64,000 nt of DNA, taken from Planctomycetia bacterium (GTDB lineage: Bacteria > Planctomycetota > Planctomycetia > Pirellulales > UBA1268). The position numbers and the translations under genes are program-made. The notes below the pieces were generated by a model. It had not been told where the DNA came from, made no database searches, and saw only the letters and a list, made by a program, of their open reading frames with translations. This document shows, piece by piece, positions 1 through 64,000 of this stretch. Where the stretch lies: NCBI GenBank assembly GCA_021414115.1, contig JAIOPD010000070.1, positions 40,879 through 104,878 on the forward strand, in the 5' to 3' direction. How positions within the stretch are numbered: the first letter of the stretch is position 1; each line of letters starts with the position of its first letter.

Positions 1-316
1 CTCCCTGCACGTTCACGATCACGTCTGCTTCGGGCAGCCGATCGAGAGCTTCGACGATCCGCGCCGTGCCGCTCACGGCCTCGGGCGACGTCATCACCGC
101 GTGACCCCCAAACCGCCGCACCGTCGCCGCGATCTCGTCGCTGTCGGTCACTACCACGACCTCCCGCGCGGCCCGGGCGGCCCGCGCGGCCAGCCAGGTG
201 TGTTCGATGAGCGGGCGGCCCGTTTCGGCGAGCAGCATCTTGCGGGGCAGACGCGTGCTGGAAAGCCGGGCGGGAATCACGATCACGGCCGACGACGGGC
301 GGGAGTGGGTGTGCAT
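1..316 (-). CDS. kdsB: 3-deoxy-manno-octulosonate cytidylyltransferase (CMP-Kdo synthetase), N-terminal part; the gene runs off the left edge
   Basis: Not in the ORF track because there is no stop inside the window. The reverse complement from the ATG at 316 reads MHTHSRPSSAVIVIPARLSSTRLPRKMLLAETGRPLIEHTWLAARAARAAREVVVVTDSDEIAATVRRFGGHAVMTSPEAVSGTARIVEALDRLPEADVIVNVQG. This carries the KdsB N-terminal signature (IPAR..S.RLP.K, SGT.R, VNVQG). Confidence 0.8.
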   Translation of the reverse strand, partial: MHTHSRPSSAVIVIPARLSSTRLPRKMLLAETGRPLIEHTWLAARAARAAREVVVVTDSDEIAATVRRFGGHAVMTSPEAVSGTARIVEALDRLPEADVIVNVQG

Positions 317-435
317 GGCGGGGCAATCTCGATGGCGGTGAAAAGCGGCGGCCGCTACGATTTGGAGAGCGTCCGACGGCAGACGGCACCAGCGCCATAG
401 CCGCACGTCGGACCCGAAGCCCCAGGATTTTCCAG

Positions 436-2319
<1,884 letters not shown>

Positions 2320-2386
2320 GCCGCGAGGTCCCGTCGCTTCCGCTCCGGGCTTTCTGGCGGATGCCGCGGTCGACGCCGGACTTCCG

Positions 2387-2492
2387 GGAAGCCCGGAGCG
2401 CAAGCGACGGGTAGACGGGCGGACACCGTGGGTGTGATGCGGAGCGGGTTGGGGTGGCGAGCGTATACCCCGCGCTCGCGCTTGGGGCTTCC
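2387..2492 (+). repeat. Family-1 rod-hairpin intergenic repeat, copy A
   Basis: 106 nt, GGAAGCCCGGAGCGCAAGCGACGGGTAGAC...GTATACCCCGCGCTCGCGCTTGGGGCTTCC. The termini are inverted repeats. It lies in the convergent gap between glmS (stop 2319) and the transglutaminase gene (stop 2532). Confidence 0.85.
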
Positions 2493-2531
2493 TGACGGAC
2501 GCGTGCCGCGGAGCGGCGAGCCCGCGGCGAC

Positions 2532-5500
2532 TCACGCCTTGCGGACGACGCGACGGAGATCGAGCGTGCACGAATAATCGGGGTTCGGCTCCTCGATCGG
2601 CAGTGCACATGGTCCGGGCGTGTGGCCCGTCGCGAAGAACCGGCTCACCCGACGGCTCTCCGCCTCCAACACGTTGACCGGCCGCGTCTCGAAGGACCGC
2701 CCGCCGGGATGCACGACGTGCCACGTGCAGCCGCCGAGGCTCCGGCCGTTCCACATGTCGACGACGTCGAATACCAGCGGCGAGTGGACCGGGATCGTGG
2801 GATGCAGGCAGTTGGCCGGCTGCCAGGCGCGGAAGCGCACGCCCGCCACGAACTCGCCGGGTCTGCCGGTGGCGACGAGCGGCACCCGACGGCCGTTGCA
2901 CGCGACCGCATGGCGGCCAGGCACGAGGCCGGCGGCGAGCACCTGCACCCGCTCCAGCGAACTGTCGACCGCCCGCGACATCGCGCCCGCGATCGGCTGC
3001 TCGCCGAGCACGTGCCACGGTTCGAGACCGGAGCGAAGCTCCAGCCGCACGCCGTCGTGCGTAACGGCGCCGAGCCGCGGAAAGCGAAACTCGGCAAAGC
3101 ACTCGAACCACTCGCGATCGAACGCGAAGCCCGCCCGCCGCAGGTCGCCGAGCACGTCGCCAAAATCGGTCATGAGGAAGTGCGGCAGCAGAAACCGGTC
3201 GTGGAGCGCCGTGCCCCAGCGGACAAGCCCGGCCCGCGCCGAGGCCTCCCGCGGCTCGCGCCAGAGCCAGGCGATCAGGGCCCGAACCACGAGCTGCGAC
3301 AAAAGCCCCATCCGCACGTGCGGGGCCATCTCGAAGCCGCGAAGCTCCACCAGCCCGCGGCGCCCTCCCGCCGTGTCGGGCGAATAGAGCTTGTCGATGC
3401 AAAACTCGGCGCGGTGCGTGTTGCCGGTGAGGTCGGTGAGCAGGTTGCGAAACACGCGATCGACGAACCAGGGAGGGGCGTCGGGGCCGGCGGCGGCGAG
3501 TTCCTGCAGCGCGATCTCCAGTTCGTAGAGACTCTCGTGCCGGGCCTCGTCGATGCGCGGCGCCTGGCTCGTCGGACCGATGAACCGGCCCGCGAAGAGA
3601 TACGACAGCGACGGGTGGTTGTTGAAGTAGGCGACGAGACTCCCCAGGAGATGCGGCCGGCGAAGAAAAGGGCTGTCGGTGGGCGAGACCCCGCCGAGCA
3701 CCAGATGATCGCCGCCGCCGGTGCCCGTGTGCAGCCCGTCAATCTCGAACTTCTCGGCGCACAGCCGGCTCGCGCGGGCCTCCTCGTCGAGCGTCTCGCG
3801 GAGGCGAACGAGCTCGCGCCAGGTCGCCACCGGCGGCACGTTGACCTCGATTACGCCCGGGTCGGGCGTGACGTGCAGCCGCCGCAGCCGCGGATCATGC
3901 GGCGGCGGATAGCCCTCGAGCACCACCGGCGTGGAAAACTCCACCGCCACGCGTTCCACCGCGGCGACGAGCTCCAGCCAGTCGTCGCCGGCCGTCCCCG
4001 CCGCGAGGGGATCGCGGTCTTCCTCGGCCGTGAGATCGACCGGGGGCAAGAAGACGTGCAGCCGGCCGCCGCGAACTTCCGTGACCGTGGCCGTGCGCAC
4101 GATCGACGTGCCGTCGCGAAGCCCCGCCTCGTCGGGCCAGGGCAGGGCCGCCATCGGCAGCCGCAGGCCCGCCGGCGAATCCCCCGGTACGAGCGGCACG
4201 CCATCAGCAGGCATCGGCCACTCGCTCGATCTCCAGCGGACCTCGCCCGGGCGACGAAACCGGAGCAGCGGCAGCACGAAGGCCGTCGGATGTCGTGGCT
4301 CAACGACGGGCTCAGCGAGCGGATCGTGCACCGGCACCTCGCGGGCAGCCATCACGAACGCCGGATCGAGGCCGAGCACCGCGGCGAGTCGTCGCAGAAA
4401 ATCGCCGGCGACCGAGACCGGCACGCCCGCCGCATCGCCCGCGGCGACATCGTCGGGAGCGATCAGATCGCGACGACTCCAGATCTCCCGGCCGTCGTCC
4501 CGCCACGCCAGCTCGAGGGCCCACCGCGGCAACGGCTCCCCCGGATACCACTTGCCCTGTGACTCCAGCAAGACACCACCCGGAGCGACCCGGTCGAGCA
4601 GTCGCCGCGCGAGGGCTCCCGCACGAGACCGCTTGTCGGCGCCCAGGGCCGAGATATTCCACTCCGGGCTGTCGAAATCATCGATCGAGACGTAGGTCGG
4701 CTCGCCGCCGCAGGTCAGCCGCACGTCGCCGATCACGAGTGCCGCATCGACCTCGTCACCCACGCTGAGGATCCGCTGCCACTGATCGTCGCCGAAGGGC
4801 CGCGTCGTCCGCGGCGACTCCTCGATCCGCTCGACCCGCATCTCGAAGTGAAAGTCGCTCGCACACGGATCGACCACGCCGCTCACCGGCGCCGCACTCG
4901 CCGGATCGGGCGTGGACGCCAACGGCAGGTGCCCCTCGGCGGCCAAAAGACCGCTCGTGGGATCGAAGCCCACCCAGCCCGCACCCGGCAGAAACACCTC
5001 GGTCCACGCATGCAAGTCGGTGAAGTCGGATTTCGGCCCCGGCGGCCCGTCGAGCGGCTGCACGTCGGGGGCCAGCTGCACGAGGTAGCCCGAACAGAAC
5101 CGGGCCGCGAGCCCGAGCCGTCGCATCACCGTCACCAGCAGCCACGCCGAGTCGCGACAGCTGCCGCTCGACAGGGCGAGGGTCTGTTCGGCGTCCTGCA
5201 CGCCGGCCTCCATACGGATCACATACCCCACCCGCTCCCGCACCGCGCGATTGAGCGCCACGAGCACGTCGATCGTCCGCGGCTGCCCGGCCTGACGGTC
5301 GCGGCCGGCCGCCAGGCCTTCGTCGCGAAGGAAGGCGGCCAGAAACTCGGCGACGAGCGGGCCGCACGACGGCAGCGCGAGATAGGGGGCCAGTTCGGCC
5401 GCGAGCACGGGATCGTAGGCGAACGGAAACCGCTCCACCTGCGGCTCGAGGAAGAAATCGAAGGCGTTGATCGCGACCAGTTCGGCGACGAGGTCGACTT

Positions 5501-5732
5501 CGAGCACGAGTTCCCGAGTTGGCTCCGGAAACACGACCCGGGCGACGTGGTTGCCCTGCGGATCTTGCTGCCAGTTGAGGAAGTGCTCCGCTGGCCTCAC
5601 CGTGAGCGAATAGCTCGTCACCCGCGTGCGGCAGTGGGGGGCGGGACGCAGCCGGATCGAGTGCGGTCCGAGGCCGACCTGACGGTCGAAACGGTAGACC
5701 GTGCGGTGATGCAGCGCGATGCGGGTCGACAT
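2532..5732 (-). CDS. transglutaminase-family protein, large DUF2126-type (Bact_transglu_N + transglutaminase core + long C-terminal region)
   Basis: The true start is the ATG at 5732 (MSTRIALHHRTVYRFDRQVGLGPHSIRLRPAPHCRT...), residue 135 of the 1200-aa track ORF. The N-terminus is typical of bacterial transglutaminase-N. It contains the motif CRDSAWLLVTVMRRLGLAARFCSGY with the catalytic Cys. It is the last gene of the ATP-grasp/alpha-E operon. Confidence 0.85.
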   Translation of the reverse strand: MSTRIALHHRTVYRFDRQVGLGPHSIRLRPAPHCRTRVTSYSLTVRPAEHFLNWQQDPQGNHVARVVFPEPTRELVLEVDLVAELVAINAFDFFLEPQVERFPFAYDPVLAAELAPYLALPSCGPLVAEFLAAFLRDEGLAAGRDRQAGQPRTIDVLVALNRAVRERVGYVIRMEAGVQDAEQTLALSSGSCRDSAWLLVTVMRRLGLAARFCSGYLVQLAPDVQPLDGPPGPKSDFTDLHAWTEVFLPGAGWVGFDPTSGLLAAEGHLPLASTPDPASAAPVSGVVDPCASDFHFEMRVERIEESPRTTRPFGDDQWQRILSVGDEVDAALVIGDVRLTCGGEPTYVSIDDFDSPEWNISALGADKRSRAGALARRLLDRVAPGGVLLESQGKWYPGEPLPRWALELAWRDDGREIWSRRDLIAPDDVAAGDAAGVPVSVAGDFLRRLAAVLGLDPAFVMAAREVPVHDPLAEPVVEPRHPTAFVLPLLRFRRPGEVRWRSSEWPMPADGVPLVPGDSPAGLRLPMAALPWPDEAGLRDGTSIVRTATVTEVRGGRLHVFLPPVDLTAEEDRDPLAAGTAGDDWLELVAAVERVAVEFSTPVVLEGYPPPHDPRLRRLHVTPDPGVIEVNVPPVATWRELVRLRETLDEEARASRLCAEKFEIDGLHTGTGGGDHLVLGGVSPTDSPFLRRPHLLGSLVAYFNNHPSLSYLFAGRFIGPTSQAPRIDEARHESLYELEIALQELAAAGPDAPPWFVDRVFRNLLTDLTGNTHRAEFCIDKLYSPDTAGGRRGLVELRGFEMAPHVRMGLLSQLVVRALIAWLWREPREASARAGLVRWGTALHDRFLLPHFLMTDFGDVLGDLRRAGFAFDREWFECFAEFRFPRLGAVTHDGVRLELRSGLEPWHVLGEQPIAGAMSRAVDSSLERVQVLAAGLVPGRHAVACNGRRVPLVATGRPGEFVAGVRFRAWQPANCLHPTIPVHSPLVFDVVDMWNGRSLGGCTWHVVHPGGRSFETRPVNVLEAESRRVSRFFATGHTPGPCALPIEEPNPDYSCTLDLRRVVRKA

Positions 5733-5758
5733 GGCTGGCACCACCTTGGAGACACGGG

Positions 5759-6778
5759 TCAGGAACTTTTTTCGCGAGCAGGCAGGCCGAAGAAGGTCTC
5801 GGAAATCGCGTCGCTGGCCTGGTTGAGCTGCGCCTGGAAGCCGTCGATGAAGCCGTGCAGACCCCCGTCGCCGCCGAGAATCTCGTCGATCGCTCCATAG
5901 TCGAGATGGCTCCGCAGCCGGCCGAGCCGCTGCTCCGCCGAATTGCTGTAAGCCCCCTTGGCTCCGCCCGTGACGGCCAAGAGCGACTCCTCCGCCTTGA
6001 TGAGGCAGAAGTGCATCGCCCGCGGGAAGGGCCGGGCGAAGACGAGAAACTCGGCGACATTCCGCCGCGATACCGCGCCATACTCCTTGCGATACATCTC
6101 GAGCGCGCTGGCACTCTCGAGCACCGCCGACCACTGCACGGCGTCTCCGCCGGCGTCGACGTCGGCCGCCGCCTCACCGCCGGAGGCCGGAGCACCGGCA
6201 GCCGAGGCCGCGAACCGCAAGGCCGCCGGCCGGAAATAGTGCTCCACGTCGAGCACCCGGCTCGTTTTGTCGGCCCGCTCGATGAGCCGGCCCATCCGCG
6301 CGAAATGCCAGGCCTCGCCGTGCGACATCGTCGCATCGGCCACCCCCGTAAACAGCTGGCTGGCCCGCTTCACCTCGTCGAGAAACTCCCGCGGCCCTTG
6401 GATGCCCGCCGTGCCCGCGGCTGCGGCGCGGACGTAGAGATGGGCCTTGTTGATTTCCTCCCACATCGGCGTGCTGATCATGTCGCGGACGGTGCGGGCA
6501 TTTTCGCGGGCGGCCTGCAGGCAGCTAGCCATCGAGTTGGGATTCGCCTGATCGAAGGCCAGGAAGGTGAACACGTTGGCCTGGTCGGCGAGGCCGTGCC
6601 GCGCCCAGAAGTCGGCCTCGTCGCCGAACGTGCAAACCAGCGCGTTCCAGAGACGCCCCGGGCTGATCGTGCCCTCGAGCGCGAGGTCGAGGGTGGTCTC
6701 CACCGCACGGGCCACGTTTTCGGCCCGCTCGATCTGGCGATTCATCCAGTAGACGCACGCGGCGACACGGGAGAGCAT
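5759..6778 (-). CDS. alpha-E domain-containing protein (DUF403 family)
   Basis: Starts at the ATG at 6778 (MLSRVAACVYWMNRQIERAENVARAVETTLDL), the characteristic alpha-E N-terminus. The start lies 1 nt after the stop of the upstream ATP-grasp gene. Confidence 0.85.
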   Translation of the reverse strand: MLSRVAACVYWMNRQIERAENVARAVETTLDLALEGTISPGRLWNALVCTFGDEADFWARHGLADQANVFTFLAFDQANPNSMASCLQAARENARTVRDMISTPMWEEINKAHLYVRAAAAGTAGIQGPREFLDEVKRASQLFTGVADATMSHGEAWHFARMGRLIERADKTSRVLDVEHYFRPAALRFAASAAGAPASGGEAAADVDAGGDAVQWSAVLESASALEMYRKEYGAVSRRNVAEFLVFARPFPRAMHFCLIKAEESLLAVTGGAKGAYSNSAEQRLGRLRSHLDYGAIDEILGGDGGLHGFIDGFQAQLNQASDAISETFFGLPAREKSS

Positions 6779-6779
6779 G

Positions 6780-8222
<1,443 letters not shown>

Positions 8223-8372
8223 GGCGGCCGTCGAGGGCAGGGGGAGCGGGGGGCCCGTGGCGGTCGGCCGCCTCGCTCGAACTCCACGGTGCGATCGAGA
8301 ACATACCCGACCGCGGCGGCCGCTCCAAACGTCCCGCGCCGCCGAGCCTCCTGTGGCCGGTCTGGCGGGCGG

Positions 8373-9863
8373 TTACGCGGGTCGCGAAGTGATCGCGGCG
8401 AGCGCCGCATCGAGGTCGCGGGACTGGATCGGCATGGGCACGATCCGACGACGCCCGTCCACTTTCGCCTCGTCGGCGATGCCGGCCTGTTTCGCACCCA
8501 CGAGGAGGATCGCGGGCACATCGGCGAGATAGGGATCTGACGAAAGCTGGTTGAACGCCTCGACGGCGGCCTGGCCGAGCGAACGGGTGCTGAGCACGAG
8601 GAAATCGGCGGGAAAGGGCGGGCTCGAGAACCGCGCCAAGGCCCGCTGCGGATTTTCGGTGAGCAGGACCCGGTAGCCGAGCTTGGAGAAATATCCCCGC
8701 AGCGTCTGCTGCGCGGTCGCGCCCGACTCCACGAGCATCAGGCTCCCCTTTCCGCTCGCCGCCCGACTTTCCTTGGCCGGATTGGCCGCCGCATGGTCGG
8801 CCGGCGCCGCGCCCGCCACGGAAGCCGGCGCCGCCCCGTCGCCAGCGGCGCGACGCGCGATCGCGGCCTCGAGAGCCCGCTTCACGTCGGTGGCCGTCTG
8901 CCACCGTTCGATCGGATCGAGGTGCATCATCCGCGACACGATGTCGACCACGTCCCGCGGCAGGTCGGGCGACCGCGTCCCCAGCGGCACCGCCTGCGTG
9001 TACCGCCGCGGATCGCTCCGCACGTTGCGGTCGCGCGACTCGGTGAGCGGCGACTCGCCGGCGAGCGCGAGGTAGGCGACCGTGCCGAGGAAGTAGATGT
9101 CGCTGCGGACCGCATCATCGCGGACGCCCGTTGTCTTCTCGAGCGCCGCATAGTCGACCGTCCGTGGATTGGTGAGGCGGCCGAGCGCCTTGTCGCCCGT
9201 CTCGTCGACTCCCGCCAGGCCGAAGTCGACGAGCTTGGCCTGCCCCGTCGCCGACACGATGACGTTCGACGCCTTGAGATCGCGATGCGTGATCCCACGG
9301 CGGTGGGCGTACTCCAGGCCGCTCACCATCTGGTGGATCAGGTCGAGAGCCCGTGGCACGTCCACCGCCCCGCGAATCTTCACCAGCTCGCGGAGCGTCT
9401 GCCCCTCGACGAACTCCATCGTCAGATAGCTCACGCCATTTTCCTGGCCCACGTCCTCGATGGCGACGATGTTGGGATGACGCAGCACCCGGCCCATCTC
9501 CCCCTCGTGCCGGAAGCCACGGCATTTGTCGGGATCGTTGGCAAACCGGCTGCGGAGCACCTTGACCGCGAGGACCGATCGGTTGTCACGATGGATCGCG
9601 CGATACACCCGCGCGAACGAGCCGGCACCGACCTGGTAAAGCACCTTCGCCAGACCGAAGAAGTAGCCCGCCTGTTCGCCCCGCAGGAGCCGCTCGAGTT
9701 GAAAGCCGGTGAGCAGCTCACGCCGCACCAGTGCCTGACCGAACTCCTCCGCCGAGAGACCGTGCCCCCCCACCTCGGCGAACACTTCATGGAGGGCCGC
9801 GGCGGACACGAGGTCGAGCGTGCCCGCGAGATGCAGCAGGCTGTCTGCCGTTGACGGCTTCAT
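8373..9863 (-). CDS. Ser/Thr protein kinase with a C-terminal degenerate receiver-like domain
   Basis: Kinase motifs are present: VAVKVL, HRDLKASN and DFGLAG. The C-terminal ~125 aa (SLMLVESGATAQQTLRGYFSKLGYRVLLTENPQRALARF...ADFLVLSTRSLG...VPAILLVGA) has CheY-like periodicity but lacks the acidic pocket and the phospho-Asp. Confidence 0.85.
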   Translation of the reverse strand: MKPSTADSLLHLAGTLDLVSAAALHEVFAEVGGHGLSAEEFGQALVRRELLTGFQLERLLRGEQAGYFFGLAKVLYQVGAGSFARVYRAIHRDNRSVLAVKVLRSRFANDPDKCRGFRHEGEMGRVLRHPNIVAIEDVGQENGVSYLTMEFVEGQTLRELVKIRGAVDVPRALDLIHQMVSGLEYAHRRGITHRDLKASNVIVSATGQAKLVDFGLAGVDETGDKALGRLTNPRTVDYAALEKTTGVRDDAVRSDIYFLGTVAYLALAGESPLTESRDRNVRSDPRRYTQAVPLGTRSPDLPRDVVDIVSRMMHLDPIERWQTATDVKRALEAAIARRAAGDGAAPASVAGAAPADHAAANPAKESRAASGKGSLMLVESGATAQQTLRGYFSKLGYRVLLTENPQRALARFSSPPFPADFLVLSTRSLGQAAVEAFNQLSSDPYLADVPAILLVGAKQAGIADEAKVDGRRRIVPMPIQSRDLDAALAAITSRPA

Positions 9864-9972
9864 GATCGGGCGACCGGGGCGACGATTGTGAGCGTTTGGT
9901 GAGCCACCCCTATCAGACTATGGATTCCCCGGTTTTGCGACGGGCGCCTCCCATTTTCCCCAACTCCTCCCA

Positions 9973-9984
9973 CCCCCCCCCCCC
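9973..9984. repeat. homopolymeric C12/G12 tract in a divergent promoter region
   Basis: 12 consecutive C read directly, lying between the kinase start (9863, minus) and the 1019-aa gene start (10075, plus). Confidence 0.9.
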
Positions 9985-10074
9985 GCAGTTCGCGGCGTTG
10001 GGCTTTCTCGGCCGGGTCGGCCACGTGTAAAAGCCGAGATCGAGGTTCCTTTCCCGATTTCCACGCCTAACCCA

Positions 10075-13000
10075 GTGCCCATGCTCCCTCGGACCTCATC
10101 CCTGCCGCGGTCGCGATCGCTTGCCGGGCGGAGGGTCTTCGCCGGCAGGCTGGCCGCCGCCATCGCCGGCCTGATGATCTCGTGGGCGGCTGGGCCCGCG
10201 CCGGGAGGCGAACTGGTAGACGACTTCGAGGGGGCGGCGGCGACCTGGAACATCACGCCGCGTTCCGGCCGCGTGGCCGTGCATGAGCGGTCGCGTCAGT
10301 TGTCCCACCGGGGCGCCGGCTCCGAGCGGATCGTGGTCGAGTCGCCGGGCACCACACCACTCCGCTTCGAGACACCTCTCGGACCCGCGGCCGTGATCGA
10401 CGAGCTCCGGGCCACGCTCTGGGTGCGAGCAAGCAGGACCGACGTCAGACTCTCCGTGCGGGTGAGGTTCACGAACTGGATCTCCGCGAAGACCCGCCAG
10501 CCGGTCGAGGTGCTGGTGCCGGGAACCGCCTCGCGCGACATCGACCGCTGGGAGATGCTCGAGGTCGCGGCCATCCCGCAGGGCGTCGCCCGGCAACTTG
10601 CGGCGCTGCGGCTGGAGCACGGCCCCGGCTCCGACGACGCGGCCACGGCGACGCACCTCGTGGTGGAAGGTCCACCGACCGCGGGCCTGATCGAGGTCGC
10701 GATCGACGACCTGCACGTGATGGGCCTGCTCGCGGCCCATGGACACGCCACGGCGACGCAGGCAGCCATCCGCGATCCGGCGGTACAGCCCGCGGCCGCC
10801 GAGAGCGTCGTCGACCCACCGGCAGGCTTGGCCCGCGGCGTGATCGAGATCGACGGCCTGCCGTTTTTCCCACGATCGATCGACTGGAATGGCGAGCCTC
10901 TCGGGGCGCTCGCCGCGCTGGGTTTCAACTGCGTGCGGTTTCTGGAGCCGGCCACCGGCGAACAGCTCGCCGACGCACGGCGGGCGGGCCTGTGGGTGGT
11001 CTGTCCGCCGCCGCCGATTCCCGATGTCGATCTCCGCGAGCCCGAGTCGCTGCCGGTGCTTCGCAACTGGGACCGCGTGTTGATGTGGGACCTGGGGAGC
11101 GGGCTTTCCGACACCGACGTGGACGAGCTCGCCGAGCGAGGCCGGCGGGTGCGGGCTTGCGACCCCCGGGCCGGCCGGCCGCTGATCGCCTCGGCTGACT
11201 CGGGGCTGCGGAGCGTCTCCCGACACATCGACCTCCTCGTGGCCCGCAAGACCGTCCTCGGCACGAGCCTGGAACTTGTCGACTACCTCAAATGGCTGCG
11301 GGAACGGCCGCGGCTCGCCCGGCCCGGCACGCCGCTGCTGGCCACCATCTCCACGGAGATCGATCCCCGCGCCGCCAGGCAGGCGGCGGCCCTCGCGGGC
11401 GTCGGCGGACGCGGGCTGGCCGTGGACGGCGAGAGCCTGGCACTCGCGGCATTTTCCGCCGTGGCGGCGGGCACACGCGGCATCCTCTTCACGTCGACGC
11501 AGCGGCTCGACGGCGACGACCGTGAGGCCCGCGCCCGCGCGACGGCGGCGCGGGAGATGAACCTGCGGCTGCAGGTGCTCGAGCCGTGGGGAGCTGCAGG
11601 CCGGTTCGCCGCCCAGGCGCAGACCAGCAGCGGCGAGGTGCAGGCCTTCGTGATGGAGGCGGCGCGGGCCAGGATGGTGGTGGCATGGCGGTGCGTGCAG
11701 GGCTCTCAGATCGTGGCCCGCCGCTACGCAGGCAGCGATCTTCCGCCCAATGAGTCGCCGCTGACGATCCTCGTGCCGGGTGTGCCGGAAGCCCATCAGG
11801 CCTGGGAGGTGGCGCCGGGCGGTCTCAAGCCGCTGCGACAGCAGCGCGTGACTGGCGGCGTGTCGGTGACGCTCGACGACTTCATGACGCACGCGATCAT
11901 CCTCTTCAGCGGCGACCCCGCCGTCACCGGCCATGTGCAGGATCGCGTGCGGAGCATGGCCGCAGTCGAACTCTCGTCGGCCCGGGCGGTGGCTTCCACG
12001 GCATTGGCCAGCGCCGGCGACCTGCTCGGGCGGCTCCCGCCGCAGGCGCTCAACGGACCGCCGCCGGTGAGCGCGGTGCCGATGCTTTCGGAAGCGGGCC
12101 GGCTCGCCGCCGAGGCCGAGGCGGTCGCCGCCTCCGATCCGAGCACCGCCGTGGAGCATCTCCGCCGTGCCGCGGCCATCGCCGGACAGTTCGAGCGGCG
12201 GGTCTGGGAGAACGGCGTGAAGGCGGAGGGATCGATGGTCGCAAGCCCGCTCACCGCGTCCGACACGGCGCTCGCTGAAGAGTGGCAGTTTGTGGCCGCC
12301 CGCGGCACGACCGTAGCCGGACCCGAACTGCTCCAGGGGGGCCGCATGGAACGGATCGAGGATCTTGCGGGGGGCGGCTGGCGGCATTTTGCGCGGGCGC
12401 AGCCCGACATCCGCACGGCCGTGGAGGTGTCGCAGTCGAAGCCTGCCTCCGGTCGGGGATGCCTGCGGCTGATCGCCAAGCCGACGAGCCGCGAGGAGAC
12501 GCCCGTCGTCGTCGAAACGCCGCCGCTCTGGATCACCACGCCGCCGATCATGGCGGCCCCCGGCAAACTCCTCGAGATCACGGCGCAGGTGCTCGTACCC
12601 GAGCCGCTCGCAGGAAGCGTCGACGGCCTGTTCGTGTTCGACTCGCTCGGTGGGCCAGCACTCGGTGAACGGGTCGGCACGGGCAAGGCATGGCGGCGGC
12701 TCGTGCTGCATCGGATCGTGCCGCCCGAGTCGGTGGGCGAACCGGTCGTCGTCACCTTCGCGCTGACGGGCATGGGCGAGGCGCGGATCGACGACGTCTC
12801 GATCCGCATTCTCGAGCGCGGTGGGCCGACGGGCCTGCCGGCGACGCTCGTCTCGGCTCCCGCAGCCCCCGGCGATCCGTCCCGCGGCTTTCCGAGCCCA
12901 AGCGACCTGCTCGCATCGCCGCCGCTGGGCCCGGCGCCAACGGTGCCCCTGCCGGCCGCGGCGACTCCTCCACCGGCGGCGACCGCCGCTCCCGCATGGC

Positions 13001-13134
13001 CGGGCATGAATCTCGAGTGGCCGAAACTGATGCCGTTCGGTCAGTCGCCCGACGCCCCGCCTCCAGGGCCAGGCGGCGGCACGATCGATCCCTTCAAACG
13101 CGCGCGCACGCCGCCGACGCCGCCGACGCCGTAA
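10075..13134 (+). CDS. large secreted hypothetical protein (signal peptide, jelly-roll/CBM-like ends, TIM-barrel-like middle, Pro-rich tail)
   Basis: 1019 aa. Arg-rich N-region plus a hydrophobic core (AAAIAGLMISWAAGPAPG). The segment GVIEIDGLPFFPRSIDWNGEPLGALAALGFNCVRF looks glycoside-hydrolase-like. The C-terminus is PPTPPTP. Function could not be assigned from sequence alone. Confidence 0.7.
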   Translation: MPMLPRTSSLPRSRSLAGRRVFAGRLAAAIAGLMISWAAGPAPGGELVDDFEGAAATWNITPRSGRVAVHERSRQLSHRGAGSERIVVESPGTTPLRFETPLGPAAVIDELRATLWVRASRTDVRLSVRVRFTNWISAKTRQPVEVLVPGTASRDIDRWEMLEVAAIPQGVARQLAALRLEHGPGSDDAATATHLVVEGPPTAGLIEVAIDDLHVMGLLAAHGHATATQAAIRDPAVQPAAAESVVDPPAGLARGVIEIDGLPFFPRSIDWNGEPLGALAALGFNCVRFLEPATGEQLADARRAGLWVVCPPPPIPDVDLREPESLPVLRNWDRVLMWDLGSGLSDTDVDELAERGRRVRACDPRAGRPLIASADSGLRSVSRHIDLLVARKTVLGTSLELVDYLKWLRERPRLARPGTPLLATISTEIDPRAARQAAALAGVGGRGLAVDGESLALAAFSAVAAGTRGILFTSTQRLDGDDREARARATAAREMNLRLQVLEPWGAAGRFAAQAQTSSGEVQAFVMEAARARMVVAWRCVQGSQIVARRYAGSDLPPNESPLTILVPGVPEAHQAWEVAPGGLKPLRQQRVTGGVSVTLDDFMTHAIILFSGDPAVTGHVQDRVRSMAAVELSSARAVASTALASAGDLLGRLPPQALNGPPPVSAVPMLSEAGRLAAEAEAVAASDPSTAVEHLRRAAAIAGQFERRVWENGVKAEGSMVASPLTASDTALAEEWQFVAARGTTVAGPELLQGGRMERIEDLAGGGWRHFARAQPDIRTAVEVSQSKPASGRGCLRLIAKPTSREETPVVVETPPLWITTPPIMAAPGKLLEITAQVLVPEPLAGSVDGLFVFDSLGGPALGERVGTGKAWRRLVLHRIVPPESVGEPVVVTFALTGMGEARIDDVSIRILERGGPTGLPATLVSAPAAPGDPSRGFPSPSDLLASPPLGPAPTVPLPAAATPPPAATAAPAWPGMNLEWPKLMPFGQSPDAPPPGPGGGTIDPFKRARTPPTPPTP

Positions 13135-13167
13135 AGCCCTTCCGGGATGCATCGCTTCATGCGCCCG

Positions 13168-13273
13168 GGAAGCCCGGAGCGCAAGCGACGTGTAAACGGG
13201 TAGAGGCCGCGAACGTGCCGCGGAGCGAGTCGGGGTGGAGGATGTATTCCCCGCGCTCGCGCTTGGGGCTTTC
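13168..13273 (+). repeat. Family-1 rod-hairpin intergenic repeat, copy B
   Basis: GGAAGCCCGGAGCGCAAGCGACGTGTAAAC...GTATTCCCCGCGCTCGCGCTTGGGGCTTTC. Lies in the convergent gap. Its last base is the first base of the plsC stop codon complement (CTA at 13273-13275). Confidence 0.85.
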
Positions 13274-13947
13274 TAGGAGAGAGTCGCACGCGCCCGGGCG
13301 TCGAGGTCGCGGATCCGCTGCGTGCAGACCTCGAAGATTTCCCGCTCGCTCATCGTGGCCACCTCCTCCGTGGTGAGGATCTTGCCGAACTCGACCCGGA
13401 TCCGACCCGGCCGCGGAAAGAGCCGTGTTCGCGGCCAGCATTCGAAGGCCCCCACGATCGCCACCGGCACGACGGGCACCCCAGCTCGCTTGGCCATCAG
13501 GCTGAAGCCGCTCTTGAAGTCTCCAAGCCGGCCGTCGAAGGTCCGCGCGCCCTCGGGAAAGATGATGACCGCCGCACCCCGTTTGAGTCGCTCGATCACG
13601 ATCTTCATCGCGGCGATCACCGATGCGTTGCGATCGATCGGCACTGCGTCGAGCGCCGTGATCACCGCGCCGAAGGGCTTGAACGTGTAGAGCGAACTCC
13701 GCGCCAGGCTCGAGAGGCGGCGGTCGGTCGCGAGGCCGAGCAGCAGCGGGTCGAGATGGCTCTGGTGACTGGAGAGCACGATCAGGCCGCCGTGCGCGGG
13801 CAGCGGCTCGGCGAACCGCGAGCGAAAGCCGAACAGCGACACGCCGAGCGTGCGACAGAGCACCCAGAGCACGGCATAGAGGCACTTGCCGAAGAGACTG
13901 TGCCCGCCGCCGGTCGGCGCCGCGTCGTCGGTGGGCCGCGGCTTCAT
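13273..13947 (-). CDS. plsC: 1-acyl-sn-glycerol-3-phosphate acyltransferase
   Basis: 224 aa. HX4D motif (SSHQSHLD) and FPEGARTFDG motif. Confidence 0.85.
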   Translation of the reverse strand: MKPRPTDDAAPTGGGHSLFGKCLYAVLWVLCRTLGVSLFGFRSRFAEPLPAHGGLIVLSSHQSHLDPLLLGLATDRRLSSLARSSLYTFKPFGAVITALDAVPIDRNASVIAAMKIVIERLKRGAAVIIFPEGARTFDGRLGDFKSGFSLMAKRAGVPVVPVAIVGAFECWPRTRLFPRPGRIRVEFGKILTTEEVATMSEREIFEVCTQRIRDLDARARATLS

Positions 13948-14606
13948 GGCGACCGCGGCCGACGCCGCTCCTCGACGAGCTGTACGAGTCGCTCCACCAC
14001 CTCGTCTGGCGTCAGGCCGTCGGTCTCGACGAGCACCGCATCGTCGGCCGCGTGCATGGCGCCCACCGGTCGCACGCGGTCTCCCTCGTCGCGCCGGTTT
14101 TGTGCGGCGAGCACCGCGTCGAGCGACGTGCCGGCCCCTCGCGAGGCCTCCTCACGGTGCCGGCGGCGGGCCCGCTCCTCCGGCGACGCGGTGAGAAACA
14201 CCTTGAGTTCGGCGTGCGGGAAGACGACCGAGCCCTGGTCGCGGCCCTCGGTGACGACATCGATCCCTGCGGCGAGCCGCCGCTGCAGCCGCTTCATCAC
14301 CTCGCGCACCGGCGGGGCATCGGCCACGGGCCGCGTGGCGGCCGTGATCCGCTCGGTGCGGATCTCGGCGGAGACGTCGCGGTCGTTCACGAAGACGCGG
14401 CCGTCTCGAAACGCGATGGCGAGCGACTCGGCCAGCCGGGCGAGCCGGGCGGCGTCGTCGAGTGGCACGGCCTCTTCGAGCGCGATGAGCGCCAGCACTC
14501 GATACATCGCCCCGGTGTCCATGTACCACCAGCCGAGCCGGGCGGCGAGCGCGCGGGCGGTCGAACTCTTGCCGGCGCCCGCCGGACCGTCGAGCGTGAT
14601 GATCAT
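13944..14606 (-). CDS. cmk: cytidylate kinase
   Basis: The true start is the ATG at 14606 (MIITLDGPAGAGKSSTARALAARLGWWYMDTGAMYR), residue 142 of the track ORF. It has a P-loop. ATGA overlaps occur at both ends (14603-14606 and 13944-13947). Confidence 0.92.
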   Translation of the reverse strand: MIITLDGPAGAGKSSTARALAARLGWWYMDTGAMYRVLALIALEEAVPLDDAARLARLAESLAIAFRDGRVFVNDRDVSAEIRTERITAATRPVADAPPVREVMKRLQRRLAAGIDVVTEGRDQGSVVFPHAELKVFLTASPEERARRRHREEASRGAGTSLDAVLAAQNRRDEGDRVRPVGAMHAADDAVLVETDGLTPDEVVERLVQLVEERRRPRSP

Positions 14607-17137
14607 CCCGCGAATTCCAGATCGAGGTGCAGCCACTGATACCGTTCGAGAGAACCTACGGTGCAGCGGCCCTCGATCGCAACGGTGACGTCGCTGCGGG
14701 GCGCGCCGTCGAGGTCGACGACCACGGCGCTGGCGACCTCGCGGCCCCAGTCCACCCGCACCTCCCCCCCCCGGCCCGCCGCCTCGAGCAGGCCGACGCG
14801 GGCGCCGACGAGCAGCCCCTGGGCGAAGCGGGTGCCGTGGACGGTGACGCGGACATTGGCGGGTGCGGCCGGCAGGCCTGCCGTCAGCGGCGCGTCGGCG
14901 AGCAGCGCGAGAGCCGCATCCCACGGCCGCGCGATGCCGACGCCCACGGCGAACCGCCGGGCAATCACGGCAGCCGCCCCGCCGGCCAGGATCGTGTCGA
15001 GCACGTGCGGGAGCGTGAGCAGGTGCCACGACGCTCCGCCGGTGAGGATCGTCAGCGTGTCCGCGCCGGCATCGAGTCTGGAATGGCCCGACACGACCTC
15101 GATGAAGTGCGGAGCGGTGAACCGCACCCGCTCGGTGGCGATGGACTGCGTGTGCAGGCTGCGGCGCATCTCGATGTCTTCGTTCTCGTGCCAGGCAAAC
15201 CGCGCGGCCACGTGATTTTCGAAGAGCGGACCGGCGAGCGGCCGTTCGAGCCGGATCTCGACGTCGATGACCGCCAGGGGCAGCGCGTCGGCGAGGGCCA
15301 GTCGCTGCGTGAATCGGGCCGCCGTGCCGCCGTCGGCATCGATCAGGCGACCCCGGCTGACGATCGCGTCGCGACCGTCGACGCCCTTCTCGCGGGCCAC
15401 CGTATCGGCCACCATCCGCGTGAACACGCCGCGGTCATCGGGATGCTCCCACACGCCGCCCGTCGTCGCCGCCGACCTGGTGGTGCGAACCGCGAGTTGC
15501 TGCGAGACGCGGTTGCCGCGGTCGGCGGGCCGCCGCAGGGAGAGCAATCCGCCCGTGACGGCATGCGCCTCGGCCCGGATCACGCCGTTCTCGAGCACCA
15601 GCCGTTCGGCGTCGGTGTGACGCGAGCCGAAGAGCCGCCGCGGCAGCCACGATCGCGACGCGGGCCGCGGTGCGGCGCGAGACGGCGCGGGTGCGGCCGA
15701 CGCGGGGACCGCACCCGCCAGGGGCACGGCGGCGGCCACGATCCGCCGCGCCTCCGTGCGTGCGGCGGCGATGGCCTGGTCCACCGGATCGCTGCCCAAG
15801 ACAACTCCGTCGCGCGGCAGCGAGGGAGGAAACGCATCCGGCTCGAGCGACACGGGAGTGCCCGAGCCGGTGGCGCTCTGCACGAGATGGTCGGGCGTGA
15901 CAAACGTGCCCAGGAGGTTCGTCCAGCTGCCGATCCGCCGCAGGAGCGTGTGCCAGCGGCTTGCCGTGCCGGCGTACTGCGCAAAGACGAGGATCGCGAC
16001 GTGCTCGTGGTCGAGGGCGTCGCCGAGCGTCTCGTGGAGAGCGAGCGTTGTGCGGACAGAGCGAGCATCGAGCGGCTGCGACGCCACCATCTCCACGCTC
16101 CCGCCGCCGGCCTCCCAGCGGATGAGGCCCCTGCCCACGTCGGGAAGGGCGGAACCATCGAACAGGCTCCAGATGCCGGCCTTGCAGCCAAGCCCGCCGA
16201 GCACCTGCGGCAAGAGCGCCGTCGCGCCCCCTGCCACGCGGGCAAACATGGCCGGCACCGCCCCGACATGCTCCTTCCAGAGAGCCCGTCCACGCTGGAA
16301 CGACGCGAGCACCTCCTCGGGCGTGCAGCCGTCGAGCGGCCGGTCGTCGTCGCGGCCTCCACACAGGGCGACACGCCCGGTGGCCGCGGCGTCGCGGAGT
16401 CGTTCGAACGCCGCAGGAGAGGCCGCGGCGATCGACGCGATGGCTTCGCCGGTCGCGACCACCGCCACCGGCACGGGCGAGTCGAGCGCGGCGGTGAGTG
16501 CGGCCCCGCTGGTCGTGCCCGAGAGGAGCACAAGATCGACCAGCCAGGAATCGACCGGGTAGTAGCGGCCGCGGGTGGCGGCGAGCGAATCGAAACACTC
16601 GCGCAGCGCGGCGGCGACATCGGCATCGCGACCATCGACCGCTGCGCGGGCCGCCTTGACGACGGCGGCCGGAAACTCCGCCGCCTCGAGGTCGGTGCTC
16701 GACCGCATCCGGCGGGCAAGAAGCTCGGCGAGCAACGACGCCAGCCCGAGCGCCTGAAAATCGGCGCAGTGGGAGTCGCCGGGGAGCGGCCCTTCCGGCA
16801 GGCTATCGGACGCGAGCGCCTCGGCCGCGGCCCGCACGATCGCATCACTCCCCTGGATCCGCCGCACAAACAGCGAACCGGCGGCGGTCAGGGCGTCGAA
16901 CTGCGCGGCGAAGCGGTCGTCCCAGGTCGCCGGCACGATGCCGAGCTGAGGACCGCCGGCCACGGGCAGGTCGATGCTCGCCCAAAGAGGAGGCGCACCG
17001 ACCGCGGCGATCAGGCAGGGATGCCACGCGGCCGTCCACGCGGCCAGCAGATCGTCGGATTCGGCCTCATCCAGCCACGTCGGAAAATCGTCGAGCGTGT
17101 GGCAGGGCAGGAAGACCGTCGTGCGTTCGGGCGGCAT
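14603..17137 (-). CDS. hypothetical protein, 844 aa, translationally coupled to cmk
   Basis: The likely start is the ATG at 17137 (MPPERTTVFLPCHTLDDFPTWL). The long ORF has a normal amino-acid composition. The C-terminal third (LVLENGVIRAEAHAVTGGLLSLRRPADRGNRVSQQLAV) vaguely recalls GH38 C-terminal domains, but no catalytic motif is seen. Confidence 0.6.
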   Translation of the reverse strand: MPPERTTVFLPCHTLDDFPTWLDEAESDDLLAAWTAAWHPCLIAAVGAPPLWASIDLPVAGGPQLGIVPATWDDRFAAQFDALTAAGSLFVRRIQGSDAIVRAAAEALASDSLPEGPLPGDSHCADFQALGLASLLAELLARRMRSSTDLEAAEFPAAVVKAARAAVDGRDADVAAALRECFDSLAATRGRYYPVDSWLVDLVLLSGTTSGAALTAALDSPVPVAVVATGEAIASIAAASPAAFERLRDAAATGRVALCGGRDDDRPLDGCTPEEVLASFQRGRALWKEHVGAVPAMFARVAGGATALLPQVLGGLGCKAGIWSLFDGSALPDVGRGLIRWEAGGGSVEMVASQPLDARSVRTTLALHETLGDALDHEHVAILVFAQYAGTASRWHTLLRRIGSWTNLLGTFVTPDHLVQSATGSGTPVSLEPDAFPPSLPRDGVVLGSDPVDQAIAAARTEARRIVAAAVPLAGAVPASAAPAPSRAAPRPASRSWLPRRLFGSRHTDAERLVLENGVIRAEAHAVTGGLLSLRRPADRGNRVSQQLAVRTTRSAATTGGVWEHPDDRGVFTRMVADTVAREKGVDGRDAIVSRGRLIDADGGTAARFTQRLALADALPLAVIDVEIRLERPLAGPLFENHVAARFAWHENEDIEMRRSLHTQSIATERVRFTAPHFIEVVSGHSRLDAGADTLTILTGGASWHLLTLPHVLDTILAGGAAAVIARRFAVGVGIARPWDAALALLADAPLTAGLPAAPANVRVTVHGTRFAQGLLVGARVGLLEAAGRGGEVRVDWGREVASAVVVDLDGAPRSDVTVAIEGRCTVGSLERYQWLHLDLEFAG

Positions 17138-17193
17138 GGGGGCGAGTGTAGTTGAAGGAGTGTCGTGTCTGATCGGGTCCGCACGCAGGGCGT

Positions 17194-17223
17194 TTGACAC
17201 CCGCCGCAAAGCGTTCGTAAATT
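17194..17223 (+). promoter_or_regulatory. candidate sigma70-like promoter for the pilM operon
   Basis: TTGACA (17194-17199), an 18-nt spacer, then TAAATT (17218-17223), about 90 nt upstream of the pilM ATG. These are A/T-rich hexamers in a GC-rich background. Confidence 0.3.
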
Positions 17224-17315
17224 GGGATTCAGGCGGGAGTTAGCCCGCCGCAGCCTTCTCTTTTTTCCCGGTCTCCCATCAGCCCTTTTCCGCTCCGGGA
17301 ACAGGCTCTTTATAT

Positions 17316-19400
17316 ATGGCTCGCAGCCCGCACGCGTGGGGAATCGACATCGGCAAGTGCGGCCTCAAGGCGCTGCGTTGCCAGGCTTCCCCGACCGAGC
17401 CTCGCAAACTCGTCGCCGACGCGTTCGAGTACATCGAATACCCGATGATGCTCTCCCAGGCCGAGGCCGACCCCGTTGAACTGGTGAGCAGCGCGCTGGA
17501 GGAACTCAAGTCGCGGCACTCCTTCGTGGGCGCCCGCGTGGCCATCGCCGCCCCCGGCCAGGCGGGCCTGACCAAGTTCATCAAGCTCCCGCCGATCGAG
17601 GCCAAGAAGATCCCGGACATCGTCAAGTATGAAGCCAATCAGCAGATCCCGTTTCCACTCGACCAGGTGATCTGGGATTGGCAGCGGCTGGCGACGGGCA
17701 TCGAAGAAGGTGGCTTCGTGATGGACGCCGAGGTGGCCCTGTTCGCGATGAAGCGCGAACAGGTCGCCAAGGCGATGCTGCCGTTGACGACCGCGGGCAT
17801 CGCCGTCGACGTGCTCCAACTGCAGCCGGTGGCCCTGGCCAACATGGTGATGTTCGACCAGCTGCCGGCGCCGTCGACGATCGACCCCGACAGTCCGCCC
17901 GCGTCGATCGTGCTGGTGTCGATCGGCGTCGATTCAACCGACATCGTCGTGACCAACGGCCTGCGGGTCTGGCAGCGGAGCATGTCGATCGGCGGCAGCA
18001 GTTTCACGCGGGCACTCGTGAAGGAGATGAAACACACCTTCGCGAAGGCCGAGCAGGAGAAGCGCAACGCCGTCCGGGCGAGTGATCCGCGGGCTGTCTT
18101 CAAGGCGATGCGGCCGGTGTTCACGGAGTTTGCGGCGGAACTGCAGCGGTCGCTCAACTATTTCACCGGCAGCGACAAGACCGCCACGATCGGCCGGGTA
18201 ATGCTGCTCGGCAACGCCGCGAAGCTCCGTGGCCTGTCCGACTTCGTCGCCAAGCAGTTGCAACTCGACGTGCAGCGGCTCGACAAGTTCAACAATCTCG
18301 AGGGCGCGGCCGTGCTCTCCGCCAACGCCTTCCGCGAAAACCGTCTGGCCTTTGGCACGGCCTACGGCCTCGCGTTGCAGGCCGCGGGCGTTTCCGACCT
18401 GCGGACCAACCTCATCCCGCGCGAGATCGTCCGCGACCGGATCATCGCCGCCAAGAAGCCCTGGGCCGTGGCCGCGATGCTCGGCCTGCTGACCGCGGCG
18501 GTCGTGAACTTCGCCGGCATGTTCCTCGCCTGGCAGACCTACGCACCCGCCACCTACACGCAGGCATTCGCCGCAGCCGACCAGACAAAGACGCGGTCGG
18601 CCGCCGCAGTGTCGGCCCTCGAGACCGTGAAACAGAAGCAGGACGAGTCGGCCTCGTGGCAGCAATACCTCGTGCAGGTGCAGGAGCGGCGGTTCCAGTC
18701 GCTCGACCTGATGCGGGCGGTGGCGTCGCTGTTGCCGCGGGATCCTGACGGCAAGGTTCCCGACGACCCAAGCGACCGTCACGAGATCCACGTCGACAGC
18801 CTCGACATGCAGTACTTCCCCGACCTCGCCACATGGTTCGCCCGCGTTCAGGGCAACTGGGCGGAGACCAAGGCCGAAGCCGGCGTGAAGCCCCCCGCTG
18901 CGCCGGCGGCCGCGACCGACGGCGATTCCGCTCCTGAGGCCACGGCGGAGGGCACCGCGGCCGAGCTGACTGCAGAGCCCACGCCGCAGGGGCCAGGCTG
19001 GGTCGTGCAGATCGTCGGCCACCACTTCCACAATCGCGAGCAGGGCAACGAGGGCGAGCAGTTCCTGCGTTCGAGGTTCGTTCACAACCTGCTCGGGCAG
19101 GGGGATGACGTGCTTGTCAGCGCTGGCGAGAAGTCGGGCGAGCGAGTGCCGGTCGCCGAACTCGGCATCGGCTACCCGGTGATCGTGATGTCGTCGCCCA
19201 TCCGTAAGGTGCAACTGCAGACGGTTCAGCCACCCGCAGGCGGGCCGGCGGTCGCCGCTGGACCGCGTGACGCCGAGCAGTCGTCAGGCACGATCGAACT
19301 CAAGCGCTATGACTTCATCCTGCAGTTCGTCTGGCAGCCCACCGTCCCGGGCTCGAAGGCCCCGCCACCGCCGCCCGCGGCCGAGTCCGCCGTCCCCTGA
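17316..19400 (+). CDS. pilM: type IV pilus assembly protein PilM fused to a PilN-like membrane segment
   Basis: The actin-like ATPase N-half reads WGIDIGKCGLKAL...GLTKFIKLPPIEAKKIPDIVKYEANQQIPFPLDQVIWDWQRL. It is followed by the PilN signature TNLIPREIVRDR and a TM helix (PWAVAAMLGLLTAAVVNFAGMFLAW), then a ~280-aa periplasmic part. Confidence 0.85.
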   Translation: MARSPHAWGIDIGKCGLKALRCQASPTEPRKLVADAFEYIEYPMMLSQAEADPVELVSSALEELKSRHSFVGARVAIAAPGQAGLTKFIKLPPIEAKKIPDIVKYEANQQIPFPLDQVIWDWQRLATGIEEGGFVMDAEVALFAMKREQVAKAMLPLTTAGIAVDVLQLQPVALANMVMFDQLPAPSTIDPDSPPASIVLVSIGVDSTDIVVTNGLRVWQRSMSIGGSSFTRALVKEMKHTFAKAEQEKRNAVRASDPRAVFKAMRPVFTEFAAELQRSLNYFTGSDKTATIGRVMLLGNAAKLRGLSDFVAKQLQLDVQRLDKFNNLEGAAVLSANAFRENRLAFGTAYGLALQAAGVSDLRTNLIPREIVRDRIIAAKKPWAVAAMLGLLTAAVVNFAGMFLAWQTYAPATYTQAFAAADQTKTRSAAAVSALETVKQKQDESASWQQYLVQVQERRFQSLDLMRAVASLLPRDPDGKVPDDPSDRHEIHVDSLDMQYFPDLATWFARVQGNWAETKAEAGVKPPAAPAAATDGDSAPEATAEGTAAELTAEPTPQGPGWVVQIVGHHFHNREQGNEGEQFLRSRFVHNLLGQGDDVLVSAGEKSGERVPVAELGIGYPVIVMSSPIRKVQLQTVQPPAGGPAVAAGPRDAEQSSGTIELKRYDFILQFVWQPTVPGSKAPPPPPAAESAVP

Positions 19401-19421
19401 GCCGCCCGGTCGCCCCACCCT

Positions 19422-20861
19422 ATGCCACAACTCCCCGAACAGATCCGACCGTACGTCGCAGCCCTGGTGAAGTACCACTTCTGGATCCTGGCGCTGATCG
19501 TGCCGCTGGTGCTGGTGCCCTTGCTCTTCATGGGTACGGGCGGAATCGACGCGCTCATTTCCACGCAGAAGTCGCAAATCGAGAGCCGCATCTCGGCGCT
19601 TCGCAGCGTGCAGGGCATCGCCGAGCATCCCAACGAGACGTGGTCGAAGGCCGTCGAGGAACAGACGGTGAAGATCGAGGAGGAGACGTTCGCCGAATGG
19701 ACCCGATTCTGGGAAGAGCAGCAGTTTCTCAGGGTCTGGCCGGCGAAACTCGGTGACGATTTCCTGCGGGCGATCAGCGCCCTCAAGCCCGGCGCGAACC
19801 TCGATCGGCCGCTCCTGCTCCGCTATCAAAACATGGTGCCCGACCTCCTTCGCGAACTTCCGAAGCGCATGGGCGCCGACGACCTGATGGGCGACGCTGC
19901 AGCCGGTGCGTCCGGAGAGATGCAGCCACGCGGCCGCGGGCCGGGATTTGCGGGCGAGATGGGGATGCCCGGCGGGCCGCGGCCCGGAGCCGGCGGAGCC
20001 AGGCCGACCGCGCTGGTCACGTGGCGGGGCGACGACCAGGCCCGGATCGCCGCGACCTTCAAGTGGGACAAGCCGCCATCGACGACACAGGTGCTGTTGG
20101 CGCAGGAGGAGATCTGGATCTACGGGCTGTTCTGCGATGCGATCAAGCGGGCCAATGCATCCGCGGCGGGTGTCTATGACGCACCGATCACCGAAGTAAC
20201 CCAACTTGCCGTCGGCTACCCGGCGGCAGAAGATCAGCCGGGGGGGCAGGGCGGCGCCAGGATTTTTCTGCCCCAAGCCGCGGCCGGCGCCGCTCCCGGA
20301 GCCGGTGAGGAAATGCCGCCCCCGGAAATGGCTGCATCTCCAGAGACGGGGATGCCCGGCGCCGCCGTCGGCCGGCCCGTCCATCCTCGATTCTCGGGCG
20401 GGACCACCGGTGGCCCGGCGCCGCCACCGCCGGGAGAGGGAGATGGAGCGGTCCCGGCGCAGGCCTCGCCCGACGATGCGCTGCGGGAGTGGATCTACGT
20501 GGACTTCACGGGGAAGCCGCTGACCGCGGCCGAACTCGGCGCACTCCCCGCGGCGAAACTGGTGCACCTTGTCCCCTTCACGCTGCGGATGGTCATGGAC
20601 CAGCGGCGGCTCGACGCATTTCTCGCCGACCTGGCCGCGGCACCGATTCCGATCGACGTCCGGCAGGTCCGGATCAATCCCGGGACGATGAGCGGACAGA
20701 TGCAGTCGTCGCCTCAGCCTTCCGACGCGATGGCGAACGGCGAGCGTCCTTTCGACATTGCCCTCGAGCTGCGGGGGACGGTGGGCCTCGCGCCGCGGCC
20801 CGACCGCAAGGCGATTGGTGGCGGCGACGTGACTCCTCCTGGGAATGGGGGCGGCGAATGA
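19422..20861 (+). CDS. hypothetical bitopic membrane protein (PilO-like topology only)
   Basis: 479 aa. N-terminal TM helix (YHFWILALIVPLVLVPLLFMG), then a coiled-coil-like segment and Pro/Gly-rich low-complexity linkers. Starts 21 nt after pilM-N. Confidence 0.7.
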   Translation: MPQLPEQIRPYVAALVKYHFWILALIVPLVLVPLLFMGTGGIDALISTQKSQIESRISALRSVQGIAEHPNETWSKAVEEQTVKIEEETFAEWTRFWEEQQFLRVWPAKLGDDFLRAISALKPGANLDRPLLLRYQNMVPDLLRELPKRMGADDLMGDAAAGASGEMQPRGRGPGFAGEMGMPGGPRPGAGGARPTALVTWRGDDQARIAATFKWDKPPSTTQVLLAQEEIWIYGLFCDAIKRANASAAGVYDAPITEVTQLAVGYPAAEDQPGGQGGARIFLPQAAAGAAPGAGEEMPPPEMAASPETGMPGAAVGRPVHPRFSGGTTGGPAPPPPGEGDGAVPAQASPDDALREWIYVDFTGKPLTAAELGALPAAKLVHLVPFTLRMVMDQRRLDAFLADLAAAPIPIDVRQVRINPGTMSGQMQSSPQPSDAMANGERPFDIALELRGTVGLAPRPDRKAIGGGDVTPPGNGGGE

Positions 20862-23026
20862 AGCGTCCGAGTATGAAATTCGACAAGGACGCGATCCTCG
20901 CGTTTCTGCTGAACCACTGCGAGAAGCTCGTGGTCGGCGTCATCGCACTTGCGGCGCTCGGCCTCGCCTGGGGTGGCATCGACGCCCTCCGGCTCAAGTC
21001 GGTGAAGCCCGACCAGACGCCGGCGGCGCTGACGAGCCTGAATGCCAACGCCAACAACCATATCGACGCCGCCACGAAGCCTCCGGCCGCGAACCGCAAG
21101 GCGGGCCGACTCGCTCTGGCAATCGATCCCTGGCGGCCTCAGCAGGTGAAGATCGTCGCCGCGCCGGAGATGTCGCTGTTTGATCGGCCGCTCTTCCAGG
21201 AGTTGGCGAAGCGGACCAAGCCGAACGTGTTTCCAATCGAGGATCTCCGCGCGGTCGCGGGCATTGCGGTGCTGCCGGCCGTCGAGGTCCCGAACGCCGC
21301 CGACGTGCCTCCGGCCGCTCCGCCGCAGCCCGAGGAAGCCCGGCCGGGGCGACCCCGGGGCCGTGGCCCCCGACGGGGCACGCAGCCTGAGCCTGAGTTC
21401 GCGCCGCCAGGGCCCGGGTTCGCGCCGGTAATGGGTGACACCACTCGCGGCCGGATCGCTCCCTATGTGATCGTCACCGGGCTCGTGCCCGTGGCCAAGC
21501 AGCAGGAGGAGTTTGAACGGTGCTTTGCCAGCACCGGTTTTCGCGATCGCGACCTGGATGCGCCGAAGTGGGGCCAATACCTGGTCGAGCGTTCGGTGGT
21601 GGGCACGGGCGGAGCCGAGCGCTGGGAACGGCTCAAACTGAAAAACGTCGAGGCGCTCGACGTCGCGGGCGGTCCACAGAACCAGCCGGCCGAACCCATG
21701 CAGCCGGAGATCCTGCCGCCGGCATTCCTCGTCGGGGCGACCGAAGCGGAGATCGGCTATGCGGCCGGCGTGCCACAGCGGATCGACGACTCGTGGGGTT
21801 TCGCAGCGATCCACCCCTGGTTTCTTCCACAACTCAAGCGGCTCCTCGAACAGAACCAGGTGGGCGTGGATGTCGACCGGGCCGTAGCCCCGGCCGATGC
21901 GAAGCAGCTGCGGGATTCGCCCGACGAGTTCGTCGGGAAGGTGGTGCTCCTCGAGGGTATGAAGTTTGTCGGGGATCCCGACCCGCAGCGGCAGGCCGGC
22001 GTGGTCGCACATGCCGTGGCAACGGCCGACGGCGGCGTGAAGTTCGCGACCGACGAGATCGGCACCGTGGACGGCACGGTGTTCGCCATTGCCGGTCCCT
22101 GGGCCAGGACGCTCGCTCTCGACGGCGGCGTGACCCCCGACATTCCCTGCACCCTTCGCGTCCGCCTGGAGATGATCGGCCCGACTCCCGTGGCGAGAAT
22201 CCTCGGCATCAAATACGCGGCCGCGGATGGCGGCGCGGGCGAGGAGTTGTTCGATCCCAACCCGCTGCCGCTGGCCGGCGGCCAAGCAGTTGGTCTCGCG
22301 ACCGTCCGCCAGCCGGGAGCGGTGGGGCCCGAGGAGGGGGCAGAGTTTCGCCTGTTTCGCTTCGTGGACACCGACGTGAAGCCCGGCCTGAGGTATAGCT
22401 ACCGGGTGAAGTTTGCCTTGCGGAACCCGAACTTCGGCCTCGACCAGCAGCATTTGGCCGATCCCACACTGGCCAAGGGCGAGTTCCTCGTGTCGAAGGA
22501 AAGCAATCAGTCGCCGCCCGTTCGTGTGCCTGAGCCGACGTCGATGCTCGCCAAGCCGCTCACGAAGGACGAGATCAAACGCATGAAGATGAAGCCGGGC
22601 TGGTACGAGATCCTCGTGCTCGGAGAGAACGCCGCCACCGGCAACTACGCGATCCGTAGCCTGCTTACGGAGGTCGGCGGCCTCGCCAATGTCGATCCCG
22701 CGCTCAACAAACCGGGCGACCAACGGACCCGTGGCGAAGCCATCTCGACCGGTCGAATCCTCGTCGATGCCCGGGGCCGACAGGAGGACCGCGGCAACGC
22801 CGGGTCGGCCGCCGGTCCGGGCGACATGCTGGAGATGCTCTTCTTCGACCCCACAACTGGCGCGTTCGAGTTTGTCTCGGCCGCCGACTCGCAGTCACGG
22901 TACGACCGCTACGCCCTGACCCTGCCGCTCGCCGAAGATCCCAAGAAGGGTGGTAATCAGCCTGCGGGACTGCCGGCCAACCAGAATCCCTTCGAGTTCG
23001 CACCTCCTGGCCGCGGTGGGCCATGA
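20858..23026 (+). CDS. hypothetical membrane-anchored protein, 722 aa
   Basis: Starts at the ATG at 20858 (MKRPSMKFDKDAILAFLLNHCEKLVVGVIALAALGLAWGG), residue 124 of the track ORF. ATGA overlap with the upstream stop. I recognise no family signature. Confidence 0.7.
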   Translation: MKRPSMKFDKDAILAFLLNHCEKLVVGVIALAALGLAWGGIDALRLKSVKPDQTPAALTSLNANANNHIDAATKPPAANRKAGRLALAIDPWRPQQVKIVAAPEMSLFDRPLFQELAKRTKPNVFPIEDLRAVAGIAVLPAVEVPNAADVPPAAPPQPEEARPGRPRGRGPRRGTQPEPEFAPPGPGFAPVMGDTTRGRIAPYVIVTGLVPVAKQQEEFERCFASTGFRDRDLDAPKWGQYLVERSVVGTGGAERWERLKLKNVEALDVAGGPQNQPAEPMQPEILPPAFLVGATEAEIGYAAGVPQRIDDSWGFAAIHPWFLPQLKRLLEQNQVGVDVDRAVAPADAKQLRDSPDEFVGKVVLLEGMKFVGDPDPQRQAGVVAHAVATADGGVKFATDEIGTVDGTVFAIAGPWARTLALDGGVTPDIPCTLRVRLEMIGPTPVARILGIKYAAADGGAGEELFDPNPLPLAGGQAVGLATVRQPGAVGPEEGAEFRLFRFVDTDVKPGLRYSYRVKFALRNPNFGLDQQHLADPTLAKGEFLVSKESNQSPPVRVPEPTSMLAKPLTKDEIKRMKMKPGWYEILVLGENAATGNYAIRSLLTEVGGLANVDPALNKPGDQRTRGEAISTGRILVDARGRQEDRGNAGSAAGPGDMLEMLFFDPTTGAFEFVSAADSQSRYDRYALTLPLAEDPKKGGNQPAGLPANQNPFEFAPPGRGGP

Positions 23027-24444
23027 ACACACGGCCTCTTTTTTTCGATCGCGATCACGTTCCTGGTCTTTCTCGCATGCCGCGGTTGCCGACACTCATG
23101 AATCTTGTTCGAAGATGCGCTCCGATCATCGCCGTCGCTACCGTCATGGCATGGGCGTCCTCCACCGCAGTCGCGCAGGATGAAGAGCCGGCCTTTGCTT
23201 CGTGGTCGAAAGTCGAAGCCACGCAGGAGATGCGCGACTACCAAGCCAAACTCAAAAAGGGGGAGTTCGACGAGTCGGCGCGGAAGTTTCTCGAGACCTC
23301 AATCCTGCCCCAGCTCGCAGCGGAAAAAAACATGCCGACGATCGAGCGGGTGCGCCGCCGGCTGCGGGATGTCGCCCTCAACGAACGAGACGCCGACGCC
23401 GCTGCTCTCGACAAGGCGAACGACACGGCCACGCGATCGCTGACGACACTGGCCCGAAACCCGAAGGCCGAGCCGGTCGTCCGCATCAACGCGATGCTTC
23501 TGGTGGGCGAACTGCGGAGCAAGGATGGCCGACCTTGGCCGGGAGCGGTGCCGGCATTGGCCGCGGCCATGGCCGACACGAAACTCGCGCTCGCGGTGCG
23601 GGTGGCGGCGGCGGCGGGATTGGGCCGCCACGCGGAAGCCGGCCGGGCAGGCGGCGTTGACCCGGCGTTTCAACGGGAGACCCTGCCGAAGCTCGTGGCC
23701 ATCGTGGCCGTGACACCGGCCCCAGAGGACGGCGCGGGAGGGGAATGGCTCGTGTCGCGGGCACTCGAGATCCTTCCGGTCGCAGCCCCCAAGGCATCGC
23801 CGCAGGCGGCAGCGGCCTTGGCAAAGATCGTCGCCGATGCAGCACGGCCGATCGACGTCCGCGTGCGGGCGGCGGCCGCGCTCGGAACGACTGTCGCGGC
23901 TGATTCCAACGTGGACGCGGGCGGGATCGTGGCAGCGATTCGCGGGCTCGCGCTCACGGCGCTCAGAAGCGACCTCACTGCGTCGGAGGATCTCGAGTGG
24001 AGCCGTCGCCTAGGCGGCCAACCGCCGCCCGGACAGCCGGACTTCGCCAAACCGACCGGGTTTCCTGGCGGACTTCAGCCGACGCCGGAGCCGAGCGGGC
24101 CGCCAATGCAACCGCTCGTGGTGCGGCGCGATGCCTGGCGACTGATCCGGCTGGCGGACGCGATCCTCGCCGAGGAAGGCAGCGGCGGCCTGGCGACGCT
24201 GCTCGCCGGCCCCGGCAAGATCTCCGCCGAGCAGCTGGCCACAACGCTTCGGGCCGCGGGCAAGAGTCTTGATGCGGCCCCCGATGCTGCGGCGGTGAAA
24301 AACGCGCTCGAAAAGATCGAGCAGACCGCGGCAGCCGTGCAGGCACCGGCAGCGGCGGCCCCCGCGGCGGCCACACGGCCCACAGCCCCTGCGGCCACCG
24401 AGAAGCCGGCCGAAAGCGATCCGTTCGCCACGCCCGGCAACTGA
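23023..24444 (+). CDS. hypothetical secreted alpha-helical (HEAT/ARM-like) repeat protein
   Basis: 473 aa. ATGA overlap with the upstream gene. Signal-peptide-like IIAVATVMAWASSTAVAQD. Ala/Leu-rich helical repeats. An internal start at MPRLPTLMNL is possible. Confidence 0.65.
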   Translation: MNTRPLFFDRDHVPGLSRMPRLPTLMNLVRRCAPIIAVATVMAWASSTAVAQDEEPAFASWSKVEATQEMRDYQAKLKKGEFDESARKFLETSILPQLAAEKNMPTIERVRRRLRDVALNERDADAAALDKANDTATRSLTTLARNPKAEPVVRINAMLLVGELRSKDGRPWPGAVPALAAAMADTKLALAVRVAAAAGLGRHAEAGRAGGVDPAFQRETLPKLVAIVAVTPAPEDGAGGEWLVSRALEILPVAAPKASPQAAAALAKIVADAARPIDVRVRAAAALGTTVAADSNVDAGGIVAAIRGLALTALRSDLTASEDLEWSRRLGGQPPPGQPDFAKPTGFPGGLQPTPEPSGPPMQPLVVRRDAWRLIRLADAILAEEGSGGLATLLAGPGKISAEQLATTLRAAGKSLDAAPDAAAVKNALEKIEQTAAAVQAPAAAAPAAATRPTAPAATEKPAESDPFATPGN

Positions 24445-24486
24445 CGCAAAACGCGGCGATCCATGCGCCGTGGCGACACGTGCTCG

Positions 24487-24591
24487 GGAAGCCCGGAGCG
24501 CGAGCGACGGGTAGATGCGTGGCCTCCGCGAGGGTAGCGCGGAGCCAGGCGGGTGGACGGCAATGTCCCCGGGCTCCCGCCCGGGGCTTCC
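24487..24591 (+). repeat. Family-1 rod-hairpin intergenic repeat, copy C (most diverged)
   Basis: GGAAGCCCGGAGCGCGAGCGACGGGTAGAT...GTCCCCGGGCTCCCGCCCGGGGCTTCC. Lies in the convergent gap between the pil operon end (24444) and the ilvB stop (24630). Confidence 0.8.
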
Positions 24592-24629
24592 TGACGGAGA
24601 GGGGTCCCGGGACGCCGCCAGAACTCCCG

Positions 24630-26408
24630 CTATTTCTTGATCAGATCCTTGACCGTCATGCCGGACGGGATCATCGGGAGCACGTGCGACTGGTAGGGCA
24701 CCTGCACATCGAGGATCGCGGGGCCGGGGGCGTCGATCAGACGACGCAGCGCCGGCTCGAGATCCTTCTTCTCGGCGATCGTCTCGGCCTGCCAGCCGAA
24801 CCCCTTCGCGATCGCCACGAAATCGGGGTAGCGAATCTCGGGGGAGATGCCGTCGCCCTGGCCGCAGGCCTCGGGATGATCGACCGGCCCAAGGTAGGTG
24901 TGGGCCCGATTGCCCTTGAAGAACCGGTCTTCCCACTGGACCACCATGCCGAGGTGCTGGTTGTTGAGCAGCAGCACTTTCACCGGAATGTTCTCGGTCT
25001 TGCAGGTGGCGAACTCCTGAATGTTCATCAGGATGCTGCCGTCGCCGTCGATGTCGACCACGAGCGCGTCGGGGCAGGCCACCTTCGCCCCCATCGCCGC
25101 GGGCAGACCGAAGCCCATCGTGCCGAGCCCACTGGACGAGAGCCATGTCCGCGGCCGGCGAAACTTGTAAAACTGCGCGGCCCACATCTGGTGCTGGCCC
25201 ACGCCGACGGCGATCACGGTGTCTTGCTTCGCCGTGAGCCGCGAGAGCTCCGCGATCGCCTCCTGCGCGAGGATGCCCTGGTAGTTCGTGTCGAAAGCGA
25301 AGGGATCTTCCCTCTTCCACTCAGCGATCCGGGCGTGCCACGGGCCCAGATCGGCCGCCGGTGGCTCCACGATCGCGTTGAGTTGGCCGAGGGCGGCCTT
25401 CACGTCGGCCACGATCGGCACGTGCACGAGCTTGTTCTTGTTGATCTCGGAAGGATCAATGTCGATGTGCACGATGAAGCCGTGTTCGGCGAAGGCCTCC
25501 ACCTTGCCCGTGACGCGGTCGTCGAATCGCACTCCCACCGCGATCAGGAGATCGGCCTCGTCGACGGCATAGTTGGCGTACACGCTGCCGTGCATGCCGA
25601 GCATGTCGAGCGAGAGCGGGTCGTCGCCGGGAAACACGCCCAGACCCATGAGCGTCATCGTGACCGGAATGCCCGTCTTCTTGACGAGCGTGCGGATCTC
25701 TTCGGAGGCGTCGGAGGCGATGACGCCACCGCCGGCATAGATCACCGGCCGCTTGGCCCGCTTGATGGCGGCCGCGACCTGCGCGATCTGCTCGGGATGG
25801 GCAGGCTTGCGGGGCTCGGGATGGTAGCCGGGCAGGTTCATCGCGCAGTCATAGTCGGGCACGATCTGCGCGAGTTGGATGTTTTTAGGGAGATCGACGA
25901 GCACCGGGCCCGGCCGGCCCGTGGTGGCGATGTAGAAGGCCTCCTTCATCACCCGGGCGATGTCGTTGGCATCGGTGACCAGGTAGTGGTGCTTGGTGAT
26001 TCCACGGCAGACCTCCACCATCGGCGTTTCCTGAAACGCGTCGGTGCCGATCACGCTCGTGCCGACCTGACCGGAGAGCACGACCATCGGGATGCTGTCG
26101 AGCTTGGCGTCGGCGATCGCCGTAACGAGGTTGAGCGCGCCGGGACCGCTCGTCCCCATGCAGACTCCCGGTCGCCCGGTGGTGCGGGAGTAGCCCTGAG
26201 CGGCGAACGCCCCGCCTTGTTCGTGCCGCGGCAGGATCGTGCGAATCTGGTCCTTGTAGCGGGTGAGCGCCTGGTGGAGCGGCATGCTCGCCCCACCCGG
26301 ATACGCGAAGATCACGTCAACGCCGTGGCGGACGAGCGACTCGACGACCACGTCGGCCCCGGACACGAAGGCTTCGGATGCTTTCGACGGGCGGGACGCG
26401 GTGGCCAT
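24630..26408 (-). CDS. ilvB: acetolactate synthase, large (catalytic) subunit
   Basis: The true start is the ATG at 26408 ([48 protein letters not shown]), residue 294 of the track ORF. ThDP motif [16 protein letters not shown]...[12 protein letters not shown]. Confidence 0.95.
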
Positions 26409-26648
26409 GGGATGCTCCTGAATCGTGGTCTGAGACGGGGAACTGGCTGAGAAGGGACCAAACAGAATGCCCCCCAAACATACACCATGAAAACGCCCTG
26501 AAAAACTCGCCCCCCCTTGGCACCAGCGGGCGGCGGGCGCCGAAGTGACAGGGGTAAAGACGCCGGCCGCTTGCCCGCGAAAATGTACATCAGTACACTT
26601 CCGAGGTTGCGCTTCGTGGACGTCGGCGTGGCAGATAGACTTCGTGAC

Positions 26649-27311
26649 ATGGCCACGGCTCCCGATCACCGCGACGGCGGGGCACATCCCCGGATTCCAA
26701 ACGAGATTCCGAACGCAGGACCGAGCGTGGTCAGGTTCGGGTTCGACGTACTCGACCGGATCGAGCAGGCGGTGGCCATGGTGAAGGAACGCCTCAAGCG
26801 GGCAGTGGCGGCGCTCGACGCGCGGGAGATCCCCTACGCCGTCGTGGGCGGGCATGCCGTCGCGGCCTGGGTGTCGCGGATCGATCCGGCAGCCGTGCGG
26901 ACGACGGTCGATGTCGATCTCCTCGTGTCCCGCGGCGATTTCGAGGCCGTGAAGTCGGCCCTCGAGGAAGCTGGGTTCATTCACTCCTTCACGTTTGGCA
27001 TCGACATCTTCGTCGATGGGCCCAAAGGCAAGGCCCGCGAGGCGGTGCACATCCTGTTTGCCGGCGAGCGGGTGAAGCCACAGGATGCGGTGCCGTCCCC
27101 CGACCTCTCTGCCGCGGAAGCGTTCGAGGGCTACCGGATCATGGGCCTCGACCGCCTGATCGCGATGAAGCTCACGGCGTTTCGCGACAAGGACCGCACT
27201 CACCTGCGCGACATGATCGACGTGGGGCTGATCGACGCCGCCACCGTGGGCCGCCTGCCCGAGCCTCTTCGCGGGCGGCTCGAGCAACTGCTGGCAAACC
27301 CGGACGGCTGA
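26649..27311 (+). CDS. nucleotidyltransferase-fold protein (orphan, AbiEii/MNT-like)
   Basis: The segment [38 protein letters not shown] resembles the G[GS]...D.D core of small nucleotidyltransferases. The start is uncertain (ATG at 26649). No partner gene is adjacent. Confidence 0.45.
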
Positions 27312-27364
27312 GCCGCGGCGAAACGCCGCTGCGGGCCGGAGAGCGACGTCCGCCTGCCGGTCCG

Positions 27365-30694
<3,330 letters not shown>

Positions 30695-30881
30695 CGCTTG
30701 GTGCATCGCCGCCGGGGCGGCCTCTGCTGCGGCTTTGCCACGCTACACCGCTTGTTAGTGCAACATTCCTTCTGTAATCGCCAGTGCATCTCCGTCCGAG
30801 TCGAGCTCAGCGAGATGAGGGCAGGCACGCACGAGCGGCCCGGGTCAGTGGTCGCAGTGGAGCAGGCATGAGGGGCACCGA

Positions 30882-31319
30882 TCACTTGGCGATGAGCGGG
30901 TTTTTGGTCTTCAATTCGGGAAAGAGAGAGAAATCACGGTCAGCGGTCCAGAGCTCGGCGACACCGTGGTTCAGGCAGATGGCCGCGATCCGTGCATCGT
31001 GAACCTTCCCGCCCACGATCCTGGCCTGCACGCACAAGCGTTCGAGCTTGTCGAGATAGCCGGGACCCTCGTGGAGCAGATGCAAACCCGGGGAGCTCTG
31101 CCAGGCCTTGAGCGATTCGAAGGCGGTCGCCTGCGGGGTGGGCGGGGCGTAGATGCGCGGATGGGTGACGATGGCAAGAAACTCGTGCAGGGAACTCCAG
31201 GCGATGGCCCAGGAGTTTCCGCTGTTGGCGAGATCGACGAGACACGACTTGGCTGCGGCATGCCACTCGCTGTCTTCGCGGTGGGCGTAGACGAGCAGAT
31301 TGGTGTCAATCGCGATCAT
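30882..31319 (-). CDS. vapC: PIN-domain ribonuclease toxin, type II TA system
   Basis: 145 aa. MIAIDTNLLVY (first acidic PIN residue) and WTADRDF (last). ATGA overlap with the upstream antitoxin gene. Confidence 0.9.
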   Translation of the reverse strand: MIAIDTNLLVYAHREDSEWHAAAKSCLVDLANSGNSWAIAWSSLHEFLAIVTHPRIYAPPTPQATAFESLKAWQSSPGLHLLHEGPGYLDKLERLCVQARIVGGKVHDARIAAICLNHGVAELWTADRDFSLFPELKTKNPLIAK

Positions 31320-31573
31320 GACTCCGCGGTTCCATAGATGGCGTCGCGGATCGCGTCCCAGCCTTTGCCGCGGAATTCAGACTGCAGCCCTCTTCCCCGG
31401 AAAGTCACGGGCTTGATCGGCTTTTGCTTCGACGACGCCTTGCGGCCGAGCACCTCACGCAGGCCCTCTTCAATGAGGCTGCGCAACGTGGTCTGGGAAG
31501 CCTCGGCCTCGCGTTTCGCACGGAGGAGAAGGTCGTCAGCAATATCTACGGTTGTCTTCATATGGGTAACCAT
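31316..31573 (-). CDS. vapB: VapB-family antitoxin
   Basis: (MVTH)MKTTVDIADDLLLRAKREAEASQTTLRSLIEEGLREVL. The start is the ATG at 31573 or 31561. The stop overlaps the vapC start. Confidence 0.8.
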   Translation of the reverse strand: MVTHMKTTVDIADDLLLRAKREAEASQTTLRSLIEEGLREVLGRKASSKQKPIKPVTFRGRGLQSEFRGKGWDAIRDAIYGTAES

Positions 31574-31960
31574 ATTGGACGGCTCTCGCTCTGTCAAGCT
31601 GCCCCGCCCCGCTGCTCGCGCCCCGGCTCTCGCCGTTCGAGTTCCTATCCTCGGCTCGCACGACACCTCGCGCACAAGCCTGGGCCAAGCTCGTGGCGCG
31701 GGTGGCCGCCGACCGACTGGGGAGAGCTCGTGCAGACGCACGACCACCGGGCAATCTTTCAGGCGTCACTCGACGAGCTGCCCGTGATCGACGTCCACAG
31801 CCTCTGAACGGTGCCGCACAGGGCCTCGGGCCCCGCCCCATTCTCTGCCCGTCACCAGTCCCACGCTTGCGAATCTGCCGTTGGACGTCCCAGCCTTGTG
31901 TGGCGGATTGCAATTCATCTCCTTTTCAACGCGGCTTCATTTTTGTGGGCCCATTGATGA

Positions 31961-32663
31961 GCGTCATTGCGATCGTTGCGTCGCTACGAGGACAACCTGC
32001 GACATGAGCGATTCTCGCCGGATGGATCAAGCATCCTGATCTACGGTGAGCACCAAGCGACACGCCATGATGTGACCACCGGAAAAGCCGCCGAGAAAGT
32101 CCAGCTAGCTACCCGTAGGCAGGGGTTTCAAGAGTCGATACGCCAAAATCAATGCGCACATTGAGAATGAGGAGCAACATGACGCATCCAGAGCTCTCAT
32201 CTACACCGCCGATTCATCCAACTACCAGGCGATCCTTGACGCGGCGACCGGTAAAGAAATGAAGGCTTTGGGCGACTTCGACACGAATTACACCGCGCAC
32301 TTCTCGCCTGACGCACGGCTTGTCGTGCTGGTGCCGACGTTCGGTCAACACGCCGACGACGCCCGAGACCCTGAGATTCTCGTGATCGACGCCACCACCG
32401 GGGCCGTGGATCGCCGCATGTATTCCGGGCCGTGGGCGTTGCCATCGTTAGACTTCGACGCCGCTGGCAGTCGCATGCTTGTGACCGAGGCAATGAATCT
32501 CAACGTCTGGCGAACATCGCGTGAGTGGCGGCAGTCGGAACAGCAAACCCCCATGCCGAGGAAGGTGCTCGATACGCTGAAGATTCTCGCGGAAGAGCAA
32601 GCGAAGAATGCCGCGGCGTCAGGAGCGGAGCCAGCGAGTGCGCCGAAGAGCACTGGGACTTGA
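31961..32663 (+). pseudogene. beta-propeller (WD40/TolB-like) repeat protein remnant, frameshifted
   Basis: Two frames carry repeat-like strings. One reads ERFSPDGSSILIYGEHQATRHDVTTGKAAEKVQL (frame of 31967). The other reads ALIYTADSSNYQAILDAATGKEMKALGDFDTNYTAHFSPDARLVVLV...ILVIDATTGAV (frame open from 32109). They are separated by a stop at 32106. Local G+C is lower (32/60 at 32101). Confidence 0.3.
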
Positions 32664-32860
32664 GAAGAATGGGAGCACTCGTTGCGCAGGCGGCGAGGGC
32701 ACGGATGGCGATGAGCGGCGGCTGGTTTGGAGCCAGGCGTGGCCATGTCGATGCCGGTGACGCCGTTGCCGAGTCGGCAGGAGAATGCGGGGCGGCCGCT
32801 GACGAGTTCGTCGAGAGCGTCGTGAGTGATCGCCACGCCCGTCTGCGTGCTGCCGCGGCG

Positions 32861-33066
32861 CGAACCGGTACGGAAGCGTTGATCGGCACGCAGGCCGCCG
32901 ATTGCGTCGCGTTGATGACCCTGGCCGTCGACCGTGTGCGGACCGCCCGGCGTGATCTTCGGGATCTCGACTCGTCCTGGATCGCGACGCCATTGTGGCG
33001 CACGGTCATCCGGGGGTTCGCGATCTTCTTGTCCCCCGCGAACCGCGGCCCCGTGAACTCGATGTG
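32861..33066 (-). pseudogene. DUF1080 (3-keto-disaccharide hydrolase-like) C-terminal remnant with a 1-nt frameshift
   Basis: The minus strand reads HIEFTGPRFAGDKKIANPRMTVRHNGVAIQDE, shifts frame at about 32971, then reads VEIPKITPGGPHTVDGQGHQRDAIGGLRADQRFRT. This resembles the ...APRF..DGK...VTV.HNGV.VQD.VE..GPT...IGLQ.HG..V.FRNI end of that family as I recall it. It is preceded by an in-frame stop. Confidence 0.25.
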
Positions 33067-33157
33067 TCATACGGCTCCCACTTGATCCTCGCGCGCCCGG
33101 GCCCAGTGTGCCGCTGATTCCGCGTTGCTGGCGGTTAACGCCTGCGGGCGTGGGTTC

Positions 33158-33252
33158 GGGGCTACCCATCCTCCGTCGCCGGACGTTCGTTGCGGGCATC
33201 CTGCCCTCCACTCACTCGATGCCGGCTCCCGGAGCACGGGTAGCCCCTCGCG
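33158..33252 (-). repeat. Family-2 hairpin repeat, copy 1 (inverted relative to copy 2)
   Basis: The outer arms GGGGCTACCC (33158-33167) and GGGTAGCCCC (33238-33247) are exact reverse complements. The reverse complement of the interior matches 51176-51246. Confidence 0.8.
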
Positions 33253-33389
33253 GTCTCCTCGTTCGCCCAGAGGAACGACGCCGCATACGTGGTTCCCTGC
33301 GAACCACGATCTTGGCGGCATGGCCATCTTTCCGGCTTGCGCGATCCCTCTCGGAGCGCCATGATGCGGCCTCCACCGGAGGAGGTCGC

Positions 33390-33890
33390 ATGGACATCAG
33401 CGAACGGAAGCGAGGGGATCGCCAGAAGCTTGCCCGACTGATCGCCAGGGAATCGAATGCCATGCAGCGAGACCGGCTGCGGAGCGGCCTACTCGTGCTG
33501 CAGGGCCGGCAGACACTCGAAGTGTCTGCCTCTGTGGGCCGCAGTCGGGCCTTCGTGCAGCGTTGGGCATACGCCTATCGCGACGGCGGTATCGAGGCGG
33601 TGCAAGGACGCACGCCACCGGGCCGTCGGCCACGGCTGTCGCCCGAGCAGGAGACTCGCTTCGTGCAGCGGGTGAAGGCCGGCGCGACACCGCGAGACGG
33701 TGTCGCATCGCTGCGAGGGCGGCAGATTGAAGGCATTCTGGATCGCGAGTTCGGCAAGACGTTTTCCCTCAATGGGGTCTACCAGCTGCTCAAGCGGCAT
33801 GGATTCGTTTGCCTCGAGCCCCGGCCGAGGCATCCACGGCAGAACCCGGCTGCAGCGAAGGCCTTCAAGCGGCGCGCCCCCCTTTTGTGA
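33390..33890 (+). CDS. IS630 transposase, N-terminal HTH part (orfA)
   Basis: MDISERKRGDRQKLARLIARESNAMQRDRLRSGLLVLQGRQTLEVSASVGRSRAFVQRWAYAYRDGGIEAVQGR...LSPEQETRFVQRV. GGAGGAGG Shine-Dalgarno 5 nt upstream of the ATG. Confidence 0.85.
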   Translation: MDISERKRGDRQKLARLIARESNAMQRDRLRSGLLVLQGRQTLEVSASVGRSRAFVQRWAYAYRDGGIEAVQGRTPPGRRPRLSPEQETRFVQRVKAGATPRDGVASLRGRQIEGILDREFGKTFSLNGVYQLLKRHGFVCLEPRPRHPRQNPAAAKAFKRRAPLL

Positions 33891-34435
33891 ATCGCGTGCG
33901 GGCCTCACGGCCTCGCACGAAGGTTCGCCTGTGGTTCCAAGACGAGGCGAGATTCGGCCAACAGGGCACGCTGACGGCTGTCTGGGCGATCAAGGGATCG
34001 CGGCCGACCGTCGTGCGTCAGAACGGCCGCAAGTCGATCTGGATATTCGCGGCCGTCGAGCCTGCCACGGGCTGGTCACTGGCCATGCCATTCCGTGATG
34101 TGAACACCGCGACCATGCAGGCGTTCCTTGACGCGGCAGCGAGCAAGCTTCACCGCCGCGAGCATGCCGTCATGATCCTCGACGGCGCAGGCTGGCATAG
34201 TGCACACAAGTTGCGATGGCCCCGGCGCATCACGCCGCTGTTCCTGCCGCCGTACTCACCAGAACTCAATCCAGTCGAACGACTCTGGCACTGGCTTCGC
34301 GAGCACCACTGGAGCAATCGCACTTACGCCGACGAGCAGGCCCTCGTCGAGGAAGCCGTCAGGAGCCACCGGACGCTTCGCAGGACAGACATCCGGTCGA
34401 TCCGCAGAACCCGGTGGATCACGCCTGGGGATTAA
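33809..34435 (+). CDS. IS630 transposase, DDE catalytic part (orfB, -1 frame relative to orfA)
   Basis: LWFQDEARFGQQGTLTAVWAIKGSRP...VMILDGAGWHSAHKL...LFLPPYSPELNPVERLWHWLREH, the DD(35)E signature of IS630/Tc1-mariner. The frame is only reachable from orfA by a -1 shift near 33875-33888. Confidence 0.85.
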   Translation: MPRAPAEASTAEPGCSEGLQAARPPFVNRVRASRPRTKVRLWFQDEARFGQQGTLTAVWAIKGSRPTVVRQNGRKSIWIFAAVEPATGWSLAMPFRDVNTATMQAFLDAAASKLHRREHAVMILDGAGWHSAHKLRWPRRITPLFLPPYSPELNPVERLWHWLREHHWSNRTYADEQALVEEAVRSHRTLRRTDIRSIRRTRWITPGD

Positions 34436-34687
34436 GTGGGATCCGTATCAGAGGCCATCGCCGTAGCTATCCTTCGTGGTCACGCCCTTCATGAGCAGGC
34501 CATCGGCGGTGGTCCGCGGGGCGTCGCGCGCAAGCCGCGGGCCGGCCTATCCGCTACCCCCGATGATGCCCCCTCGAGGCCAAGCGAAACCGACTGCATT
34601 CGCCCGATTATTTGCGGACGCAAACATTCGGGCGTATGGTGTTGAGGGGGCTGTTCTGCGGGCGTCTATCGTGAGGAGATTTCTGTC

Positions 34688-37600
34688 ATGAATCTGATTG
34701 GCTTCCATTCGCGGCGACAGGACCGCCGGCCGGTTCGCCGCCGCACGAGCCGTCCGCAAAATACGGCCGGTCCCGAGCGACTGGAGTCGCGCATCGCCCT
34801 TGCTGTCTCGACGACGGTCGTCGCGCCCTCGGTCGGCCAGTCGCTGACGTCGGTGGTGAGCACCAGCAGCCAACCAGGTCAGGGCCTCGCCGTCAGCGAC
34901 ACGGCCGGCTTTGCGGCCGCACCGGGCTACGCGCTGCTCTCGCAAGCGGGTTCTCAGGCGCCGTTTGCGACCGTCTCCTACGGCGGGACGTCCAGCGGCC
35001 TCTTTTCAACGCTCGCCACGATCGCCGGCGACGCTACGCAGCCGCTGTCGGCCACGACGACCGTGACGCAGGCGGCCCAGTCGACCACGGCGAACCTGAG
35101 CGAGACCACGTTCGGCGCCCTCGGCGGCGGCAGCATCACGGTCAACGGCGGAGCCGGAGCCGTCTTCACCGGCACGGGCTTCGCCTACGTCCTGGGCGCC
35201 GGCGGCAACGGCGTCTTTCAATACAACGTGAAGACGAGCACGTTGCCCTCCGCATCGGCGCCGGGCACGCTCCAGGGCCTGCAACTCGTCGGCGCGCTCG
35301 GTGTCACGCCGGGCCAGTCCGTCGCCACGATCACGGTGCCCACCGGCTCGATCCTCGTCGAATCGACGGCCCCGACACCCGGGGCCACGCTCGTGACCAA
35401 GGCGGTCACGCTGCCCGCGGCCGGCCAGCCATTCAGGCTGCCGGTGGTCTCCACCGGGTTCGGGTTCGCGGCTGCCTCCGCCACGAAACCGGGCTTCCTG
35501 CTGGTACCGATCGTGGGCAGTCAGACTCCACTCGTCGTGAATTACACGGGCATCAGCGGCACCGCCTTCACCGGCTGCACGACCACGGCCACCGGCACCG
35601 TGGCGATGAACGCGGCCGTCACCGCGACGGCCAACGCCCCGATCACGTTCAGTTTCAAAAACAACGCGCCGGGCATGGCGGTGCACGTCGCCATCGCGGG
35701 CAAGCAGGTCGACCTGCAAGGCAAACCTACCTTCGGCTACCTCGTGCCGCAGTCGACCGGCGGCAAGCGAGACCTCAAGAAGCCCCTGCAGTTCGTCTCG
35801 ATGGCCGCCGGCACGCCCCCCGCGACCGTGCCGACCTTCCAGTTGTTTGGCCCGACCGCGAAAGAGGGATCCCTGGCGAACTTCGTCGTCACCAACTCCC
35901 CCTTCGCCCGACTCGATTCCACGCGGGTCGTGTTCAGTTACGGGCTGCCGCCGGTGATCCCGATCGTGTCGAATAAGCCGCAATTCCCGGCCGCCAACAA
36001 CCCGACCGATCCCAACAACCAGATCAACTACGACTTCTTCGAGTTCACGCAGCGATCCACCGCCCCCAACGACGGCGTGCTGTTCATCAACACGACCCAG
36101 GTCGATCAGGTGGGCATTCCGTTCACGATGAACGTGTCGCCCGCCGATAGTGGCGGCAAGTCCGCCGGCGTGGGGATCAAGGTGGCGCGGTCGACGCTTG
36201 CCTCGATCTACCCCGACTACATCGCCACGCAGTTCCTCGGCGACAACGGCGTGCCGCTCGCGGCCGATGCCCAGGCGGCCTATCAGGCGTTGGTGACGCC
36301 CTACCGGCTCCTCAATCCATCCGACGCGATCACCAATCCGCCGCCGGACATGACGAAGGCCGGCCAGGACGTGCTCCGGCAGTATTTCGATGCTTCCCTG
36401 ACCGAGTTCTTCAGCCGCTATCAGCCCACTGGCAGCTTCCGCCTCCAGCGCGACGGATTCAACTTCGTCGGCCAGACGGTGACCGGCTTCGAGCCGCTGT
36501 CGTACCAGTACGACAGCGTCACGCTGGCGGGGGGCACGCTCTCGTTCCCCGCGGTGGCGGTGCCCAACGGCATGGCCCCCGCGTCGGTGTCGCTGGGCAC
36601 GAACCTGCTCGTGACCGGCCCGGGCATCACGGACAAGGCCGTGGTCACGGCCGCGCCGTCCATCGACGCGGACAACGTGACGACCGTCAGCATCGCCGGC
36701 ACCACCACGAGCGGGACGGGCACGTACACCTTCCAGGTGCCGGGCCAGTTCACGGTGCTCGAACTCCAGCAGGCCGATGCCAACTGGAACGTGGTGGTCG
36801 GTGGCCAGACCTACCTAATCTATGCCCCGTTCTTTCAGGAGAACCGCCCGCGGGGCACGTTCCCCGACAACTTTCCGCACGGCACGGGATTGGGCAGCCT
36901 CGCGGTCACGTCGGGTGACAACTCGGGCTTCACGCCCAACACCGTCGGCGCGCTGACCTTCAGCGGCGGCGGTGCCACCACGACCGCGGAGGGTTTTTTC
37001 GTGACCGACGGAAGCGGCACGATCGCATACGTGGCCCTGACGAAGCCCGGGGCTGGCTACACGTCGCTCCCCACGATTGGCTTCAGCGGGGCGGGCGTCG
37101 GCACCGCCACGGTGCATGCGTCATTCGTGCCTGCGGCCCCTCCCTGGACCGGCACGCTGTCTTCAGGCGCGATGGTGTTTGGTTGCCTCGGCGCGTTCGC
37201 CGACGGGATCGGCCAGGCCAACGCCGGCCAGCTATCCGGCACCGGGGCGACGTCCCAGATCCTCCTCGACGTCGAAAACACGATCGTGTCGGCCTTCAAT
37301 CGCGGCGTCGCCAACGCTGTGCCGGTCAATCAGGACGTGACCGCGGCCTGGAACGACGCCACGACGTTTTATCCAAAGGCCAACACGACCGGCAGCAACT
37401 GGGCCAACTACTACGCCGGGTTCCTCCACCAGCCCGGCGTCAGCATCACCAAGCCAAACTCGCAGGTGGGACTTGCCTACGGCTTCGCCTACGACGACCA
37501 GGGGGGCAACGATCCCACGCTCACCAGCGCGTTTCCCACGGCGGTGACGATCAAGCTCAATCGCTGGGCCAGCGCGAAGGCTCCTACGCCGCTGACGTTC

Positions 37601-37957
37601 ACGGTGGGCCCGGCGGTCAAGGCGGGCGTGCTCTCGTTCACGGCGCAGGGCGTCGCCTCGAAAACGTACCAGTACATCCTCTATCAAGTCCCGAACGCCG
37701 CCTCCGGCCGGTGGACACCGGTCGGCAGTTGGGTGGTCACGACGGCGAACACGAAGGGCGTGGTCACGGCGTCGGTCACCGCGCCGCGAGTCACCGCCGC
37801 CGGCACCTACGTGCTGGTCCTCCGGGCGACAGGCACCACCGACACGTTCGGCGGCCAGTACGACGTCTCGGCTCGGTTCGTGGTCACGTCCCAGTCGCTT
37901 CAGTCGCGGGCCCGGCCGTTGGCCCCAGCCCGCCTCGCCGTCTCGCTCCGCCGCTGA
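34688..37957 (+). CDS. secreted GH64-like beta-1,3-glucanase family protein with large N-terminal and internal insertions
   Basis: 1089 aa. GAGGAG Shine-Dalgarno 10 nt upstream of the ATG. The N-terminus RRQDRRPVRRRTSRPQNTAGPERLESRIALA is a planctomycete-style leader. GH64-like blocks are ITFSFKNNAPGMAVHVAIAG, NYDFFEFTQRS...LFINTTQVDQVGIPF, IVSAFNRGVA, NWANYYAGFLH and LAYGFAYDDQGGNDPTL. Confidence 0.75.
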   Translation: MNLIGFHSRRQDRRPVRRRTSRPQNTAGPERLESRIALAVSTTVVAPSVGQSLTSVVSTSSQPGQGLAVSDTAGFAAAPGYALLSQAGSQAPFATVSYGGTSSGLFSTLATIAGDATQPLSATTTVTQAAQSTTANLSETTFGALGGGSITVNGGAGAVFTGTGFAYVLGAGGNGVFQYNVKTSTLPSASAPGTLQGLQLVGALGVTPGQSVATITVPTGSILVESTAPTPGATLVTKAVTLPAAGQPFRLPVVSTGFGFAAASATKPGFLLVPIVGSQTPLVVNYTGISGTAFTGCTTTATGTVAMNAAVTATANAPITFSFKNNAPGMAVHVAIAGKQVDLQGKPTFGYLVPQSTGGKRDLKKPLQFVSMAAGTPPATVPTFQLFGPTAKEGSLANFVVTNSPFARLDSTRVVFSYGLPPVIPIVSNKPQFPAANNPTDPNNQINYDFFEFTQRSTAPNDGVLFINTTQVDQVGIPFTMNVSPADSGGKSAGVGIKVARSTLASIYPDYIATQFLGDNGVPLAADAQAAYQALVTPYRLLNPSDAITNPPPDMTKAGQDVLRQYFDASLTEFFSRYQPTGSFRLQRDGFNFVGQTVTGFEPLSYQYDSVTLAGGTLSFPAVAVPNGMAPASVSLGTNLLVTGPGITDKAVVTAAPSIDADNVTTVSIAGTTTSGTGTYTFQVPGQFTVLELQQADANWNVVVGGQTYLIYAPFFQENRPRGTFPDNFPHGTGLGSLAVTSGDNSGFTPNTVGALTFSGGGATTTAEGFFVTDGSGTIAYVALTKPGAGYTSLPTIGFSGAGVGTATVHASFVPAAPPWTGTLSSGAMVFGCLGAFADGIGQANAGQLSGTGATSQILLDVENTIVSAFNRGVANAVPVNQDVTAAWNDATTFYPKANTTGSNWANYYAGFLHQPGVSITKPNSQVGLAYGFAYDDQGGNDPTLTSAFPTAVTIKLNRWASAKAPTPLTFTVGPAVKAGVLSFTAQGVASKTYQYILYQVPNAASGRWTPVGSWVVTTANTKGVVTASVTAPRVTAAGTYVLVLRATGTTDTFGGQYDVSARFVVTSQSLQSRARPLAPARLAVSLRR

Positions 37958-38058
37958 TCGACGTCTTGGACGGCGGTCGGGATGGAAACCTTCATCATGA
38001 GGGTCGCCGTCCTCGAGGAAACGTTTCCCGGCGACCGCCGCGTGGCCTGGCGGAACCA

Positions 38059-39121
38059 TCAACGGGCGTGCGCGAGGAGTTGCTCGCCGATGGCGGCCGA
38101 GGTCTCGTTGCCAAACTGCTGCCGCAGCCAGATTTCCGTCCCGACCATGAGAAACCGCATGTCGATGTCGTGCCTCAGGTCGTCGACGATGAACTCCGTC
38201 GCCGCTCTTGACCACTGCAACTGATCGGCCAGGAGTCCGCCGAGCAGGATTCGTTCGGTGCCATCCGTGTAGGAGTGAGGCATCGGGAACCCCTTTTTAC
38301 GGGCAAAGACGACGTCGCGTGGGAGGCGTTTGAGCGCGACGGTTTTCAACGCCCATTTGGCCTGGCTGCGCCGAAACTTGACCGGGCTGGGAAGATGCAT
38401 GCCAAAGTCGATCAGGCAGTTCTCGAGAAACGGAACCCGCATCTCGATTGAGGCGGCCATGCTGAATGGTGGGCGGGGCTGTCGAGGTGCCAGTTGCAGA
38501 CCGGCCAGAATCGAAGGTAATCCTCGCGGGGGACGGCCACCTCGCGGATCGGGATCTTGATATGGCGACCGACACGCAGTGCCTGGGCCGCCTCGCCGCT
38601 CCCGACCGGTGCTTCGGCGACGTAGCCGACCATGCCCGGTCGGTCGTCGCCGGCGTACGCCGCAACGAGGCTCGAATCCACTCCGCCGCTGCACATCGCG
38701 GCGATGGGGGCATCGCTTGCGAGATGAATACGAACGCTCTCCCGGAGATTGCGTTCCAGGGCCTCGGTGACAGTTTTCAGATCGATCGACCGGTGATTGT
38801 CGGTCAGACGCTTCCGATCAATCGCGGTCTCAAGATCGAAGTAGCGGTACTTCGTAATCCCGTCGGGGGTCACCTTCCACCAACTGCCGGACGGCAAGCC
38901 GGTGACGCCCGCAAAGAGCGTGTCGTGGGAGCGTCGCCTGGCAAGAAAACTGCGATTCAGGGCCGATTCGTCGACCTGCTTCACCACTCCGCGATGAGCC
39001 AGGATGGCTTTGAACTCCGAGGCGAAGAGCATGTCCTGGCCGGCTTCCGCCACATAGAGCGGCTTGATGCCGAGGCGGCATGCTCTCCGTTCCGCTTCCA
39101 GATTCATACGATTCCACACAT
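38059..39121 (-). pseudogene. asnB: asparagine synthase (glutamine-hydrolysing) remnant with internal deletions and frameshifts
   Basis: Three frames. The first is MCGIV-stop (39121-39104). The second is VWNRMNLEAERRACRLGIKPLYVAEAGQDMLFASEFKAILAH...AAMCSGGVDSSLVAAYA (PP-loop). The third is SMAASIEMRVPFLENCLIDFGMHLP...EIWLRQQF. Most of the Ntn glutaminase domain and a middle block are missing. Local G+C is lower (34/60 at 38821). Confidence 0.75.
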
Positions 39122-39327
39122 CGGAGTGCCCGCGAGCCCTGTCTCGTTTTTCGTGCCAGTGCCTATGAGAGGGCCGCGGAGGCCGTATCGTCCAGCCCGG
39201 CGAAGGATGCCACCGCCTCCGGCCCCGCTCACGACTGCCGCAGAGCCGGGAAAGCCGGGGGATTTGCCGCGACTGGGACGCTCTTGCGACCGCCTTGCGA
39301 GCGGCCCTATAGTCCCGCCCCATCGCG

Positions 39328-40740
39328 ATGCCAGACCACCGACCTCGTGAACGCCGCATGCTCTCAAGACGACTCGCCGCCGCGCTGATCTGCTGTGCGG
39401 CGTTCCCCGTCGTCGCGGATGACGCGTCGTCGCCACAGACCGCTCCGCAGACCGCGCCACGGGCCATGGTCCAACCGGCCCAGGTGCCGAACATCCCTGC
39501 CACGGTGTCGCGGCCGGAGGGCTGGCCAACGGCGAAGGGTGCCGCGACCGACAACCACGTGCTCTCCAGCATCCGCGCCAACCCCGGCTCGCCGCTCGAG
39601 CCCGTCGGCCAACTGATCGCCAGTGAAGTCGCCAAGGCCGTGGTGGGAGGAGGAGGCACGGCGGCTCCCGACGAAGGCGTGGTGCCCGCCGCCTTCGAGA
39701 CACCGGCCGCGACGCCGACCGACGAACTCCCCGGCATCCAGTCGCTGGAAACGGCGATGGTGATCGCTCGCGTCGGCCCGGAGGTTGTGCTGGAGGCCGA
39801 TCTGCTCACGCCGAAGGCGCTCGAATGGCTGGAGAAGGTCACGCCCGGCATGCCGCCCGATCAGGTCCGGGCTCTGCGGTTGCAGATCTGCCAGCAGGTG
39901 CTCGAACCTCATGTCGAGACGCTCCTCGTCTACGTCGACGCCTGCCGCGAGATCCCCTCCGACAAACTTCCGGAGATCCGCAAGAACGTCGACAAAGCCT
40001 TCGACGAGCAGCAGTTGCCGAAGATGATGAAGGAGGCCAACTCACCCAACTCGATGGAGTTTGAGAAGTCGCTTCGGGCTCGCGGCATGTCGCTCGACCG
40101 CATGCGGAAGATGTTCTTCGAGCGCGGCCTCGCCCAGGAGTGGATGCGGAAAAACGTGAAGGCCGATGATGAGATCCCGCACGCCGAACTGATTGCCTGG
40201 TACCAGAATCACCTCGCTGACTACGAGTTTCTGGCGAAGGCCCGCTTCGAGGCGCTGACGGTCAAGACGGGGCTCAAACGATCACATCGCGCGGCCTGGG
40301 ACCTTCTCGCCGAGATGGGCAACGAGGTGCTCGGCGGACGACCGTTCGCCGACATCGCCCGCAACCGATCCGAAGGGCCGACGGCGTCGCAGGGAGGAAC
40401 GTTCGACTGGACCAACAAGGGCAGCCTCGCCTCGAAGACGCTCGACGAGGCCATCTTCTCGCTTCCCATCGGCCAGTTGAGCGCGATCCTCGAAGACGGA
40501 GAGATGCTCCACATCGTGCGGGTCGTCGAACGACAGGACGCGGGCCGCACGCCGTTCATCGAGGCGCAGGTCGGCATCCGCGACACGCTGCTGACCGAAC
40601 GCCGGAAAGCGGCGACGGACGAATACCTCGCCAAACTCCGCCAGCGGACGCCGGTCTGGACGGTGTTCGAAGAACAGTCCGGTTCGGCGGCGCAGCCGCA
40701 GTTCACCGCCGGCCGCCCCGGCGGCACGACATCGCGGTAG
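39328..40740 (+). CDS. periplasmic parvulin-type peptidyl-prolyl isomerase (SurA/PpiD-like)
   Basis: Signal peptide MLSRRLAAALICCAAFPVVADD (an alternative start at 39358 is likely). Parvulin domain GGTFDWTNKGSLASKTLDEAIFSLPIGQLSAILEDGEMLHIVRVVER. Confidence 0.8.
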   Translation: MPDHRPRERRMLSRRLAAALICCAAFPVVADDASSPQTAPQTAPRAMVQPAQVPNIPATVSRPEGWPTAKGAATDNHVLSSIRANPGSPLEPVGQLIASEVAKAVVGGGGTAAPDEGVVPAAFETPAATPTDELPGIQSLETAMVIARVGPEVVLEADLLTPKALEWLEKVTPGMPPDQVRALRLQICQQVLEPHVETLLVYVDACREIPSDKLPEIRKNVDKAFDEQQLPKMMKEANSPNSMEFEKSLRARGMSLDRMRKMFFERGLAQEWMRKNVKADDEIPHAELIAWYQNHLADYEFLAKARFEALTVKTGLKRSHRAAWDLLAEMGNEVLGGRPFADIARNRSEGPTASQGGTFDWTNKGSLASKTLDEAIFSLPIGQLSAILEDGEMLHIVRVVERQDAGRTPFIEAQVGIRDTLLTERRKAATDEYLAKLRQRTPVWTVFEEQSGSAAQPQFTAGRPGGTTSR

Positions 40741-40854
40741 ACCGCATCTGAGCACGCGGCTGCGGATTGCCGGTCCTTCCTTTCGCGGCTAGACTGCGAC
40801 TCCCGCCTGGCAGCGGCGACTCTGCCGCCAACGGCTCGTGCCGGAGACCCGCCG

Positions 40855-42219
<1,365 letters not shown>

Positions 42220-42249
42220 CGGGCGAGCGCTGGACCGCGGCGACCGGCT

Positions 42250-42795
42250 TCACGCGCCCGATCCTGCGCCCGGACCCGCGTTCGGACCGCGGCGCTTGCC
42301 ACGGAAAAAGTCCGTGAGAATCCGTCCGCATTCGTCGGCGAGCACGCGACCGACATGGTCGACGCGGTGGTTGAGACGCGGGTCTTCGAAGAGTCGGTAG
42401 AGCGATTCGACCGCTCCGGCCTTGGGATCGGCCGCGCCCCACACCACGACCGGCACGCGGGCCTGGAGGATCGCCCCGGCGCACATCGGACAGGGCTCGA
42501 GTGTGACATAGAGCGCACACCCTTCGAGACGCCACGAGCCGAGCGCCGCGGCCGCCTGCGTAATCGCGATCATCTCCGCATGCGCCGTCGGGTCGGCGAG
42601 CTGCTCCCGCTGGTTGTGGGCGCTGGCGATGATCCGCCCGCCCGCCACCACGATCGCGCCGACGGGCACCTCGTCCTCGGCGGCGGCGGCCCGCGCCTCG
42701 TCGAGCGCCAACCGCATCCAGCGGTCGTGCGACTGCACTCCGGGCAGCTGCGCGTCCGCCTCCAAACCCTCGTCGAATTCGTCGAACTCATCCAT
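42250..42795 (-). CDS. tadA: tRNA adenosine(34) deaminase
   Basis: The likely start is the ATG at 42795 ([12 protein letters not shown]...). CDA motifs HAEMIAI and [11 protein letters not shown]. Confidence 0.9.
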
Positions 42796-42917
42796 GCCTC
42801 GCACTGTAGGCGGCGGAAGGGGGGCAAGACAATCGGGCCCGGGGCCGACGCCGCTTGGGCGGGCCTGCGGCATCGGGTACGATCCTGTCACACGTCCGAC
42901 CGCCACGAAGGGAACCC

Positions 42918-43571
42918 ATGGATCCAACTCTGCTCGTGCTTCGCTGGGCCCACGTCCTCGCCGCCATCGTGGCGATGGGGGGGCTCGTGTTCGCCCGCTT
43001 CGCCCTTCTCCCGGCCCTCTCCGAGCTCGACTCGGCCACGCGGGACCGAGTCCACGACCGCATTCGTCGGTCCTGGCTGCCCTGGGTGATCGGCGCGATC
43101 ACGGTGCTGCTGGCCACCGGGCTCGTGAACTTTCTCCTCTTCAACGCCCGCGTGAAGGGGGAAGGCTGGGCGAGTGGCGAGTGGATGCGGCAGACGAGCT
43201 ACCACGCGCTCTTCGGGGCGAAGTTTCTGCTCGCCCTCGTGGTCTTCTACTTTGCAAGCGCGCTCGTCGGCCGCGGAGCGGGGACGGCGTGGGTGCGAAA
43301 CGATCGGGCCAAGTGGCTTTCGGTGACGATCGGTCTCATGCTGGCGGTCGTGCTGCTTTCGGGGTGGATGAGGCAGTTGCACACCGGCCCCAACGTGATG
43401 CCGCTCGGCGATGGCGGCGTGATGATCGAACGCAGGAACGACCAGGACAATCGCCGTGAAGGCGGGGAGGATCTCGATGGACAAAAAAGCGAAGAAGCGG
43501 ATCGAGGTGCTGCAGCAGAAGATCGCGAAGCTCCAGCAGCTGGTGGCGGGAGCGAAGAAGCAGCCCGATGA
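42918..43571 (+). CDS. hypothetical polytopic membrane protein
   Basis: Starts at the ATG at 42918 ([31 protein letters not shown]). Four hydrophobic helices. The charged tail overlaps the next small ORF. Confidence 0.6.
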
Positions 43572-43647
43572 TCCGGCCGAGGTGCCGCGGCTCGAGAAGG
43601 AACTCGCCGCCGCCCACGCCGAACTCGCAACATTGAAGCAGCACTGA
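43477..43647 (+). CDS. small coiled-coil protein (56 aa)
   Basis: [64 protein letters not shown] Shine-Dalgarno 6 nt upstream. The Lys-rich heptad pattern is unusual for a random frame at this G+C. Confidence 0.55.
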   Translation: MDKKAKKRIEVLQQKIAKLQQLVAGAKKQPDDPAEVPRLEKELAAAHAELATLKQH

Positions 43648-43664
43648 GTCGAGGACGTCAGGGC

Positions 43665-44516
43665 ATGGGGTTTTTCTCTTCGCTGTTCGGTGGATCGGAC
43701 CGAACCGATCTCTGGAAGCGGTTCGAGCGGCTGCGGGAAAGTTCGTCCGGCACGATGTCGACCTTCTACAAGGTCCGCGATCTGAAGACGGGGCAGGTCC
43801 TCGGACTCAAGATCGTCGATGCGGCGAAGGCGGCTCCGGTGGAAAGCCGCTACAAGTCGCTGGGCAAGCCCGGGGAAGGCGAGATCGGGCAGAAAATCAC
43901 GGGCCCCAACATCGTCCGCACGCTGGAGTGGGGCACGTCGACCACAGGCGACCCGTTCCTCGTGCTGGACTACGTCGACGGCGTGCTACTGCATTCACTG
44001 ATCAACTCCCGAAAGCCCTTCAGCCCCGCCGAGCGCATCGACCTCGTGCGGCAGGCCGCGACGGCAATCGCCGCGGTGCACGATGCCGGCTTCGTGCACC
44101 GCGACATCTGCCCCCGCAACTTCATTCTCCGGCCGGACGGCCGGCTCGTGCTCATTGACTTCGGACTCACCGTGCCCGACAAGCCGGCCTTTTTGCAGCC
44201 GGGCAACCGCGTCGGCACCCCGAACTACATGGCCCCCGAGGTGGTCCGACGGCGGCAGGCCGACAAGCGGCTCGACATCTTTTCGTTCGGAGTGACGGCC
44301 TACGAAATCTGCGCGGGACAGTCCCCATGGCCTCGGGGAACGAGCGGGAGCGCGGCCCTCGCCCACGACACTCCGCCCGCCGCACTTTGCGATCACTGGC
44401 CCGAAATCCCCCCGCCGCTGGCTGCCGCGATCGCGTCATGCCTCGAGGCCGACCCCAATCGCCGCCCCGCATCGATGGCGAAGTTTCTCGCCTCGATCGC
44501 CGCGGTGAAAGCCTGA
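43665..44516 (+). CDS. Ser/Thr protein kinase (kinase domain only)
   Basis: 283 aa. Contains VLGLKIV, HRDICPRNFIL, DFGLT and GTPNYMAPE. Confidence 0.85.
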   Translation: MGFFSSLFGGSDRTDLWKRFERLRESSSGTMSTFYKVRDLKTGQVLGLKIVDAAKAAPVESRYKSLGKPGEGEIGQKITGPNIVRTLEWGTSTTGDPFLVLDYVDGVLLHSLINSRKPFSPAERIDLVRQAATAIAAVHDAGFVHRDICPRNFILRPDGRLVLIDFGLTVPDKPAFLQPGNRVGTPNYMAPEVVRRRQADKRLDIFSFGVTAYEICAGQSPWPRGTSGSAALAHDTPPAALCDHWPEIPPPLAAAIASCLEADPNRRPASMAKFLASIAAVKA

Positions 44517-44557
44517 AAACCCCCGTCGCAACGTGCCGGCGACGTCAGCCCTTGAAG

Positions 44558-44590
44558 CGGACGGCCGTTGTCCGTAATTTCGTTTTCTTC
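44558..44590 (+). terminator. weak intrinsic-terminator candidate after the kinase gene
   Basis: CGGAC (44558-44562) pairs with GTCCG (44570-44574), followed by TAATTTCGTTTTCTTC. Confidence 0.3.
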
Positions 44591-44664
44591 GCGGCGACGT
44601 GCCGAGGCGTGAAACCCGACCCACAGTCGCTCATTCCGAGCCAGCAGGACCAAGGATCATTCCC

Positions 44665-44901
44665 ATGACGATGGACAAGAGCCTCCGGGTGCGCAAGGGT
44701 TCCTCGGGTGCCCGTGGCGTGCTCAGTCGCGCCGAACGGATCACCAAGCTCAAGGAGCAGGAGCGGTGGCAGGACGGCCGCAGTCCGCTGGGGCTGCCGA
44801 AGGTCCGCGTCCAGAAGCTCGCCATGAAGAAGAAGGTCAAGAAGGTCGAAGGGGCCGAGGGCGCGGCCGCCAAGCCCGCCGCTGGGGCCAAGAAGAAATA
44901 G
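44665..44901 (+). CDS. small basic protein (78 aa)
   Basis: MTMDKSLRVRKGSSGARGVLSRAERITKLKEQERWQDGRSPLGLPKVRVQKLAMKKKVKKV. It resembles the small-basic-protein family seen in Planctomycetes, Verrucomicrobia and Leptospira, from memory. Confidence 0.6.
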   Translation: MTMDKSLRVRKGSSGARGVLSRAERITKLKEQERWQDGRSPLGLPKVRVQKLAMKKKVKKVEGAEGAAAKPAAGAKKK

Positions 44902-44914
44902 CTCGCCGGCTTTG

Positions 44915-46336
44915 TCACGCTGGCCGGGCTGCCGCAAGGCACCGCTCGGCCGCGGCCTGACCTGAGGCGATGACCTGCGGAATGCCGACCCCCCGATAGG
45001 CCGCACCCGCCAGGGCAAGCCCGGGGTGGAGGCTCACGAGCGCCTCGATCCGCGCGATGCGGGCGAGGTGGCCGACGTGGTATTGCGGCATGGCATGGCC
45101 CCAACGTTCCACCCGCACGAGCCGCGGCTCTCCGCGGGCCCCGAGCAGGTCGCCGAGTTCGCGACGAGCGAGCGCGGTGAGTCCACCATCGTCGAGGTGC
45201 ATCGCCCCCGGGTCGAGGGCCCCGCCGATGAACACCCGAATGAGCACGCAGCCCTCGGGGGCGCGGCCCGGAAACTTCGAGCTCGAGAAACTGGCCGCAA
45301 GGATGCGACGGCCCGCCGTCCGCGGCACCACCATGCCGGCGGCGTCGAGCGGATGGGCGACGGCGTCGCGGGCGTAACCGAGTGAGACGATGCACGAGCC
45401 GGCATAGCCGATCGCCGCGAGTTCCCCGGCGAGCTGGGAGTCGACGCCGCGGAGGACCATCGCCGCGACGTGTGCCGGAGCCGCCATCACGACCGCATCG
45501 ACCGTCAGCGCACCAGATTCGAGGCAGCCCGCGTTGAGACGCCACCGGCCGCCGGACGTCGTGCCGAGACCAGTGACGTCGCCGGCGATGAACTGCACGC
45601 CGGAGCAACGCAGCTCCTCGGCGAGACGCCGCGGCAGCGTCTCCATGCCGGACGCGAGCGTGACGAACTGGCCATAGCGGGCCCCTGCGGCCTCGGCACC
45701 GCCCGTCTGGCGGCGGAGTCGGGCTCGCTCGCCGGCCCACAGGCTGCCCCACTCGTGTTCCATGGCCAGAAACTCAGGACAGGCGGCGGCCATGCTCAGC
45801 CGCGCCGGATCAGCTGTCCAGATTCCCGACGCGAGTGGCTGCACGAGCCGCTCGAAGGCCTCGCGACCAAGACGACGCACGGCGAAACTCTCGAGCGATT
45901 CGTCGTCGCCCGGAGAGCCGCCGCGCCGCGCCGCAACCAGCCGCTCGCCGAGCAGCCGGAGGCGGCCGACCGGAGAGAGGACGGGCGTGCCGAGGATGCC
46001 CGCCACGCGGCTCGGGGCCATGAGGCGAAATCCCGCAGGTGCCGGGAGGGTCCGCCCTGCATGCCAGATGAGTGCCCGCCTGGCCAGGGGTTCGACGCCG
46101 ATGAGTTCGCGGTCGAGTCCCAGTCTCGAGACGAGCGCCAGCCCTTCCAGTCGCGCGGCGAGAAAGCAGTCGGCCGACCGCTCCACGAGCCAGCCGTCCT
46201 GATGCACGGTGCCGATCACACCGCCAGCCCGTCCCGATGGCTCGAACACCGTCACTCGGCACGCGGGAGCAGCCCGACGCAACGCCTCGGCGGCCGCAAG
46301 ACCGGCCAGACCGCCACCGATCACCGCGACATGCAT
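44915..46336 (-). CDS. hemY: protoporphyrinogen/coproporphyrinogen oxidase, FAD-dependent (HemY type)
   Basis: MHVAVIGGGLAGLAAAEAL Rossmann start (ATG at 46336; the track start at 46354 is a GTG). Also VFEPSGRAGGVIGT and the C-terminal GLALAGAAYRGVGIPQVIASG. Confidence 0.85.
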   Translation of the reverse strand: MHVAVIGGGLAGLAAAEALRRAAPACRVTVFEPSGRAGGVIGTVHQDGWLVERSADCFLAARLEGLALVSRLGLDRELIGVEPLARRALIWHAGRTLPAPAGFRLMAPSRVAGILGTPVLSPVGRLRLLGERLVAARRGGSPGDDESLESFAVRRLGREAFERLVQPLASGIWTADPARLSMAAACPEFLAMEHEWGSLWAGERARLRRQTGGAEAAGARYGQFVTLASGMETLPRRLAEELRCSGVQFIAGDVTGLGTTSGGRWRLNAGCLESGALTVDAVVMAAPAHVAAMVLRGVDSQLAGELAAIGYAGSCIVSLGYARDAVAHPLDAAGMVVPRTAGRRILAASFSSSKFPGRAPEGCVLIRVFIGGALDPGAMHLDDGGLTALARRELGDLLGARGEPRLVRVERWGHAMPQYHVGHLARIARIEALVSLHPGLALAGAAYRGVGIPQVIASGQAAAERCLAAARPA

Positions 46337-46434
46337 TGGCTCGGGATTCGACACAGGACGCGATATTCTCCGTTAGACCAGCACCAATGGTAGCCACTGG
46401 GACTCGTCACTCTAGGCAGACTGGCGGAGGCACG

Positions 46435-46532
46435 AAAAAAGCCGGGAGACCGCGTGGGCTGGTCTGGACCCACGGCCTGGCCCCTCCTACCCTCCGCAGC
46501 CTTCGGGAGGATCGCTCCCACGGTTTCCCGGC
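46435..46532. promoter_or_regulatory. structured element (12-bp outer stem enclosing two hairpins) flanked by A6/T6
   Basis: GCCGGGAGACCG (46441-46452) pairs with CGGTTTCCCGGC (46521-46532), 11 Watson-Crick pairs plus 1 G-U. The inner stems are CGTGGG/CCCACG (46453-58/46469-74) and CCTCC/GGAGG (46491-95/46506-10). On the minus strand the stem is followed by TTTTTT (46440-46435). Confidence 0.4.
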
Positions 46533-46565
46533 TTTCGTTCACGCTGCCGTTCAAGGAGATACCTC

Positions 46566-48728
46566 GTGGCCACGCTGCGGTGCTCGACCTCGCGATTGCT
46601 GCTCTGCGGAACGCTCCTGACGGGAGCCTGCGGATTCCTTCGCCCGTCCCGTGCCGACGACGATGCCACACCACCGCGAACGCTGATGCGGCTGCCGACG
46701 TGGATCGAATCGTTCGGCGACGACGCAACTCCGTCGACAAGCGAAGCCGCCGCTGACCGGAGCACGGCTACCACTGTTGCCGACTGGAGTGATTCAAAGC
46801 CTGTTGCCACGCCGGTGATTCGCCCCGTGGCAGCGCCCCCCCTGACGCCCGTCGCGGCACCCGCCACAACCGAGTCGAGTGGATTTCGTCGTTGGATCAA
46901 CGACCGTGTCGCGACACTCCCGAAGCCCACCACGCTGGCCCCATCGGCGGCTGAAGCAAAGCCGCCGGCGGAAGTCACGGCCCCGCCGTTGGCCGACGTC
47001 GATCCCCATGCGAAGCCGACCGGTCCCACTCCGGACGAGATGCCGACGCTCTCCGTCGACCCGGCGAGTTTCCGTGGCGCCCTGCCCGGCAAGACGACCC
47101 GCGCGGAGATCGAAAAAAGTTGGGGCGCAGGCGAGGCGTTGAATCACGAGGACGGCGCGACCGGAGCCGTATGGGTGATCGAGCCTTTCGAGCGGGTCGA
47201 GGTGAGCTTTCAGAACGATCTCGTCATCGGAATCCGCATCAAACTCGGAGAAGCGGTCGCCGTGGCGGATCTGGCCCGACAGCTGGAGATCGCCGACCTG
47301 CGCACGGTGGCGGTCCGTGACGACCAGGGCGCTGAAATCGGCGTGGTCTATCCCGAACGAGGTGTGATCTTGAGCGTCTCCCCCGGGACCAAAGACGCCA
47401 CCGGCATCCTCATCGAGCCGCTCGACCCGGATTCGTTCGTGCTGCGAGCCGAGGGGGAGATCGAGACGTGCTCGGCCTATGCGGTGGCGGACCTGCAGTA
47501 CGCCATTCAGATCGATCCCCAGCACGTCCGGGCCCATCGGCTCCTGCTCGCGATGGCAGCCGATCAGGGCAAGTGGACGCAGGCCCTCACGCTGGCGAAG
47601 CAGGCCGTCCGCCTGGATCCCGACGATGTCTGGACGAAGCTCAAGTGCGCGGGCGTGCTCCTGGCCCTCGATCGGCCGGAGGAGGCTCGCGTGATGCTCG
47701 ACGGCGTCGCGAGTGCCGCCAGTTCATCGCCGCTGGTCATGGCACAGGCATCACGGCTCGCTGGGCGGATCGAACTCGCCCGGAAGACTCCCGATCATCA
47801 GAAGGCCGTCGAACAGTTCGGCGAAGCCATTCGCCGCGGCTCGCCCTTGCTGGCCAAGCGGTCGCCGGCGGTGCAGGCAGCCGTCCGTGAGCTGTTGCTC
47901 GACGCCCACCTTGGCACGGCGCTCGCGATCGCCCGCGGGACATGGCAGCAGAAAAGCCGCGTGATCCCCAAGTGGATCAGCAGGGCGGATGCGGTCGTGA
48001 AGGAGTTCGACGGCAACGACCGCGAACGCAACGTGCTGGAGTTGCAACTCTGCCGTGGTGCACTTGCCGCCGCGGCCGGCTCCACCGAGGCGATCGAGCC
48101 GCTCGCGTGGGTGAAGCGGCTCCTGGAACTCCGCGACCGGATCGGCGAGACCGAAGCCGACCCATGGCGACGACGGCAGCTCGACTGGGAGGTCGGGCAG
48201 GGACTTGCCGACGGCCTCACTGCCGCCCAGAAACGTGGCGATGCCACCGACATGCTCGACAACGCCACGCTGACCGCGGCCTATCTGGAACGGGGCGCGG
48301 AGCAGCGGGAGCTCACCGCTGCCGAGCGGAAAAACGTCGGCGAGTTGATGTTCCGCATTGGCATCATGCACAGCCTCCAGCGCGGCGACCATGCGACGGC
48401 CGTCACCTGGTTCGACCGCGCGATTCCGCTGTGGGACGGCAACGACCGCTTTGAACTCGACGGCGATCTCGGCCGCCTCGGCGAATCGTACGTGAGCATG
48501 GCCATCTCCTACTGGCAGGTGGCGCGTCGTGAGGAAGCCGTCACGCTCAGTCGTCGCGGTGTCGACCTCATGGTGGCGGCCGTTGACAAGAGCCAGCTCG
48601 AAGAGCGAGCCCTCGCCGTGGCCTACGGGAACCTGGCGACGATGTACGCCGAACAGGGCGACGACCAGCAGTCGCGAAACTACGCCGAGATGGCCAGCCG
48701 CGCCGAAGCCACCGGCACCGTGCGGTAG
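46566..48728 (+). CDS. TPR-repeat protein with signal peptide
   Basis: 720 aa. GTG start with an AAGGAGA Shine-Dalgarno 6 nt upstream. Signal peptide STSRLLLCGTLLTGACGF. TPR-like helices in the C-terminal two thirds. Confidence 0.75.
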   Translation: MATLRCSTSRLLLCGTLLTGACGFLRPSRADDDATPPRTLMRLPTWIESFGDDATPSTSEAAADRSTATTVADWSDSKPVATPVIRPVAAPPLTPVAAPATTESSGFRRWINDRVATLPKPTTLAPSAAEAKPPAEVTAPPLADVDPHAKPTGPTPDEMPTLSVDPASFRGALPGKTTRAEIEKSWGAGEALNHEDGATGAVWVIEPFERVEVSFQNDLVIGIRIKLGEAVAVADLARQLEIADLRTVAVRDDQGAEIGVVYPERGVILSVSPGTKDATGILIEPLDPDSFVLRAEGEIETCSAYAVADLQYAIQIDPQHVRAHRLLLAMAADQGKWTQALTLAKQAVRLDPDDVWTKLKCAGVLLALDRPEEARVMLDGVASAASSSPLVMAQASRLAGRIELARKTPDHQKAVEQFGEAIRRGSPLLAKRSPAVQAAVRELLLDAHLGTALAIARGTWQQKSRVIPKWISRADAVVKEFDGNDRERNVLELQLCRGALAAAAGSTEAIEPLAWVKRLLELRDRIGETEADPWRRRQLDWEVGQGLADGLTAAQKRGDATDMLDNATLTAAYLERGAEQRELTAAERKNVGELMFRIGIMHSLQRGDHATAVTWFDRAIPLWDGNDRFELDGDLGRLGESYVSMAISYWQVARREEAVTLSRRGVDLMVAAVDKSQLEERALAVAYGNLATMYAEQGDDQQSRNYAEMASRAEATGTVR

Positions 48729-48778
48729 CGCGAAGCAGGTTGACTGGCGGGCCCTATTCCCCGCGGAGATGCCTCTCA

Positions 48779-48884
48779 GGAAGCCCAGAGCGCAAGCGAC
48801 GGGTAGACGGGCAGCAACCTCGACGGTAGCGCGGAGCGGATCGACGTGGCGGGCGTATTTCCCGCGCTTGCGCTTGGGGCTTCC
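48779..48884 (+). repeat. Family-1 rod-hairpin intergenic repeat, copy D
   Basis: GGAAGCCCAGAGCGCAAGCGACGGGTAGAC...GTATTTCCCGCGCTTGCGCTTGGGGCTTCC. Lies in the convergent gap between the TPR gene (stop 48728) and the isomerase gene (stop 48919). Confidence 0.85.
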
Positions 48885-48918
48885 CGACGAAGACCCACGG
48901 ACGGCGACGTCGAGCGAT

Positions 48919-49665
48919 TTACAGCAGGCTCTCGAGAAGCAACCGCATCTTGCGGAGCTCGGCCACCTGGTCGATGCCCTCCATGGGCGGCATGTGGGCG
49001 CTGAGCGCCCGCTTGTAGCCCACCCGCTCCAACTGCTGGACGATCTTGCCGTACTCGACGTTGCCCTGGCCGACCCGCACCTGAAAGGCATCGGCCTTCG
49101 AGTCGCGGAGATGCACGTGGCAGACGTACTTGAGGATCGACTCCCACGAGGCCGGCTTCTTGTGGCCGTAGATGAAGTGGGTCGGGTCGAGCGTGACGCC
49201 GAGACCCGGGACGTTGCGACAGAGTGACGCCGTCGTCTCGGCATCCTGCGTCATCCTGCCGGCCGACGTCTTCACCGCGACCACGGCGCCGAGCCCGGAG
49301 GCGATCGCCACCATCTTGCGGAGTCGCTCGATCTCACCGTTGAAGGGGGTGCCGAGCTCTGAAGACTCGACCACCATCGTGACGACGCCGAGCGACTTTG
49401 CCAGTCGGCAGCAGGCCGAGAAGAGATCGTAGACCTCCGGGGTCTCGGAGGCGGCGAAGGAGACGGCCACGGGCCGCAGCCGCTGCAGGTCGCTGCACTC
49501 GGCGATCGCGGCGTCGGGATTGGCCGCCACCATGGCAGGCTGGAGGTGGCCGCCGTTTTCGTGCACGTCCAGTTCGACCGCCGTGAACTCGAGTTCGGCC
49601 AGCCGCTCCATCGCGGCGGCCAGCGGCATGTCGGGCAGGCATTCCGTGCTGACGCAGACGAACAC
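48919..49665 (-). CDS. sugar phosphate isomerase/epimerase (xylose-isomerase-like TIM barrel)
   Basis: The likely start is the GTG at 49665, preceded by AAGGAG (VFVCVSTECLPDMPLAAAMERLAELEFTAVELDVHENGGHL). An alternative ATG lies at 49629. Confidence 0.65.
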   Translation of the reverse strand: MFVCVSTECLPDMPLAAAMERLAELEFTAVELDVHENGGHLQPAMVAANPDAAIAECSDLQRLRPVAVSFAASETPEVYDLFSACCRLAKSLGVVTMVVESSELGTPFNGEIERLRKMVAIASGLGAVVAVKTSAGRMTQDAETTASLCRNVPGLGVTLDPTHFIYGHKKPASWESILKYVCHVHLRDSKADAFQVRVGQGNVEYGKIVQQLERVGYKRALSAHMPPMEGIDQVAELRKMRLLLESLL

Positions 49666-49855
49666 GTTCCAGGACTCCTTGTCGTGAATCAGCGCCCGGC
49701 AGCCGAGCCGCCTGGCGGGCCGGTTCCGGCCACGAACCCGCAAGGGTAGCGGGAGCCGGCGCAAGATGGCAACTTTTCGTGCGCCGCGCGGCCGACGTCG
49801 CCGTACAATCCCGGGCGGATCGGACACGAGCACCAGAAAACCGGAGTGCACCGGC

Positions 49856-50893
49856 ATGGAAATCGAATCGCGGCAGCTGCCGACACGGGTGATCCTCGAA
49901 CACGCGCGGCCCTGGGGCCCGTGGAGCACGCGGGCGGCGTGGATCATCGCCGGAATCGCGGTGCTCTCGGCAATCGGCAGCGCCGGGGCCTTCTCGCAGT
50001 ACTTCCAGCGGGATTCCCGCGTGGTCGAAAAGTATCACTCACTCTCCAAGACGGCGTCGGCCAAGGTGGCCATCGTGAGCGTCACCGGGGCGATTCTCGG
50101 AGGCGACGGCTTCGTCCGCTCCCAGCTCGACCAGATCGCCGAGGACGAGGGTGTGAAGGCGATCGTGCTCCGCGTCGACTCTCCCGGCGGCACGGTGAGC
50201 GGCAGCGACGAGATCCATCACCGTCTGGCCACGCTCGCCGAGAAGCGAAGCCTGCCGGTCGTGGTCAGCATGGGGGGCATCGCCGCCAGCGGCGGCTACT
50301 ACGTGGCGATGGCCAACCGGGCGGCAGACGACGTGATCTACGCCGAGCCTGCCACGCTCACCGGCTCGATCGGCGTGATCATTCCCCACTTCGACATCTC
50401 GCAGGCCCTGCGGAAGTATGACGTCCGCGATGACTCGATCGCGAGCGGCCCGCTCAAGGAGATGCTCAGCCCCACCAAGGACCGCACCCCCGAGCTCGCG
50501 GAAAAGGAACGGAAGCTCCTCCAGGAACTCGTGGACGACATGTATCGCCGGTTCAAGGAGATCGTGAAGGCGGGCCGGCCCAAGCTCGACGACGCCGCGG
50601 TCGACAAGGTCGCGACCGGGCAGATCTTCACCGCCCGGCAGGCCCTCGACGCGGGCCTCGTGGACCGAATTGGTTTTCTCGAAGACGCGATCGGCCGCGC
50701 CGTGGAGCTGGCCGGGCTCACCGCGGAGACCGCGCGGGCCGTGAAGTATTCCAAGCCCAAGGGACTCCTCGACGAGGTGCTCGGGGGCGTGGCGCCCGGG
50801 AGCCGCGTCGACCTCGCCGCGATCGCCGAACTCACCACGCCTCGCGGCTGGTATCTCTGCAGCTGGCTCCCCGCCCTCGTGCGGAGCGAGTGA
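49856..50893 (+). CDS. sppA: signal peptide peptidase SppA, 36K type
   Basis: Starts at the ATG at 49856. Contains VKAIVLRVDSPGGTVSGSDEI and SMGGIAASGGYYVAMA (S49 family). Confidence 0.88.
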   Translation: MEIESRQLPTRVILEHARPWGPWSTRAAWIIAGIAVLSAIGSAGAFSQYFQRDSRVVEKYHSLSKTASAKVAIVSVTGAILGGDGFVRSQLDQIAEDEGVKAIVLRVDSPGGTVSGSDEIHHRLATLAEKRSLPVVVSMGGIAASGGYYVAMANRAADDVIYAEPATLTGSIGVIIPHFDISQALRKYDVRDDSIASGPLKEMLSPTKDRTPELAEKERKLLQELVDDMYRRFKEIVKAGRPKLDDAAVDKVATGQIFTARQALDAGLVDRIGFLEDAIGRAVELAGLTAETARAVKYSKPKGLLDEVLGGVAPGSRVDLAAIAELTTPRGWYLCSWLPALVRSE

Positions 50894-51110
50894 CTCGCAC
50901 GTGGGTCAGCTGCCACGAGACACGCGCACTTCCGCCGGCTGCGGGACGGCATGAGGTTCCTCGCGGGAGTATTTCGCATGACGCGAGACGAGGGTTTGAA
51001 CTCCAGCGAGCGAAATCCTCCACGCTCGTCACGCTCACGCCGATCCCTCCGCCTCGTCCAGCGAGGGGCCTTCTGCGGCTTCCTCGGAACGAACGCAGAG
51101 GTCGAACTCA

Positions 51111-51250
51111 GCGAGGGCCTGCCCATACCCCGTCGCCGGCGTATGACGCCAAGCGCAGGCAGGATGCCGAAGCGCAGGCGGCATCCGAGTGAGTGGAGCC
51201 CAGGATGGGCGCAACGAACGTCCGGCGACGGGGCATGGGCAGCCCCTCGC
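51111..51250 (+). repeat. Family-2 hairpin repeat, copy 2 (long form)
   Basis: 27-nt arms GAGGGCCTGCCCATACCCCGTCGCCGG (51113-51139) and CCGGCGACGGGGCATGGGCAGCCCCTC (51222-51248) pair with 2 mismatches. The interior shares about 65 nt with the reverse complement of 33158-33225. Confidence 0.8.
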
Positions 51251-51319
51251 CCCGCGAACGTCCGGGACAACCGCGGCCCACCTCAACCAGCGTGTCACGT
51301 GACGCGTCGAACCTGCCGA

Positions 51320-52609
51320 TCACGCCAGCACGGCCGTGATGGGCTTGCCGTCGTGGCCGATTTTGAAAGGGCGGCCGTTGGGAGCGACGAACTCCTTCTC
51401 CCATGGCAGCCCGCAGGCGGCGGCGATCGTGGCGTTGAAGTCGGCCACGCTGACGGCGTCGCGATCGGGGGAGTGGCCGCGGGCATCGGATGCGCCGTAC
51501 ACCACGCCCGGCTTCACACCGGCGCCGGCCAGCACGCAGGAGAAGACCGCGGGATGATGGTCACGACCGGCATTCTCGTTGATCTTCGGCGACCGGCCAA
51601 ACTCGGTGGCCAGGACGACGAGCGTGGATCGGAGCAGGCCCCGGGCCTCGAGATCCCCGAGCAATGACGCCATGGCGGTGTCGAGTTCGCCGACCTTCTC
51701 GGGCAGCTCCTCCCAGAGATCGCGGTGCATGTCCCAGCCATTCATCTCGACCTCCACGTACCGCACGCCCGACTCGACGAGCCGTCGGGCGAGCAGGCAG
51801 CCCTGCCCGAGCCGGGAGCGGCCATACCGCTCGCGGGTCGATTCGTCCTCCCGCGAGATGTCGAAGGCGGCGAGGTCGCCGCTGCCCATCAGCCGGACCG
51901 CGTCGGCATACATGCGGTCATAGGCCTCGATCTGCCGGCCCGCGTACTGCTGCTTGAAGTCGTGGTCGATTCGGTCAGCGAGCGCGAGCCGGCGCTCGAA
52001 GTTGGCCTGCGACAGATAGCCGGGTCGCGTGATGTTTTCCAGCCCCCGCTCGGGGTCGGCGATCGGCACCGGCGTGAAGGCCGGATCGAGGAAACCGCAG
52101 CCCGGATGCTCGTTGCCGTTGCCGACGAGCACGTAGCCGGGGAGATCGCGACTCCGCTTCCCCATCACGTGCACCGCCCACGATCCGAGCGCTGGATGGC
52201 GGATGCTGTTGATCTGCGGGTAGCTGGTTCGCATGAGATAGGTGCCCTGCTCGTGGGCGCCGGTCTCGGTGGTCAGCGAACGGATCACGGCCAGCCGGTC
52301 GGCGAGTCCGGCGAGCTGCGGCAGATGCTCCCCGAACTGGAGGCCCGGAATCGACGTGGCGATCGCCTTCGTCTCCCCCTGCTCCTCGCGGCCGGGCTTG
52401 GGGTCGAAGGTGTCGATGTGGCTCATCGCGCCCCGCATCATCAGGGCGATCACGTTGATGCCGGACGGCGGGAGGGCCGGCTGATCGGCCACGAGGGGCT
52501 TGCCGGCGACCCCGTCGAGAAGCGTGAGCCCGAAGGCGGCACCGGCGGCGCGGCCGAGAAAGGACCGCCGCACGAGCGGGTCGTCGTGGAGCACGAGGCG
52601 GGACGTCAT
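51320..52609 (-). CDS. DUF1501 domain protein (sulfatase-like fold) with TAT signal
   Basis: Starts at the ATG at 52609 (MTSRLVLHDDPLVRRSFLGRAAGAAFGL, twin-arginine motif). Also MSHIDTFDPKP and GRDHH. Confidence 0.88.
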   Translation of the reverse strand: MTSRLVLHDDPLVRRSFLGRAAGAAFGLTLLDGVAGKPLVADQPALPPSGINVIALMMRGAMSHIDTFDPKPGREEQGETKAIATSIPGLQFGEHLPQLAGLADRLAVIRSLTTETGAHEQGTYLMRTSYPQINSIRHPALGSWAVHVMGKRSRDLPGYVLVGNGNEHPGCGFLDPAFTPVPIADPERGLENITRPGYLSQANFERRLALADRIDHDFKQQYAGRQIEAYDRMYADAVRLMGSGDLAAFDISREDESTRERYGRSRLGQGCLLARRLVESGVRYVEVEMNGWDMHRDLWEELPEKVGELDTAMASLLGDLEARGLLRSTLVVLATEFGRSPKINENAGRDHHPAVFSCVLAGAGVKPGVVYGASDARGHSPDRDAVSVADFNATIAAACGLPWEKEFVAPNGRPFKIGHDGKPITAVLA

Positions 52610-52653
52610 GGCGTGGTCTCCCAAAAACCGCGGTGGATTGGCACCGTCGGTTC

Positions 52654-54630
52654 CTACTGGATGAAGATGAACTCGCGGGTGTTGAGCAGCGCCCAGATCA
52701 GGTTGCCGCAGCCCGTGGCGGGATCGGCGGCGGAGGCGATCTCGTCGCGGGCCTCGCGGCGATCGTCGGCCGCGGGCTCGTGGGAGAGCACCGACAGAAA
52801 GATCACGTCGACGGTCTCTTCGGGATCGTGGCTCATCACGGTCTCGTAGATCACGGAGCCCTTCTCGAGCATGGCATGCGTGATCGGCCCGTTGAACATC
52901 GCGAGGATCTGCGGGATCGTGGGCACGGTGCGGCCCCCCTCGATCGTCTCGCGGTCGCTCTGGCCGAACTGCCGGAGGAAGTGGCCGAGCGGCAGCGGCG
53001 TGGGCATCTCGCTGGCCTTCATGAGCCACTGGCCACGGTAGCCGCAGTTCTGCTGGAGCATGCGCTGGTAGCGGCCAGGGCCGTAGCGGTCGAAGAAGGC
53101 GTCGAACTGCCGCTCCACGTCGTCGAGCGACGCCTGCCGCAGATCGACGCTCGCGACCTCGGCGATCTCGGCGGCGGCGGGCCGCTGCACGCTCCAGGGA
53201 TTGCGGGCGACGAGCGTCACGATCGAATCCCAGAGCTGCTCGGCCGTCATCCGCCGCAGGGCCGGGCCCGTGAAGCGAAAGGGCTCGGCCGCGGTGGGAT
53301 CGTGGATCACCGCCCGCCGCTGGTAGGCAGAGGTCGAGACCACGGCGCGGACAAACTCACGGAGATCGAAGTCGAGTCGCAGGACGAGGTCGGTGAGGTG
53401 CTCGAGCAACTCGGGATCGCTCGGCGGATTCTCCTTGCGGAAGTCGTCGTCCGGCTCGACGAGCCCCACGCCCATCACCTTCTTCCACATCCGGTTGGCG
53501 ATCGTGCGGGCGAACTGCCGGTTCGTCCGCGCGACCATCCAGCTTGCAAACTGCTCCCGGCCGTCGGCGTTTTTCACACTCGCCGGCACCGACCCCCAGA
53601 GGAGTTTCTTCGTGACGGGCTCCAGCGGCTTCGCGTCGTCGTATTGATAGTCGTGCGGCAGCCGGAGCGGACGGTCCTGAAAGCTGACGCCCGTCGCATT
53701 GGCCTGGATGAACTGAATCAACTGCGCCGCCTTGCGACCCCTGGATTCCTTGGCCTCCTTGACGAGCGCCCGGACGGCCGGCGGCGGGACGGGCTTGGCT
53801 TCCTTGCCGGGCTTGCCAGGCCGCATGGCGGCGCCCAGCCGCATTTTCGTGCCCGCCGTGAAGGCAGCCAGTTCGTAGAACTCGTGCTGCGTCCAGCGGT
53901 CGAAGGGATGGTCATGGCACTGGGCGCAGCCGATCTGCGTGCCGAGCAGCACGCGCACGGTGTTGTCCACATAGGGCAGCGGCATGCCGTCATCGCGGAG
54001 CTGGAAGCCGACGGCGGGGTTTTCCCAGAGCCGGCCGTCGGCGGTGAGCATCTCGCGGACCCAGTCGTCATAGCGCTTGTTCGTGCGGATCGAGTCCTTC
54101 ACATAGGCCAGATACGGCTCGAAGATCAGGTTTCGCTGCGGCCGCTCGGTGAGCCGGAGGATGTCGGCCCAGAAGTTGTAGAAGTGACTGACATAGTCGG
54201 GGCTCGCCAGCAGCCGCTCGATGAGAGCATCGCGTTTGTCGGACGAGTCGTTCTGGAGAAAGGCGACGGTCTCGTCATAGGTCGGAATCCGTCCGGCCAA
54301 CTCGAGATGGATGCGGCGGACGAACTGGGCGTCGTCGAGCGAAGGCGACGGCACGACGCCGTACTCCTGCCAGCGGGTCGCGAGAATCGCGTCGATCGCG
54401 GCGGCCTGTGCACGGACCTTGTCGCGACGGCGGGCATCGACCGGTGCGACGTCCATCGCAGGTCGGTTCGGGGCCGCCGTCACCGCCTTCGGCAGGCCGC
54501 CCTTGCGGTCCGCTGAGGTGTCGGGCTTCGCACGGTTGGCCGCCAGGGAGACGACCGCCCCCGCCACGATCAGGCAGGCGGCGAGCGCCGACGCGACACG
54601 CTGCGAAATCGGCACCACCTTCAACCGCAT
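52654..54630 (-). CDS. DUF1549/DUF1553 domain protein (PSD1-type)
   Basis: Starts at the ATG at 54630 (MRLKVVPISQRVASALAACLIVAGAVV). Contains FVRRIHLELAGRIPTYDE and GCAQCHDHPFDRWTQHEFYELAAF. It is the usual partner of DUF1501 in Planctomycetota. Confidence 0.88.
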   Translation of the reverse strand: MRLKVVPISQRVASALAACLIVAGAVVSLAANRAKPDTSADRKGGLPKAVTAAPNRPAMDVAPVDARRRDKVRAQAAAIDAILATRWQEYGVVPSPSLDDAQFVRRIHLELAGRIPTYDETVAFLQNDSSDKRDALIERLLASPDYVSHFYNFWADILRLTERPQRNLIFEPYLAYVKDSIRTNKRYDDWVREMLTADGRLWENPAVGFQLRDDGMPLPYVDNTVRVLLGTQIGCAQCHDHPFDRWTQHEFYELAAFTAGTKMRLGAAMRPGKPGKEAKPVPPPAVRALVKEAKESRGRKAAQLIQFIQANATGVSFQDRPLRLPHDYQYDDAKPLEPVTKKLLWGSVPASVKNADGREQFASWMVARTNRQFARTIANRMWKKVMGVGLVEPDDDFRKENPPSDPELLEHLTDLVLRLDFDLREFVRAVVSTSAYQRRAVIHDPTAAEPFRFTGPALRRMTAEQLWDSIVTLVARNPWSVQRPAAAEIAEVASVDLRQASLDDVERQFDAFFDRYGPGRYQRMLQQNCGYRGQWLMKASEMPTPLPLGHFLRQFGQSDRETIEGGRTVPTIPQILAMFNGPITHAMLEKGSVIYETVMSHDPEETVDVIFLSVLSHEPAADDRREARDEIASAADPATGCGNLIWALLNTREFIFIQ

Positions 54631-54675
54631 GAGGTCACCTCGATCGCATCCGGGATACGTGACATCGGGCGCCGG

Positions 54676-54782
54676 GGAAGCCCGGAGCGCGAGCGACGGG
54701 TAAACGGGTCGCCGTCCGGAGCGGTGCCGCGGAGCGGGTTGGGGTGGCGGACGTATACCCCGCGCTCGCGCTTGGGGCTTCC
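54676..54782 (+). repeat. Family-1 rod-hairpin intergenic repeat, copy E
   Basis: GGAAGCCCGGAGCGCGAGCGACGGGTAAAC...GTATACCCCGCGCTCGCGCTTGGGGCTTCC. Lies between two same-strand (minus) genes. Confidence 0.85.
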
Positions 54783-54937
54783 TGAACAATGCATGCCGCC
54801 CTCGGCGAACCAAACCGGTTTTGTCTTTCTCCCGGCCGCATCCGCCACAAGGGTCGCGAAAAACAGGAACCTATGAACATCACGGATGCACCTTGACCTT
54901 CGCCTGCGGCTCGAAGCCTGCCTGTTTCGACACCGAT

Positions 54938-57900
54938 TTAACGGTGCTGAAACGGAAAGGTTTCGTCGGACATCACCCGAGCCCCCGCCCGGGCCACGGT
55001 GGCCAGATCGTCGCCCCCAGGCCGTCCGCCACGGAGCCGGGCGAGGGCCAGCCGACACCACGCATCCGCCGGGGCCAAGACGCGGTCGTCGCCGGCGGCA
55101 TCGGCGTGGTGGGCCACGGCCAGCACGCTCACGGCGTCTCGGGCGTCTGCGGAGAGTTGGCCGATTTCGAGCTGCCGCTCGGCCAGGCTCCGGCCGTGTC
55201 GGCGAATCGCCCGGTCGATGCTTCGGGCGGTCACGAGAAGGCTCTGGCGTGCCGCCCGGGCATGATCGCGGAGGCGGCGGTCGAGGATCGCCGCATCCTG
55301 TCCCTGACGGCCACCGGACGTGGCCACCCGCCAGGCGAGCCACGCCCCCGCCCGCCGCCAGGCGGCGGCCTCGCGGCCCAGCGCGGCCAGCGGGTGGCGT
55401 TTCGCGATTCCCTTGAAGAGCGCGAGGCCGAGCAGGTCGCTCTCGCCTTCGTAGACCGTGACGGCGAAATGGTCGTGCAGCGAGTCGCCCAGTGGATGAC
55501 CCACGAGAAACGCCCGGCCGCCATGCACTCCCAGCGCGTCGATGGCGGCATCGCGGACGCAGTGGCTGGCGACCACCTTCGCCGTGATCGCCTCCCACTC
55601 GCCGCTCTGACCGGCATCGATCGCTGACGCAGCCCAGGCGGCGAGTGCGTCACAGGCCACGATCGACGCCGCGATCCTGCCGAGCCGACCCTGGATCAAC
55701 TGCCGCGATCCGATCGGCTGCTTCCACGTGATGCGACGGGCCGCGTGGTCGCGGGCCTGCGCGAGCAGGAGCCGGAGCGTGCCGGCGGCCTGCGCGGCGA
55801 GCGTGACGCGTCCCCGATTCAAGCCGTGCCAGACGATTCGCATCGCATCGCCCGACGACCCGGGATCGAGCACGTCCTCCGGGGTGATCTCGAAGCCCGT
55901 AAACTCAAGGGCCGCGTTGTGGGCATGCTTGAGCGGATGCAGCGCATACCCGCGCAAGCGAAACGTGGCCGTGTCGGCGTCGGGCAGCCGCGCGAGCACC
56001 ACCACCGGCCGGCCGTCGAGCACCGCGAGCACCTTCACGAGCCGGCCGTGGGTCGCGCCGGTGATGAACATCTTGGTGCCCGTGAGCAGCAATCGGCCGG
56101 AGCGGCGCTCGACCGTCGCCTGCACCCGCCCGAGGTCGCAGCCGGCGTCTGGTTCCGTGGCACCAAAGATTGAGAGCTGCCGGCCCGTGGCCAGGTCCGG
56201 CAGCAGACGCGCCTGCTGCGCGGCGGTGCCGAAGCCGGTAAGGGCCGAGACCGCGCCGATCGACGAATGCACCGAGAGCATGCCGGCCGCCGTCGGCACG
56301 TCGGCCGCCACCCGCGTGATCGCGCGGGCGAGGTCGAGCATCGATCCGCCGGAGCCGCCGAAGGCCTCGGGCACGGCGAGCCCCCACAGGCCGGCCTCGC
56401 CAAGCGCCGCTTCGGCCCGCAGGGAAAAGACGCCCGTCGGCGCAGGGGGAGCGTCGTCGAGCGGGGCGACGGCACCGGCTGCGACAAGCGGCTGATAGAG
56501 CAGGCGGTCGGTGCGAAGCCGGGCGATCTCGCGAGCGGCACGATCGAGCACGGCCTCGATGCGGTCGGGCAGCGGCGCCGCCCCCAAAGAAGCCGCGGCC
56601 GCGAAGCCGCCGTCAGCGCCGCACCAGACCGCGTCGGCGAGCCAGGAACTCTCGCGAGACTTGGCTGGAGCGTCGGTCATCGGCAGTTCGACTCCGGGGG
56701 CACGGTCTCCGACAGTCTGAGCGATCACGTCGGCAAAATGCCTGGCGATCGCGTCGCGGCGAAGCTTGAGCGATTCCGTCGCCTCACCGTGCGCCGCATC
56801 AAAGGCACGACCCACGAGCACATAGGACGCGACCCGCCAGGACCGGGGCAGGTCCCGCTGCCGCCGCGCCAGCCGCCGCGCGAGCCACTCGTGCACCCGC
56901 GGATGCGCCAGAGCATGCCGCCGACTGACGACCCGCAATCCCATCCGGCGGATTGCCGCCCGCAGCACGTCGGGCTCCGGCACCACGAGGGCGACGGGCC
57001 TCGAGCCGCCGACGCTCACGACGCACACCTGCGCGACCGCGTCGTCTTCCGCGAGCGACGCCTCCACGGCCGCGGGCGGAATCTTGACGCCGGTGGCGAG
57101 CACGAGCGTGTCGCGGAGGCGACCAGTGATCTGCACGTGCCCCGCTTCGTCGATCGCGGCCACGTCGCCGGTCGCGAGCCATTCGTCGGCCGAGTCATCC
57201 GGCTCCGGCGACCGAGCACCGGGGGACGTCCTCGTGGGATCGAGGATGCCCAGCGCCCTGCTGGGTGTCTTGACGAGCAGCTGCCCCAAGGACTCCCTCC
57301 GCGTATCGATCCGCACCTCGACGCCCGCGATCGGCGGACCGATCATGCCCGGCCGCGCGATCCGCGGATTGCCGAGAGCCACCACCGGGCCGGCTTCGGC
57401 CAGCCCGTAGCCCTCGACGAGCGGCACTCCCCGGGCGTTGAAAAAATTAGCCGTCCGGCGGCGGAGCGGCGCGCTTCCCGACACGCACACGCGCACGCTC
57501 CCGCCGAGACCATCCCGCAGGTCCGCAATCCGCCCGGAGATCACGCCGCGTTCCAGCCGCTCGAAGAATGCGGGCACTCCAAGAATGACCGTCGGTGGCA
57601 ACGCCCGACAGGCCTCGAGCACGCGGGTGCGCTCGCGGACGACGTTCAGGCAGCCGCCACGGACTATCGCTGTGTAAAGATCACCCGTCCGGGCAAGCGC
57701 ATGGCTCATCGGCAGCCACGAGAGTCGCACGTCCCGAGGATCGTCGAGAAACATCTCGGCCGCTGCGATCGCGTTGGCGGCCAGCGCCGCCTGCGAGTGC
57801 ATCACGCCATGGGGCACGCCCGTCGTGCCGGATGAGAGCAGGATCGTGCCGCATGCTCCGGGATCGCACGCCGCGGCGTGCCGGTCGATCGCGGCCCGGA

Positions 57901-58432
57901 GCGACGCCGACTCTGCCGCCAGTGGCCGCCAGCCGCCGGCGGCAAGAGAAAATCCGGCACGCGACCCGCCCGGGGAAAGATCGATCGCGATCCGTGGGGC
58001 CATGTCGGCGGGTGTCACGCCCCCCACGCCGCGGGCTCCCGAGAAGATCACGCCGCGCGGCTCGAGCCACCCGCACTGCGCGAGATGCTCAGCGCGGCTG
58101 GCGTCGGCATGGAGGGCCACATGCACCACGCCCGCCACGGCACAGGCCAGATCGACGACGATCCAGTCGGGCGCATGACTCCCGAGATGAACGACGCGAT
58201 CACCCCGCGCCAGGCCCGCGGCGGCGAAGCCATCGGCCAGGCACACGGCAGCGGCGATGACGTCGCCCCAGGTCCAGACGGCGGCGTCTTCTGCCAACCC
58301 GTCGACGATCGCCCGCCGGTCGGGGGCTTCGGCCAGGAGCGTCCCGAGCAGGTCAACGAGCGACGTCGCCCGCCGGTCATCCCTTGGTGGCTGCAAACGC
58401 GGCTCGATCTTCGGCAGCGCGAGTGGGTGCAT
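54938..58432 (-). CDS. fusion protein: AMP-dependent acyl-CoA synthetase (FadD-like) + acyl-CoA dehydrogenase (FadE-like)
   Basis: Starts at the ATG at 58432 (MHPLALPKIEPRL). The N-half carries LLSSGTTGVPHG, EGYGLAEAGP and LATGDVAAIDEAGHVQITGRLRD. The C-half carries GLWGLAVPEAFGGSG, FGATEPDAGCD, KMFITGA and VYEGESDLL. It is one uninterrupted 1164-aa frame. Confidence 0.85.
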   Translation of the reverse strand: MHPLALPKIEPRLQPPRDDRRATSLVDLLGTLLAEAPDRRAIVDGLAEDAAVWTWGDVIAAAVCLADGFAAAGLARGDRVVHLGSHAPDWIVVDLACAVAGVVHVALHADASRAEHLAQCGWLEPRGVIFSGARGVGGVTPADMAPRIAIDLSPGGSRAGFSLAAGGWRPLAAESASLRAAIDRHAAACDPGACGTILLSSGTTGVPHGVMHSQAALAANAIAAAEMFLDDPRDVRLSWLPMSHALARTGDLYTAIVRGGCLNVVRERTRVLEACRALPPTVILGVPAFFERLERGVISGRIADLRDGLGGSVRVCVSGSAPLRRRTANFFNARGVPLVEGYGLAEAGPVVALGNPRIARPGMIGPPIAGVEVRIDTRRESLGQLLVKTPSRALGILDPTRTSPGARSPEPDDSADEWLATGDVAAIDEAGHVQITGRLRDTLVLATGVKIPPAAVEASLAEDDAVAQVCVVSVGGSRPVALVVPEPDVLRAAIRRMGLRVVSRRHALAHPRVHEWLARRLARRQRDLPRSWRVASYVLVGRAFDAAHGEATESLKLRRDAIARHFADVIAQTVGDRAPGVELPMTDAPAKSRESSWLADAVWCGADGGFAAAASLGAAPLPDRIEAVLDRAAREIARLRTDRLLYQPLVAAGAVAPLDDAPPAPTGVFSLRAEAALGEAGLWGLAVPEAFGGSGGSMLDLARAITRVAADVPTAAGMLSVHSSIGAVSALTGFGTAAQQARLLPDLATGRQLSIFGATEPDAGCDLGRVQATVERRSGRLLLTGTKMFITGATHGRLVKVLAVLDGRPVVVLARLPDADTATFRLRGYALHPLKHAHNAALEFTGFEITPEDVLDPGSSGDAMRIVWHGLNRGRVTLAAQAAGTLRLLLAQARDHAARRITWKQPIGSRQLIQGRLGRIAASIVACDALAAWAASAIDAGQSGEWEAITAKVVASHCVRDAAIDALGVHGGRAFLVGHPLGDSLHDHFAVTVYEGESDLLGLALFKGIAKRHPLAALGREAAAWRRAGAWLAWRVATSGGRQGQDAAILDRRLRDHARAARQSLLVTARSIDRAIRRHGRSLAERQLEIGQLSADARDAVSVLAVAHHADAAGDDRVLAPADAWCRLALARLRGGRPGGDDLATVARAGARVMSDETFPFQHR

Positions 58433-58442
58433 CACGGCGTGT

Positions 58443-59657
58443 TTACTCCACCCGCTCGAAGAGCACGGCGATGCCCTGACCGAGGCCGATGCACATCGTC
58501 GCGAGGCCCAGCCGGCCGCCGCCGTCGCGCATGGTGTGCAGCAGCGTGGTCGCGATCCGTGCGCCGCTGGCCCCGAGCGGATGACCGATCGCGAGCGAGC
58601 CGCCGCGGACATTGACCCGCTCGGAGTCGAGTCCGAGTGAGTCGATGCAGTGGATCGCCTGCGCGGCGAAGGCCTCGTTGAGCTCGACCACGTCGATGTC
58701 GGGAAGCGTGATGCCCTGCGTCGCGACCCGCGCGAGCAGCTTCTGCGTGGCGGCGATCGGGCCGGTGCCCATCGCCGCCGGTGGCACGCCCACGACGGCG
58801 GTGGCCACCACGCGGGCCAGCGGCAGAAGCCCCTGCCGCGCGGCCTCGGCCTTCGACATCACGAGCAGCGCCGCGGCGCCATCGCTCACAGGCGCGCTGG
58901 TCGCCGCGGTGACCGTGCCGAGCTTCGGGAGGAACGCGGGCTCGAGCACCGCCATCGCCTCCAGACTCGTGTCGCCACGGATCGACTGGTCGCGAACGAC
59001 CTCGAGGAGGCCGCCGCTCTCGTCGTGGCCGATCACGCGGACGATCTCGTCGTCGAAGAGCCCCTTGTCGTCGGCCCGGGCCGCCTTGCGATGGCTCGCG
59101 AGGGCGTATTCCTCCTGCCGTCTCCGCGAGAGGCCGTGGGTCGCCGCGAGATGCTCGGCGGTGAGCCCCATCGAGAGCATGCCGCGGCTCGACCGCGCGA
59201 AGGCCCGGGGATGGATGTCGATGGCCGACTCCATCGGCAGGTGGTGCATGTGCTCGACACCACCCACCACCTGCACGTTCTCGGCGCCGGCCGCGATCGC
59301 GTGGCAGGCCTGGGCGAGCGCCTGGAGCGACGATCCGCAGAGCCGGTTGACCGTCGTGCCCGCGGTAGCGAGCGGCAGGCCCGCCAGCAGCGCCACCGTG
59401 CGGGCCACGTTGCCGCCGAGTTCGCCCCGCTGCTGCGTGACGCCGAGCACGACGTCCTCGATTGAGTGCGGATCGACGCCGCTTCGCTCGACGACCGCCT
59501 GGACGACGGCAGCGGCCAGTTCATCACCGCGGACGTGGCGAAACACACCCCGCTCGGGATGCGCGCGACCGATCGCGGTGCGGCAGCAGGCGACGACCAC
59601 GGGCGTGGTCGCCGGATCACGGTCGCTACGTGGCGGGTTGCCGGCCATGGGTCTCAC
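58443..59657 (-). CDS. acetyl-CoA C-acyltransferase (thiolase)
   Basis: Contains NRLCGSSLQAL (active Cys) and the C-terminal GLATMCIGLGQGIAVLFERV. The GTG at 59657 overlaps the upstream stop; an alternative ATG lies at 59648. Confidence 0.92.
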   Translation of the reverse strand: MRPMAGNPPRSDRDPATTPVVVACCRTAIGRAHPERGVFRHVRGDELAAAVVQAVVERSGVDPHSIEDVVLGVTQQRGELGGNVARTVALLAGLPLATAGTTVNRLCGSSLQALAQACHAIAAGAENVQVVGGVEHMHHLPMESAIDIHPRAFARSSRGMLSMGLTAEHLAATHGLSRRRQEEYALASHRKAARADDKGLFDDEIVRVIGHDESGGLLEVVRDQSIRGDTSLEAMAVLEPAFLPKLGTVTAATSAPVSDGAAALLVMSKAEAARQGLLPLARVVATAVVGVPPAAMGTGPIAATQKLLARVATQGITLPDIDVVELNEAFAAQAIHCIDSLGLDSERVNVRGGSLAIGHPLGASGARIATTLLHTMRDGGGRLGLATMCIGLGQGIAVLFERVE

Positions 59658-61822
59658 TCCGTAAACGGCCGACCGCTGGCGGCATGGGCCAGCAGCCGCT
59701 CGGTGGGATGCATCCGCGGGCCGAGTTCGGCGAGCGGCTCGAGCCGGCGCACGATCTCCGCGGCGCCGAGCGAATCGGCCCAGGCGAGCAGCCCGCCGCG
59801 AAACGCGGGGAATCCCAGGGCGTGGATCACGGCCAGGTCGATGTCGCGGCCGTCGCGGACGAGCCCCTCGTCGAGTCCGCGCAGCGCCTCGAGCAGCATC
59901 GGTAGGAGGAGGCGGTCGGTGATCGTGCGATCGTTCGTATCGCGCCGCGGATGCGCATAGCGGGCAATCACTCCAGCGGCGGTCTCGTCGACGCCGACGA
60001 TCCGCTCCCGCTGGCCCGCACCGGAATACCGGTAGAAGCCGGCGCCGGTTTTACGGCCGAGCCGCCCCGCTTTCACGAGCGCGGGGATCACGGGCGAGGC
60101 CTCGATGCGGTCGCCATAGGCGGCGCTGAGCACGAGCCCGGCGTAAAAGGCCGTGTCGAGGCCGATCATGTCGTAGAGCTCGATCGGCCCCATCGGCATC
60201 CCGAAGGAGCGGGCGACGCGGTCGATCCGCGCGGCCGCGACCCCTTCCCGCAGCAGTTCTCCCGCCTCGTGGAGATACGGCATCAGGATCCGGTTGACGA
60301 GGAATCCGGGGCTGTCGTTGACCACCACCGGACACTTGCCGAGCCGCTTCGCGTGAGCCACGGCGGCGGCCACGGTGCGATCGCTCGTGGCGGGGCCGCG
60401 GACCACCTCGACGAGTGTCATGCGGCGGACCGGATTGAAAAAGTGGAGTCCGCAGAACCGCGTCGGATCGGAGAGCCCTGCGGCCAGACGGGCGATGGGA
60501 TTGGTCGAGGTGTTGGTCGTGATCACGGTGGCAGGTCCCACCATGCCCTCGATTTCGGTGAGCACCTGCTGCTTCACGTCGGGGCGTTCCGTGACGCTCT
60601 CGATCACGAAGTCGGTGTCGGCGATCGCCGCCAATCGCTGCGCGGTCCGCAGCCGACCGGCGATCTGCACCGCCAGCGCCGCGTCGCTCCGCTTGGCCGC
60701 TCGGTTCCACGATGCCTCTTCGAGGATCGTCGGCACGGCGGCGGCGAGGGCCTCCGCGTTGAGGTCGATGAGCGTCAGCGGAAATCCGGCACGCAGGTGG
60801 CTCGCGGCGATGCCCGCTCCCATGATCCCGGCGCCGATCACCGCCGGCGCCGTCGCGGGCGAGATCTCCGGGGCGGTCGCCGCGTCACCGCCGACGCCCG
60901 AGTCGCGCCGATTGCGTTCGCCGATCATGAACACCCGCAGGAGGTTGGCCGCCGGCGGCGAGGCAGCGAGCGCGGCGAAGGCGGCCGACTCGAGCTGGGC
61001 AGCGGCCGCCGCCTCGACCGCCGAGCCCGCCAGGATCGTCTCGAGAATCGCGAGGGGCGCGGGATAATGGCCGCCCGTCCGGCCGAGCATCACCGCCGCT
61101 GTCGTGGCTTCGAGAAACTCCCGCTCGACCGGATCGAGATCGACGGCCGCCGCGAGCCGGCGGCGGCGGGCGACGATGCCCCCCTGCTCCACCTCGCGCG
61201 CGAGCAGCAGGCAGGCTGATTCAACCGCGGCCGCGGCCGGCACGCAGGCGTCGACGATCCCCAGCCGCAGGGCCGTGGCGGCATCGACGTTCTCACCCGA
61301 GGCGGCGAACTCGACGGCCGGGCCCGGCCCGATGAGCCGCGGCAGGCGGACGGTGCCTCCCCAGCCAGGCAGGAGGCCGAGTTTCACCTCGGGGAGCCCG
61401 AGCAGGGTGTGCGGCTCGGGAGTTGCCACGCGCACGTCGCAGGCGAGGGCGAGTTCGAGTCCACCCCCGAGACAGGCGCCGTCGATCACTGCGGCGGTGG
61501 GAAACGTCGCCGAGAGCTTGGCGAAGACCGCCTTGCCGCGAGCGCAGAGGTCTGCGATCACGGCTGGCGGTCGCGTCCGCAGCGATTCCAGGCGGGAGAC
61601 ATCGGCCCCGGCGAAGAAACTCCCGGGTCTGCCCGACCGAATGATGACGCCCCGCGGCAGCGGCCCGGCGGCGAGGTCATCGAGTACCAGCGAGAGTTCC
61701 TCGACCGCCAGCGGCGTGAGCACGTTGTGGCGATGGTCTGGCACGCTGCAGACGAGCACCACGAAGCCGTCAGCGGTCCGGTCGATGGCCAGCGTCTCGA
61801 GATCCCGGGCGATGGCGGGCAT
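59654..61822 (-). CDS. multifunctional enoyl-CoA hydratase / 3-hydroxyacyl-CoA dehydrogenase (FadB/FadJ-like)
   Basis: Starts at the ATG at 61822 (MPAIARDLETL). Crotonase motif GSFFAGADV...GGGLELALACD. NAD-binding VIGAGIMGAGIAA. 3HCDH C-terminal domains. Confidence 0.9.
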   Translation of the reverse strand: MPAIARDLETLAIDRTADGFVVLVCSVPDHRHNVLTPLAVEELSLVLDDLAAGPLPRGVIIRSGRPGSFFAGADVSRLESLRTRPPAVIADLCARGKAVFAKLSATFPTAAVIDGACLGGGLELALACDVRVATPEPHTLLGLPEVKLGLLPGWGGTVRLPRLIGPGPAVEFAASGENVDAATALRLGIVDACVPAAAAVESACLLLAREVEQGGIVARRRRLAAAVDLDPVEREFLEATTAAVMLGRTGGHYPAPLAILETILAGSAVEAAAAAQLESAAFAALAASPPAANLLRVFMIGERNRRDSGVGGDAATAPEISPATAPAVIGAGIMGAGIAASHLRAGFPLTLIDLNAEALAAAVPTILEEASWNRAAKRSDAALAVQIAGRLRTAQRLAAIADTDFVIESVTERPDVKQQVLTEIEGMVGPATVITTNTSTNPIARLAAGLSDPTRFCGLHFFNPVRRMTLVEVVRGPATSDRTVAAAVAHAKRLGKCPVVVNDSPGFLVNRILMPYLHEAGELLREGVAAARIDRVARSFGMPMGPIELYDMIGLDTAFYAGLVLSAAYGDRIEASPVIPALVKAGRLGRKTGAGFYRYSGAGQRERIVGVDETAAGVIARYAHPRRDTNDRTITDRLLLPMLLEALRGLDEGLVRDGRDIDLAVIHALGFPAFRGGLLAWADSLGAAEIVRRLEPLAELGPRMHPTERLLAHAASGRPFTE

Positions 61823-61936
61823 TTCGCGGTGCTTTCGTCGGTTTCGCTTGCCTGGAACGTGAAAACCGCTAGTGTATCGGGAGTTTTTCCCGGCCACAGC
61901 CGGTAATCCTCGGGCACAGGGAGGTCGAGCGCGTCC

Positions 61937-62590
61937 ATGACGAACCCGGAGCAGATTTCCAGCCGCCGTTCTCGTGATGCGGCCGCGGGCCGCCCGGTGC
62001 ATTCGCCGCTCGTGCTGGGCTGCGTGTGGACGGCGCTCGTCGCAGTCGCCGTGATCGGCCGACTCTGGCAGCCGTCTTGGAACGGCGAGCCCCTCTGGAA
62101 TGCGACTCCGCTCGCTGGTGTGGCTCTGGCGGCGGGATTCGTGTTTCCAAACATGCTGCTGGCCGCCACCGTGCCGCTGGCGGCTCTGGCGATCAGCAAC
62201 CTCGCGCTGCCGCCATACGGAAGCCTGATTCTGGCGGCGGTCGTCTACGCAGCGACTGCGTGGCCGGTGCTCCTGGGCAGCTTTGGCCTGCTCGGCCGCG
62301 ACAAGCCGCGGTGGGCAGCCGTGATCGGCGGCAGCCTCGCCAGTTCACTCGTTTTCTACGTCACGACGAACGTGGCCCATTGGCTGTGCACGGCGGACTA
62401 CCCACGGACGGCCGCCGGGCTGGTCGAGTGCCTCGTCGCGGCCCTTCCCTTCTACCGCTGGATGCCGGTCGGCGATGTGGCCTGGACGATCGTCGTCTTC
62501 GGTCTTCTCGCCGTGGCCCGTACGGCCGTCGATGCGGCAGCGCTGCGGGGCCTCCGTTCGCAGGCCATTTCGGTGCGGCCGCTTGACTGA
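61937..62590 (+). CDS. hypothetical polytopic membrane protein
   Basis: 217 aa with about six hydrophobic helices (VLGCVWTALVAVAVIG, LAGVALAAGFVF, ...). Divergent from the beta-oxidation operon. Confidence 0.6.
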   Translation: MTNPEQISSRRSRDAAAGRPVHSPLVLGCVWTALVAVAVIGRLWQPSWNGEPLWNATPLAGVALAAGFVFPNMLLAATVPLAALAISNLALPPYGSLILAAVVYAATAWPVLLGSFGLLGRDKPRWAAVIGGSLASSLVFYVTTNVAHWLCTADYPRTAAGLVECLVAALPFYRWMPVGDVAWTIVVFGLLAVARTAVDAAALRGLRSQAISVRPLD

Positions 62591-62622
62591 CCGGCAAACC
62601 GGTCGAGAATGCAAGACTCCTC

Positions 62623-62659
62623 GGAAGCCAGGCGTCATATCGGATGACGTCCGGCTTCC
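62623..62659 (+). repeat. 37-nt hairpin with Family-1-type termini (GGAAGCC...GGCTTCC)
   Basis: GGAAGCCAGGCGTCAT-ATCGG-ATGACGTCCGGCTTCC. 15 of 16 positions pair (one G-U). It lies between the membrane-protein stop (62590) and tRNA-Leu (62667). Confidence 0.75.
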
Positions 62660-62666
62660 AATCGCC

Positions 62667-62750
62667 GCGGGAATGGCGGAATTGGCAGACGCGCCAGGTT
62701 GAGGGCCTGGTGGTAGTAATACCGTGCAGGTTCAAGTCCTGTTTCCCGCA
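62667..62750 (+). tRNA. tRNA-Leu (anticodon GAG), no encoded CCA
   Basis: Hand fold. Acceptor stem GCGGGAA/TTCCCGC. Anticodon stem CCAGG/CCTGG with loop TTGAGGG. Long variable arm GGTA-GTAA-TACC. T arm GCAGG-TTCAAGT-CCTGT. Discriminator A. Confidence 0.9.
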
Positions 62751-62797
62751 TTTCTGTTTTTCCGTCCGTCGAGGACGGCCGCGAACCGCGACGTTTC

Positions 62798-64000
62798 ATG
62801 AGCACTTCTCCAGATCCCTCGGCCGCGGACTCCGCGGCCAACTCCGACGACTCGGCTGGAGCCCCTGTGGCCCGACGGATTCCGATCGGCACCCAGCGGC
62901 CGGGCGTGAAGCCACCTTCGCTCGCACCGAAGTATGAATACGTCGCACCGCCGCAGGCGGCCGCTGCGGCTGACGCCGCCGTGACCGCCCAGCCCGTGCC
63001 CTCAGGGTCGCCCGCGCCGGCGCCGGCGGTCGAGCCAACGACAGCGGCCGGCCCAAAACGCGACGATGGCCCGAAACGCGAAGACGGTGGCCGTGGCCGC
63101 CGCGATCGTCGCCGCGACGACAAGCCGCGTGCGTTCACGGATGTGTTGCCCCCGGCCCGCCGCGTGGCCGTCCCCAACATCCGCGCCGCGCTCGACGATG
63201 AACTCGAGGCCGACTTCGAGGCGGCGCTCGAGGGCGTGGCCGTCGATGACCTGCTGGCCGCGGGCGCCACGGCGAAGGCCGAGATGCCGATCGAGCCCGG
63301 CACGCGAGTCATGGCAACCGTGCTCTCGGTCGGTCCCGACACGGCGTTCGTCGACCTCGGCGGCCGCCGCCAGGGTGCGATGAAACTCGCCGGCATCGTC
63401 GATGCGGGCCTCGATATTCCCGCGGTCGGCGAGTCGGTCGAGGTTTCAGTCGGCTCCCGCAACGACGACGACAACCTCTACGACGTCGCCCTCGGCAACC
63501 GGGCCATCGCCGTCGAGGACTGGTCGCAGATCCAAAACGGCATGGTCGTGGAGGCCCGCGTCGTGGCCGCCAACAAGGGCGGGCTCGAATGTGAAGTGGC
63601 CGGGCTGCGCGGCTTCATGCCGGCGAGCCTCGTGAGCACGTGGCGGATCGAAAACTTCGAGGAACTGGTCGGCCAGACGCTCGACAGCCTGGTCACCGAG
63701 ATCGTGCCCGAGGCACGGCGGCTGGTGCTCTCGCGGCGGGCCGTGATCGAAAAACAGGCCGCCGACGCCAAGGCCAAGCTTCTCGAGACCCTCGAACCGG
63801 GCACCGAACTCGACGGTATCGTCCGCTCGGTCCGCGATTTCGGGGCCTTCGTCGACATCGGCAACGGCGTCGAGGGCCTCGTGCATGTGAGCGAACTCTC
63901 CTGGGATCGCGTCGCCAGCGCGACCGACGTGCTCCAGCAGGGGCAGAAGGTCCGGGTCATCGTCAAGAAGGTCGATCGCCAGACGGGCAAGATCGGCCTC
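62798..64000 (+). CDS. rpsA: 30S ribosomal protein S1-like (S1 RNA-binding repeats) with N-terminal Pro/Ala/Arg-rich extension; runs off the right edge
   Basis: Not in the ORF track because there is no stop inside the window. The frame is open for 401 codons from the ATG at 62798. It contains GTRVMATVLSVGPDTAFVDLGG, VEARVVAANKGGLECEVAGLRGFMPASL and GIVRSVRDFGAFVDIGNGVEGLVHVSELSW. Confidence 0.85.
   Translation, partial: MSTSPDPSAADSAANSDDSAGAPVARRIPIGTQRPGVKPPSLAPKYEYVAPPQAAAAADAAVTAQPVPSGSPAPAPAVEPTTAAGPKRDDGPKREDGGRGRRDRRRDDKPRAFTDVLPPARRVAVPNIRAALDDELEADFEAALEGVAVDDLLAAGATAKAEMPIEPGTRVMATVLSVGPDTAFVDLGGRRQGAMKLAGIVDAGLDIPAVGESVEVSVGSRNDDDNLYDVALGNRAIAVEDWSQIQNGMVVEARVVAANKGGLECEVAGLRGFMPASLVSTWRIENFEELVGQTLDSLVTEIVPEARRLVLSRRAVIEKQAADAKAKLLETLEPGTELDGIVRSVRDFGAFVDIGNGVEGLVHVSELSWDRVASATDVLQQGQKVRVIVKKVDRQTGKIGL

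Follow-up and report, generated by a model that had tools for sequence, protein, structure and literature searches.

Hairpin arms in the intergenic gaps of a Planctomycetia genome: probable REPIN-like elements of the class-3 HUH-Y1 kind

Five copies of a ~106-nt repeat, each able to fold end to end into one long imperfect hairpin (a rod), lie between genes in the 64-kb stretch of Planctomycetia DNA analysed here (the window), raising the question of whether such a repeat is an RNA structure serving the ends of the neighbouring genes or a family of mobile DNA. An earlier note, made from the sequence alone, had proposed bidirectional terminators, 3'-end stabilisers or a REP/MITE-like mobile family as candidates, had pointed to a possible link with RAYT (Y1) transposases, and could not place the sequence in any described repeat or RNA family.

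The five copies were all recovered at the coordinates that the earlier note had given (Table 1), and a sixth unit that it had overlooked, a lone inverted arm, was found beside copy A; this arm is 89% complementary to positions 2384-2411, forming an inverted repeat with them. In the five-copy alignment (~106 nt), the mean column identity is 80%, nearly all invariant columns fall within the first 25 and the last 25 positions of the rod, and the other copies are 63-82% identical (ungapped) to copy A; all five are old. A 23-mer from the 5' motif, GGAAGCCCNGAGCGCNAGCGACG, has nine matches in the window at up to three mismatches, against 0.01 expected from shuffled sequence, and a total of 11 arms per 64 kb was counted, all of them intergenic. 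The inverted-repeat ends described previously are present, but their limits usually lie two bases further out than had been stated; the outermost bases read CA...TG across the family and mostly CG...TG in the window. All five copies are on the + strand (5/5, a two-sided chance of 1/16), and because copies lying near one another in the relatives L054, L038 and L046 have mixed orientation, the uniform orientation in the window, for which a replication-strand bias was considered, may be due to chance.

Table 1. Rods and lone arm located in the 64-kb window.
Feature	Coordinates	Strand	Arms and remarks
Copy A, L/R heterodimer rod	2387..2492	+	L arm 2385-2413 (+), R arm 2466-2494 (-)
Copy B, rod	13168..13273	+	L arm 13166-13194, stem closed by variant CGTG; R arm 13247-13274
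Copy C, rod, most diverged	24487..24591	+	L arm 24485-24513; R arm 24566-24593
Copy D, rod	48779..48884	+	L arm 48777-48805 (CCCA variant); R arm 48859-48886
Copy E, rod, best paired	54676..54782	+	L arm 54675-54702; R arm 54756-54784
Lone L-type arm	2329..2356	-	CAGAAAG-CCCG-GA-GC-GGAA-GC-GA-CGGG; inverted relative to copy A, 28 nt to its left

The repeated unit is an arm of ~27 nt and not the 106-nt rod. The consensus of the left (L) arm is CA-GGAAG-CCCGGAGCGC(A/G/C)AGCGACGGG, which can be laid out by part as CAGGAAG-CCCG-GA-GC-GCAA-GC-GA-CGGG (or, with its first two bases set apart, CA-GGAAG-CCCG-GA-GC-GCAA-GC-GA-CGGG), and that of the right (R) arm, read on its own strand, is GGAAG-CCCCAAGCGC(A/G/C)AGCGCGGGG. 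Every arm has a 5' foot (CAGGAAG) and folds into a 4-bp G+C stem, a 2x2 internal loop (GA/GA in L arms, AA/GC in R arms), a 2-bp GC stem and a terminal loop of GCAA, GCGA or GCCA. In the window family the foot reads C(A/G)GGAAG, the form CAGGAAG occurring in 42 of 88 unique arms. Across ~50 loci, arms occur as singlets, inverted pairs, alternating clusters and tandem arrays (the latter in L020, L028, L049 and L054), with doublet spacers ranging from 3 nt to roughly 200 nt. Nearly all planctomycete doublets combine one L-type and one R-type arm; the 106-nt rod is such an inverted heterodimer, comprising a canonical L arm and a variant R arm with a variable spacer between them.

The rod nevertheless folds well. 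For copy A, the pairing proposed previously (1-8 with 99-106, 10-15 with 92-97, 17-20 with 87-90 and 23-27 with 80-84) is exactly the RNA minimum-free-energy fold, and the RNA folds of all five copies are long imperfect hairpins with z-scores of -2.5 to -5.6 on the + strand and -3.3 to -6.0 on the - strand. With DNA parameters, the long hairpin is again obtained for the two copies folded, A and E (z of -3.0 and -4.6), and an isolated L arm as DNA folds as (((((..((....))..))))), with a 5-bp outer stem. The high stability of the rods as RNA on both strands would suit a host RNA element, that is, a bidirectional, T-tract-independent terminator or 3'-end stabiliser in a genome with few canonical terminators. 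The pattern of substitutions argues against it. In 24 doublets, 95.6% of the rod positions and 98.6% of the arm-hairpin positions are paired, and neither value exceeds that of shuffled alignments; covariation cannot separate the rod from the arm hairpins since the arms are almost invariant. For the rod, a single pair shows double changes, and the observed count was reached in 100 of 500 shuffles, so that significant covariation supports neither the rod nor the arm hairpins in this set. The informative position is the fourth stem pair, which among the 88 unique arms is G-C in 47, C-G in 38 and mismatched in 2. The compensation of this pair between L and R arms leaves conserved G.G and AC/GC mismatches in the rod. 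Since compensation acts within arms and the rod keeps its mismatches, what has been maintained as a structure is the arm hairpin and not the rod. The Rfam 15 search likewise gave the repeat no RNA family: at the gathering threshold only a tRNA was found across the window, and a relaxed search of positions 2300-2560 returned only generic miRNA-precursor hairpin models, far below their thresholds.

The gene context was derived from a GC3-based gene model together with Pfam, and under this approximate model the stop-codon distances and convergent gaps described earlier hold. Copy A lies in a convergent gap between glmS (stop at 2319) and a DUF2126 gene (stop at 2532), copy B between a large ORF and an acyltransferase gene, copy C between an ORF ending at 24444 and a TPP-enzyme gene (stop at 24630), and copy D between a TPR gene and an AP_endonuc_2 gene, all of these gaps being convergent. 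The 1-nt overlap of copy B with a stop codon is also correct, its final base belonging to the minus-strand TAG stop (13273-13275) of the acyltransferase gene. Copy E lies between two minus-strand genes, and its described position downstream of a minus-strand stop stands (155 nt past that of the AMP-binding/ACAD gene); missing from the description was that it also lies 46 nt upstream of the PSCyt2/PSD1 start codon (CAT at 54628-54630). Overall, a copy is present in ~4 of the 7 convergent gaps, in 1 of the 21 tandem gaps and in none of the 6 divergent gaps (hypergeometric p ~0.0035, with the gene model being approximate), and the bias to convergent gaps is real.

This bias, with copies in ~4 of 7 convergent gaps and none in divergent ones, speaks for a structure serving transcript ends, and REPs elsewhere are described as stabilising mRNA and terminating transcription (background cited in PMC6006769 and PMC3733652). 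Additionally, a simple scan agreed with the earlier observation that canonical terminators are absent, with no hairpin-plus-T-tract site detected in the gaps of copies A, B, D and E. The rods themselves also lack such a tract: in a direct reading, no T run follows any of the five copies, the bases after the right arm being TGACGG, TAGGAG, CGACGA or TGAACA in place of the T/U run of an intrinsic terminator. The occurrence of arms singly, in tandem arrays and, for copy E, upstream of a start codon also speaks against a dedicated transcript-end element.

Comparison with relatives bears on the same question. The window belongs to a Planctomycetia MAG whose closest relatives by GlmS and SppA are labelled Pirellulales. 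In relatives with a GlmS that is 95% identical, the orthologous glmS/DUF2126 gap carries four arms in a different arrangement. Around sppA, where gene order is kept in five relatives, the orthologue of copy D is present in one relative (L065, 92%) and absent in L062-64, L066 and L067; in the 94%, 89% and 87% relatives the gap of copy D instead holds other palindromic repeat families. Of the relatives that keep the gap of copy E (L062, L066 and L067), none has the copy. The flanks in these relatives have diverged past alignment while the element is still ~80% identical, and the boundaries of the empty sites are accordingly not definable to the base. The combination of diverged flanks and ~80% element identity can be explained by copies turning over from a pool or by the element being under constraint, and not by a locus-specific conserved RNA; orthologous gaps in relatives at 87-94% that lack the element or hold other repeat families count against a host RNA element in the same way. 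Weighed together with the conserved rod mismatches, the insignificant rod covariation and the missing T tracts, these observations make it unlikely that the rod is primarily a host RNA element, and an RNA role is compatible with the mobile-element reading developed below as a secondary role.

In a scan with the 23-mer that took one genome per species, at least 52 loci were detected, and among the matches listed were Planctomycetaceae, Pirellulales and Planctomicrobium as well as Acidobacteria/Bryobacterales MAGs. The arm core also occurs in a metagenome contig of 41% GC (L099), with the core conserved to the nucleotide across very different genomes; the cross-phylum attributions depend on MAG binning. 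A blastn search of a plasmid collection gave no match. Among viral contigs, one holds a 53-nt perfect palindrome of the arm. Many arm-bearing contigs terminate at arms, and the repeats therefore probably break assemblies.

The ends of the rod (~25-nt inverted repeats), its variable interior and its size of ~100 nt would suit a MITE, in which the arms would be the terminal inverted repeats of a DDE-transposase IS. This half of the earlier REP/MITE-like proposal did not survive the analysis. Around 17 doublets, no direct-repeat target duplication of 2-8 bp was found at offsets 0-3 (0 direct repeats at k>=3 for offsets 0-3, and 0 at k=2 for offsets 0-2). The occurrence of arms alone and in alternating arrays also speaks against this origin. 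The window has a single DDE IS, which is IS630-like (33108-34435) and lacks arms. No parent IS bounded by arms was found in the window or in the loci. An origin as a MITE is accordingly extremely improbable.

The one IS found in contact with arms proved to be an intruder. Pattern matches on a Bryobacterales chromosome were considered as a family with a GGAAG foot and then rejected, since the GGAAG there is the right end of an inserted IS110-family element: 16 of 16 pattern matches are junctions of a 1.74-kb element with Pfam DEDD_Tnp_IS110 and Transposase_20 domains. Its insertion point is fixed and repeated, at CAGAG^CCCGGAGCG of a native family of ~150-nt L/L doublets, so that it is an insertion into an arm and not the parent of the arms. 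The native Bryobacterales arms, CAGAG-CCCGGAGCGCAAGCGACGGG, combine the same core with a foot that is canonical for class 3. REPs are known targets of IS110-family elements in E. coli and Pseudomonas, and IS110 recombinases choose their sites through a guide (bridge) RNA. The targeting of arms documented here is of interest for that reason.

REP elements suggest a second kind of mobile system. In REP/BIME/REPIN systems with their RAYTs (the Y and Z REPs of E. coli, the REPINs of Pseudomonas), the elements are, as here, short imperfect palindromes; their inverted doublets form long hairpins with a preference for heterodimers of two arm types, as in the rods; and they share with the arms an occurrence as singlets and clusters, a 3' intergenic position, targeting by IS110-family elements and an association with a Y1 HUH protein (in the arms, by the reading below). 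A canonical REP/REPIN family mobilised by a GTAG-type RAYT (class-2 TnpA-REP) would account for the doublets, singlets and clusters and for their intergenic, 3'-biased position, and the GGGTAG or GGGTAA that follows the L arm in the five window copies recalls its tetranucleotide, which was the cue given in the earlier note. The cue does not extend beyond the window subfamily, to which GTAG/GTAA is restricted. Family-wide, the bases after the hairpin vary (TAG, TAA, AAT, ACT, ATC and others), leaving no conserved hairpin-adjacent tetranucleotide, and GTAG/GTAA lies on the loop-distal 3' side of the L arm, whereas the conserved, unpaired CAGGAAG foot lies on the opposite side; the arms lack the 5' GT[AG]G foot of REP/BIME/REPIN elements. 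The enzymes differ as well, the Y-motif of RAYTs being YxxxNP and that of class-3 proteins YV[VI]xEQ, and a six-frame regular-expression search for the RAYT motif found no YxxxNP ORF in 54 arm-bearing or syntenic records. REP sequences in RAYT/REPIN systems are usually lineage-specific. The arm core, in contrast, is nucleotide-identical across phyla and across genomes of 41-70% GC, while RAYT/REPIN systems are described as vertically inherited in the part of the literature available to us. Nor is the arm one of the CGTC REPs, which in the available part of Di Nocera 2013 have an unpaired terminal CGTC, an 8-9 bp stem starting with A-T, a 4-5 nt loop and a CCA tail; here, CGTC on the complement strand lies inside an all-G+C stem and the tail is CTTCC(TG). 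Since the stem, GA loop and tetraloop match class-3 hairpins and neither the GTAG nor the CGTC REP families as described in the sources available to us, a canonical GTAG-type RAYT family is quite improbable.

The likeness to class-3 hairpins was found in a survey of HUH-Y1 proteins, in which class 3 is a small group present chiefly in Planctomycetes, Acidobacteria and Proteobacteria (Quentin et al. 2018, BMC Genomics 19:475, PMC6006769); in the portion of the survey available to us, the class-3 proteins and hairpins were noted by manual inspection, and ~600 copies of a class-3 hairpin are reported for Solibacter usitatus. The hairpins accessible from its Table S1 are CACGAG-CCG-GAA-GC-GTGA-GC-GA-CGG-GT for Planctomyces limnophilus, CAGAG-CCGC-GA-CC-GTNA-GG-GA-GCG for S. 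usitatus and CCGAG-CCGC-GA-CC-GTAA-GG-GA-GCGG for Legionella. These entries share the scheme of the L arm: the 5' foot is unpaired, the G+C stem has 3-4 bp, the 2x2 loop is GA/GA, the inner stem has 2 bp and the tetraloop is of the G-N-N-A type. The 3' half of the P. limnophilus entry, AGCGACGGG, is identical in the window L arm. Like the arms, they are described there as multi-copy and intergenic, and both occur in Planctomycetes and Acidobacteria. The repeat thus does match a described family, through a table in this survey rather than through Rfam.

The match is one of scheme, with differences from the accessible entries in detail. The class-3 foot consensus, CnGA(G), is not fitted literally by CAGGAAG; the window family is particular in its CCCG/CGGG stem, GC/GC inner stem and GCAA, GCGA or GCCA loop; and ~106-nt L/R heterodimers with a semi-conserved spacer, which are the main form here, are not seen for the class-3 hairpins in the available part of the survey. 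The foot varies between loci: the same core has the foot CAGAG in Bryobacterales (which fits CnGA) and AAAAAG in L099, and sampled class-3 loci have CGAG, AGAG and TGAG. A strict class-3 hairpin descriptor, which gives 0.78 hits per shuffle, matches L arms in the window at 2393, 24493 and 54682 (+) and at 2331 (-), and those of copies B and D miss it by a single mismatch.

Class-3 genes and their hairpins were therefore compared directly. A metagenome scan for the class-3 motifs NHVH...YV[VI]xEQ yielded 101 loci, with the same NHVH-to-YV[VI]xEQ spacer of 171 nt in 73 of 82 in-frame matches. Three translated genes, including that of L099, score 31-34 bits for Pfam Y1_Tnp (cutoff 23), and their homologues are labelled "REP element-mobilizing transposase RayT" or "transposase" and are from Acidobacteria or Bryobacterales. 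Against the PDB, the class-3 profile gave only IS200/ISDra2 transposases, at marginal significance (E of 0.035-0.8), with no class-3 chain found. Hairpins of the form [3 bp]-GA-[2 bp]-N4-[2 bp]-GA-[3 bp] number 112 in the class-3 loci against 5 in shuffled sequence and show compensated variation in both stems, and in two loci (L169 and L170) inverted hairpins lie within ~30 nt of either gene end. In L099, the exact core AAGCCCGGAGCGCAAGCGACGGG lies 130 nt downstream of the class-3 gene, with related arms on both sides; the arm core is tied to a class-3 gene in at least this one locus. The taxonomic spread of the arms over Planctomycetota and Acidobacteria/Bryobacterales also agrees with the published class-3 distribution. 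The class-3 motif was absent from six-frame searches by regular expression of the window and of 574 kb of arm-bearing and syntenic loci.

Combined, the arrangement in singlets, doublets and clusters, the match with published class-3 hairpins and the core beside the L099 gene bear out the earlier suggestion of a REP-like element linked to a Y1 (IS200/IS605-type) enzyme, the enzyme being of class 3 in place of a canonical GTAG-type RAYT. The arms and rods are probably non-autonomous REPIN-like elements handled by a class-3 Y1 enzyme. We infer both that this genome carries a class-3 gene and that a class-3 enzyme would act on these arms. No relevant paper was found on the arm sequence itself, and no later literature characterising class-3 proteins and hairpins was found. 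To our knowledge, no class-3 enzyme has been biochemically tested in any organism.

The proposed mechanism follows that of small HUH transposases. It supposes that another part of the genome encodes a class-3 Y1 enzyme in single copy. This enzyme would bind the hairpin of an arm when the DNA is single-stranded, as at replication forks, and the bases of the foot would set its cut site. The cutting and rejoining of single strands, proposed by analogy with IS608/ISDra2 TnpA and the TnpA-REP of E. coli, would then allow doublets to be excised, copied or inserted without target-site duplication. Copies landing in promoters or genes would be lost, and survivors would therefore accumulate in 3' gaps, especially convergent ones. 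Transcripts running into a rod may be affected, for instance by pausing or by protection of their 3' ends, and such effects would be secondary consequences. The subterminal hairpins at the left and right ends of IS200/IS605 elements such as IS608 and ISDra2 offer a close parallel: they are small, are recognised single-stranded by a Y1 HUH enzyme, have a tetranucleotide at the foot that guides cleavage, and belong to elements that leave no target-site duplication, as for the doublets here. The elements described here differ in being gene-less, in having many copies and in having arms that are inverted rather than both on one strand.

A broader combination of claims is possible but doubtful, namely that the class-3 hairpins and their Y1 enzymes form a distinct REP system able to cross phyla, that the L/R rod transposes and that rods have been co-opted as transcript-end structures. 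Under that combination, the recognition hairpin, with its GA/GA loop and GNRA-like loop, would have remained constant to the nucleotide in genomes from 41% to 70% GC; the heterodimer rod, rather than the single arm, would transpose, with L and R acting as left and right ends; and in Planctomycetia the rods would have been co-opted at convergent genes as bidirectional, T-tract-free structures.

Returning to the REPIN-like reading, the L and R arms, the foot and the heterodimer geometry provide a sequence-defined substrate for experiments, an alignment-based profile of the class-3 enzyme family is now available, and L099 brings an enzyme gene and an exact arm together in one locus. For annotation, the reading explains a recurrent structured intergenic repeat in Planctomycetota and Acidobacteriota MAGs, of a kind that could be mistaken for non-coding RNA. 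The rods and arms add a new case to a kind of selfish repeat that is known but has received little study.

At the gap between glmS and the DUF2126 gene of the window, the relatives with GlmS 88-92% identical (loci L058-L061) carry a tRNA-like sequence, by a by-eye reading, directly 3' of glmS; the DUF2126 gene is not beside glmS there and is located elsewhere, and synteny at this site was therefore lost between the 95% and 92% relatives. In the orthologue of the gap between the TPR and AP_endonuc_2 genes in another relative (L062, 268-454), an A+T-rich perfect palindrome, CGTGGAAAAAGTCATCCATGACCTTTTTCCACG, stands in place of the rod element, immediately 3' of the TPR gene stop, and may be a conventional terminator-like hairpin.

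The window also holds a second rod-hairpin repeat (GCGAGGGCCTGCCCATACCCCGTCGCCGG ... CCGGCGACGGGGCATGGGCAGCCCCTCGC; arm length 29 nt, complementarity 93%), which is unrelated to the 106-nt rod family. The GGGCAGCCCCTCGC family to which it belongs adjoins arms, the REP-like hairpin units, in L008, L014 and L025, and is present in the orthologous TPR/AP_endonuc_2 gap of a further relative, L067. Additionally, a PIN/VapB-like pair and an IS630-like transposase, the latter split between two frames (together 30882-34435), are located within a part of the window with lower G+C (~66% vs 69-72%).

Coordinates of features in the window and in arm-bearing loci from elsewhere
Feature	Locus	Position	Remark
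PIN/VapB-like toxin-antitoxin pair	window	30882-31747	minus strand
IS630-like transposase, HTH domains	window	33108-33890	after PIN/VapB-like pair
IS630-like transposase, DDE_3	window	33809-34435	
Second rod-hairpin repeat	window	51111-51250	gap 3' of sppA
Head-to-tail mini-doublet array	L049	6717-6969	
Head-to-tail mini-doublet array	L020	6185-6473	
Head-to-tail mini-doublet array	L028	3145-3366	
Perfect 53-nt palindrome	L053	9636-9688	IMG/VR contig UViG_3300036857_000827

Beyond the window, arms occur in several arrangements. The palindrome of L053, on a contig viral by classification, consists of two L-type (canonical) arms across a 3-nt gap (ACAAGCCCGGAGCGCCAGCGACGGG CGG CCCGTCGCTGGCGCTCCGGGCTTGT). 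The arrays of L049, L020 and L028, with mini-doublets of 67-96 nt each and periods of 93, 106 and 126 nt, appear to stem from local tandem amplification and not from transposition. Because many MAG contigs (e.g., L004, L005, L014, L025, L035, L040) have arms within ~100 nt of their ends, the distribution suggests that arm repeats interrupt short-read assemblies.

The metagenome contig Ga0102944_1039069 (L099; 41% GC) clearly derives from a host that is not a planctomycete. 3' of its class-3 HUH-Y1 gene come, in this order, two partial arm repeats of 29 nt in tandem, TATCTGGTCGCTTGCGATTATATAATATG, a complete inverted arm, TATCTGGTCGCTTGCGCTCCCAGCTTG, and a full arm on the same strand. The locus has response-regulator-like genes to its left and right.

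In the Bryobacterales MAG OZ250179.1, a 1.74-kb IS110-family element, its copies near-identical to one another, adjoins an arm in 16 of the 16 loci counted (L003, L010, L015, L021-L024, L026, L027, L036, L037, L039, L042, L047, L051, L052). The insertion point separates the foot CAGAG from the stem CCCGGAGCG, identically in all loci with a readable left end (12/12), a site-specific targeting similar to that seen in REPs for IS621 and ISPpu9/10.

Follow-up and report, generated by a model that had tools for sequence, protein, structure and literature searches.

Extragenic palindromes at gene ends

We analyzed a 64-kb stretch of DNA (hereafter, the window; G+C 68.5%) from a Pirellulales-like planctomycete. 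It contains five copies (A–E) of an imperfect palindrome of 105–107 nt, which we call Family-1, all on the + strand. Copy A (2387–2492) lies between the convergent genes 436–2319(+) and 2532–6134(−), copy B (13168–13273) between 10075–13134(+) and 13273–13947(−), and copy C (24487–24591) between 23023–24444(+) and 24630–27287(−). Copy D (48779–48884) is also flanked by convergent genes, one of them encoding a sugar-phosphate isomerase. Copy E (54676–54782) sits between two − strand genes, downstream of 54938–58612 and upstream of a gene ending at 52654. All five copies are extragenic, with four out of five between convergent genes and none between divergent genes. A covariance-model search of the window returned no full copy beyond A–E. 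A solo REP-like unit is present at 2330–2354 on the − strand (GAAAG followed by CCCGGAGC GGAA GCGACGGG); it lies 11 nt past the stop codon of the gene 436–2319, and 32 nt separate it from copy A. The window thus holds five doublets and one singlet, all intergenic. That all five share an orientation carries no statistical significance, and on other contigs both orientations occur; GC skew was uninformative as a guide to the replication strand in the window. Pairwise identity among the five copies is 63%–82%, with most of the divergence in the center.

Copy D has the layout of a full REPIN-like element (covariance-model match of 99.4 bits). Its 5′ arm (48779–48803, + strand) consists of a GGAAG foot and the REP-like stem-loop CCCA-GA-GC GCAA GC-GA-CGGG, with the loop set off by spaces. 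Its 3′ arm (48860–48884, read on the − strand) is a second REP-like stem-loop type, GGAAG plus CCCC-AA-GC GCAA GC-GC-GGGA. The spacer between them (48804–48859, + strand) has a variable center, and its outer part forms an inner stem (GTAGACGGG / GCGTATTT). The imperfect palindrome of this copy runs ∼3–6 nt further on either side (CA...TG).

Variation of the long hairpin across 41 copies

The minimum-energy fold of the whole element is a long hairpin, and the first-pass annotation of this DNA had argued that changes between copies restore its pairing by different routes, as expected under selection on the hairpin and not just shared ancestry. The base calls behind this argument were right. At pair 16/−16 (−16 being counted from the 3′ end; positions 48794, the third loop base of the 5′ arm, and 48869 in copy D), copies A and B have A/C, copy D has A:T, and copies C and E have G:C; at 10/−10, copies A, B, D, and E have G·T and copy C has G:C. 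Three more long-hairpin mismatches in copy C (a11/c, c15/c, and g20/g) are absent from that account. The stability of the fold also held up: every copy was more stable than its dinucleotide shuffles on both strands, with z-scores of −2.5 to −5.9 as RNA and −2.7 to −5.1 as DNA (−5.3 and −4.6, respectively, for copy D).

The argument from compensation fared differently. Read on the − strand, the A/C at 16 becomes G·U and the G·T at 10 becomes A/C, so that the two sites point to opposite strands. Moreover, if only transitions occur, three out of four base combinations at 16/−16 count as paired, and the five window copies therefore carry no statistical weight.

A larger sample was assembled from this window and other genomes. 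A scan for the 5′ arm in one genome per species, with positions 9, 10, and 16 left free, gave at least 53 loci, and a covariance-model search of 403 kb from the scanned loci and later contigs yielded 41 distinct full elements. Most 5′ arms were recovered by a pattern in which 20 of 23 bases were fixed, which makes this arm look more invariant than it is; no such constraint applied to the 3′ arm. A metagenome scan on the ends alone (GGAAGCCC N65–95 GGGGCTTCC) returned matches that were nearly all due to chance, the true copies being L112, L120, and L146. Single matches in Hyphomicrobium and Pacificimonas (Alphaproteobacteria), in which the rest of the element was missing, were likewise treated as chance.

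Across the 41 copies, 16/−16 was paired in 22, compared with 21.1 expected if the two sides were independent (permutation P = 0.41), and was a plain mismatch in the other 19. It is the most variable site in both arms, and its two sides vary independently: among the 39 copies tabulated first, the 5′ side was G in 23, A in 11, C in four, and T in one, and the 3′ side was T in 13, C in 13, G in 11, and A in two. Position 10, which had been presented as a further compensatory site, varies on the 3′ side only (T 31, C 8), opposite a near-fixed G. The changes put forward as compensatory amount to random variation of a loop base and show no selection on the long hairpin.

Each arm keeps its own stem-loop

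What does conservation follow, if not the long hairpin? Each Family-1 arm spans 25 nt and reads, from the outside in, a GGAAG foot, 8 nt, a GNNA loop, and 8 nt. The 5′ arm (+ strand) is CCCG-GA-GC GCRA GC-GA-CGGG and the 3′ arm (− strand) CCCC-AA-GC GCNA GC-GC-GGGG. Each stem is irregular at two non-Watson–Crick purine positions; the 5′ arm has G·A/A·G there, and the 3′ arm has A-A facing G-C. A spacer of ∼55 nt, partly self-complementary, is thus flanked by two different versions of a stem-loop in inverted orientation, and the whole element can also fold as one long imperfect hairpin. The loops are G-N-N-A in both arms of all 41 copies, and their free third base is position 16. In the 5′ arm the loop is GCGA in 23 copies, GCAA in 13, GCCA in four, and GTTA in one; in the 3′ arm (− strand) it is GCAA in 12, GCCA in 12, GCGA in 11, and another sequence in six.

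The 25 outer pairs of the long hairpin are near-invariant and are conserved as sequence, beyond mere pairing. Among the 22 copies of the long type, pair 16 is the only one of the 25 with changes in both arms; none of these copies is paired at 9 or 22, and a single one is paired at 21. In the full set, mismatches are fixed at 9/−9 (40 out of 41 copies), 22/−22 (41 out of 41), and 21/−21 (32 out of 41). The local fold accounts for these mismatches. Local pair 9:22 is G:C in 39 out of 41 5′ arms and C:G in 39 out of 41 3′ arms, and this compensated flip between the arms leaves G9 facing G−9 and C22 facing C−22 in the long hairpin. In other words, the mismatches at long-hairpin positions 9 and 22 are fixed because each arm keeps its own local stem.

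Other comparisons of arms gave the same picture. All four stem differences between the two Family-1 arm types fall within two local pairs [C(8,2)/C(16,4) = 0.015]. In an alignment of 29 arm types from several families, 9:22 was CG in 13, GC in eight, and UG in one, with a covariation score of 0.079 (vs. 0.028 in shuffles) that was matched by one out of 500 shuffles; the alignment was curated by hand and its sequences are related, which makes the count supportive and not proof. The 3′ arm of copy C (− strand) reads GGAAG CCCCGGGC GGGA GCCCGGGG; three changes turn the purine mismatches into G:C, which produces a perfect local stem of eight pairs (−11.8 kcal/mol, z = −3.85) and, at the same time, the extra long-hairpin mismatches noted above. 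The 3′ arm of another locus, L191, likewise has a perfect local stem. Ordinary arms are weakly stable by nearest-neighbor DNA folding (−5 to −5.5 kcal/mol, z = −0.5 to −1.8). The conserved structure is the local stem of each arm. There is a lesson of method here: in near-palindromic repeats, mismatches in the long hairpin can stem from compensation within each arm, and both folds should be tested.

Covariation in the inner spacer stem

The outer arms contrast with the inner part of the spacer, where pairs 26, 28, 29, and 30 have changed on both sides (pair 29 is GC in nine copies, AU in six, GU in three, and CG in one). Cells with a change on both sides numbered 17 in the inner stem, compared with 8.4 ± 2.3 in shuffles, a comparison in which kinship among sequences can beat the shuffles in the absence of structural constraint. 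Complementarity is maintained beyond shared ancestry in this inner stem, where the sequence has room to change. The idea of selection on the hairpin therefore survives in part: on the larger alignment, the two sides of 16/−16 are independent and the outer 25-nt arms give it no support, whereas pairs 26 and 28–30 speak for it.

An acidobacterial relative offers a second instance. A complete Bryobacterales chromosome carries an identical 20-nt stem-loop with the foot CAGAG, and there the stem-loop forms both arms of hairpins of ∼140–150 nt (arm start to arm start). All four bases occur at the fourth stem position (position 9), with agreement between the two arms in seven out of eight hairpins (P about 0.002). 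In this sister family, either the long hairpin truly covaries or one arm has been copied onto the other. Real hairpin covariation is limited to the inner spacer stem and, in the acidobacterial relative, to position 9.

Patchy distribution among related genomes

The isomerase gene beside copy D has many homologs at 80%–93% identity in Pirellulales metagenome-assembled genomes (MAGs). In two relatives (88%–93% protein identity), the gene pair formed by the isomerase and a TPR protein is kept, and the space between the genes is occupied by unrelated DNA of similar length, with unrelated hairpins. A covariance-model search of 144 kb from close relatives found zero copies, compared with five in the 64 kb of the window.

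Full Family-1 elements were found, among the matches listed, in several Planctomycetaceae and Pirellulales MAGs, and a 60-nt form was found in one Acidobacteria MAG. Four loci (L021, L051, L029, and L052) carry tandem clusters, and truncated or degenerate copies also exist (e.g., L042, L026, and L005:288). Solo arms occur as well, including in a Planctomycetaceae MAG, in which a search for a repeated insertion sequence beside them found none. Patchy distribution combined with high sequence conservation is the pattern shown by mobile DNA, and it suggests that Family-1 has been mobile; neither excision products nor target duplications nor precise empty sites were observed.

A Y1 transposase gene between Family-1 arms

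We found no Y1 gene in the 64-kb window, and the link between gene and repeat rests on related genomes. A contig from a Planctomycetaceae MAG (L016) starts within a 5′ arm and its inner stem, continues with a 164-aa ORF, and then carries a full element that begins 40 nt past the ORF's stop codon. The two closest homologs among the contigs we fetched likewise have Family-1 sequence beside them: on L184 (protein 79% identical), a full element lies 66 nt upstream of the gene, and the gene on L185 (72% identical) has an upstream full element and, directly after the stop codon, a 3′ half-element followed by a new 5′ arm. Family-1 sequence is therefore present on all five visible flanks of these three genes.

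Around the genes of more distant homologs (50%–54% identical; L186, L187, L188, and L191) lie clusters of arms that are related yet diverged. In L186, both arms read GGAAG CCCGAGGC GC[A/G]A GCCGAGGG; compared with Family-1, both sides of long-hairpin pairs 11 and 20 have changed, in a compensated manner, the mismatches at 9, 21, and 22 are now pairs, and the tandem purine mismatch of the local stem has shifted by one register. L187 has two arm types with five copies each, CGT-A-ACCGC GTGA GCGGT-ACG and CCC-A-ATCGC GTAA GCGAT-GGG. They are mostly complementary to each other and differ exactly at three locally compensated pairs, which contain all six stem differences (P = 0.007). L191 carries a unit with the stem and loop of the window's solo unit alongside CCCCGGGC GGAA GCCCGGGG. 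Diverged homologs thus carry diverged arms: protein and repeat have changed in step, with the local stem preserved.

The L016 protein was first met through a phmmer search (E = 0.33) with an IS200 TnpA query, and it scores 19.7 bits against Pfam Y1_Tnp (PF01797), under the cut-off of 23. It has an HVH motif and a C-terminal Y-x4-Q, both invariant in 50 sequences; the proteins are 161–187 aa long with a conserved N-terminus and the motifs xHVH, WWT, and YVxx[C/A]Q. Databases hold 337 homologs, mostly on contigs of ∼1 kb, as expected of repeats that break assemblies. JGI alone labels them "REP element-mobilizing transposase RayT." Under the NCBIfam RAYT model (NF047646) they score 16–25 bits against a cut-off of 80, and so are not RAYT by this model; under the NCBIfam IS200 model they score 20–31 bits against a cut-off of 55. 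A profile search of PDB sequences gave a best hit of only E = 0.73, to 2EC2. Structure prediction was more informative. An AlphaFold model built from the 50-sequence alignment (pLDDT 90.7, pTM 0.83) had as its 30 best PDB matches only Y1 HUH ssDNA transposases, including those of ISDra2, IS608, and IS200, a Sulfolobus homolog, and E. coli TnpA_REP with its REP hairpin (4ER8), at TM scores of 0.52–0.67 normalized to the target; the next matches were unrelated. By its motifs and modeled fold, the protein belongs to the HUH/Y1 ssDNA transposase superfamily.

Comparison with known repeat systems

The closest parallels are the REP and REPIN–RAYT systems, such as the BIMEs of E. coli and the REPINs of Pseudomonas fluorescens, which are built from short imperfect palindromes with a conserved foot and stem mismatches. 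In REPINs as published, the REP ends do not vary, the spacer often carries compensatory changes, the elements also occur in tandem clusters, and either of two folds can form (PMC3116915). Family-1 fits this description: its inverted doublets fold as a hairpin, with conserved ends and a spacer that varies with compensation. REP dimers are often heterodimers (PMC3733652); Family-1 likewise comprises heterodimers of two unit types, singlets, and tandem clusters, is extragenic and mostly placed past gene ends, and has a Y1 HUH gene flanked by its units. Even the mismatch has a counterpart. The stem of E. coli REPs contains an AA–GC mismatch that is required by TnpA_REP (PMC8266576), and the 3′ arm of Family-1 has A-A opposite G-C.

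There are differences as well. The Family-1 foot is GGAAG and not GTAG; in the window, a GTAG is found on the 3′ side of the 5′ arm in just three copies (A, C, and D). Feet in related families are NAAAG, NCAAG, and CAGAG, and only the final AG is common to all. Family-1 also departs from REPs in its GNNA tetraloop and its stem with tandem G·A, from RAYT in its linked protein (at most 25 bits against the NCBIfam cut-off of 80), and from the known REP/REPIN–RAYT systems in its Pirellulales-like planctomycete host.

A further comparison is with class 3 TnpA_Y1, a little-studied class of Y1 protein. By the published description, this class is rare and largely confined to Planctomycetes and Acidobacteria, and atypical hairpins lie on either side of its genes (PMC6006769, Quentin et al. 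2018). The same study puts the class 3 hairpins at ∼600 copies in Solibacter usitatus, of the order Bryobacterales, and lists the motifs NHVH, W[TA], and YV[VI]xEQ, a length of ∼178 aa, a long conserved N-terminus, and the foot CnGA (PMC6006769). Set against that description, the Family-1-linked proteins have comparable HVH, WW-T, and Y-x4-Q motifs, a length of ∼160–190 aa, an N-terminal extension, and similar hosts, and their genes, too, are flanked by several hairpins that can be high-copy. The Bryobacterales foot CAGA(G) fits CnGA as given there (PMC6006769). On the other hand, the Family-1 foot (CA)GGAAG does not fit CnGA, and the Y motif is YV-x-x-[C/A]-Q here versus the published YV[VI]xEQ. 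In motifs, size, N-terminus, and hosts, the protein fits class 3 (PMC6006769), to which it may belong, and we call it class-3-like. The doublet architecture and the local-stem logic of Family-1 are traits beyond what the available text of that study describes (PMC6006769).

Family-1 also resembles two other groups in part. The subterminal hairpins of the IS200/IS605 family (IS608, ISDra2) are irregular, 20–25 nt long, preceded by a 5′ guide tetranucleotide, and used strand-specifically on ssDNA by a Y1 HUH dimer, and the IS608 and ISDra2 proteins are the best structural matches of our AlphaFold model. Unlike in these elements, Family-1 hairpins are dispersed, occur in many copies without a gene, and form inverted doublets, and the gene-bearing unit shows no TnpB. 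With ERIC, Correia, and RUP, Family-1 shares imperfect palindromes of ∼100–130 nt in transcribed intergenic DNA that can fold as RNA; those repeats either carry terminal repeats and show target duplications or have no enzyme known for them, whereas Family-1 has no target duplication and a link to a Y1 gene.

Weighing the alternatives

The element is an inverted doublet of REP-like stem-loops, REPIN-like in form and associated with a class-3-like Y1 HUH transposase. We consider it probable that Family-1 as a whole comprises non-coding extragenic palindromic repeats of the REP/REPIN kind, tied to an HUH/Y1 transposase through the related genomes. A different reading, in line with the selection on the hairpin argued for in the first-pass annotation, is a long 3′-UTR hairpin that ends or stabilizes the flanking transcripts and is kept by selection on RNA pairing. 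Several observations speak for it: convergent 3′ ends surround four out of five copies, the remaining copy follows the end of a gene, the folds are strong on both strands, the inner stem covaries, unrelated hairpins occupy the same intergenic site in relatives, and REPs and ERICs are known to influence mRNA stability (PMC3733652). We nevertheless find it unlikely. Placement at gene ends suits REPs and an RNA role alike. In the + orientation, G·U cells outnumber A/C cells (52 vs. 9, or 15 vs. 5 once positions 10 and 16 are removed), but a single fixed site and a single subfamily account for most of the excess, and the A/C at 16 and G·T at 10 indicate opposite strands. The 25 outer pairs are conserved as sequence across genera and phyla and show no covariation; local compensation explains the fixed mismatches and weakens the long hairpin, and copy C gives up long-hairpin pairs for its local stem. 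The element is not conserved at the orthologous site. Neither strand has a T-run after the hairpin, a terminator scan was empty at the element, and searches of Rfam 15, run both with the gathering threshold and with E ≤ 1, matched no family. Family-1 may still have gained some RNA effect secondarily, by exaptation.

A recent burst that is now decaying, with no present selection, would put both the apparent compensation and the conservation of the arms down to ancestry alone. Truncated and degenerate copies, a position 16 that is free to vary, and the moderate identity of the window copies, which diverge mostly in their centers, would all be expected of such relics. We think this improbable, as the arms are near-identical across Planctomycetota genomes whose spacers have strongly diverged, the 20-nt stem-loop is identical in the complete Bryobacterales chromosome, the differences between arms are confined to local pairs, covariation in the spacer and in the acidobacterial hairpins exceeds shuffled controls, and the arms have diverged along with the associated protein. 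Least credible of all, and in our judgment very unlikely, is a classical MITE, in which a DDE transposase would bind the arms as terminal inverted repeats. Size (∼106 nt), 25-nt inverted ends, multiple copies, and patchy occurrence would suit a MITE, and the window does contain a candidate source, an IS630-like (DDE_3) gene at 33108–34435. That element, however, has its own unrelated terminal repeats (33069–33095 and 34422–34448). No target-site duplication was found in 38 copies at any offset and length tested, solo arms and tandem arrays are common, and the arms flank Y1 genes and not DDE genes. An IS110-family element in Bryobacterales (described below) inserts at the arms, which do not form its ends.

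Proposed mechanism and implications

If Family-1 belongs with the REP/REPIN repeats, its arms would be the recognition sites of a small HUH/Y1 ssDNA transposase (class-3-like TnpA_Y1, named RayT in one source) whose gene lies between the same arms in related genomes. If it works like IS200/IS605 TnpA and E. coli TnpA_REP, the enzyme would bind the folded arm on one strand of single-stranded DNA, with the foot and the stem irregularities probably serving as specificity determinants. Cutting and rejoining of DNA, likewise by analogy, would spread the doublets across intergenic DNA. Sequence-specific recognition, as opposed to long-hairpin pairing, may then be what keeps the arms near-invariant, and the spacer alone would drift freely under a loose need to remain foldable. 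The chemistry of binding and cutting and the mobility of Family-1 are modeled here on these better-known systems.

More speculatively, the hairpin formed by CCCGGAGC, a GNNA loop, and GCGACGGG, with its tandem G·A, is near-unchanged across Planctomycetota and Acidobacteriota and might possibly belong to a third, barely studied Y1 HUH class. If so, it would move between phyla as a package of protein plus site, with a foot rule (NAAG/CAGAG) unlike that of GTAG REPs and a role as landing pad for an IS110-family element. Such a package, were it real, would be a tractable model of how REP systems arise from IS200-like elements.

For annotation, these hairpins are better described as selfish repeats of the REP/REPIN type than as candidate structured RNA, and the "compensatory" sites of Family-1 are unfit as evidence for selection on RNA. 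Our results add a well-resolved case from Pirellulales-like Planctomycetota to the little-studied class-3-like Y1 systems, together with a GNNA-loop recognition hairpin, tandem purine mismatches, and a non-GTAG foot. This should be useful to specialists in mobile DNA, if unsurprising.

An IS110-family element in a related hairpin

IS110-family elements of the IS621 and ISPpu9/10 type insert into REPs. The Bryobacterales genome shows a similar arrangement: a 1751-bp IS110-family element lies at the same 20-nt stem-loop in at least 16 copies. Bryobacterales matches that initially looked like the Family-1 element were rejected as such; they are junctions of this insertion sequence with the related hairpin. 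An IS110-family element at the repeat was seen in the Bryobacterales genome, and none was seen in the window. The insertion sequence is a user of the repeat as a target and not the repeat itself. Its insertion point is fixed, between foot and stem, at CAGAG/CCC (target CAGAG/CCCNGAGCGC, with the slash marking the point of insertion).

Third loop base and an insertion sequence at the REP-like unit

We found that the left and right arms of one sister family, at the Y1 transposase locus L186, differ solely at the third loop base. Arms lie at 5668, 5813 and 6697 on the plus strand and at 5751, 5896, 6634, 6780 and 6817 on the minus strand; the base is A in all three left arms and G in all five right arms, reproducing the A/C "mismatch" of window copies A and B. 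Across Family-1 as a whole, this base is free.

The REP-like unit of the Bryobacterales MAG OZ250179 carries an IS110-family insertion sequence of 1751 bp (L003:4056-5785), whose transposase ORF (L003:3942-5366) has DEDD_Tnp_IS110 and Transposase_20 domains. There are another 15 copies in this MAG (L010, L015, L022-L028, L037-L053); identity among all copies is 97.6%–99.9%, with a majority at ≥99.7%. The insertion point is constant, at the foot/stem boundary of the unit (gcggatTCAGAG, then the IS ending in ...CATGGAAG, then CCCNGAGCGCAAGCGACGGGCC). Downstream of the transposase gene, non-coding DNA extends for roughly 410 nt and could encode a guide (bridge) RNA directed at the REP-like target.

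Surroundings of Y1 genes and the orthologous copy-D site

Tandem arrays of short units adjoin the Y1 genes of two sister families, at L188:2990-3060 and 3660-3920 (29-nt unit, GGGCTTGGATGGACGGTGGTCCGTCGCGC) and at L191:2650-2880 and 3540-3700 (REP units of ∼40 nt and repeats of the GCGCGCACGGCC type). Y1 loci are therefore hot spots of multiple repeat types. Immediately upstream of Y1 genes, in DNA that is otherwise 70% G+C, is a conserved box rich in A+T (ATGTAAATATGTACAC / TATATACAAATGTATACAT; L016:30-58, L184:775-800, L185:365-395, L187:2955-2980, L188:3130-3150), possibly the promoter or an operator.

In two Pirellulales relatives without Family-1, the convergent intergenic site orthologous to that of copy D holds different, unrelated hairpins (L178:10748-10960 and L174:10748-10934; for example, CCGGTCCGCACCA...TGGTGCGGACCGG in L178). 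The site seems to retain a hairpin of some kind, irrespective of its origin.

Other repeats and genes in the window

An IS630-like element occupies 33069-34448, bounded by 27-nt terminal inverted repeats (33069-33095 and 34422-34448). Within its gene, the helix-turn-helix region (33108-33890) is read in one frame and the DDE_3 region (33809-34435) in another, which points to a probable frameshift or to programmed frameshifting. Inside this element, and forming its own hairpin, is one copy of a second repeat family, Family-2 (33158-33247); the other (51186-51246) is on the opposite strand. The copies have 61 nt in common at 89% identity, and both sides of an internal mini-stem are flipped from one to the other (GGGCATCCTGCCC vs. 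GCCCATCCTGGGC). A comparable motif, GGCACGGGCAGCCCCTCGC, was also seen upstream of solo arms at three loci (L008, L014, L026).

The sole Rfam match within the window is a tRNA gene at 62667-62750. The longest ORF of the minus-strand gene at 52654-54813 extends into copy E; automatic annotation would probably place its start too far upstream, since the initial residues (…SLALRAS…) are simply the repeat arm read as protein.

Follow-up and report, generated by a model that had tools for sequence, protein, structure and literature searches.

The window, by which we mean the whole 64,000-nucleotide stretch of Planctomycetia DNA analyzed here, holds two copies of a hairpin repeat that we call Family 2, one of which (copy 2) lies between two convergent genes. 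Its upstream neighbor is sppA (49766–50893, + strand), encoding a signal peptide peptidase of the S49 family (Pfam PF01343; the protein P0121, 100% identical, is named SppA), and its downstream neighbor is a DUF1501 gene (51320–53029, − strand, given as the limits of the open reading frame; Pfam PF07394, E = 4e-110) whose orthologues are 427–433 amino acids in length. Copy 2 is an intact, full-length Family 2 member (51111–51252, +) made of a closing helix around a pair of GGA-capped hairpins, with a conserved linker and junction, as seen in RNA and DNA folds and in the family covariance model R1, which scores it at 150.6 bits (E = 4e-25, model positions 1–143). Relative to shuffled sequences, its fold z-scores are −5.8 and −6.5 as RNA and −8.1 and −8.5 as DNA.

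The closing helix pairs a 5' arm at 51111–51139 (+) with a 3' arm, CCGGCGACGGGGCATGGGCAGCCCCTCGC, at 51222–51250 (+), both of which co-vary across the family. The first-pass annotation was right about the two mismatches between these arms but gave their length as 27 nt; they are 29 nt long and 93% complementary. Inside the helix, hairpin 1 (51158–51168, +) has the form GGC-AGGAT-GCC, includes the motif CAGGATG and is bracketed by a GCGC/GCGC helix, and the self-complementarity of that helix accounts for an internal duplication noted earlier, the occurrence of AAGCGCAGGC at both 51151–51160 and 51170–51179. Both occurrences are present, but the doubling is peculiar to copy 2 and is no feature of the family, whose consensus at the second site is AAGCGCCGGC. 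The purine-rich linker CGAGTGAGTGGAG (51186–51198, +) is unpaired, occupies near-invariant alignment columns and has no consensus pairing partner; it leads into hairpin 2 (51198–51210, +), GCCC-AGGAT-GGGC, which again includes CAGGATG and is the hairpin originally described. The junction 20-mer GCAACGAACGTCCGGCGACG (51211–51230, +), the same in both window copies, follows. Beyond the element lies CGAACGTCCGGG (51255–51266, +), a remnant of a second, tandem 3' arm, and before it GAACGAACGCAGAGGTCGAACTCA (51087–51110, +), a lineage-specific extension common to other copies. A scan of copy 2 found neither a sigma-70 promoter nor an intrinsic terminator, and it has no U-tract. A small open reading frame starting from the AGGATG of hairpin 2 was considered and rejected, since no conserved stop or frame is present and the covariation of the stems accounts for the conservation.

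Copy 1 (33152–33251, − strand) is degenerate, scoring 83.8 bits with R1 and −4.1 as an RNA fold z-score, and a 41-nt deletion between AGCCGGC direct repeats has removed its hairpin 1. In a repeat search of the window, 33158–33218 (−) and 51186–51246 (+) form arms of 61 nt that are 89% complementary; when copy 2 is aligned to the window by blastn, the match spans 71 nt at 87% (E = 4e-19), and neither nhmmer nor blastn finds a third copy within the 64 kb. The two differences that had first drawn attention to the pair are both real: hairpin 2 of copy 1 (33194–33206, −) reads GGGC-AGGAT-GCCC, with two G:C pairs flipped relative to copy 2, and the outer stem is CTACCC/GGGTAG in copy 1 and CTGCCC/GGGCAG in copy 2.

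Copy 1 occupies the 5' leader of an IS630-family insertion sequence (33072–34445, +; Pfam HTH_23/29/32/33 and DDE_3) with TA at both sides (33070–71 and 34446–47) and terminal inverted repeats at about 33072–33095 and 34422–34445 (27-nt arms, 81% complementary). The transposase is encoded by orfA (33390–33890, +), which carries the HTH domains and runs antisense to copy 1, and by orfB (33809–34435, +), which carries DDE_3 and overlaps orfA in another frame. At locus L015 a 95% identical IS carries the full element. At L062 an IS of 89% identity keeps this long leader but lacks the hairpin at the same point; set against the window, it gives the one clean filled/empty comparison, which leaves only a 2-nt CT ambiguity and could equally be explained by deletion. 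IS relatives at 61–77% amino-acid identity have leaders of ~100 nt without the element, from which it follows that the IS acquired it secondarily. Copy 1 is a decayed, truncated passenger in an IS leader and does not count as an independent genomic copy.

Two explanations that depend on copy 1 can be weighed here. That Family 2 is a classical MITE, descended from this IS630-family element and mobilized by it, would fit the position of copy 1 within the IS and the existence of a genuine internally deleted IS derivative at L033 (~325 bp, with both IS ends). We nevertheless consider it very unlikely and largely refuted: the element arms (GCGAGGGGCTGCCC...) are unrelated to the IS terminal repeats (TACGGCTCCCACTTGATCC) and co-vary, so that no fixed binding sequence is kept, neither a TA nor any other direct repeat is found flanking the genomic copies, the IS relatives at 61–77% identity are element-free, and most host loci have no IS630 nearby. 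The first-pass annotation had also raised the idea that the two window copies, inverted relative to each other, bound an invertible 18-kb segment. Recombination at family members does occur, as at L016, where the element is found with only the left end of the IS, but we give the idea hardly any credence: the common block is only 61 nt at 89%, with a longest exact run of 22 nt, one of the copies is an IS passenger, both belong as ordinary members to a family present dozens of times in each genome, and no invertase gene is seen at either repeat.

Both window sequences are copies of a previously undescribed, ~142-nt dispersed intergenic repeat of the Pirellulales (Planctomycetota). When the exact 20-mer GCAACGAACGTCCGGCGACG, taken from the block common to both copies, was used as a probe against the genome contig collection, it matched 56 loci, 54 of them genuine, in at least 13 Pirellulales/Planctomycetia MAGs, with 24 matches in P_PIRE17 and 19 in S1Ck117. 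R1 identifies 60 forward-strand copies in 55 loci, every one intergenic by crude ORF calls, and convergent intergenic regions are the most frequent location. Some 25 copies sit no more than 200 nt from the end of a contig, which is expected because repeats break assemblies. The repeat is therefore not confined to the two window copies: its homologues are many, and the flips seen between copies 1 and 2 recur in them. Neither copy matches Rfam 15, where permissive scans return only noise (E > 0.4) and only a tRNA-Leu in the window passes the gathering score; the family is without a match in the plasmid and phage collections, and the literature on Planctomycete repeats and MITEs, as searched, yielded no description of it.

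Complete extra 3' arms follow the element in tandem at L001, L012, L025, L039, L044, L046 and L054, a 33-nt mini-hairpin is inserted at two internal sites among the copies, and truncated, nested and tandemly scrambled copies are common. GAACTCA precedes most copies in P_PIRE17 and S1Ck117, copy 2 and the copy at L021 have the 5'-flank sequence CGAACGCAGGGTCGGAACTCA in common, and between lineages the flanks diverge within ~12 nt. Most copies in P_PIRE17 and S1Ck117 are also flanked by 35-nt units (GCCCGCGGCCTCACGGCCGGTCGGCTTGTAC); this companion repeat of P_PIRE17 is absent from the window even with 3 mismatches allowed.

The fold common to the family is a long closing helix of 25–30 bp enclosing two short hairpins, each with an A-GGA-U cap, together with the conserved purine-rich linker and the junction, and the alignment of 60 homologues strengthens the original claim of a maintained structure. 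Pairing holds in 96.6% of cells, compared with 90.7% in shuffles and 29–52% in slid controls, and 18 of 39 pairs show double-sided changes, a count that 0 of 500 shuffles reach, compared with 8.6 in shuffles and 5–8 in slid controls; copies inside one MAG are related by descent, and the cells counted here and for the wobble pairs below are therefore not independent events. The flips are widespread: the second pair of hairpin 2 is C-G in 44 copies and G-C in 14, another of its pairs is C-G in 49 and G-C in 8, and the middle pair of hairpin 1 is G-C in 26, C-G in 23 and A-U in 3. All four combinations of flip states are present inside one MAG, and an intermediate GGCC/GGCC form of the hairpin is found in other lineages. 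Judged from this distribution, the flips are old alternative states common to the whole family, and did not arise as changes between the two window copies. A single event of template switching while DNA is replicated can, however, produce compensatory-looking flips in a palindrome with no need for selection. Taken together, maintenance of the hairpin structure is supported by the compensatory changes in the alignment.

G.U cells outnumber A.C cells by 87 to 17, and therefore one defined strand folds; R1 scores copies at 80–163 bits on the forward strand and 17–35 bits on the reverse. The interior is better conserved than the closing helix, where the sequence is free to co-vary, and this contrast suggests that shape and loops are recognized and not the sequence of a terminal repeat. 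The GGA loop of hairpin 1 is kept in nearly all copies.

In the window, L009 and L069, the sppA/DUF1501 spacer contains Family 2, in copies of different subfamilies; in L068, L067 and L066 it is without the repeat and measures 0, 15 and 69 nt. Between a TPR gene and an AP-endonuclease gene, Family 2 occupies the spacer in L009, L068 and L069, and another repeat family, Family 1, occupies it in the window and in L067. Insertion polymorphism is therefore seen at two orthologous spacers and in the IS leader, each of which exists in a form with the element and a form lacking it. Copy 2 is closer to copies elsewhere (92–94% identity) than to L009b, its counterpart by position (87%); between the window and L009 the flanking genes are 84–85% identical, and no alignment is possible over the remainder of the spacer. 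The filled and empty sites could also reflect repeated loss rather than gain.

We think it reasonably probable that Family 2 is a mobile, or recently mobile, non-autonomous repeat of REP/MITE/ERIC-like kind that acts single-stranded. Its signs of mobility are the many intergenic copies, presence and absence at given sites, nested insertions, tandem partial duplications and capture by an IS. The element would be recognized by its shape and its conserved loops and linker, as a single-stranded nucleic acid of one strand, most likely DNA exposed during replication, and acted on by a factor supplied in trans, for which HUH/Y1-type enzymes such as those of REP-RAYT or IS200/IS605 systems offer the obvious model. 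The flip alleles would be kept and shuffled by selection on pairing and, probably, by exchange among copies through recombination or gene conversion. With approximate IS608/IS200 TnpA queries, tblastn found no Y1 transposase in the window and the loci (~0.45 Mb of fragmentary MAG DNA); a 12-residue match in L029 is spurious, falling at the C-terminus of an unrelated 288-residue ORF. Judged by eye from their end sequences, the genes enclosed by paired copies look like housekeeping genes (a transketolase gene, miaA and one of a phosphatase family) and not like transposases. Around the copies, neither a target-site duplication nor a conserved target was seen.

Several known systems resemble this proposal in part. 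Like REP, REPIN and BIME sequences, which RAYT enzymes (TnpA-REP, HUH-Y1) mobilize, Family 2 consists of short multi-copy extragenic palindromes, its inverted arms (25–29 nt) form a long hairpin, it occurs in mosaics with other short repeats, and its biology appears to be strand-specific and single-stranded. CGTC-tagged REPs are described, some of them in Planctomycetes (PMC3733652), and a CGTC does lie in Family 2 within AACGTCCGG, which is invariant where the 3' arm has its inner foot, but the search probe itself fixed that region. Unlike REPs and REPINs, however, it lacks a GT[AG]G tag, its arms stand ~82 nt apart around an interior that is more conserved than they are and has two hairpins of its own, no RAYT gene flanked by copies was found in the ~0.45 Mb of fragmentary MAG DNA, and the usual skew polarity would put its folding strand on the unexpected replication strand. 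The ends of IS200/IS605 elements and of their non-autonomous derivatives likewise carry a pair of similar small hairpins on one strand, are recognized strand-specifically in single-stranded form and give no target duplication, and their orientation is tied to the replication strand (PMC6006769) as that of Family 2 appears to be; in contrast, they lack both a long closing helix and a terminal inverted repeat, Family 2 has no associated TnpA or TnpB gene in the DNA analyzed, and its inferred strand polarity is the opposite. Bacterial MITEs of the ERIC/IRU and Correia/NEMIS type are imperfect intergenic palindromes of ~100–150 bp, with size variants due to insertions at fixed positions inside them, presence/absence polymorphism, and potential RNA hairpins in read-through transcripts, in all of which Family 2 is alike. 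It differs in the lack of a TA or other target duplication, in terminal repeats that co-vary instead of being conserved in sequence, and in its host phylum, and we know of no sequence similarity between it and these families.

Flanking GC skew is negative along the element strand at 35 of 41 loci (p = 5e-6), an effect independent of gene orientation, and the copies at the two orthologous sites have the same orientation in 6 of 6 cases. Relative to the strand of the neighboring gene there is no bias (25 loci vs 18), the only trend being a preference for gene 3' ends. In most bacteria the leading strand is G-rich. If that holds here, the folding strand would be the leading-strand template, opposite to the IS608 paradigm, which counts against the mobile-repeat reading. 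The skew bias, with its independence of gene strand, and an interior conserved about as well as coding DNA (87% vs 84–85%) would also suit a DNA element of the host that is linked to the replication strand, namely a polar, protein-bound or structure-forming site that is not a selfish repeat and might serve chromosome organization or a replication or repair process. We hold this to be improbable, because close relatives readily do without it at the same sites, truncation, nesting and tandem scrambling are frequent among the copies, an IS has captured the element and no partner protein is known. The orientation relative to strand composition may reflect either a route of mobilization or a chromosomal role linked to the replication strand.

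The preference for gene 3' ends, with a downstream neighbor within 300 nt converging on the element in 21 of 28 cases, and the great stability of the hairpin raise the question of a transcript 3'-end element, either a terminator or an mRNA stabilizer comparable to REP and TRIT hairpins. This too is unlikely in our estimate, given that the U-tract is absent and the terminator scan empty, that relatives manage with repeat-free spacers of 0–15 nt at the sppA/DUF1501 site, that a simple terminator would need neither two conserved GGA hairpins nor a conserved linker, and that strand specificity and skew bias are left unexplained. Such an effect on 3' ends may still exist as a by-product, with the function of the element lying elsewhere.

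A different kind of RNA role is suggested by the loops themselves. CsrB carries the repeat CAGGA(U/A/C)G in hairpin loops, and the SELEX consensus of CsrA is RUACARGGAUGU (PMC7652899); both inner hairpins of Family 2 carry CAGGAUG, identical to the former and fitting the latter, and the loop variants CAUGGAUG, CAAGGAUG and CAGGGAUG fit too. Two loops of the form C-N(1-2)-GGA-N-G are kept in 54 of 60 copies while the stems flip, and the hairpins lie ~40 nt apart, inside the 10–63 nt range that CsrA can bridge, and therefore one CsrA dimer could bind both. The excess of G.U over A.C fits RNA, CsrA is common in Planctomycetota (PMC13443453), and a host MAG encodes it (L027:1883–2170, − strand; PF02599, 62 bits against a cutoff of 27). 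Family 2 might accordingly be mainly a functional RNA module, with two CsrA-type hairpins per transcript, whose copies titrate CsrA or control neighboring transcripts, and a mobile element might have spread dozens of such twin hairpins, whose transcripts would collectively titrate or recruit CsrA. Both proposals seem to us doubtful, if worth entertaining. No conserved promoter or terminator is present and the flanks diverge; orientation is independent of neighboring transcription (4 sense vs 9 antisense in tandem gene contexts) and instead tracks GC skew, so that with the usual polarity a GGA-sense transcript would run head-on to replication; and a perfect helix of 25–30 bp would be a substrate for RNase III. 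A Family 2 copy does lie 23 nt past the end of the csrA-mpsC operon of L027, but it is antisense to that operon.

The likeness to CsrB, RsmY and RsmZ thus extends to repeated CAGGAUG, GGA in short hairpin loops (PMC7652899), CsrA-bridgeable spacing and a CsrA-encoding host. On the other side, a Family 2 unit offers no more than two sites and encloses them in a long perfect helix; the family occurs as dozens of dispersed copies in either gene orientation and not as a discrete single-copy gene with promoter and terminator, and it has no Rfam match to any Csr or Rsm family.

The genome repeats of Planctomycetota have been little described, and Family 2 amounts to a natural experiment in structure conservation, combining many copies, covariation, strand-specific wobble, and filled and empty sites. 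Its orientation bias with GC skew points to a single-strand, replication-linked biology, and its exact CsrB-type CAGGAUG hairpins mark it as a candidate ligand of CsrA, a protein in which the phylum is rich. We know of no CsrA-antagonist RNA in Planctomycetota; if the CsrA proposal were true, this would be, to our knowledge, the first CsrA decoy or target system in the phylum and the first carried by a repeat family. There is also a practical side, in that Family 2 breaks MAG assemblies. The family is further found in bins labeled Bacteroidia, Chitinophagaceae and Kuenenia, and its occurrence there may therefore mark mis-binned Pirellulales contigs.

The two inverted Family-2 hairpin repeats of the window, copy 1 at 33152-33251(-) and copy 2 at 51111-51252(+), are firmly established as genuine members of a new repeat family of the Pirellulales, which is structured, strand-specific and polymorphic for gain and loss. 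The window has a GC content of 64-73% and genes characteristic of Planctomycetes (DUF1501, PSCyt2/PSD1, SppA); the SppA shows 100% identity to a protein encoded on a 107.7-kb MAG contig labelled Planctomycetia bacterium. A repeat search of it recovered the pair as 61 nt of 89% complementarity (33158-33218 versus 51186-51246), blastn matched the two copies with E = 4e-19, and neither blastn nor nhmmer found a third copy in the window. The long paired arms that the first-pass annotation ascribed to copy 2 are present at 93% complementarity but measure 29 nt (51111-51139 and 51222-51250), not the 27 nt claimed; its two other observations, an inner hairpin flipped from GGGC-AGGAT-GCCC in copy 1 to GCCC-AGGAT-GGGC in copy 2 and an outer stem differing by an A-T versus a G-C pair, hold as described. 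Shuffled sequence folds far worse than either copy in both RNA and DNA folding, and the copies have no match in Rfam. Copy 2 occupies the spacer between sppA (end 50893) and a DUF1501 gene (end 51320), which converge on it, and keeps the remnant of an extra tandem 3' arm at 51255-51266. Within the 218-nt spacer to its left, CCAGCGAGGGGCC (51058-51072) resembles the start of the Family-2 5' arm (CAGCGAGGGGCTGCCC) and may be the remnant of an older copy; it is not called as Family 2 by the covariance model or nhmmer.

A 20-mer search and a covariance model, along the lines proposed in the first-pass annotation, revealed many homologues beyond these two copies. An exact-match scan for GCAACGAACGTCCGGCGACG, run on a single genome for each species, gave 56 loci, of which 54 belong to Pirellulales, Planctomycetia or Planctomycetota MAGs; the other two, in Cupriavidus and an unclassified bin, are chance matches within coding sequence and were rejected. 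Most matches come from two MAGs, P_PIRE17 (24) and S1Ck117 (19), with 1-3 in each of about 11 other bins, and about 25 fall less than 200 nt from a contig end, as is expected of repeats that break assemblies. Three of the minor bins are labelled otherwise (L015, Bacteroidia; L047, Chitinophagaceae; L018, Ca. Kuenenia), which points to mis-binning or horizontal transfer of the Family-2 contigs. Oriented extraction gave a consensus of about 142 nt, GCGAGGGGCTGCCCGTGCCCCGGAGCCGGCGTATGACGCCAAGCGCAGGCAGGATGCCGAAGCGCCGGCGGCATCCGAGTGAGTGAAGCCCAGGATGGGCGCAACGAACGTCCGGCGACGGGGCATGGGCAGCCCCGAGCC, and R1, a covariance model trained on 38 copies, found 60 forward-strand copies in the window and fetched loci, some of them diverged and without the 20-mer used as probe, and three more in loci fetched later.

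RNAalifold and R1 agree on a Y-shaped fold. Its closing helix comprises about 22 pairs split between two segments; the other parts are a first inner domain that pairs CGCC with GGCG and then GC with GC before ending in hairpin 1 (GGC-AGGAT-GCC), a conserved unpaired linker (CGAGTGAGTGRAG), hairpin 2 (GCCC-AGGAT-GGGC) and a conserved junction (GCAACGAACGT). Across the 60-copy alignment 96.6% of cells are paired, against 90.7% in shuffles and 29-52% in slid registers, and 18 of 39 pairs show double-sided change, against 8.6 and 5-8 respectively; no shuffle among 500 reached the observed value on any measure, and while an R1-fitted alignment is biased towards the modelled structure, a MAFFT alignment gives the same picture. 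The flipped pairs first noticed between the window copies prove to be dimorphisms across the whole family: the second pair of hairpin 2 is C-G in 44 copies and G-C in 14, its third pair C-G in 49 and G-C in 8, and the middle pair of hairpin 1 G-C in 26 and C-G in 23, counts in which copies of one MAG are not independent. An intermediate form of hairpin 2, GGCC/GGCC, occurs in L018, L034, L047 and L052, and within P_PIRE17 the states of the two hairpins are found in all four combinations. Template switching can produce compensatory flips in palindromes without selection on each pair. The closing helix is the most variable part, with double-sided changes at 9 of 15 outer pairs, and loops, linker and junction are nearly invariant, a pattern opposite to that of a transposase-bound terminal repeat.

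Only one strand folds. G.U (G.T) cells outnumber A.C cells by 87 to 17 across the 39 pairs, and R1 scores run from 80 to 163 bits forward and from 17 to 35 bits in reverse, so that copy 2 folds on the plus strand and copy 1 on the minus strand. Mutation bias was rejected as the cause of the wobble excess, since the flanks are C-rich on the folding strand, yet changes within the element are mostly C-to-T there. With respect to neighbouring genes, which were called crudely, by GC3, the sole pattern is that copies favour the 3' ends of genes: of 28 downstream neighbours lying within 300 nt, 21 converge, upstream neighbours are co-oriented in 12 cases and opposed in 11, copies in tandem gene contexts are sense in 4 and antisense in 9, and coding bases are balanced (103 kb on the same strand, 88 kb on the opposite). 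Flanking GC skew along the element strand, measured with 400 nt excluded on each side, is negative in 35 of 41 loci (binomial p = 5e-6, mean -0.023); in the minor lineages it is negative in 11 of 12, and third-position skew split by gene orientation gives a strand effect independent of the coding strand. The window agrees, with a plus-strand skew of -0.008 and copy 2 on the plus strand; only copy 1, borne on an insertion sequence (IS), is opposite. Our reading is that the replication strand determines how the element is oriented. The leading strand is usually G-rich, and given that polarity the folding strand would be lagging-strand sequence.

That orientation is unrelated to neighbouring transcription bears on the main alternative, that Family 2 is a putative CsrA-binding RNA, a role that need not exclude a mobile-element reading; a scan at copy 2 likewise found no promoter or terminator. 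In its favour, both inner hairpins carry CAGGATG with GGA at the tip, matching the CAGGA(U/A/C)G repeated about 18 times in hairpin loops of E. coli CsrB RNA and the CsrA SELEX consensus RUACARGGAUGU, whose GGA sits in the loop of a short hairpin (PMC7652899). Two C-N(1-2)-GGA-N-G loops are kept in 54 of 60 copies and two exact CAGGATG in 41, the CsrA consensus is matched even more closely by three variant tetraloops, CAUGGAUG, CAAGGAUG and CAGGGAUG, and the loops lie about 40 nt apart, inside the 10-63 nt over which one CsrA dimer can bridge two sites (PMC7652899). CsrA is reported to be widespread in Planctomycetota (PMC13443453), and one host MAG encodes a homologue of 95 aa whose tail is rich in Gly and Asn (L027:1883-2170, PF02599, 62 bits), with an MpsC-family gene after it; a Family-2 copy (L027:1252-1393) lies 23 nt from the end of this csrA-mpsC operon (L027:1416-2170), antisense to it. 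The CsrA lead is notable, if circumstantial. Most likely, we infer, Family 2 is a non-autonomous REP/MITE/ERIC-like element, which would be recognised in single-stranded form through its shape and conserved loops and linker by a trans-acting enzyme that mobilises, or once mobilised, it in a manner linked to the replication strand.

Rather than standing free in the genome, copy 1 is contained in an IS630-family element (33072-34445) with 27-nt terminal inverted repeats (~33072-33095 and 34422-34445), TA flanks, and a transposase split into orfA (HTH domain, 33390-33890) and orfB (DDE_3, 33809-34435). The hairpin occupies the 5' leader, antisense to the transposase. The same IS in L015 (95% identity) carries a full-length Family-2 element, so window copy 1 has lost its hairpin 1, by deletion of 41 nt between AGCCGGC repeats. 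Comparison of the window element with L057, L059 and L062-L064 showed an unusually long window leader, about 310 nt from terminal repeat to ATG, against about 100 nt without Family 2 in relatives at 77% and 61% orfA identity; the extra ~215 nt are the hairpin plus ~62 and ~75 nt of flanking sequence. L062, a relative at 89%, has the same long leader with the hairpin missing at the same point (TTCGGGG^CT^TCTCGC). An internally deleted derivative of about 325 bp (L033:693-1014), in which the right end of the IS (166 nt) abuts its left end (159 nt) and half of the hairpin is kept, is a true MITE-like derivative of the IS630 element, and the joining of a Family-2 element to the IS left end only in L016 is a sign of recombination at the repeat. 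Family 2 itself showed no similarity to IS630 ends and no target duplication, and no Y1/HUH transposase was found in the limited DNA searched (window and loci); membership of RAYT-REP or IS-derived MITE classes is therefore not established. In L022 (~1530-1560), 3' of the Family-2 copy, GCAAGGCTCATGTGGAGGCCGTCTCA resembles the IS630 terminal repeat (CGAGGATCAAGTGGGAGCCGTAT) and may be a solo IS end. Just upstream of the window IS, ~30740-33070 has lower GC (0.64-0.66), no clear codon-position GC signal and no Pfam match for the ORFs tested, and may be degraded or foreign DNA.

Gain and loss are seen at orthologous sites, compared around sppA in relatives at 94, 92, 89, 87, 85 and 79% SppA identity. 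In the window the sppA/DUF1501 spacer holds Family 2 and 218 nt of other sequence, and the TPR/AP-endonuclease spacer holds Family 1. The former spacer is 69 nt with no repeat in L066 (94%), where the latter has neither family; 15 nt in L067 (92%), where the latter has Family 1; and 0 nt, the stop codons abutting, in L068 (89%), where the latter has Family 2. Both spacers hold Family 2 in L069 (87%; at sppA/DUF1501 a diverged-subfamily copy with an extra 3' arm) and in L009 of P_PIRE17 (84-85% nucleotide identity; there with a 35-nt companion repeat). L070 (85%) has no DUF1501 gene at the sppA site and neither family at the other, and L071 (79%) has a different gene in DUF1501's place. All six Family-2 copies at the two sites share one orientation. 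Copy 2 shares only 87% identity with the copy at the corresponding position in L009, against 92-94% with copies elsewhere in P_PIRE17, which suggests independent insertion or gene conversion. The notion that the two window copies are ends of an invertible segment is unsupported.

Some Family-2 copies are themselves rearranged. Insertions of a 33-nt mini-hairpin (CGGGCACCGATCCGC-NNNN-GCGGATTGGTCGAC) occupy either of two internal positions, in every case immediately 5' of GCAG or GGAG (L012:621-814, L031:2321-2489, L037:4531-4698, L035:4304-4466, L014:1-124, L034:6635-6804), and the mini-hairpin resembles an independent small repeat that has a target preference of its own; behind many copies lies a further 3' arm in tandem. 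A 35-nt REP-like unit (GCCCGCGGCCTCACGGCCGGTCGGCTTGTAC), absent from the window, brackets most copies in P_PIRE17 and S1Ck117 (L001, L005, L009, L013, L025 and others), with a second hairpin unit (CCCAACGCCGTGAGGCGTGGG) further upstream, and together these form BIME-like mosaics. Family 1, a hairpin repeat of about 110 nt unrelated to Family 2, has five window copies, all in plus orientation (2384-2493, 13165-13274, 24484-24593, 48776-48885 and 54674-54783), the fourth being the one in the TPR/AP-endonuclease convergent spacer.
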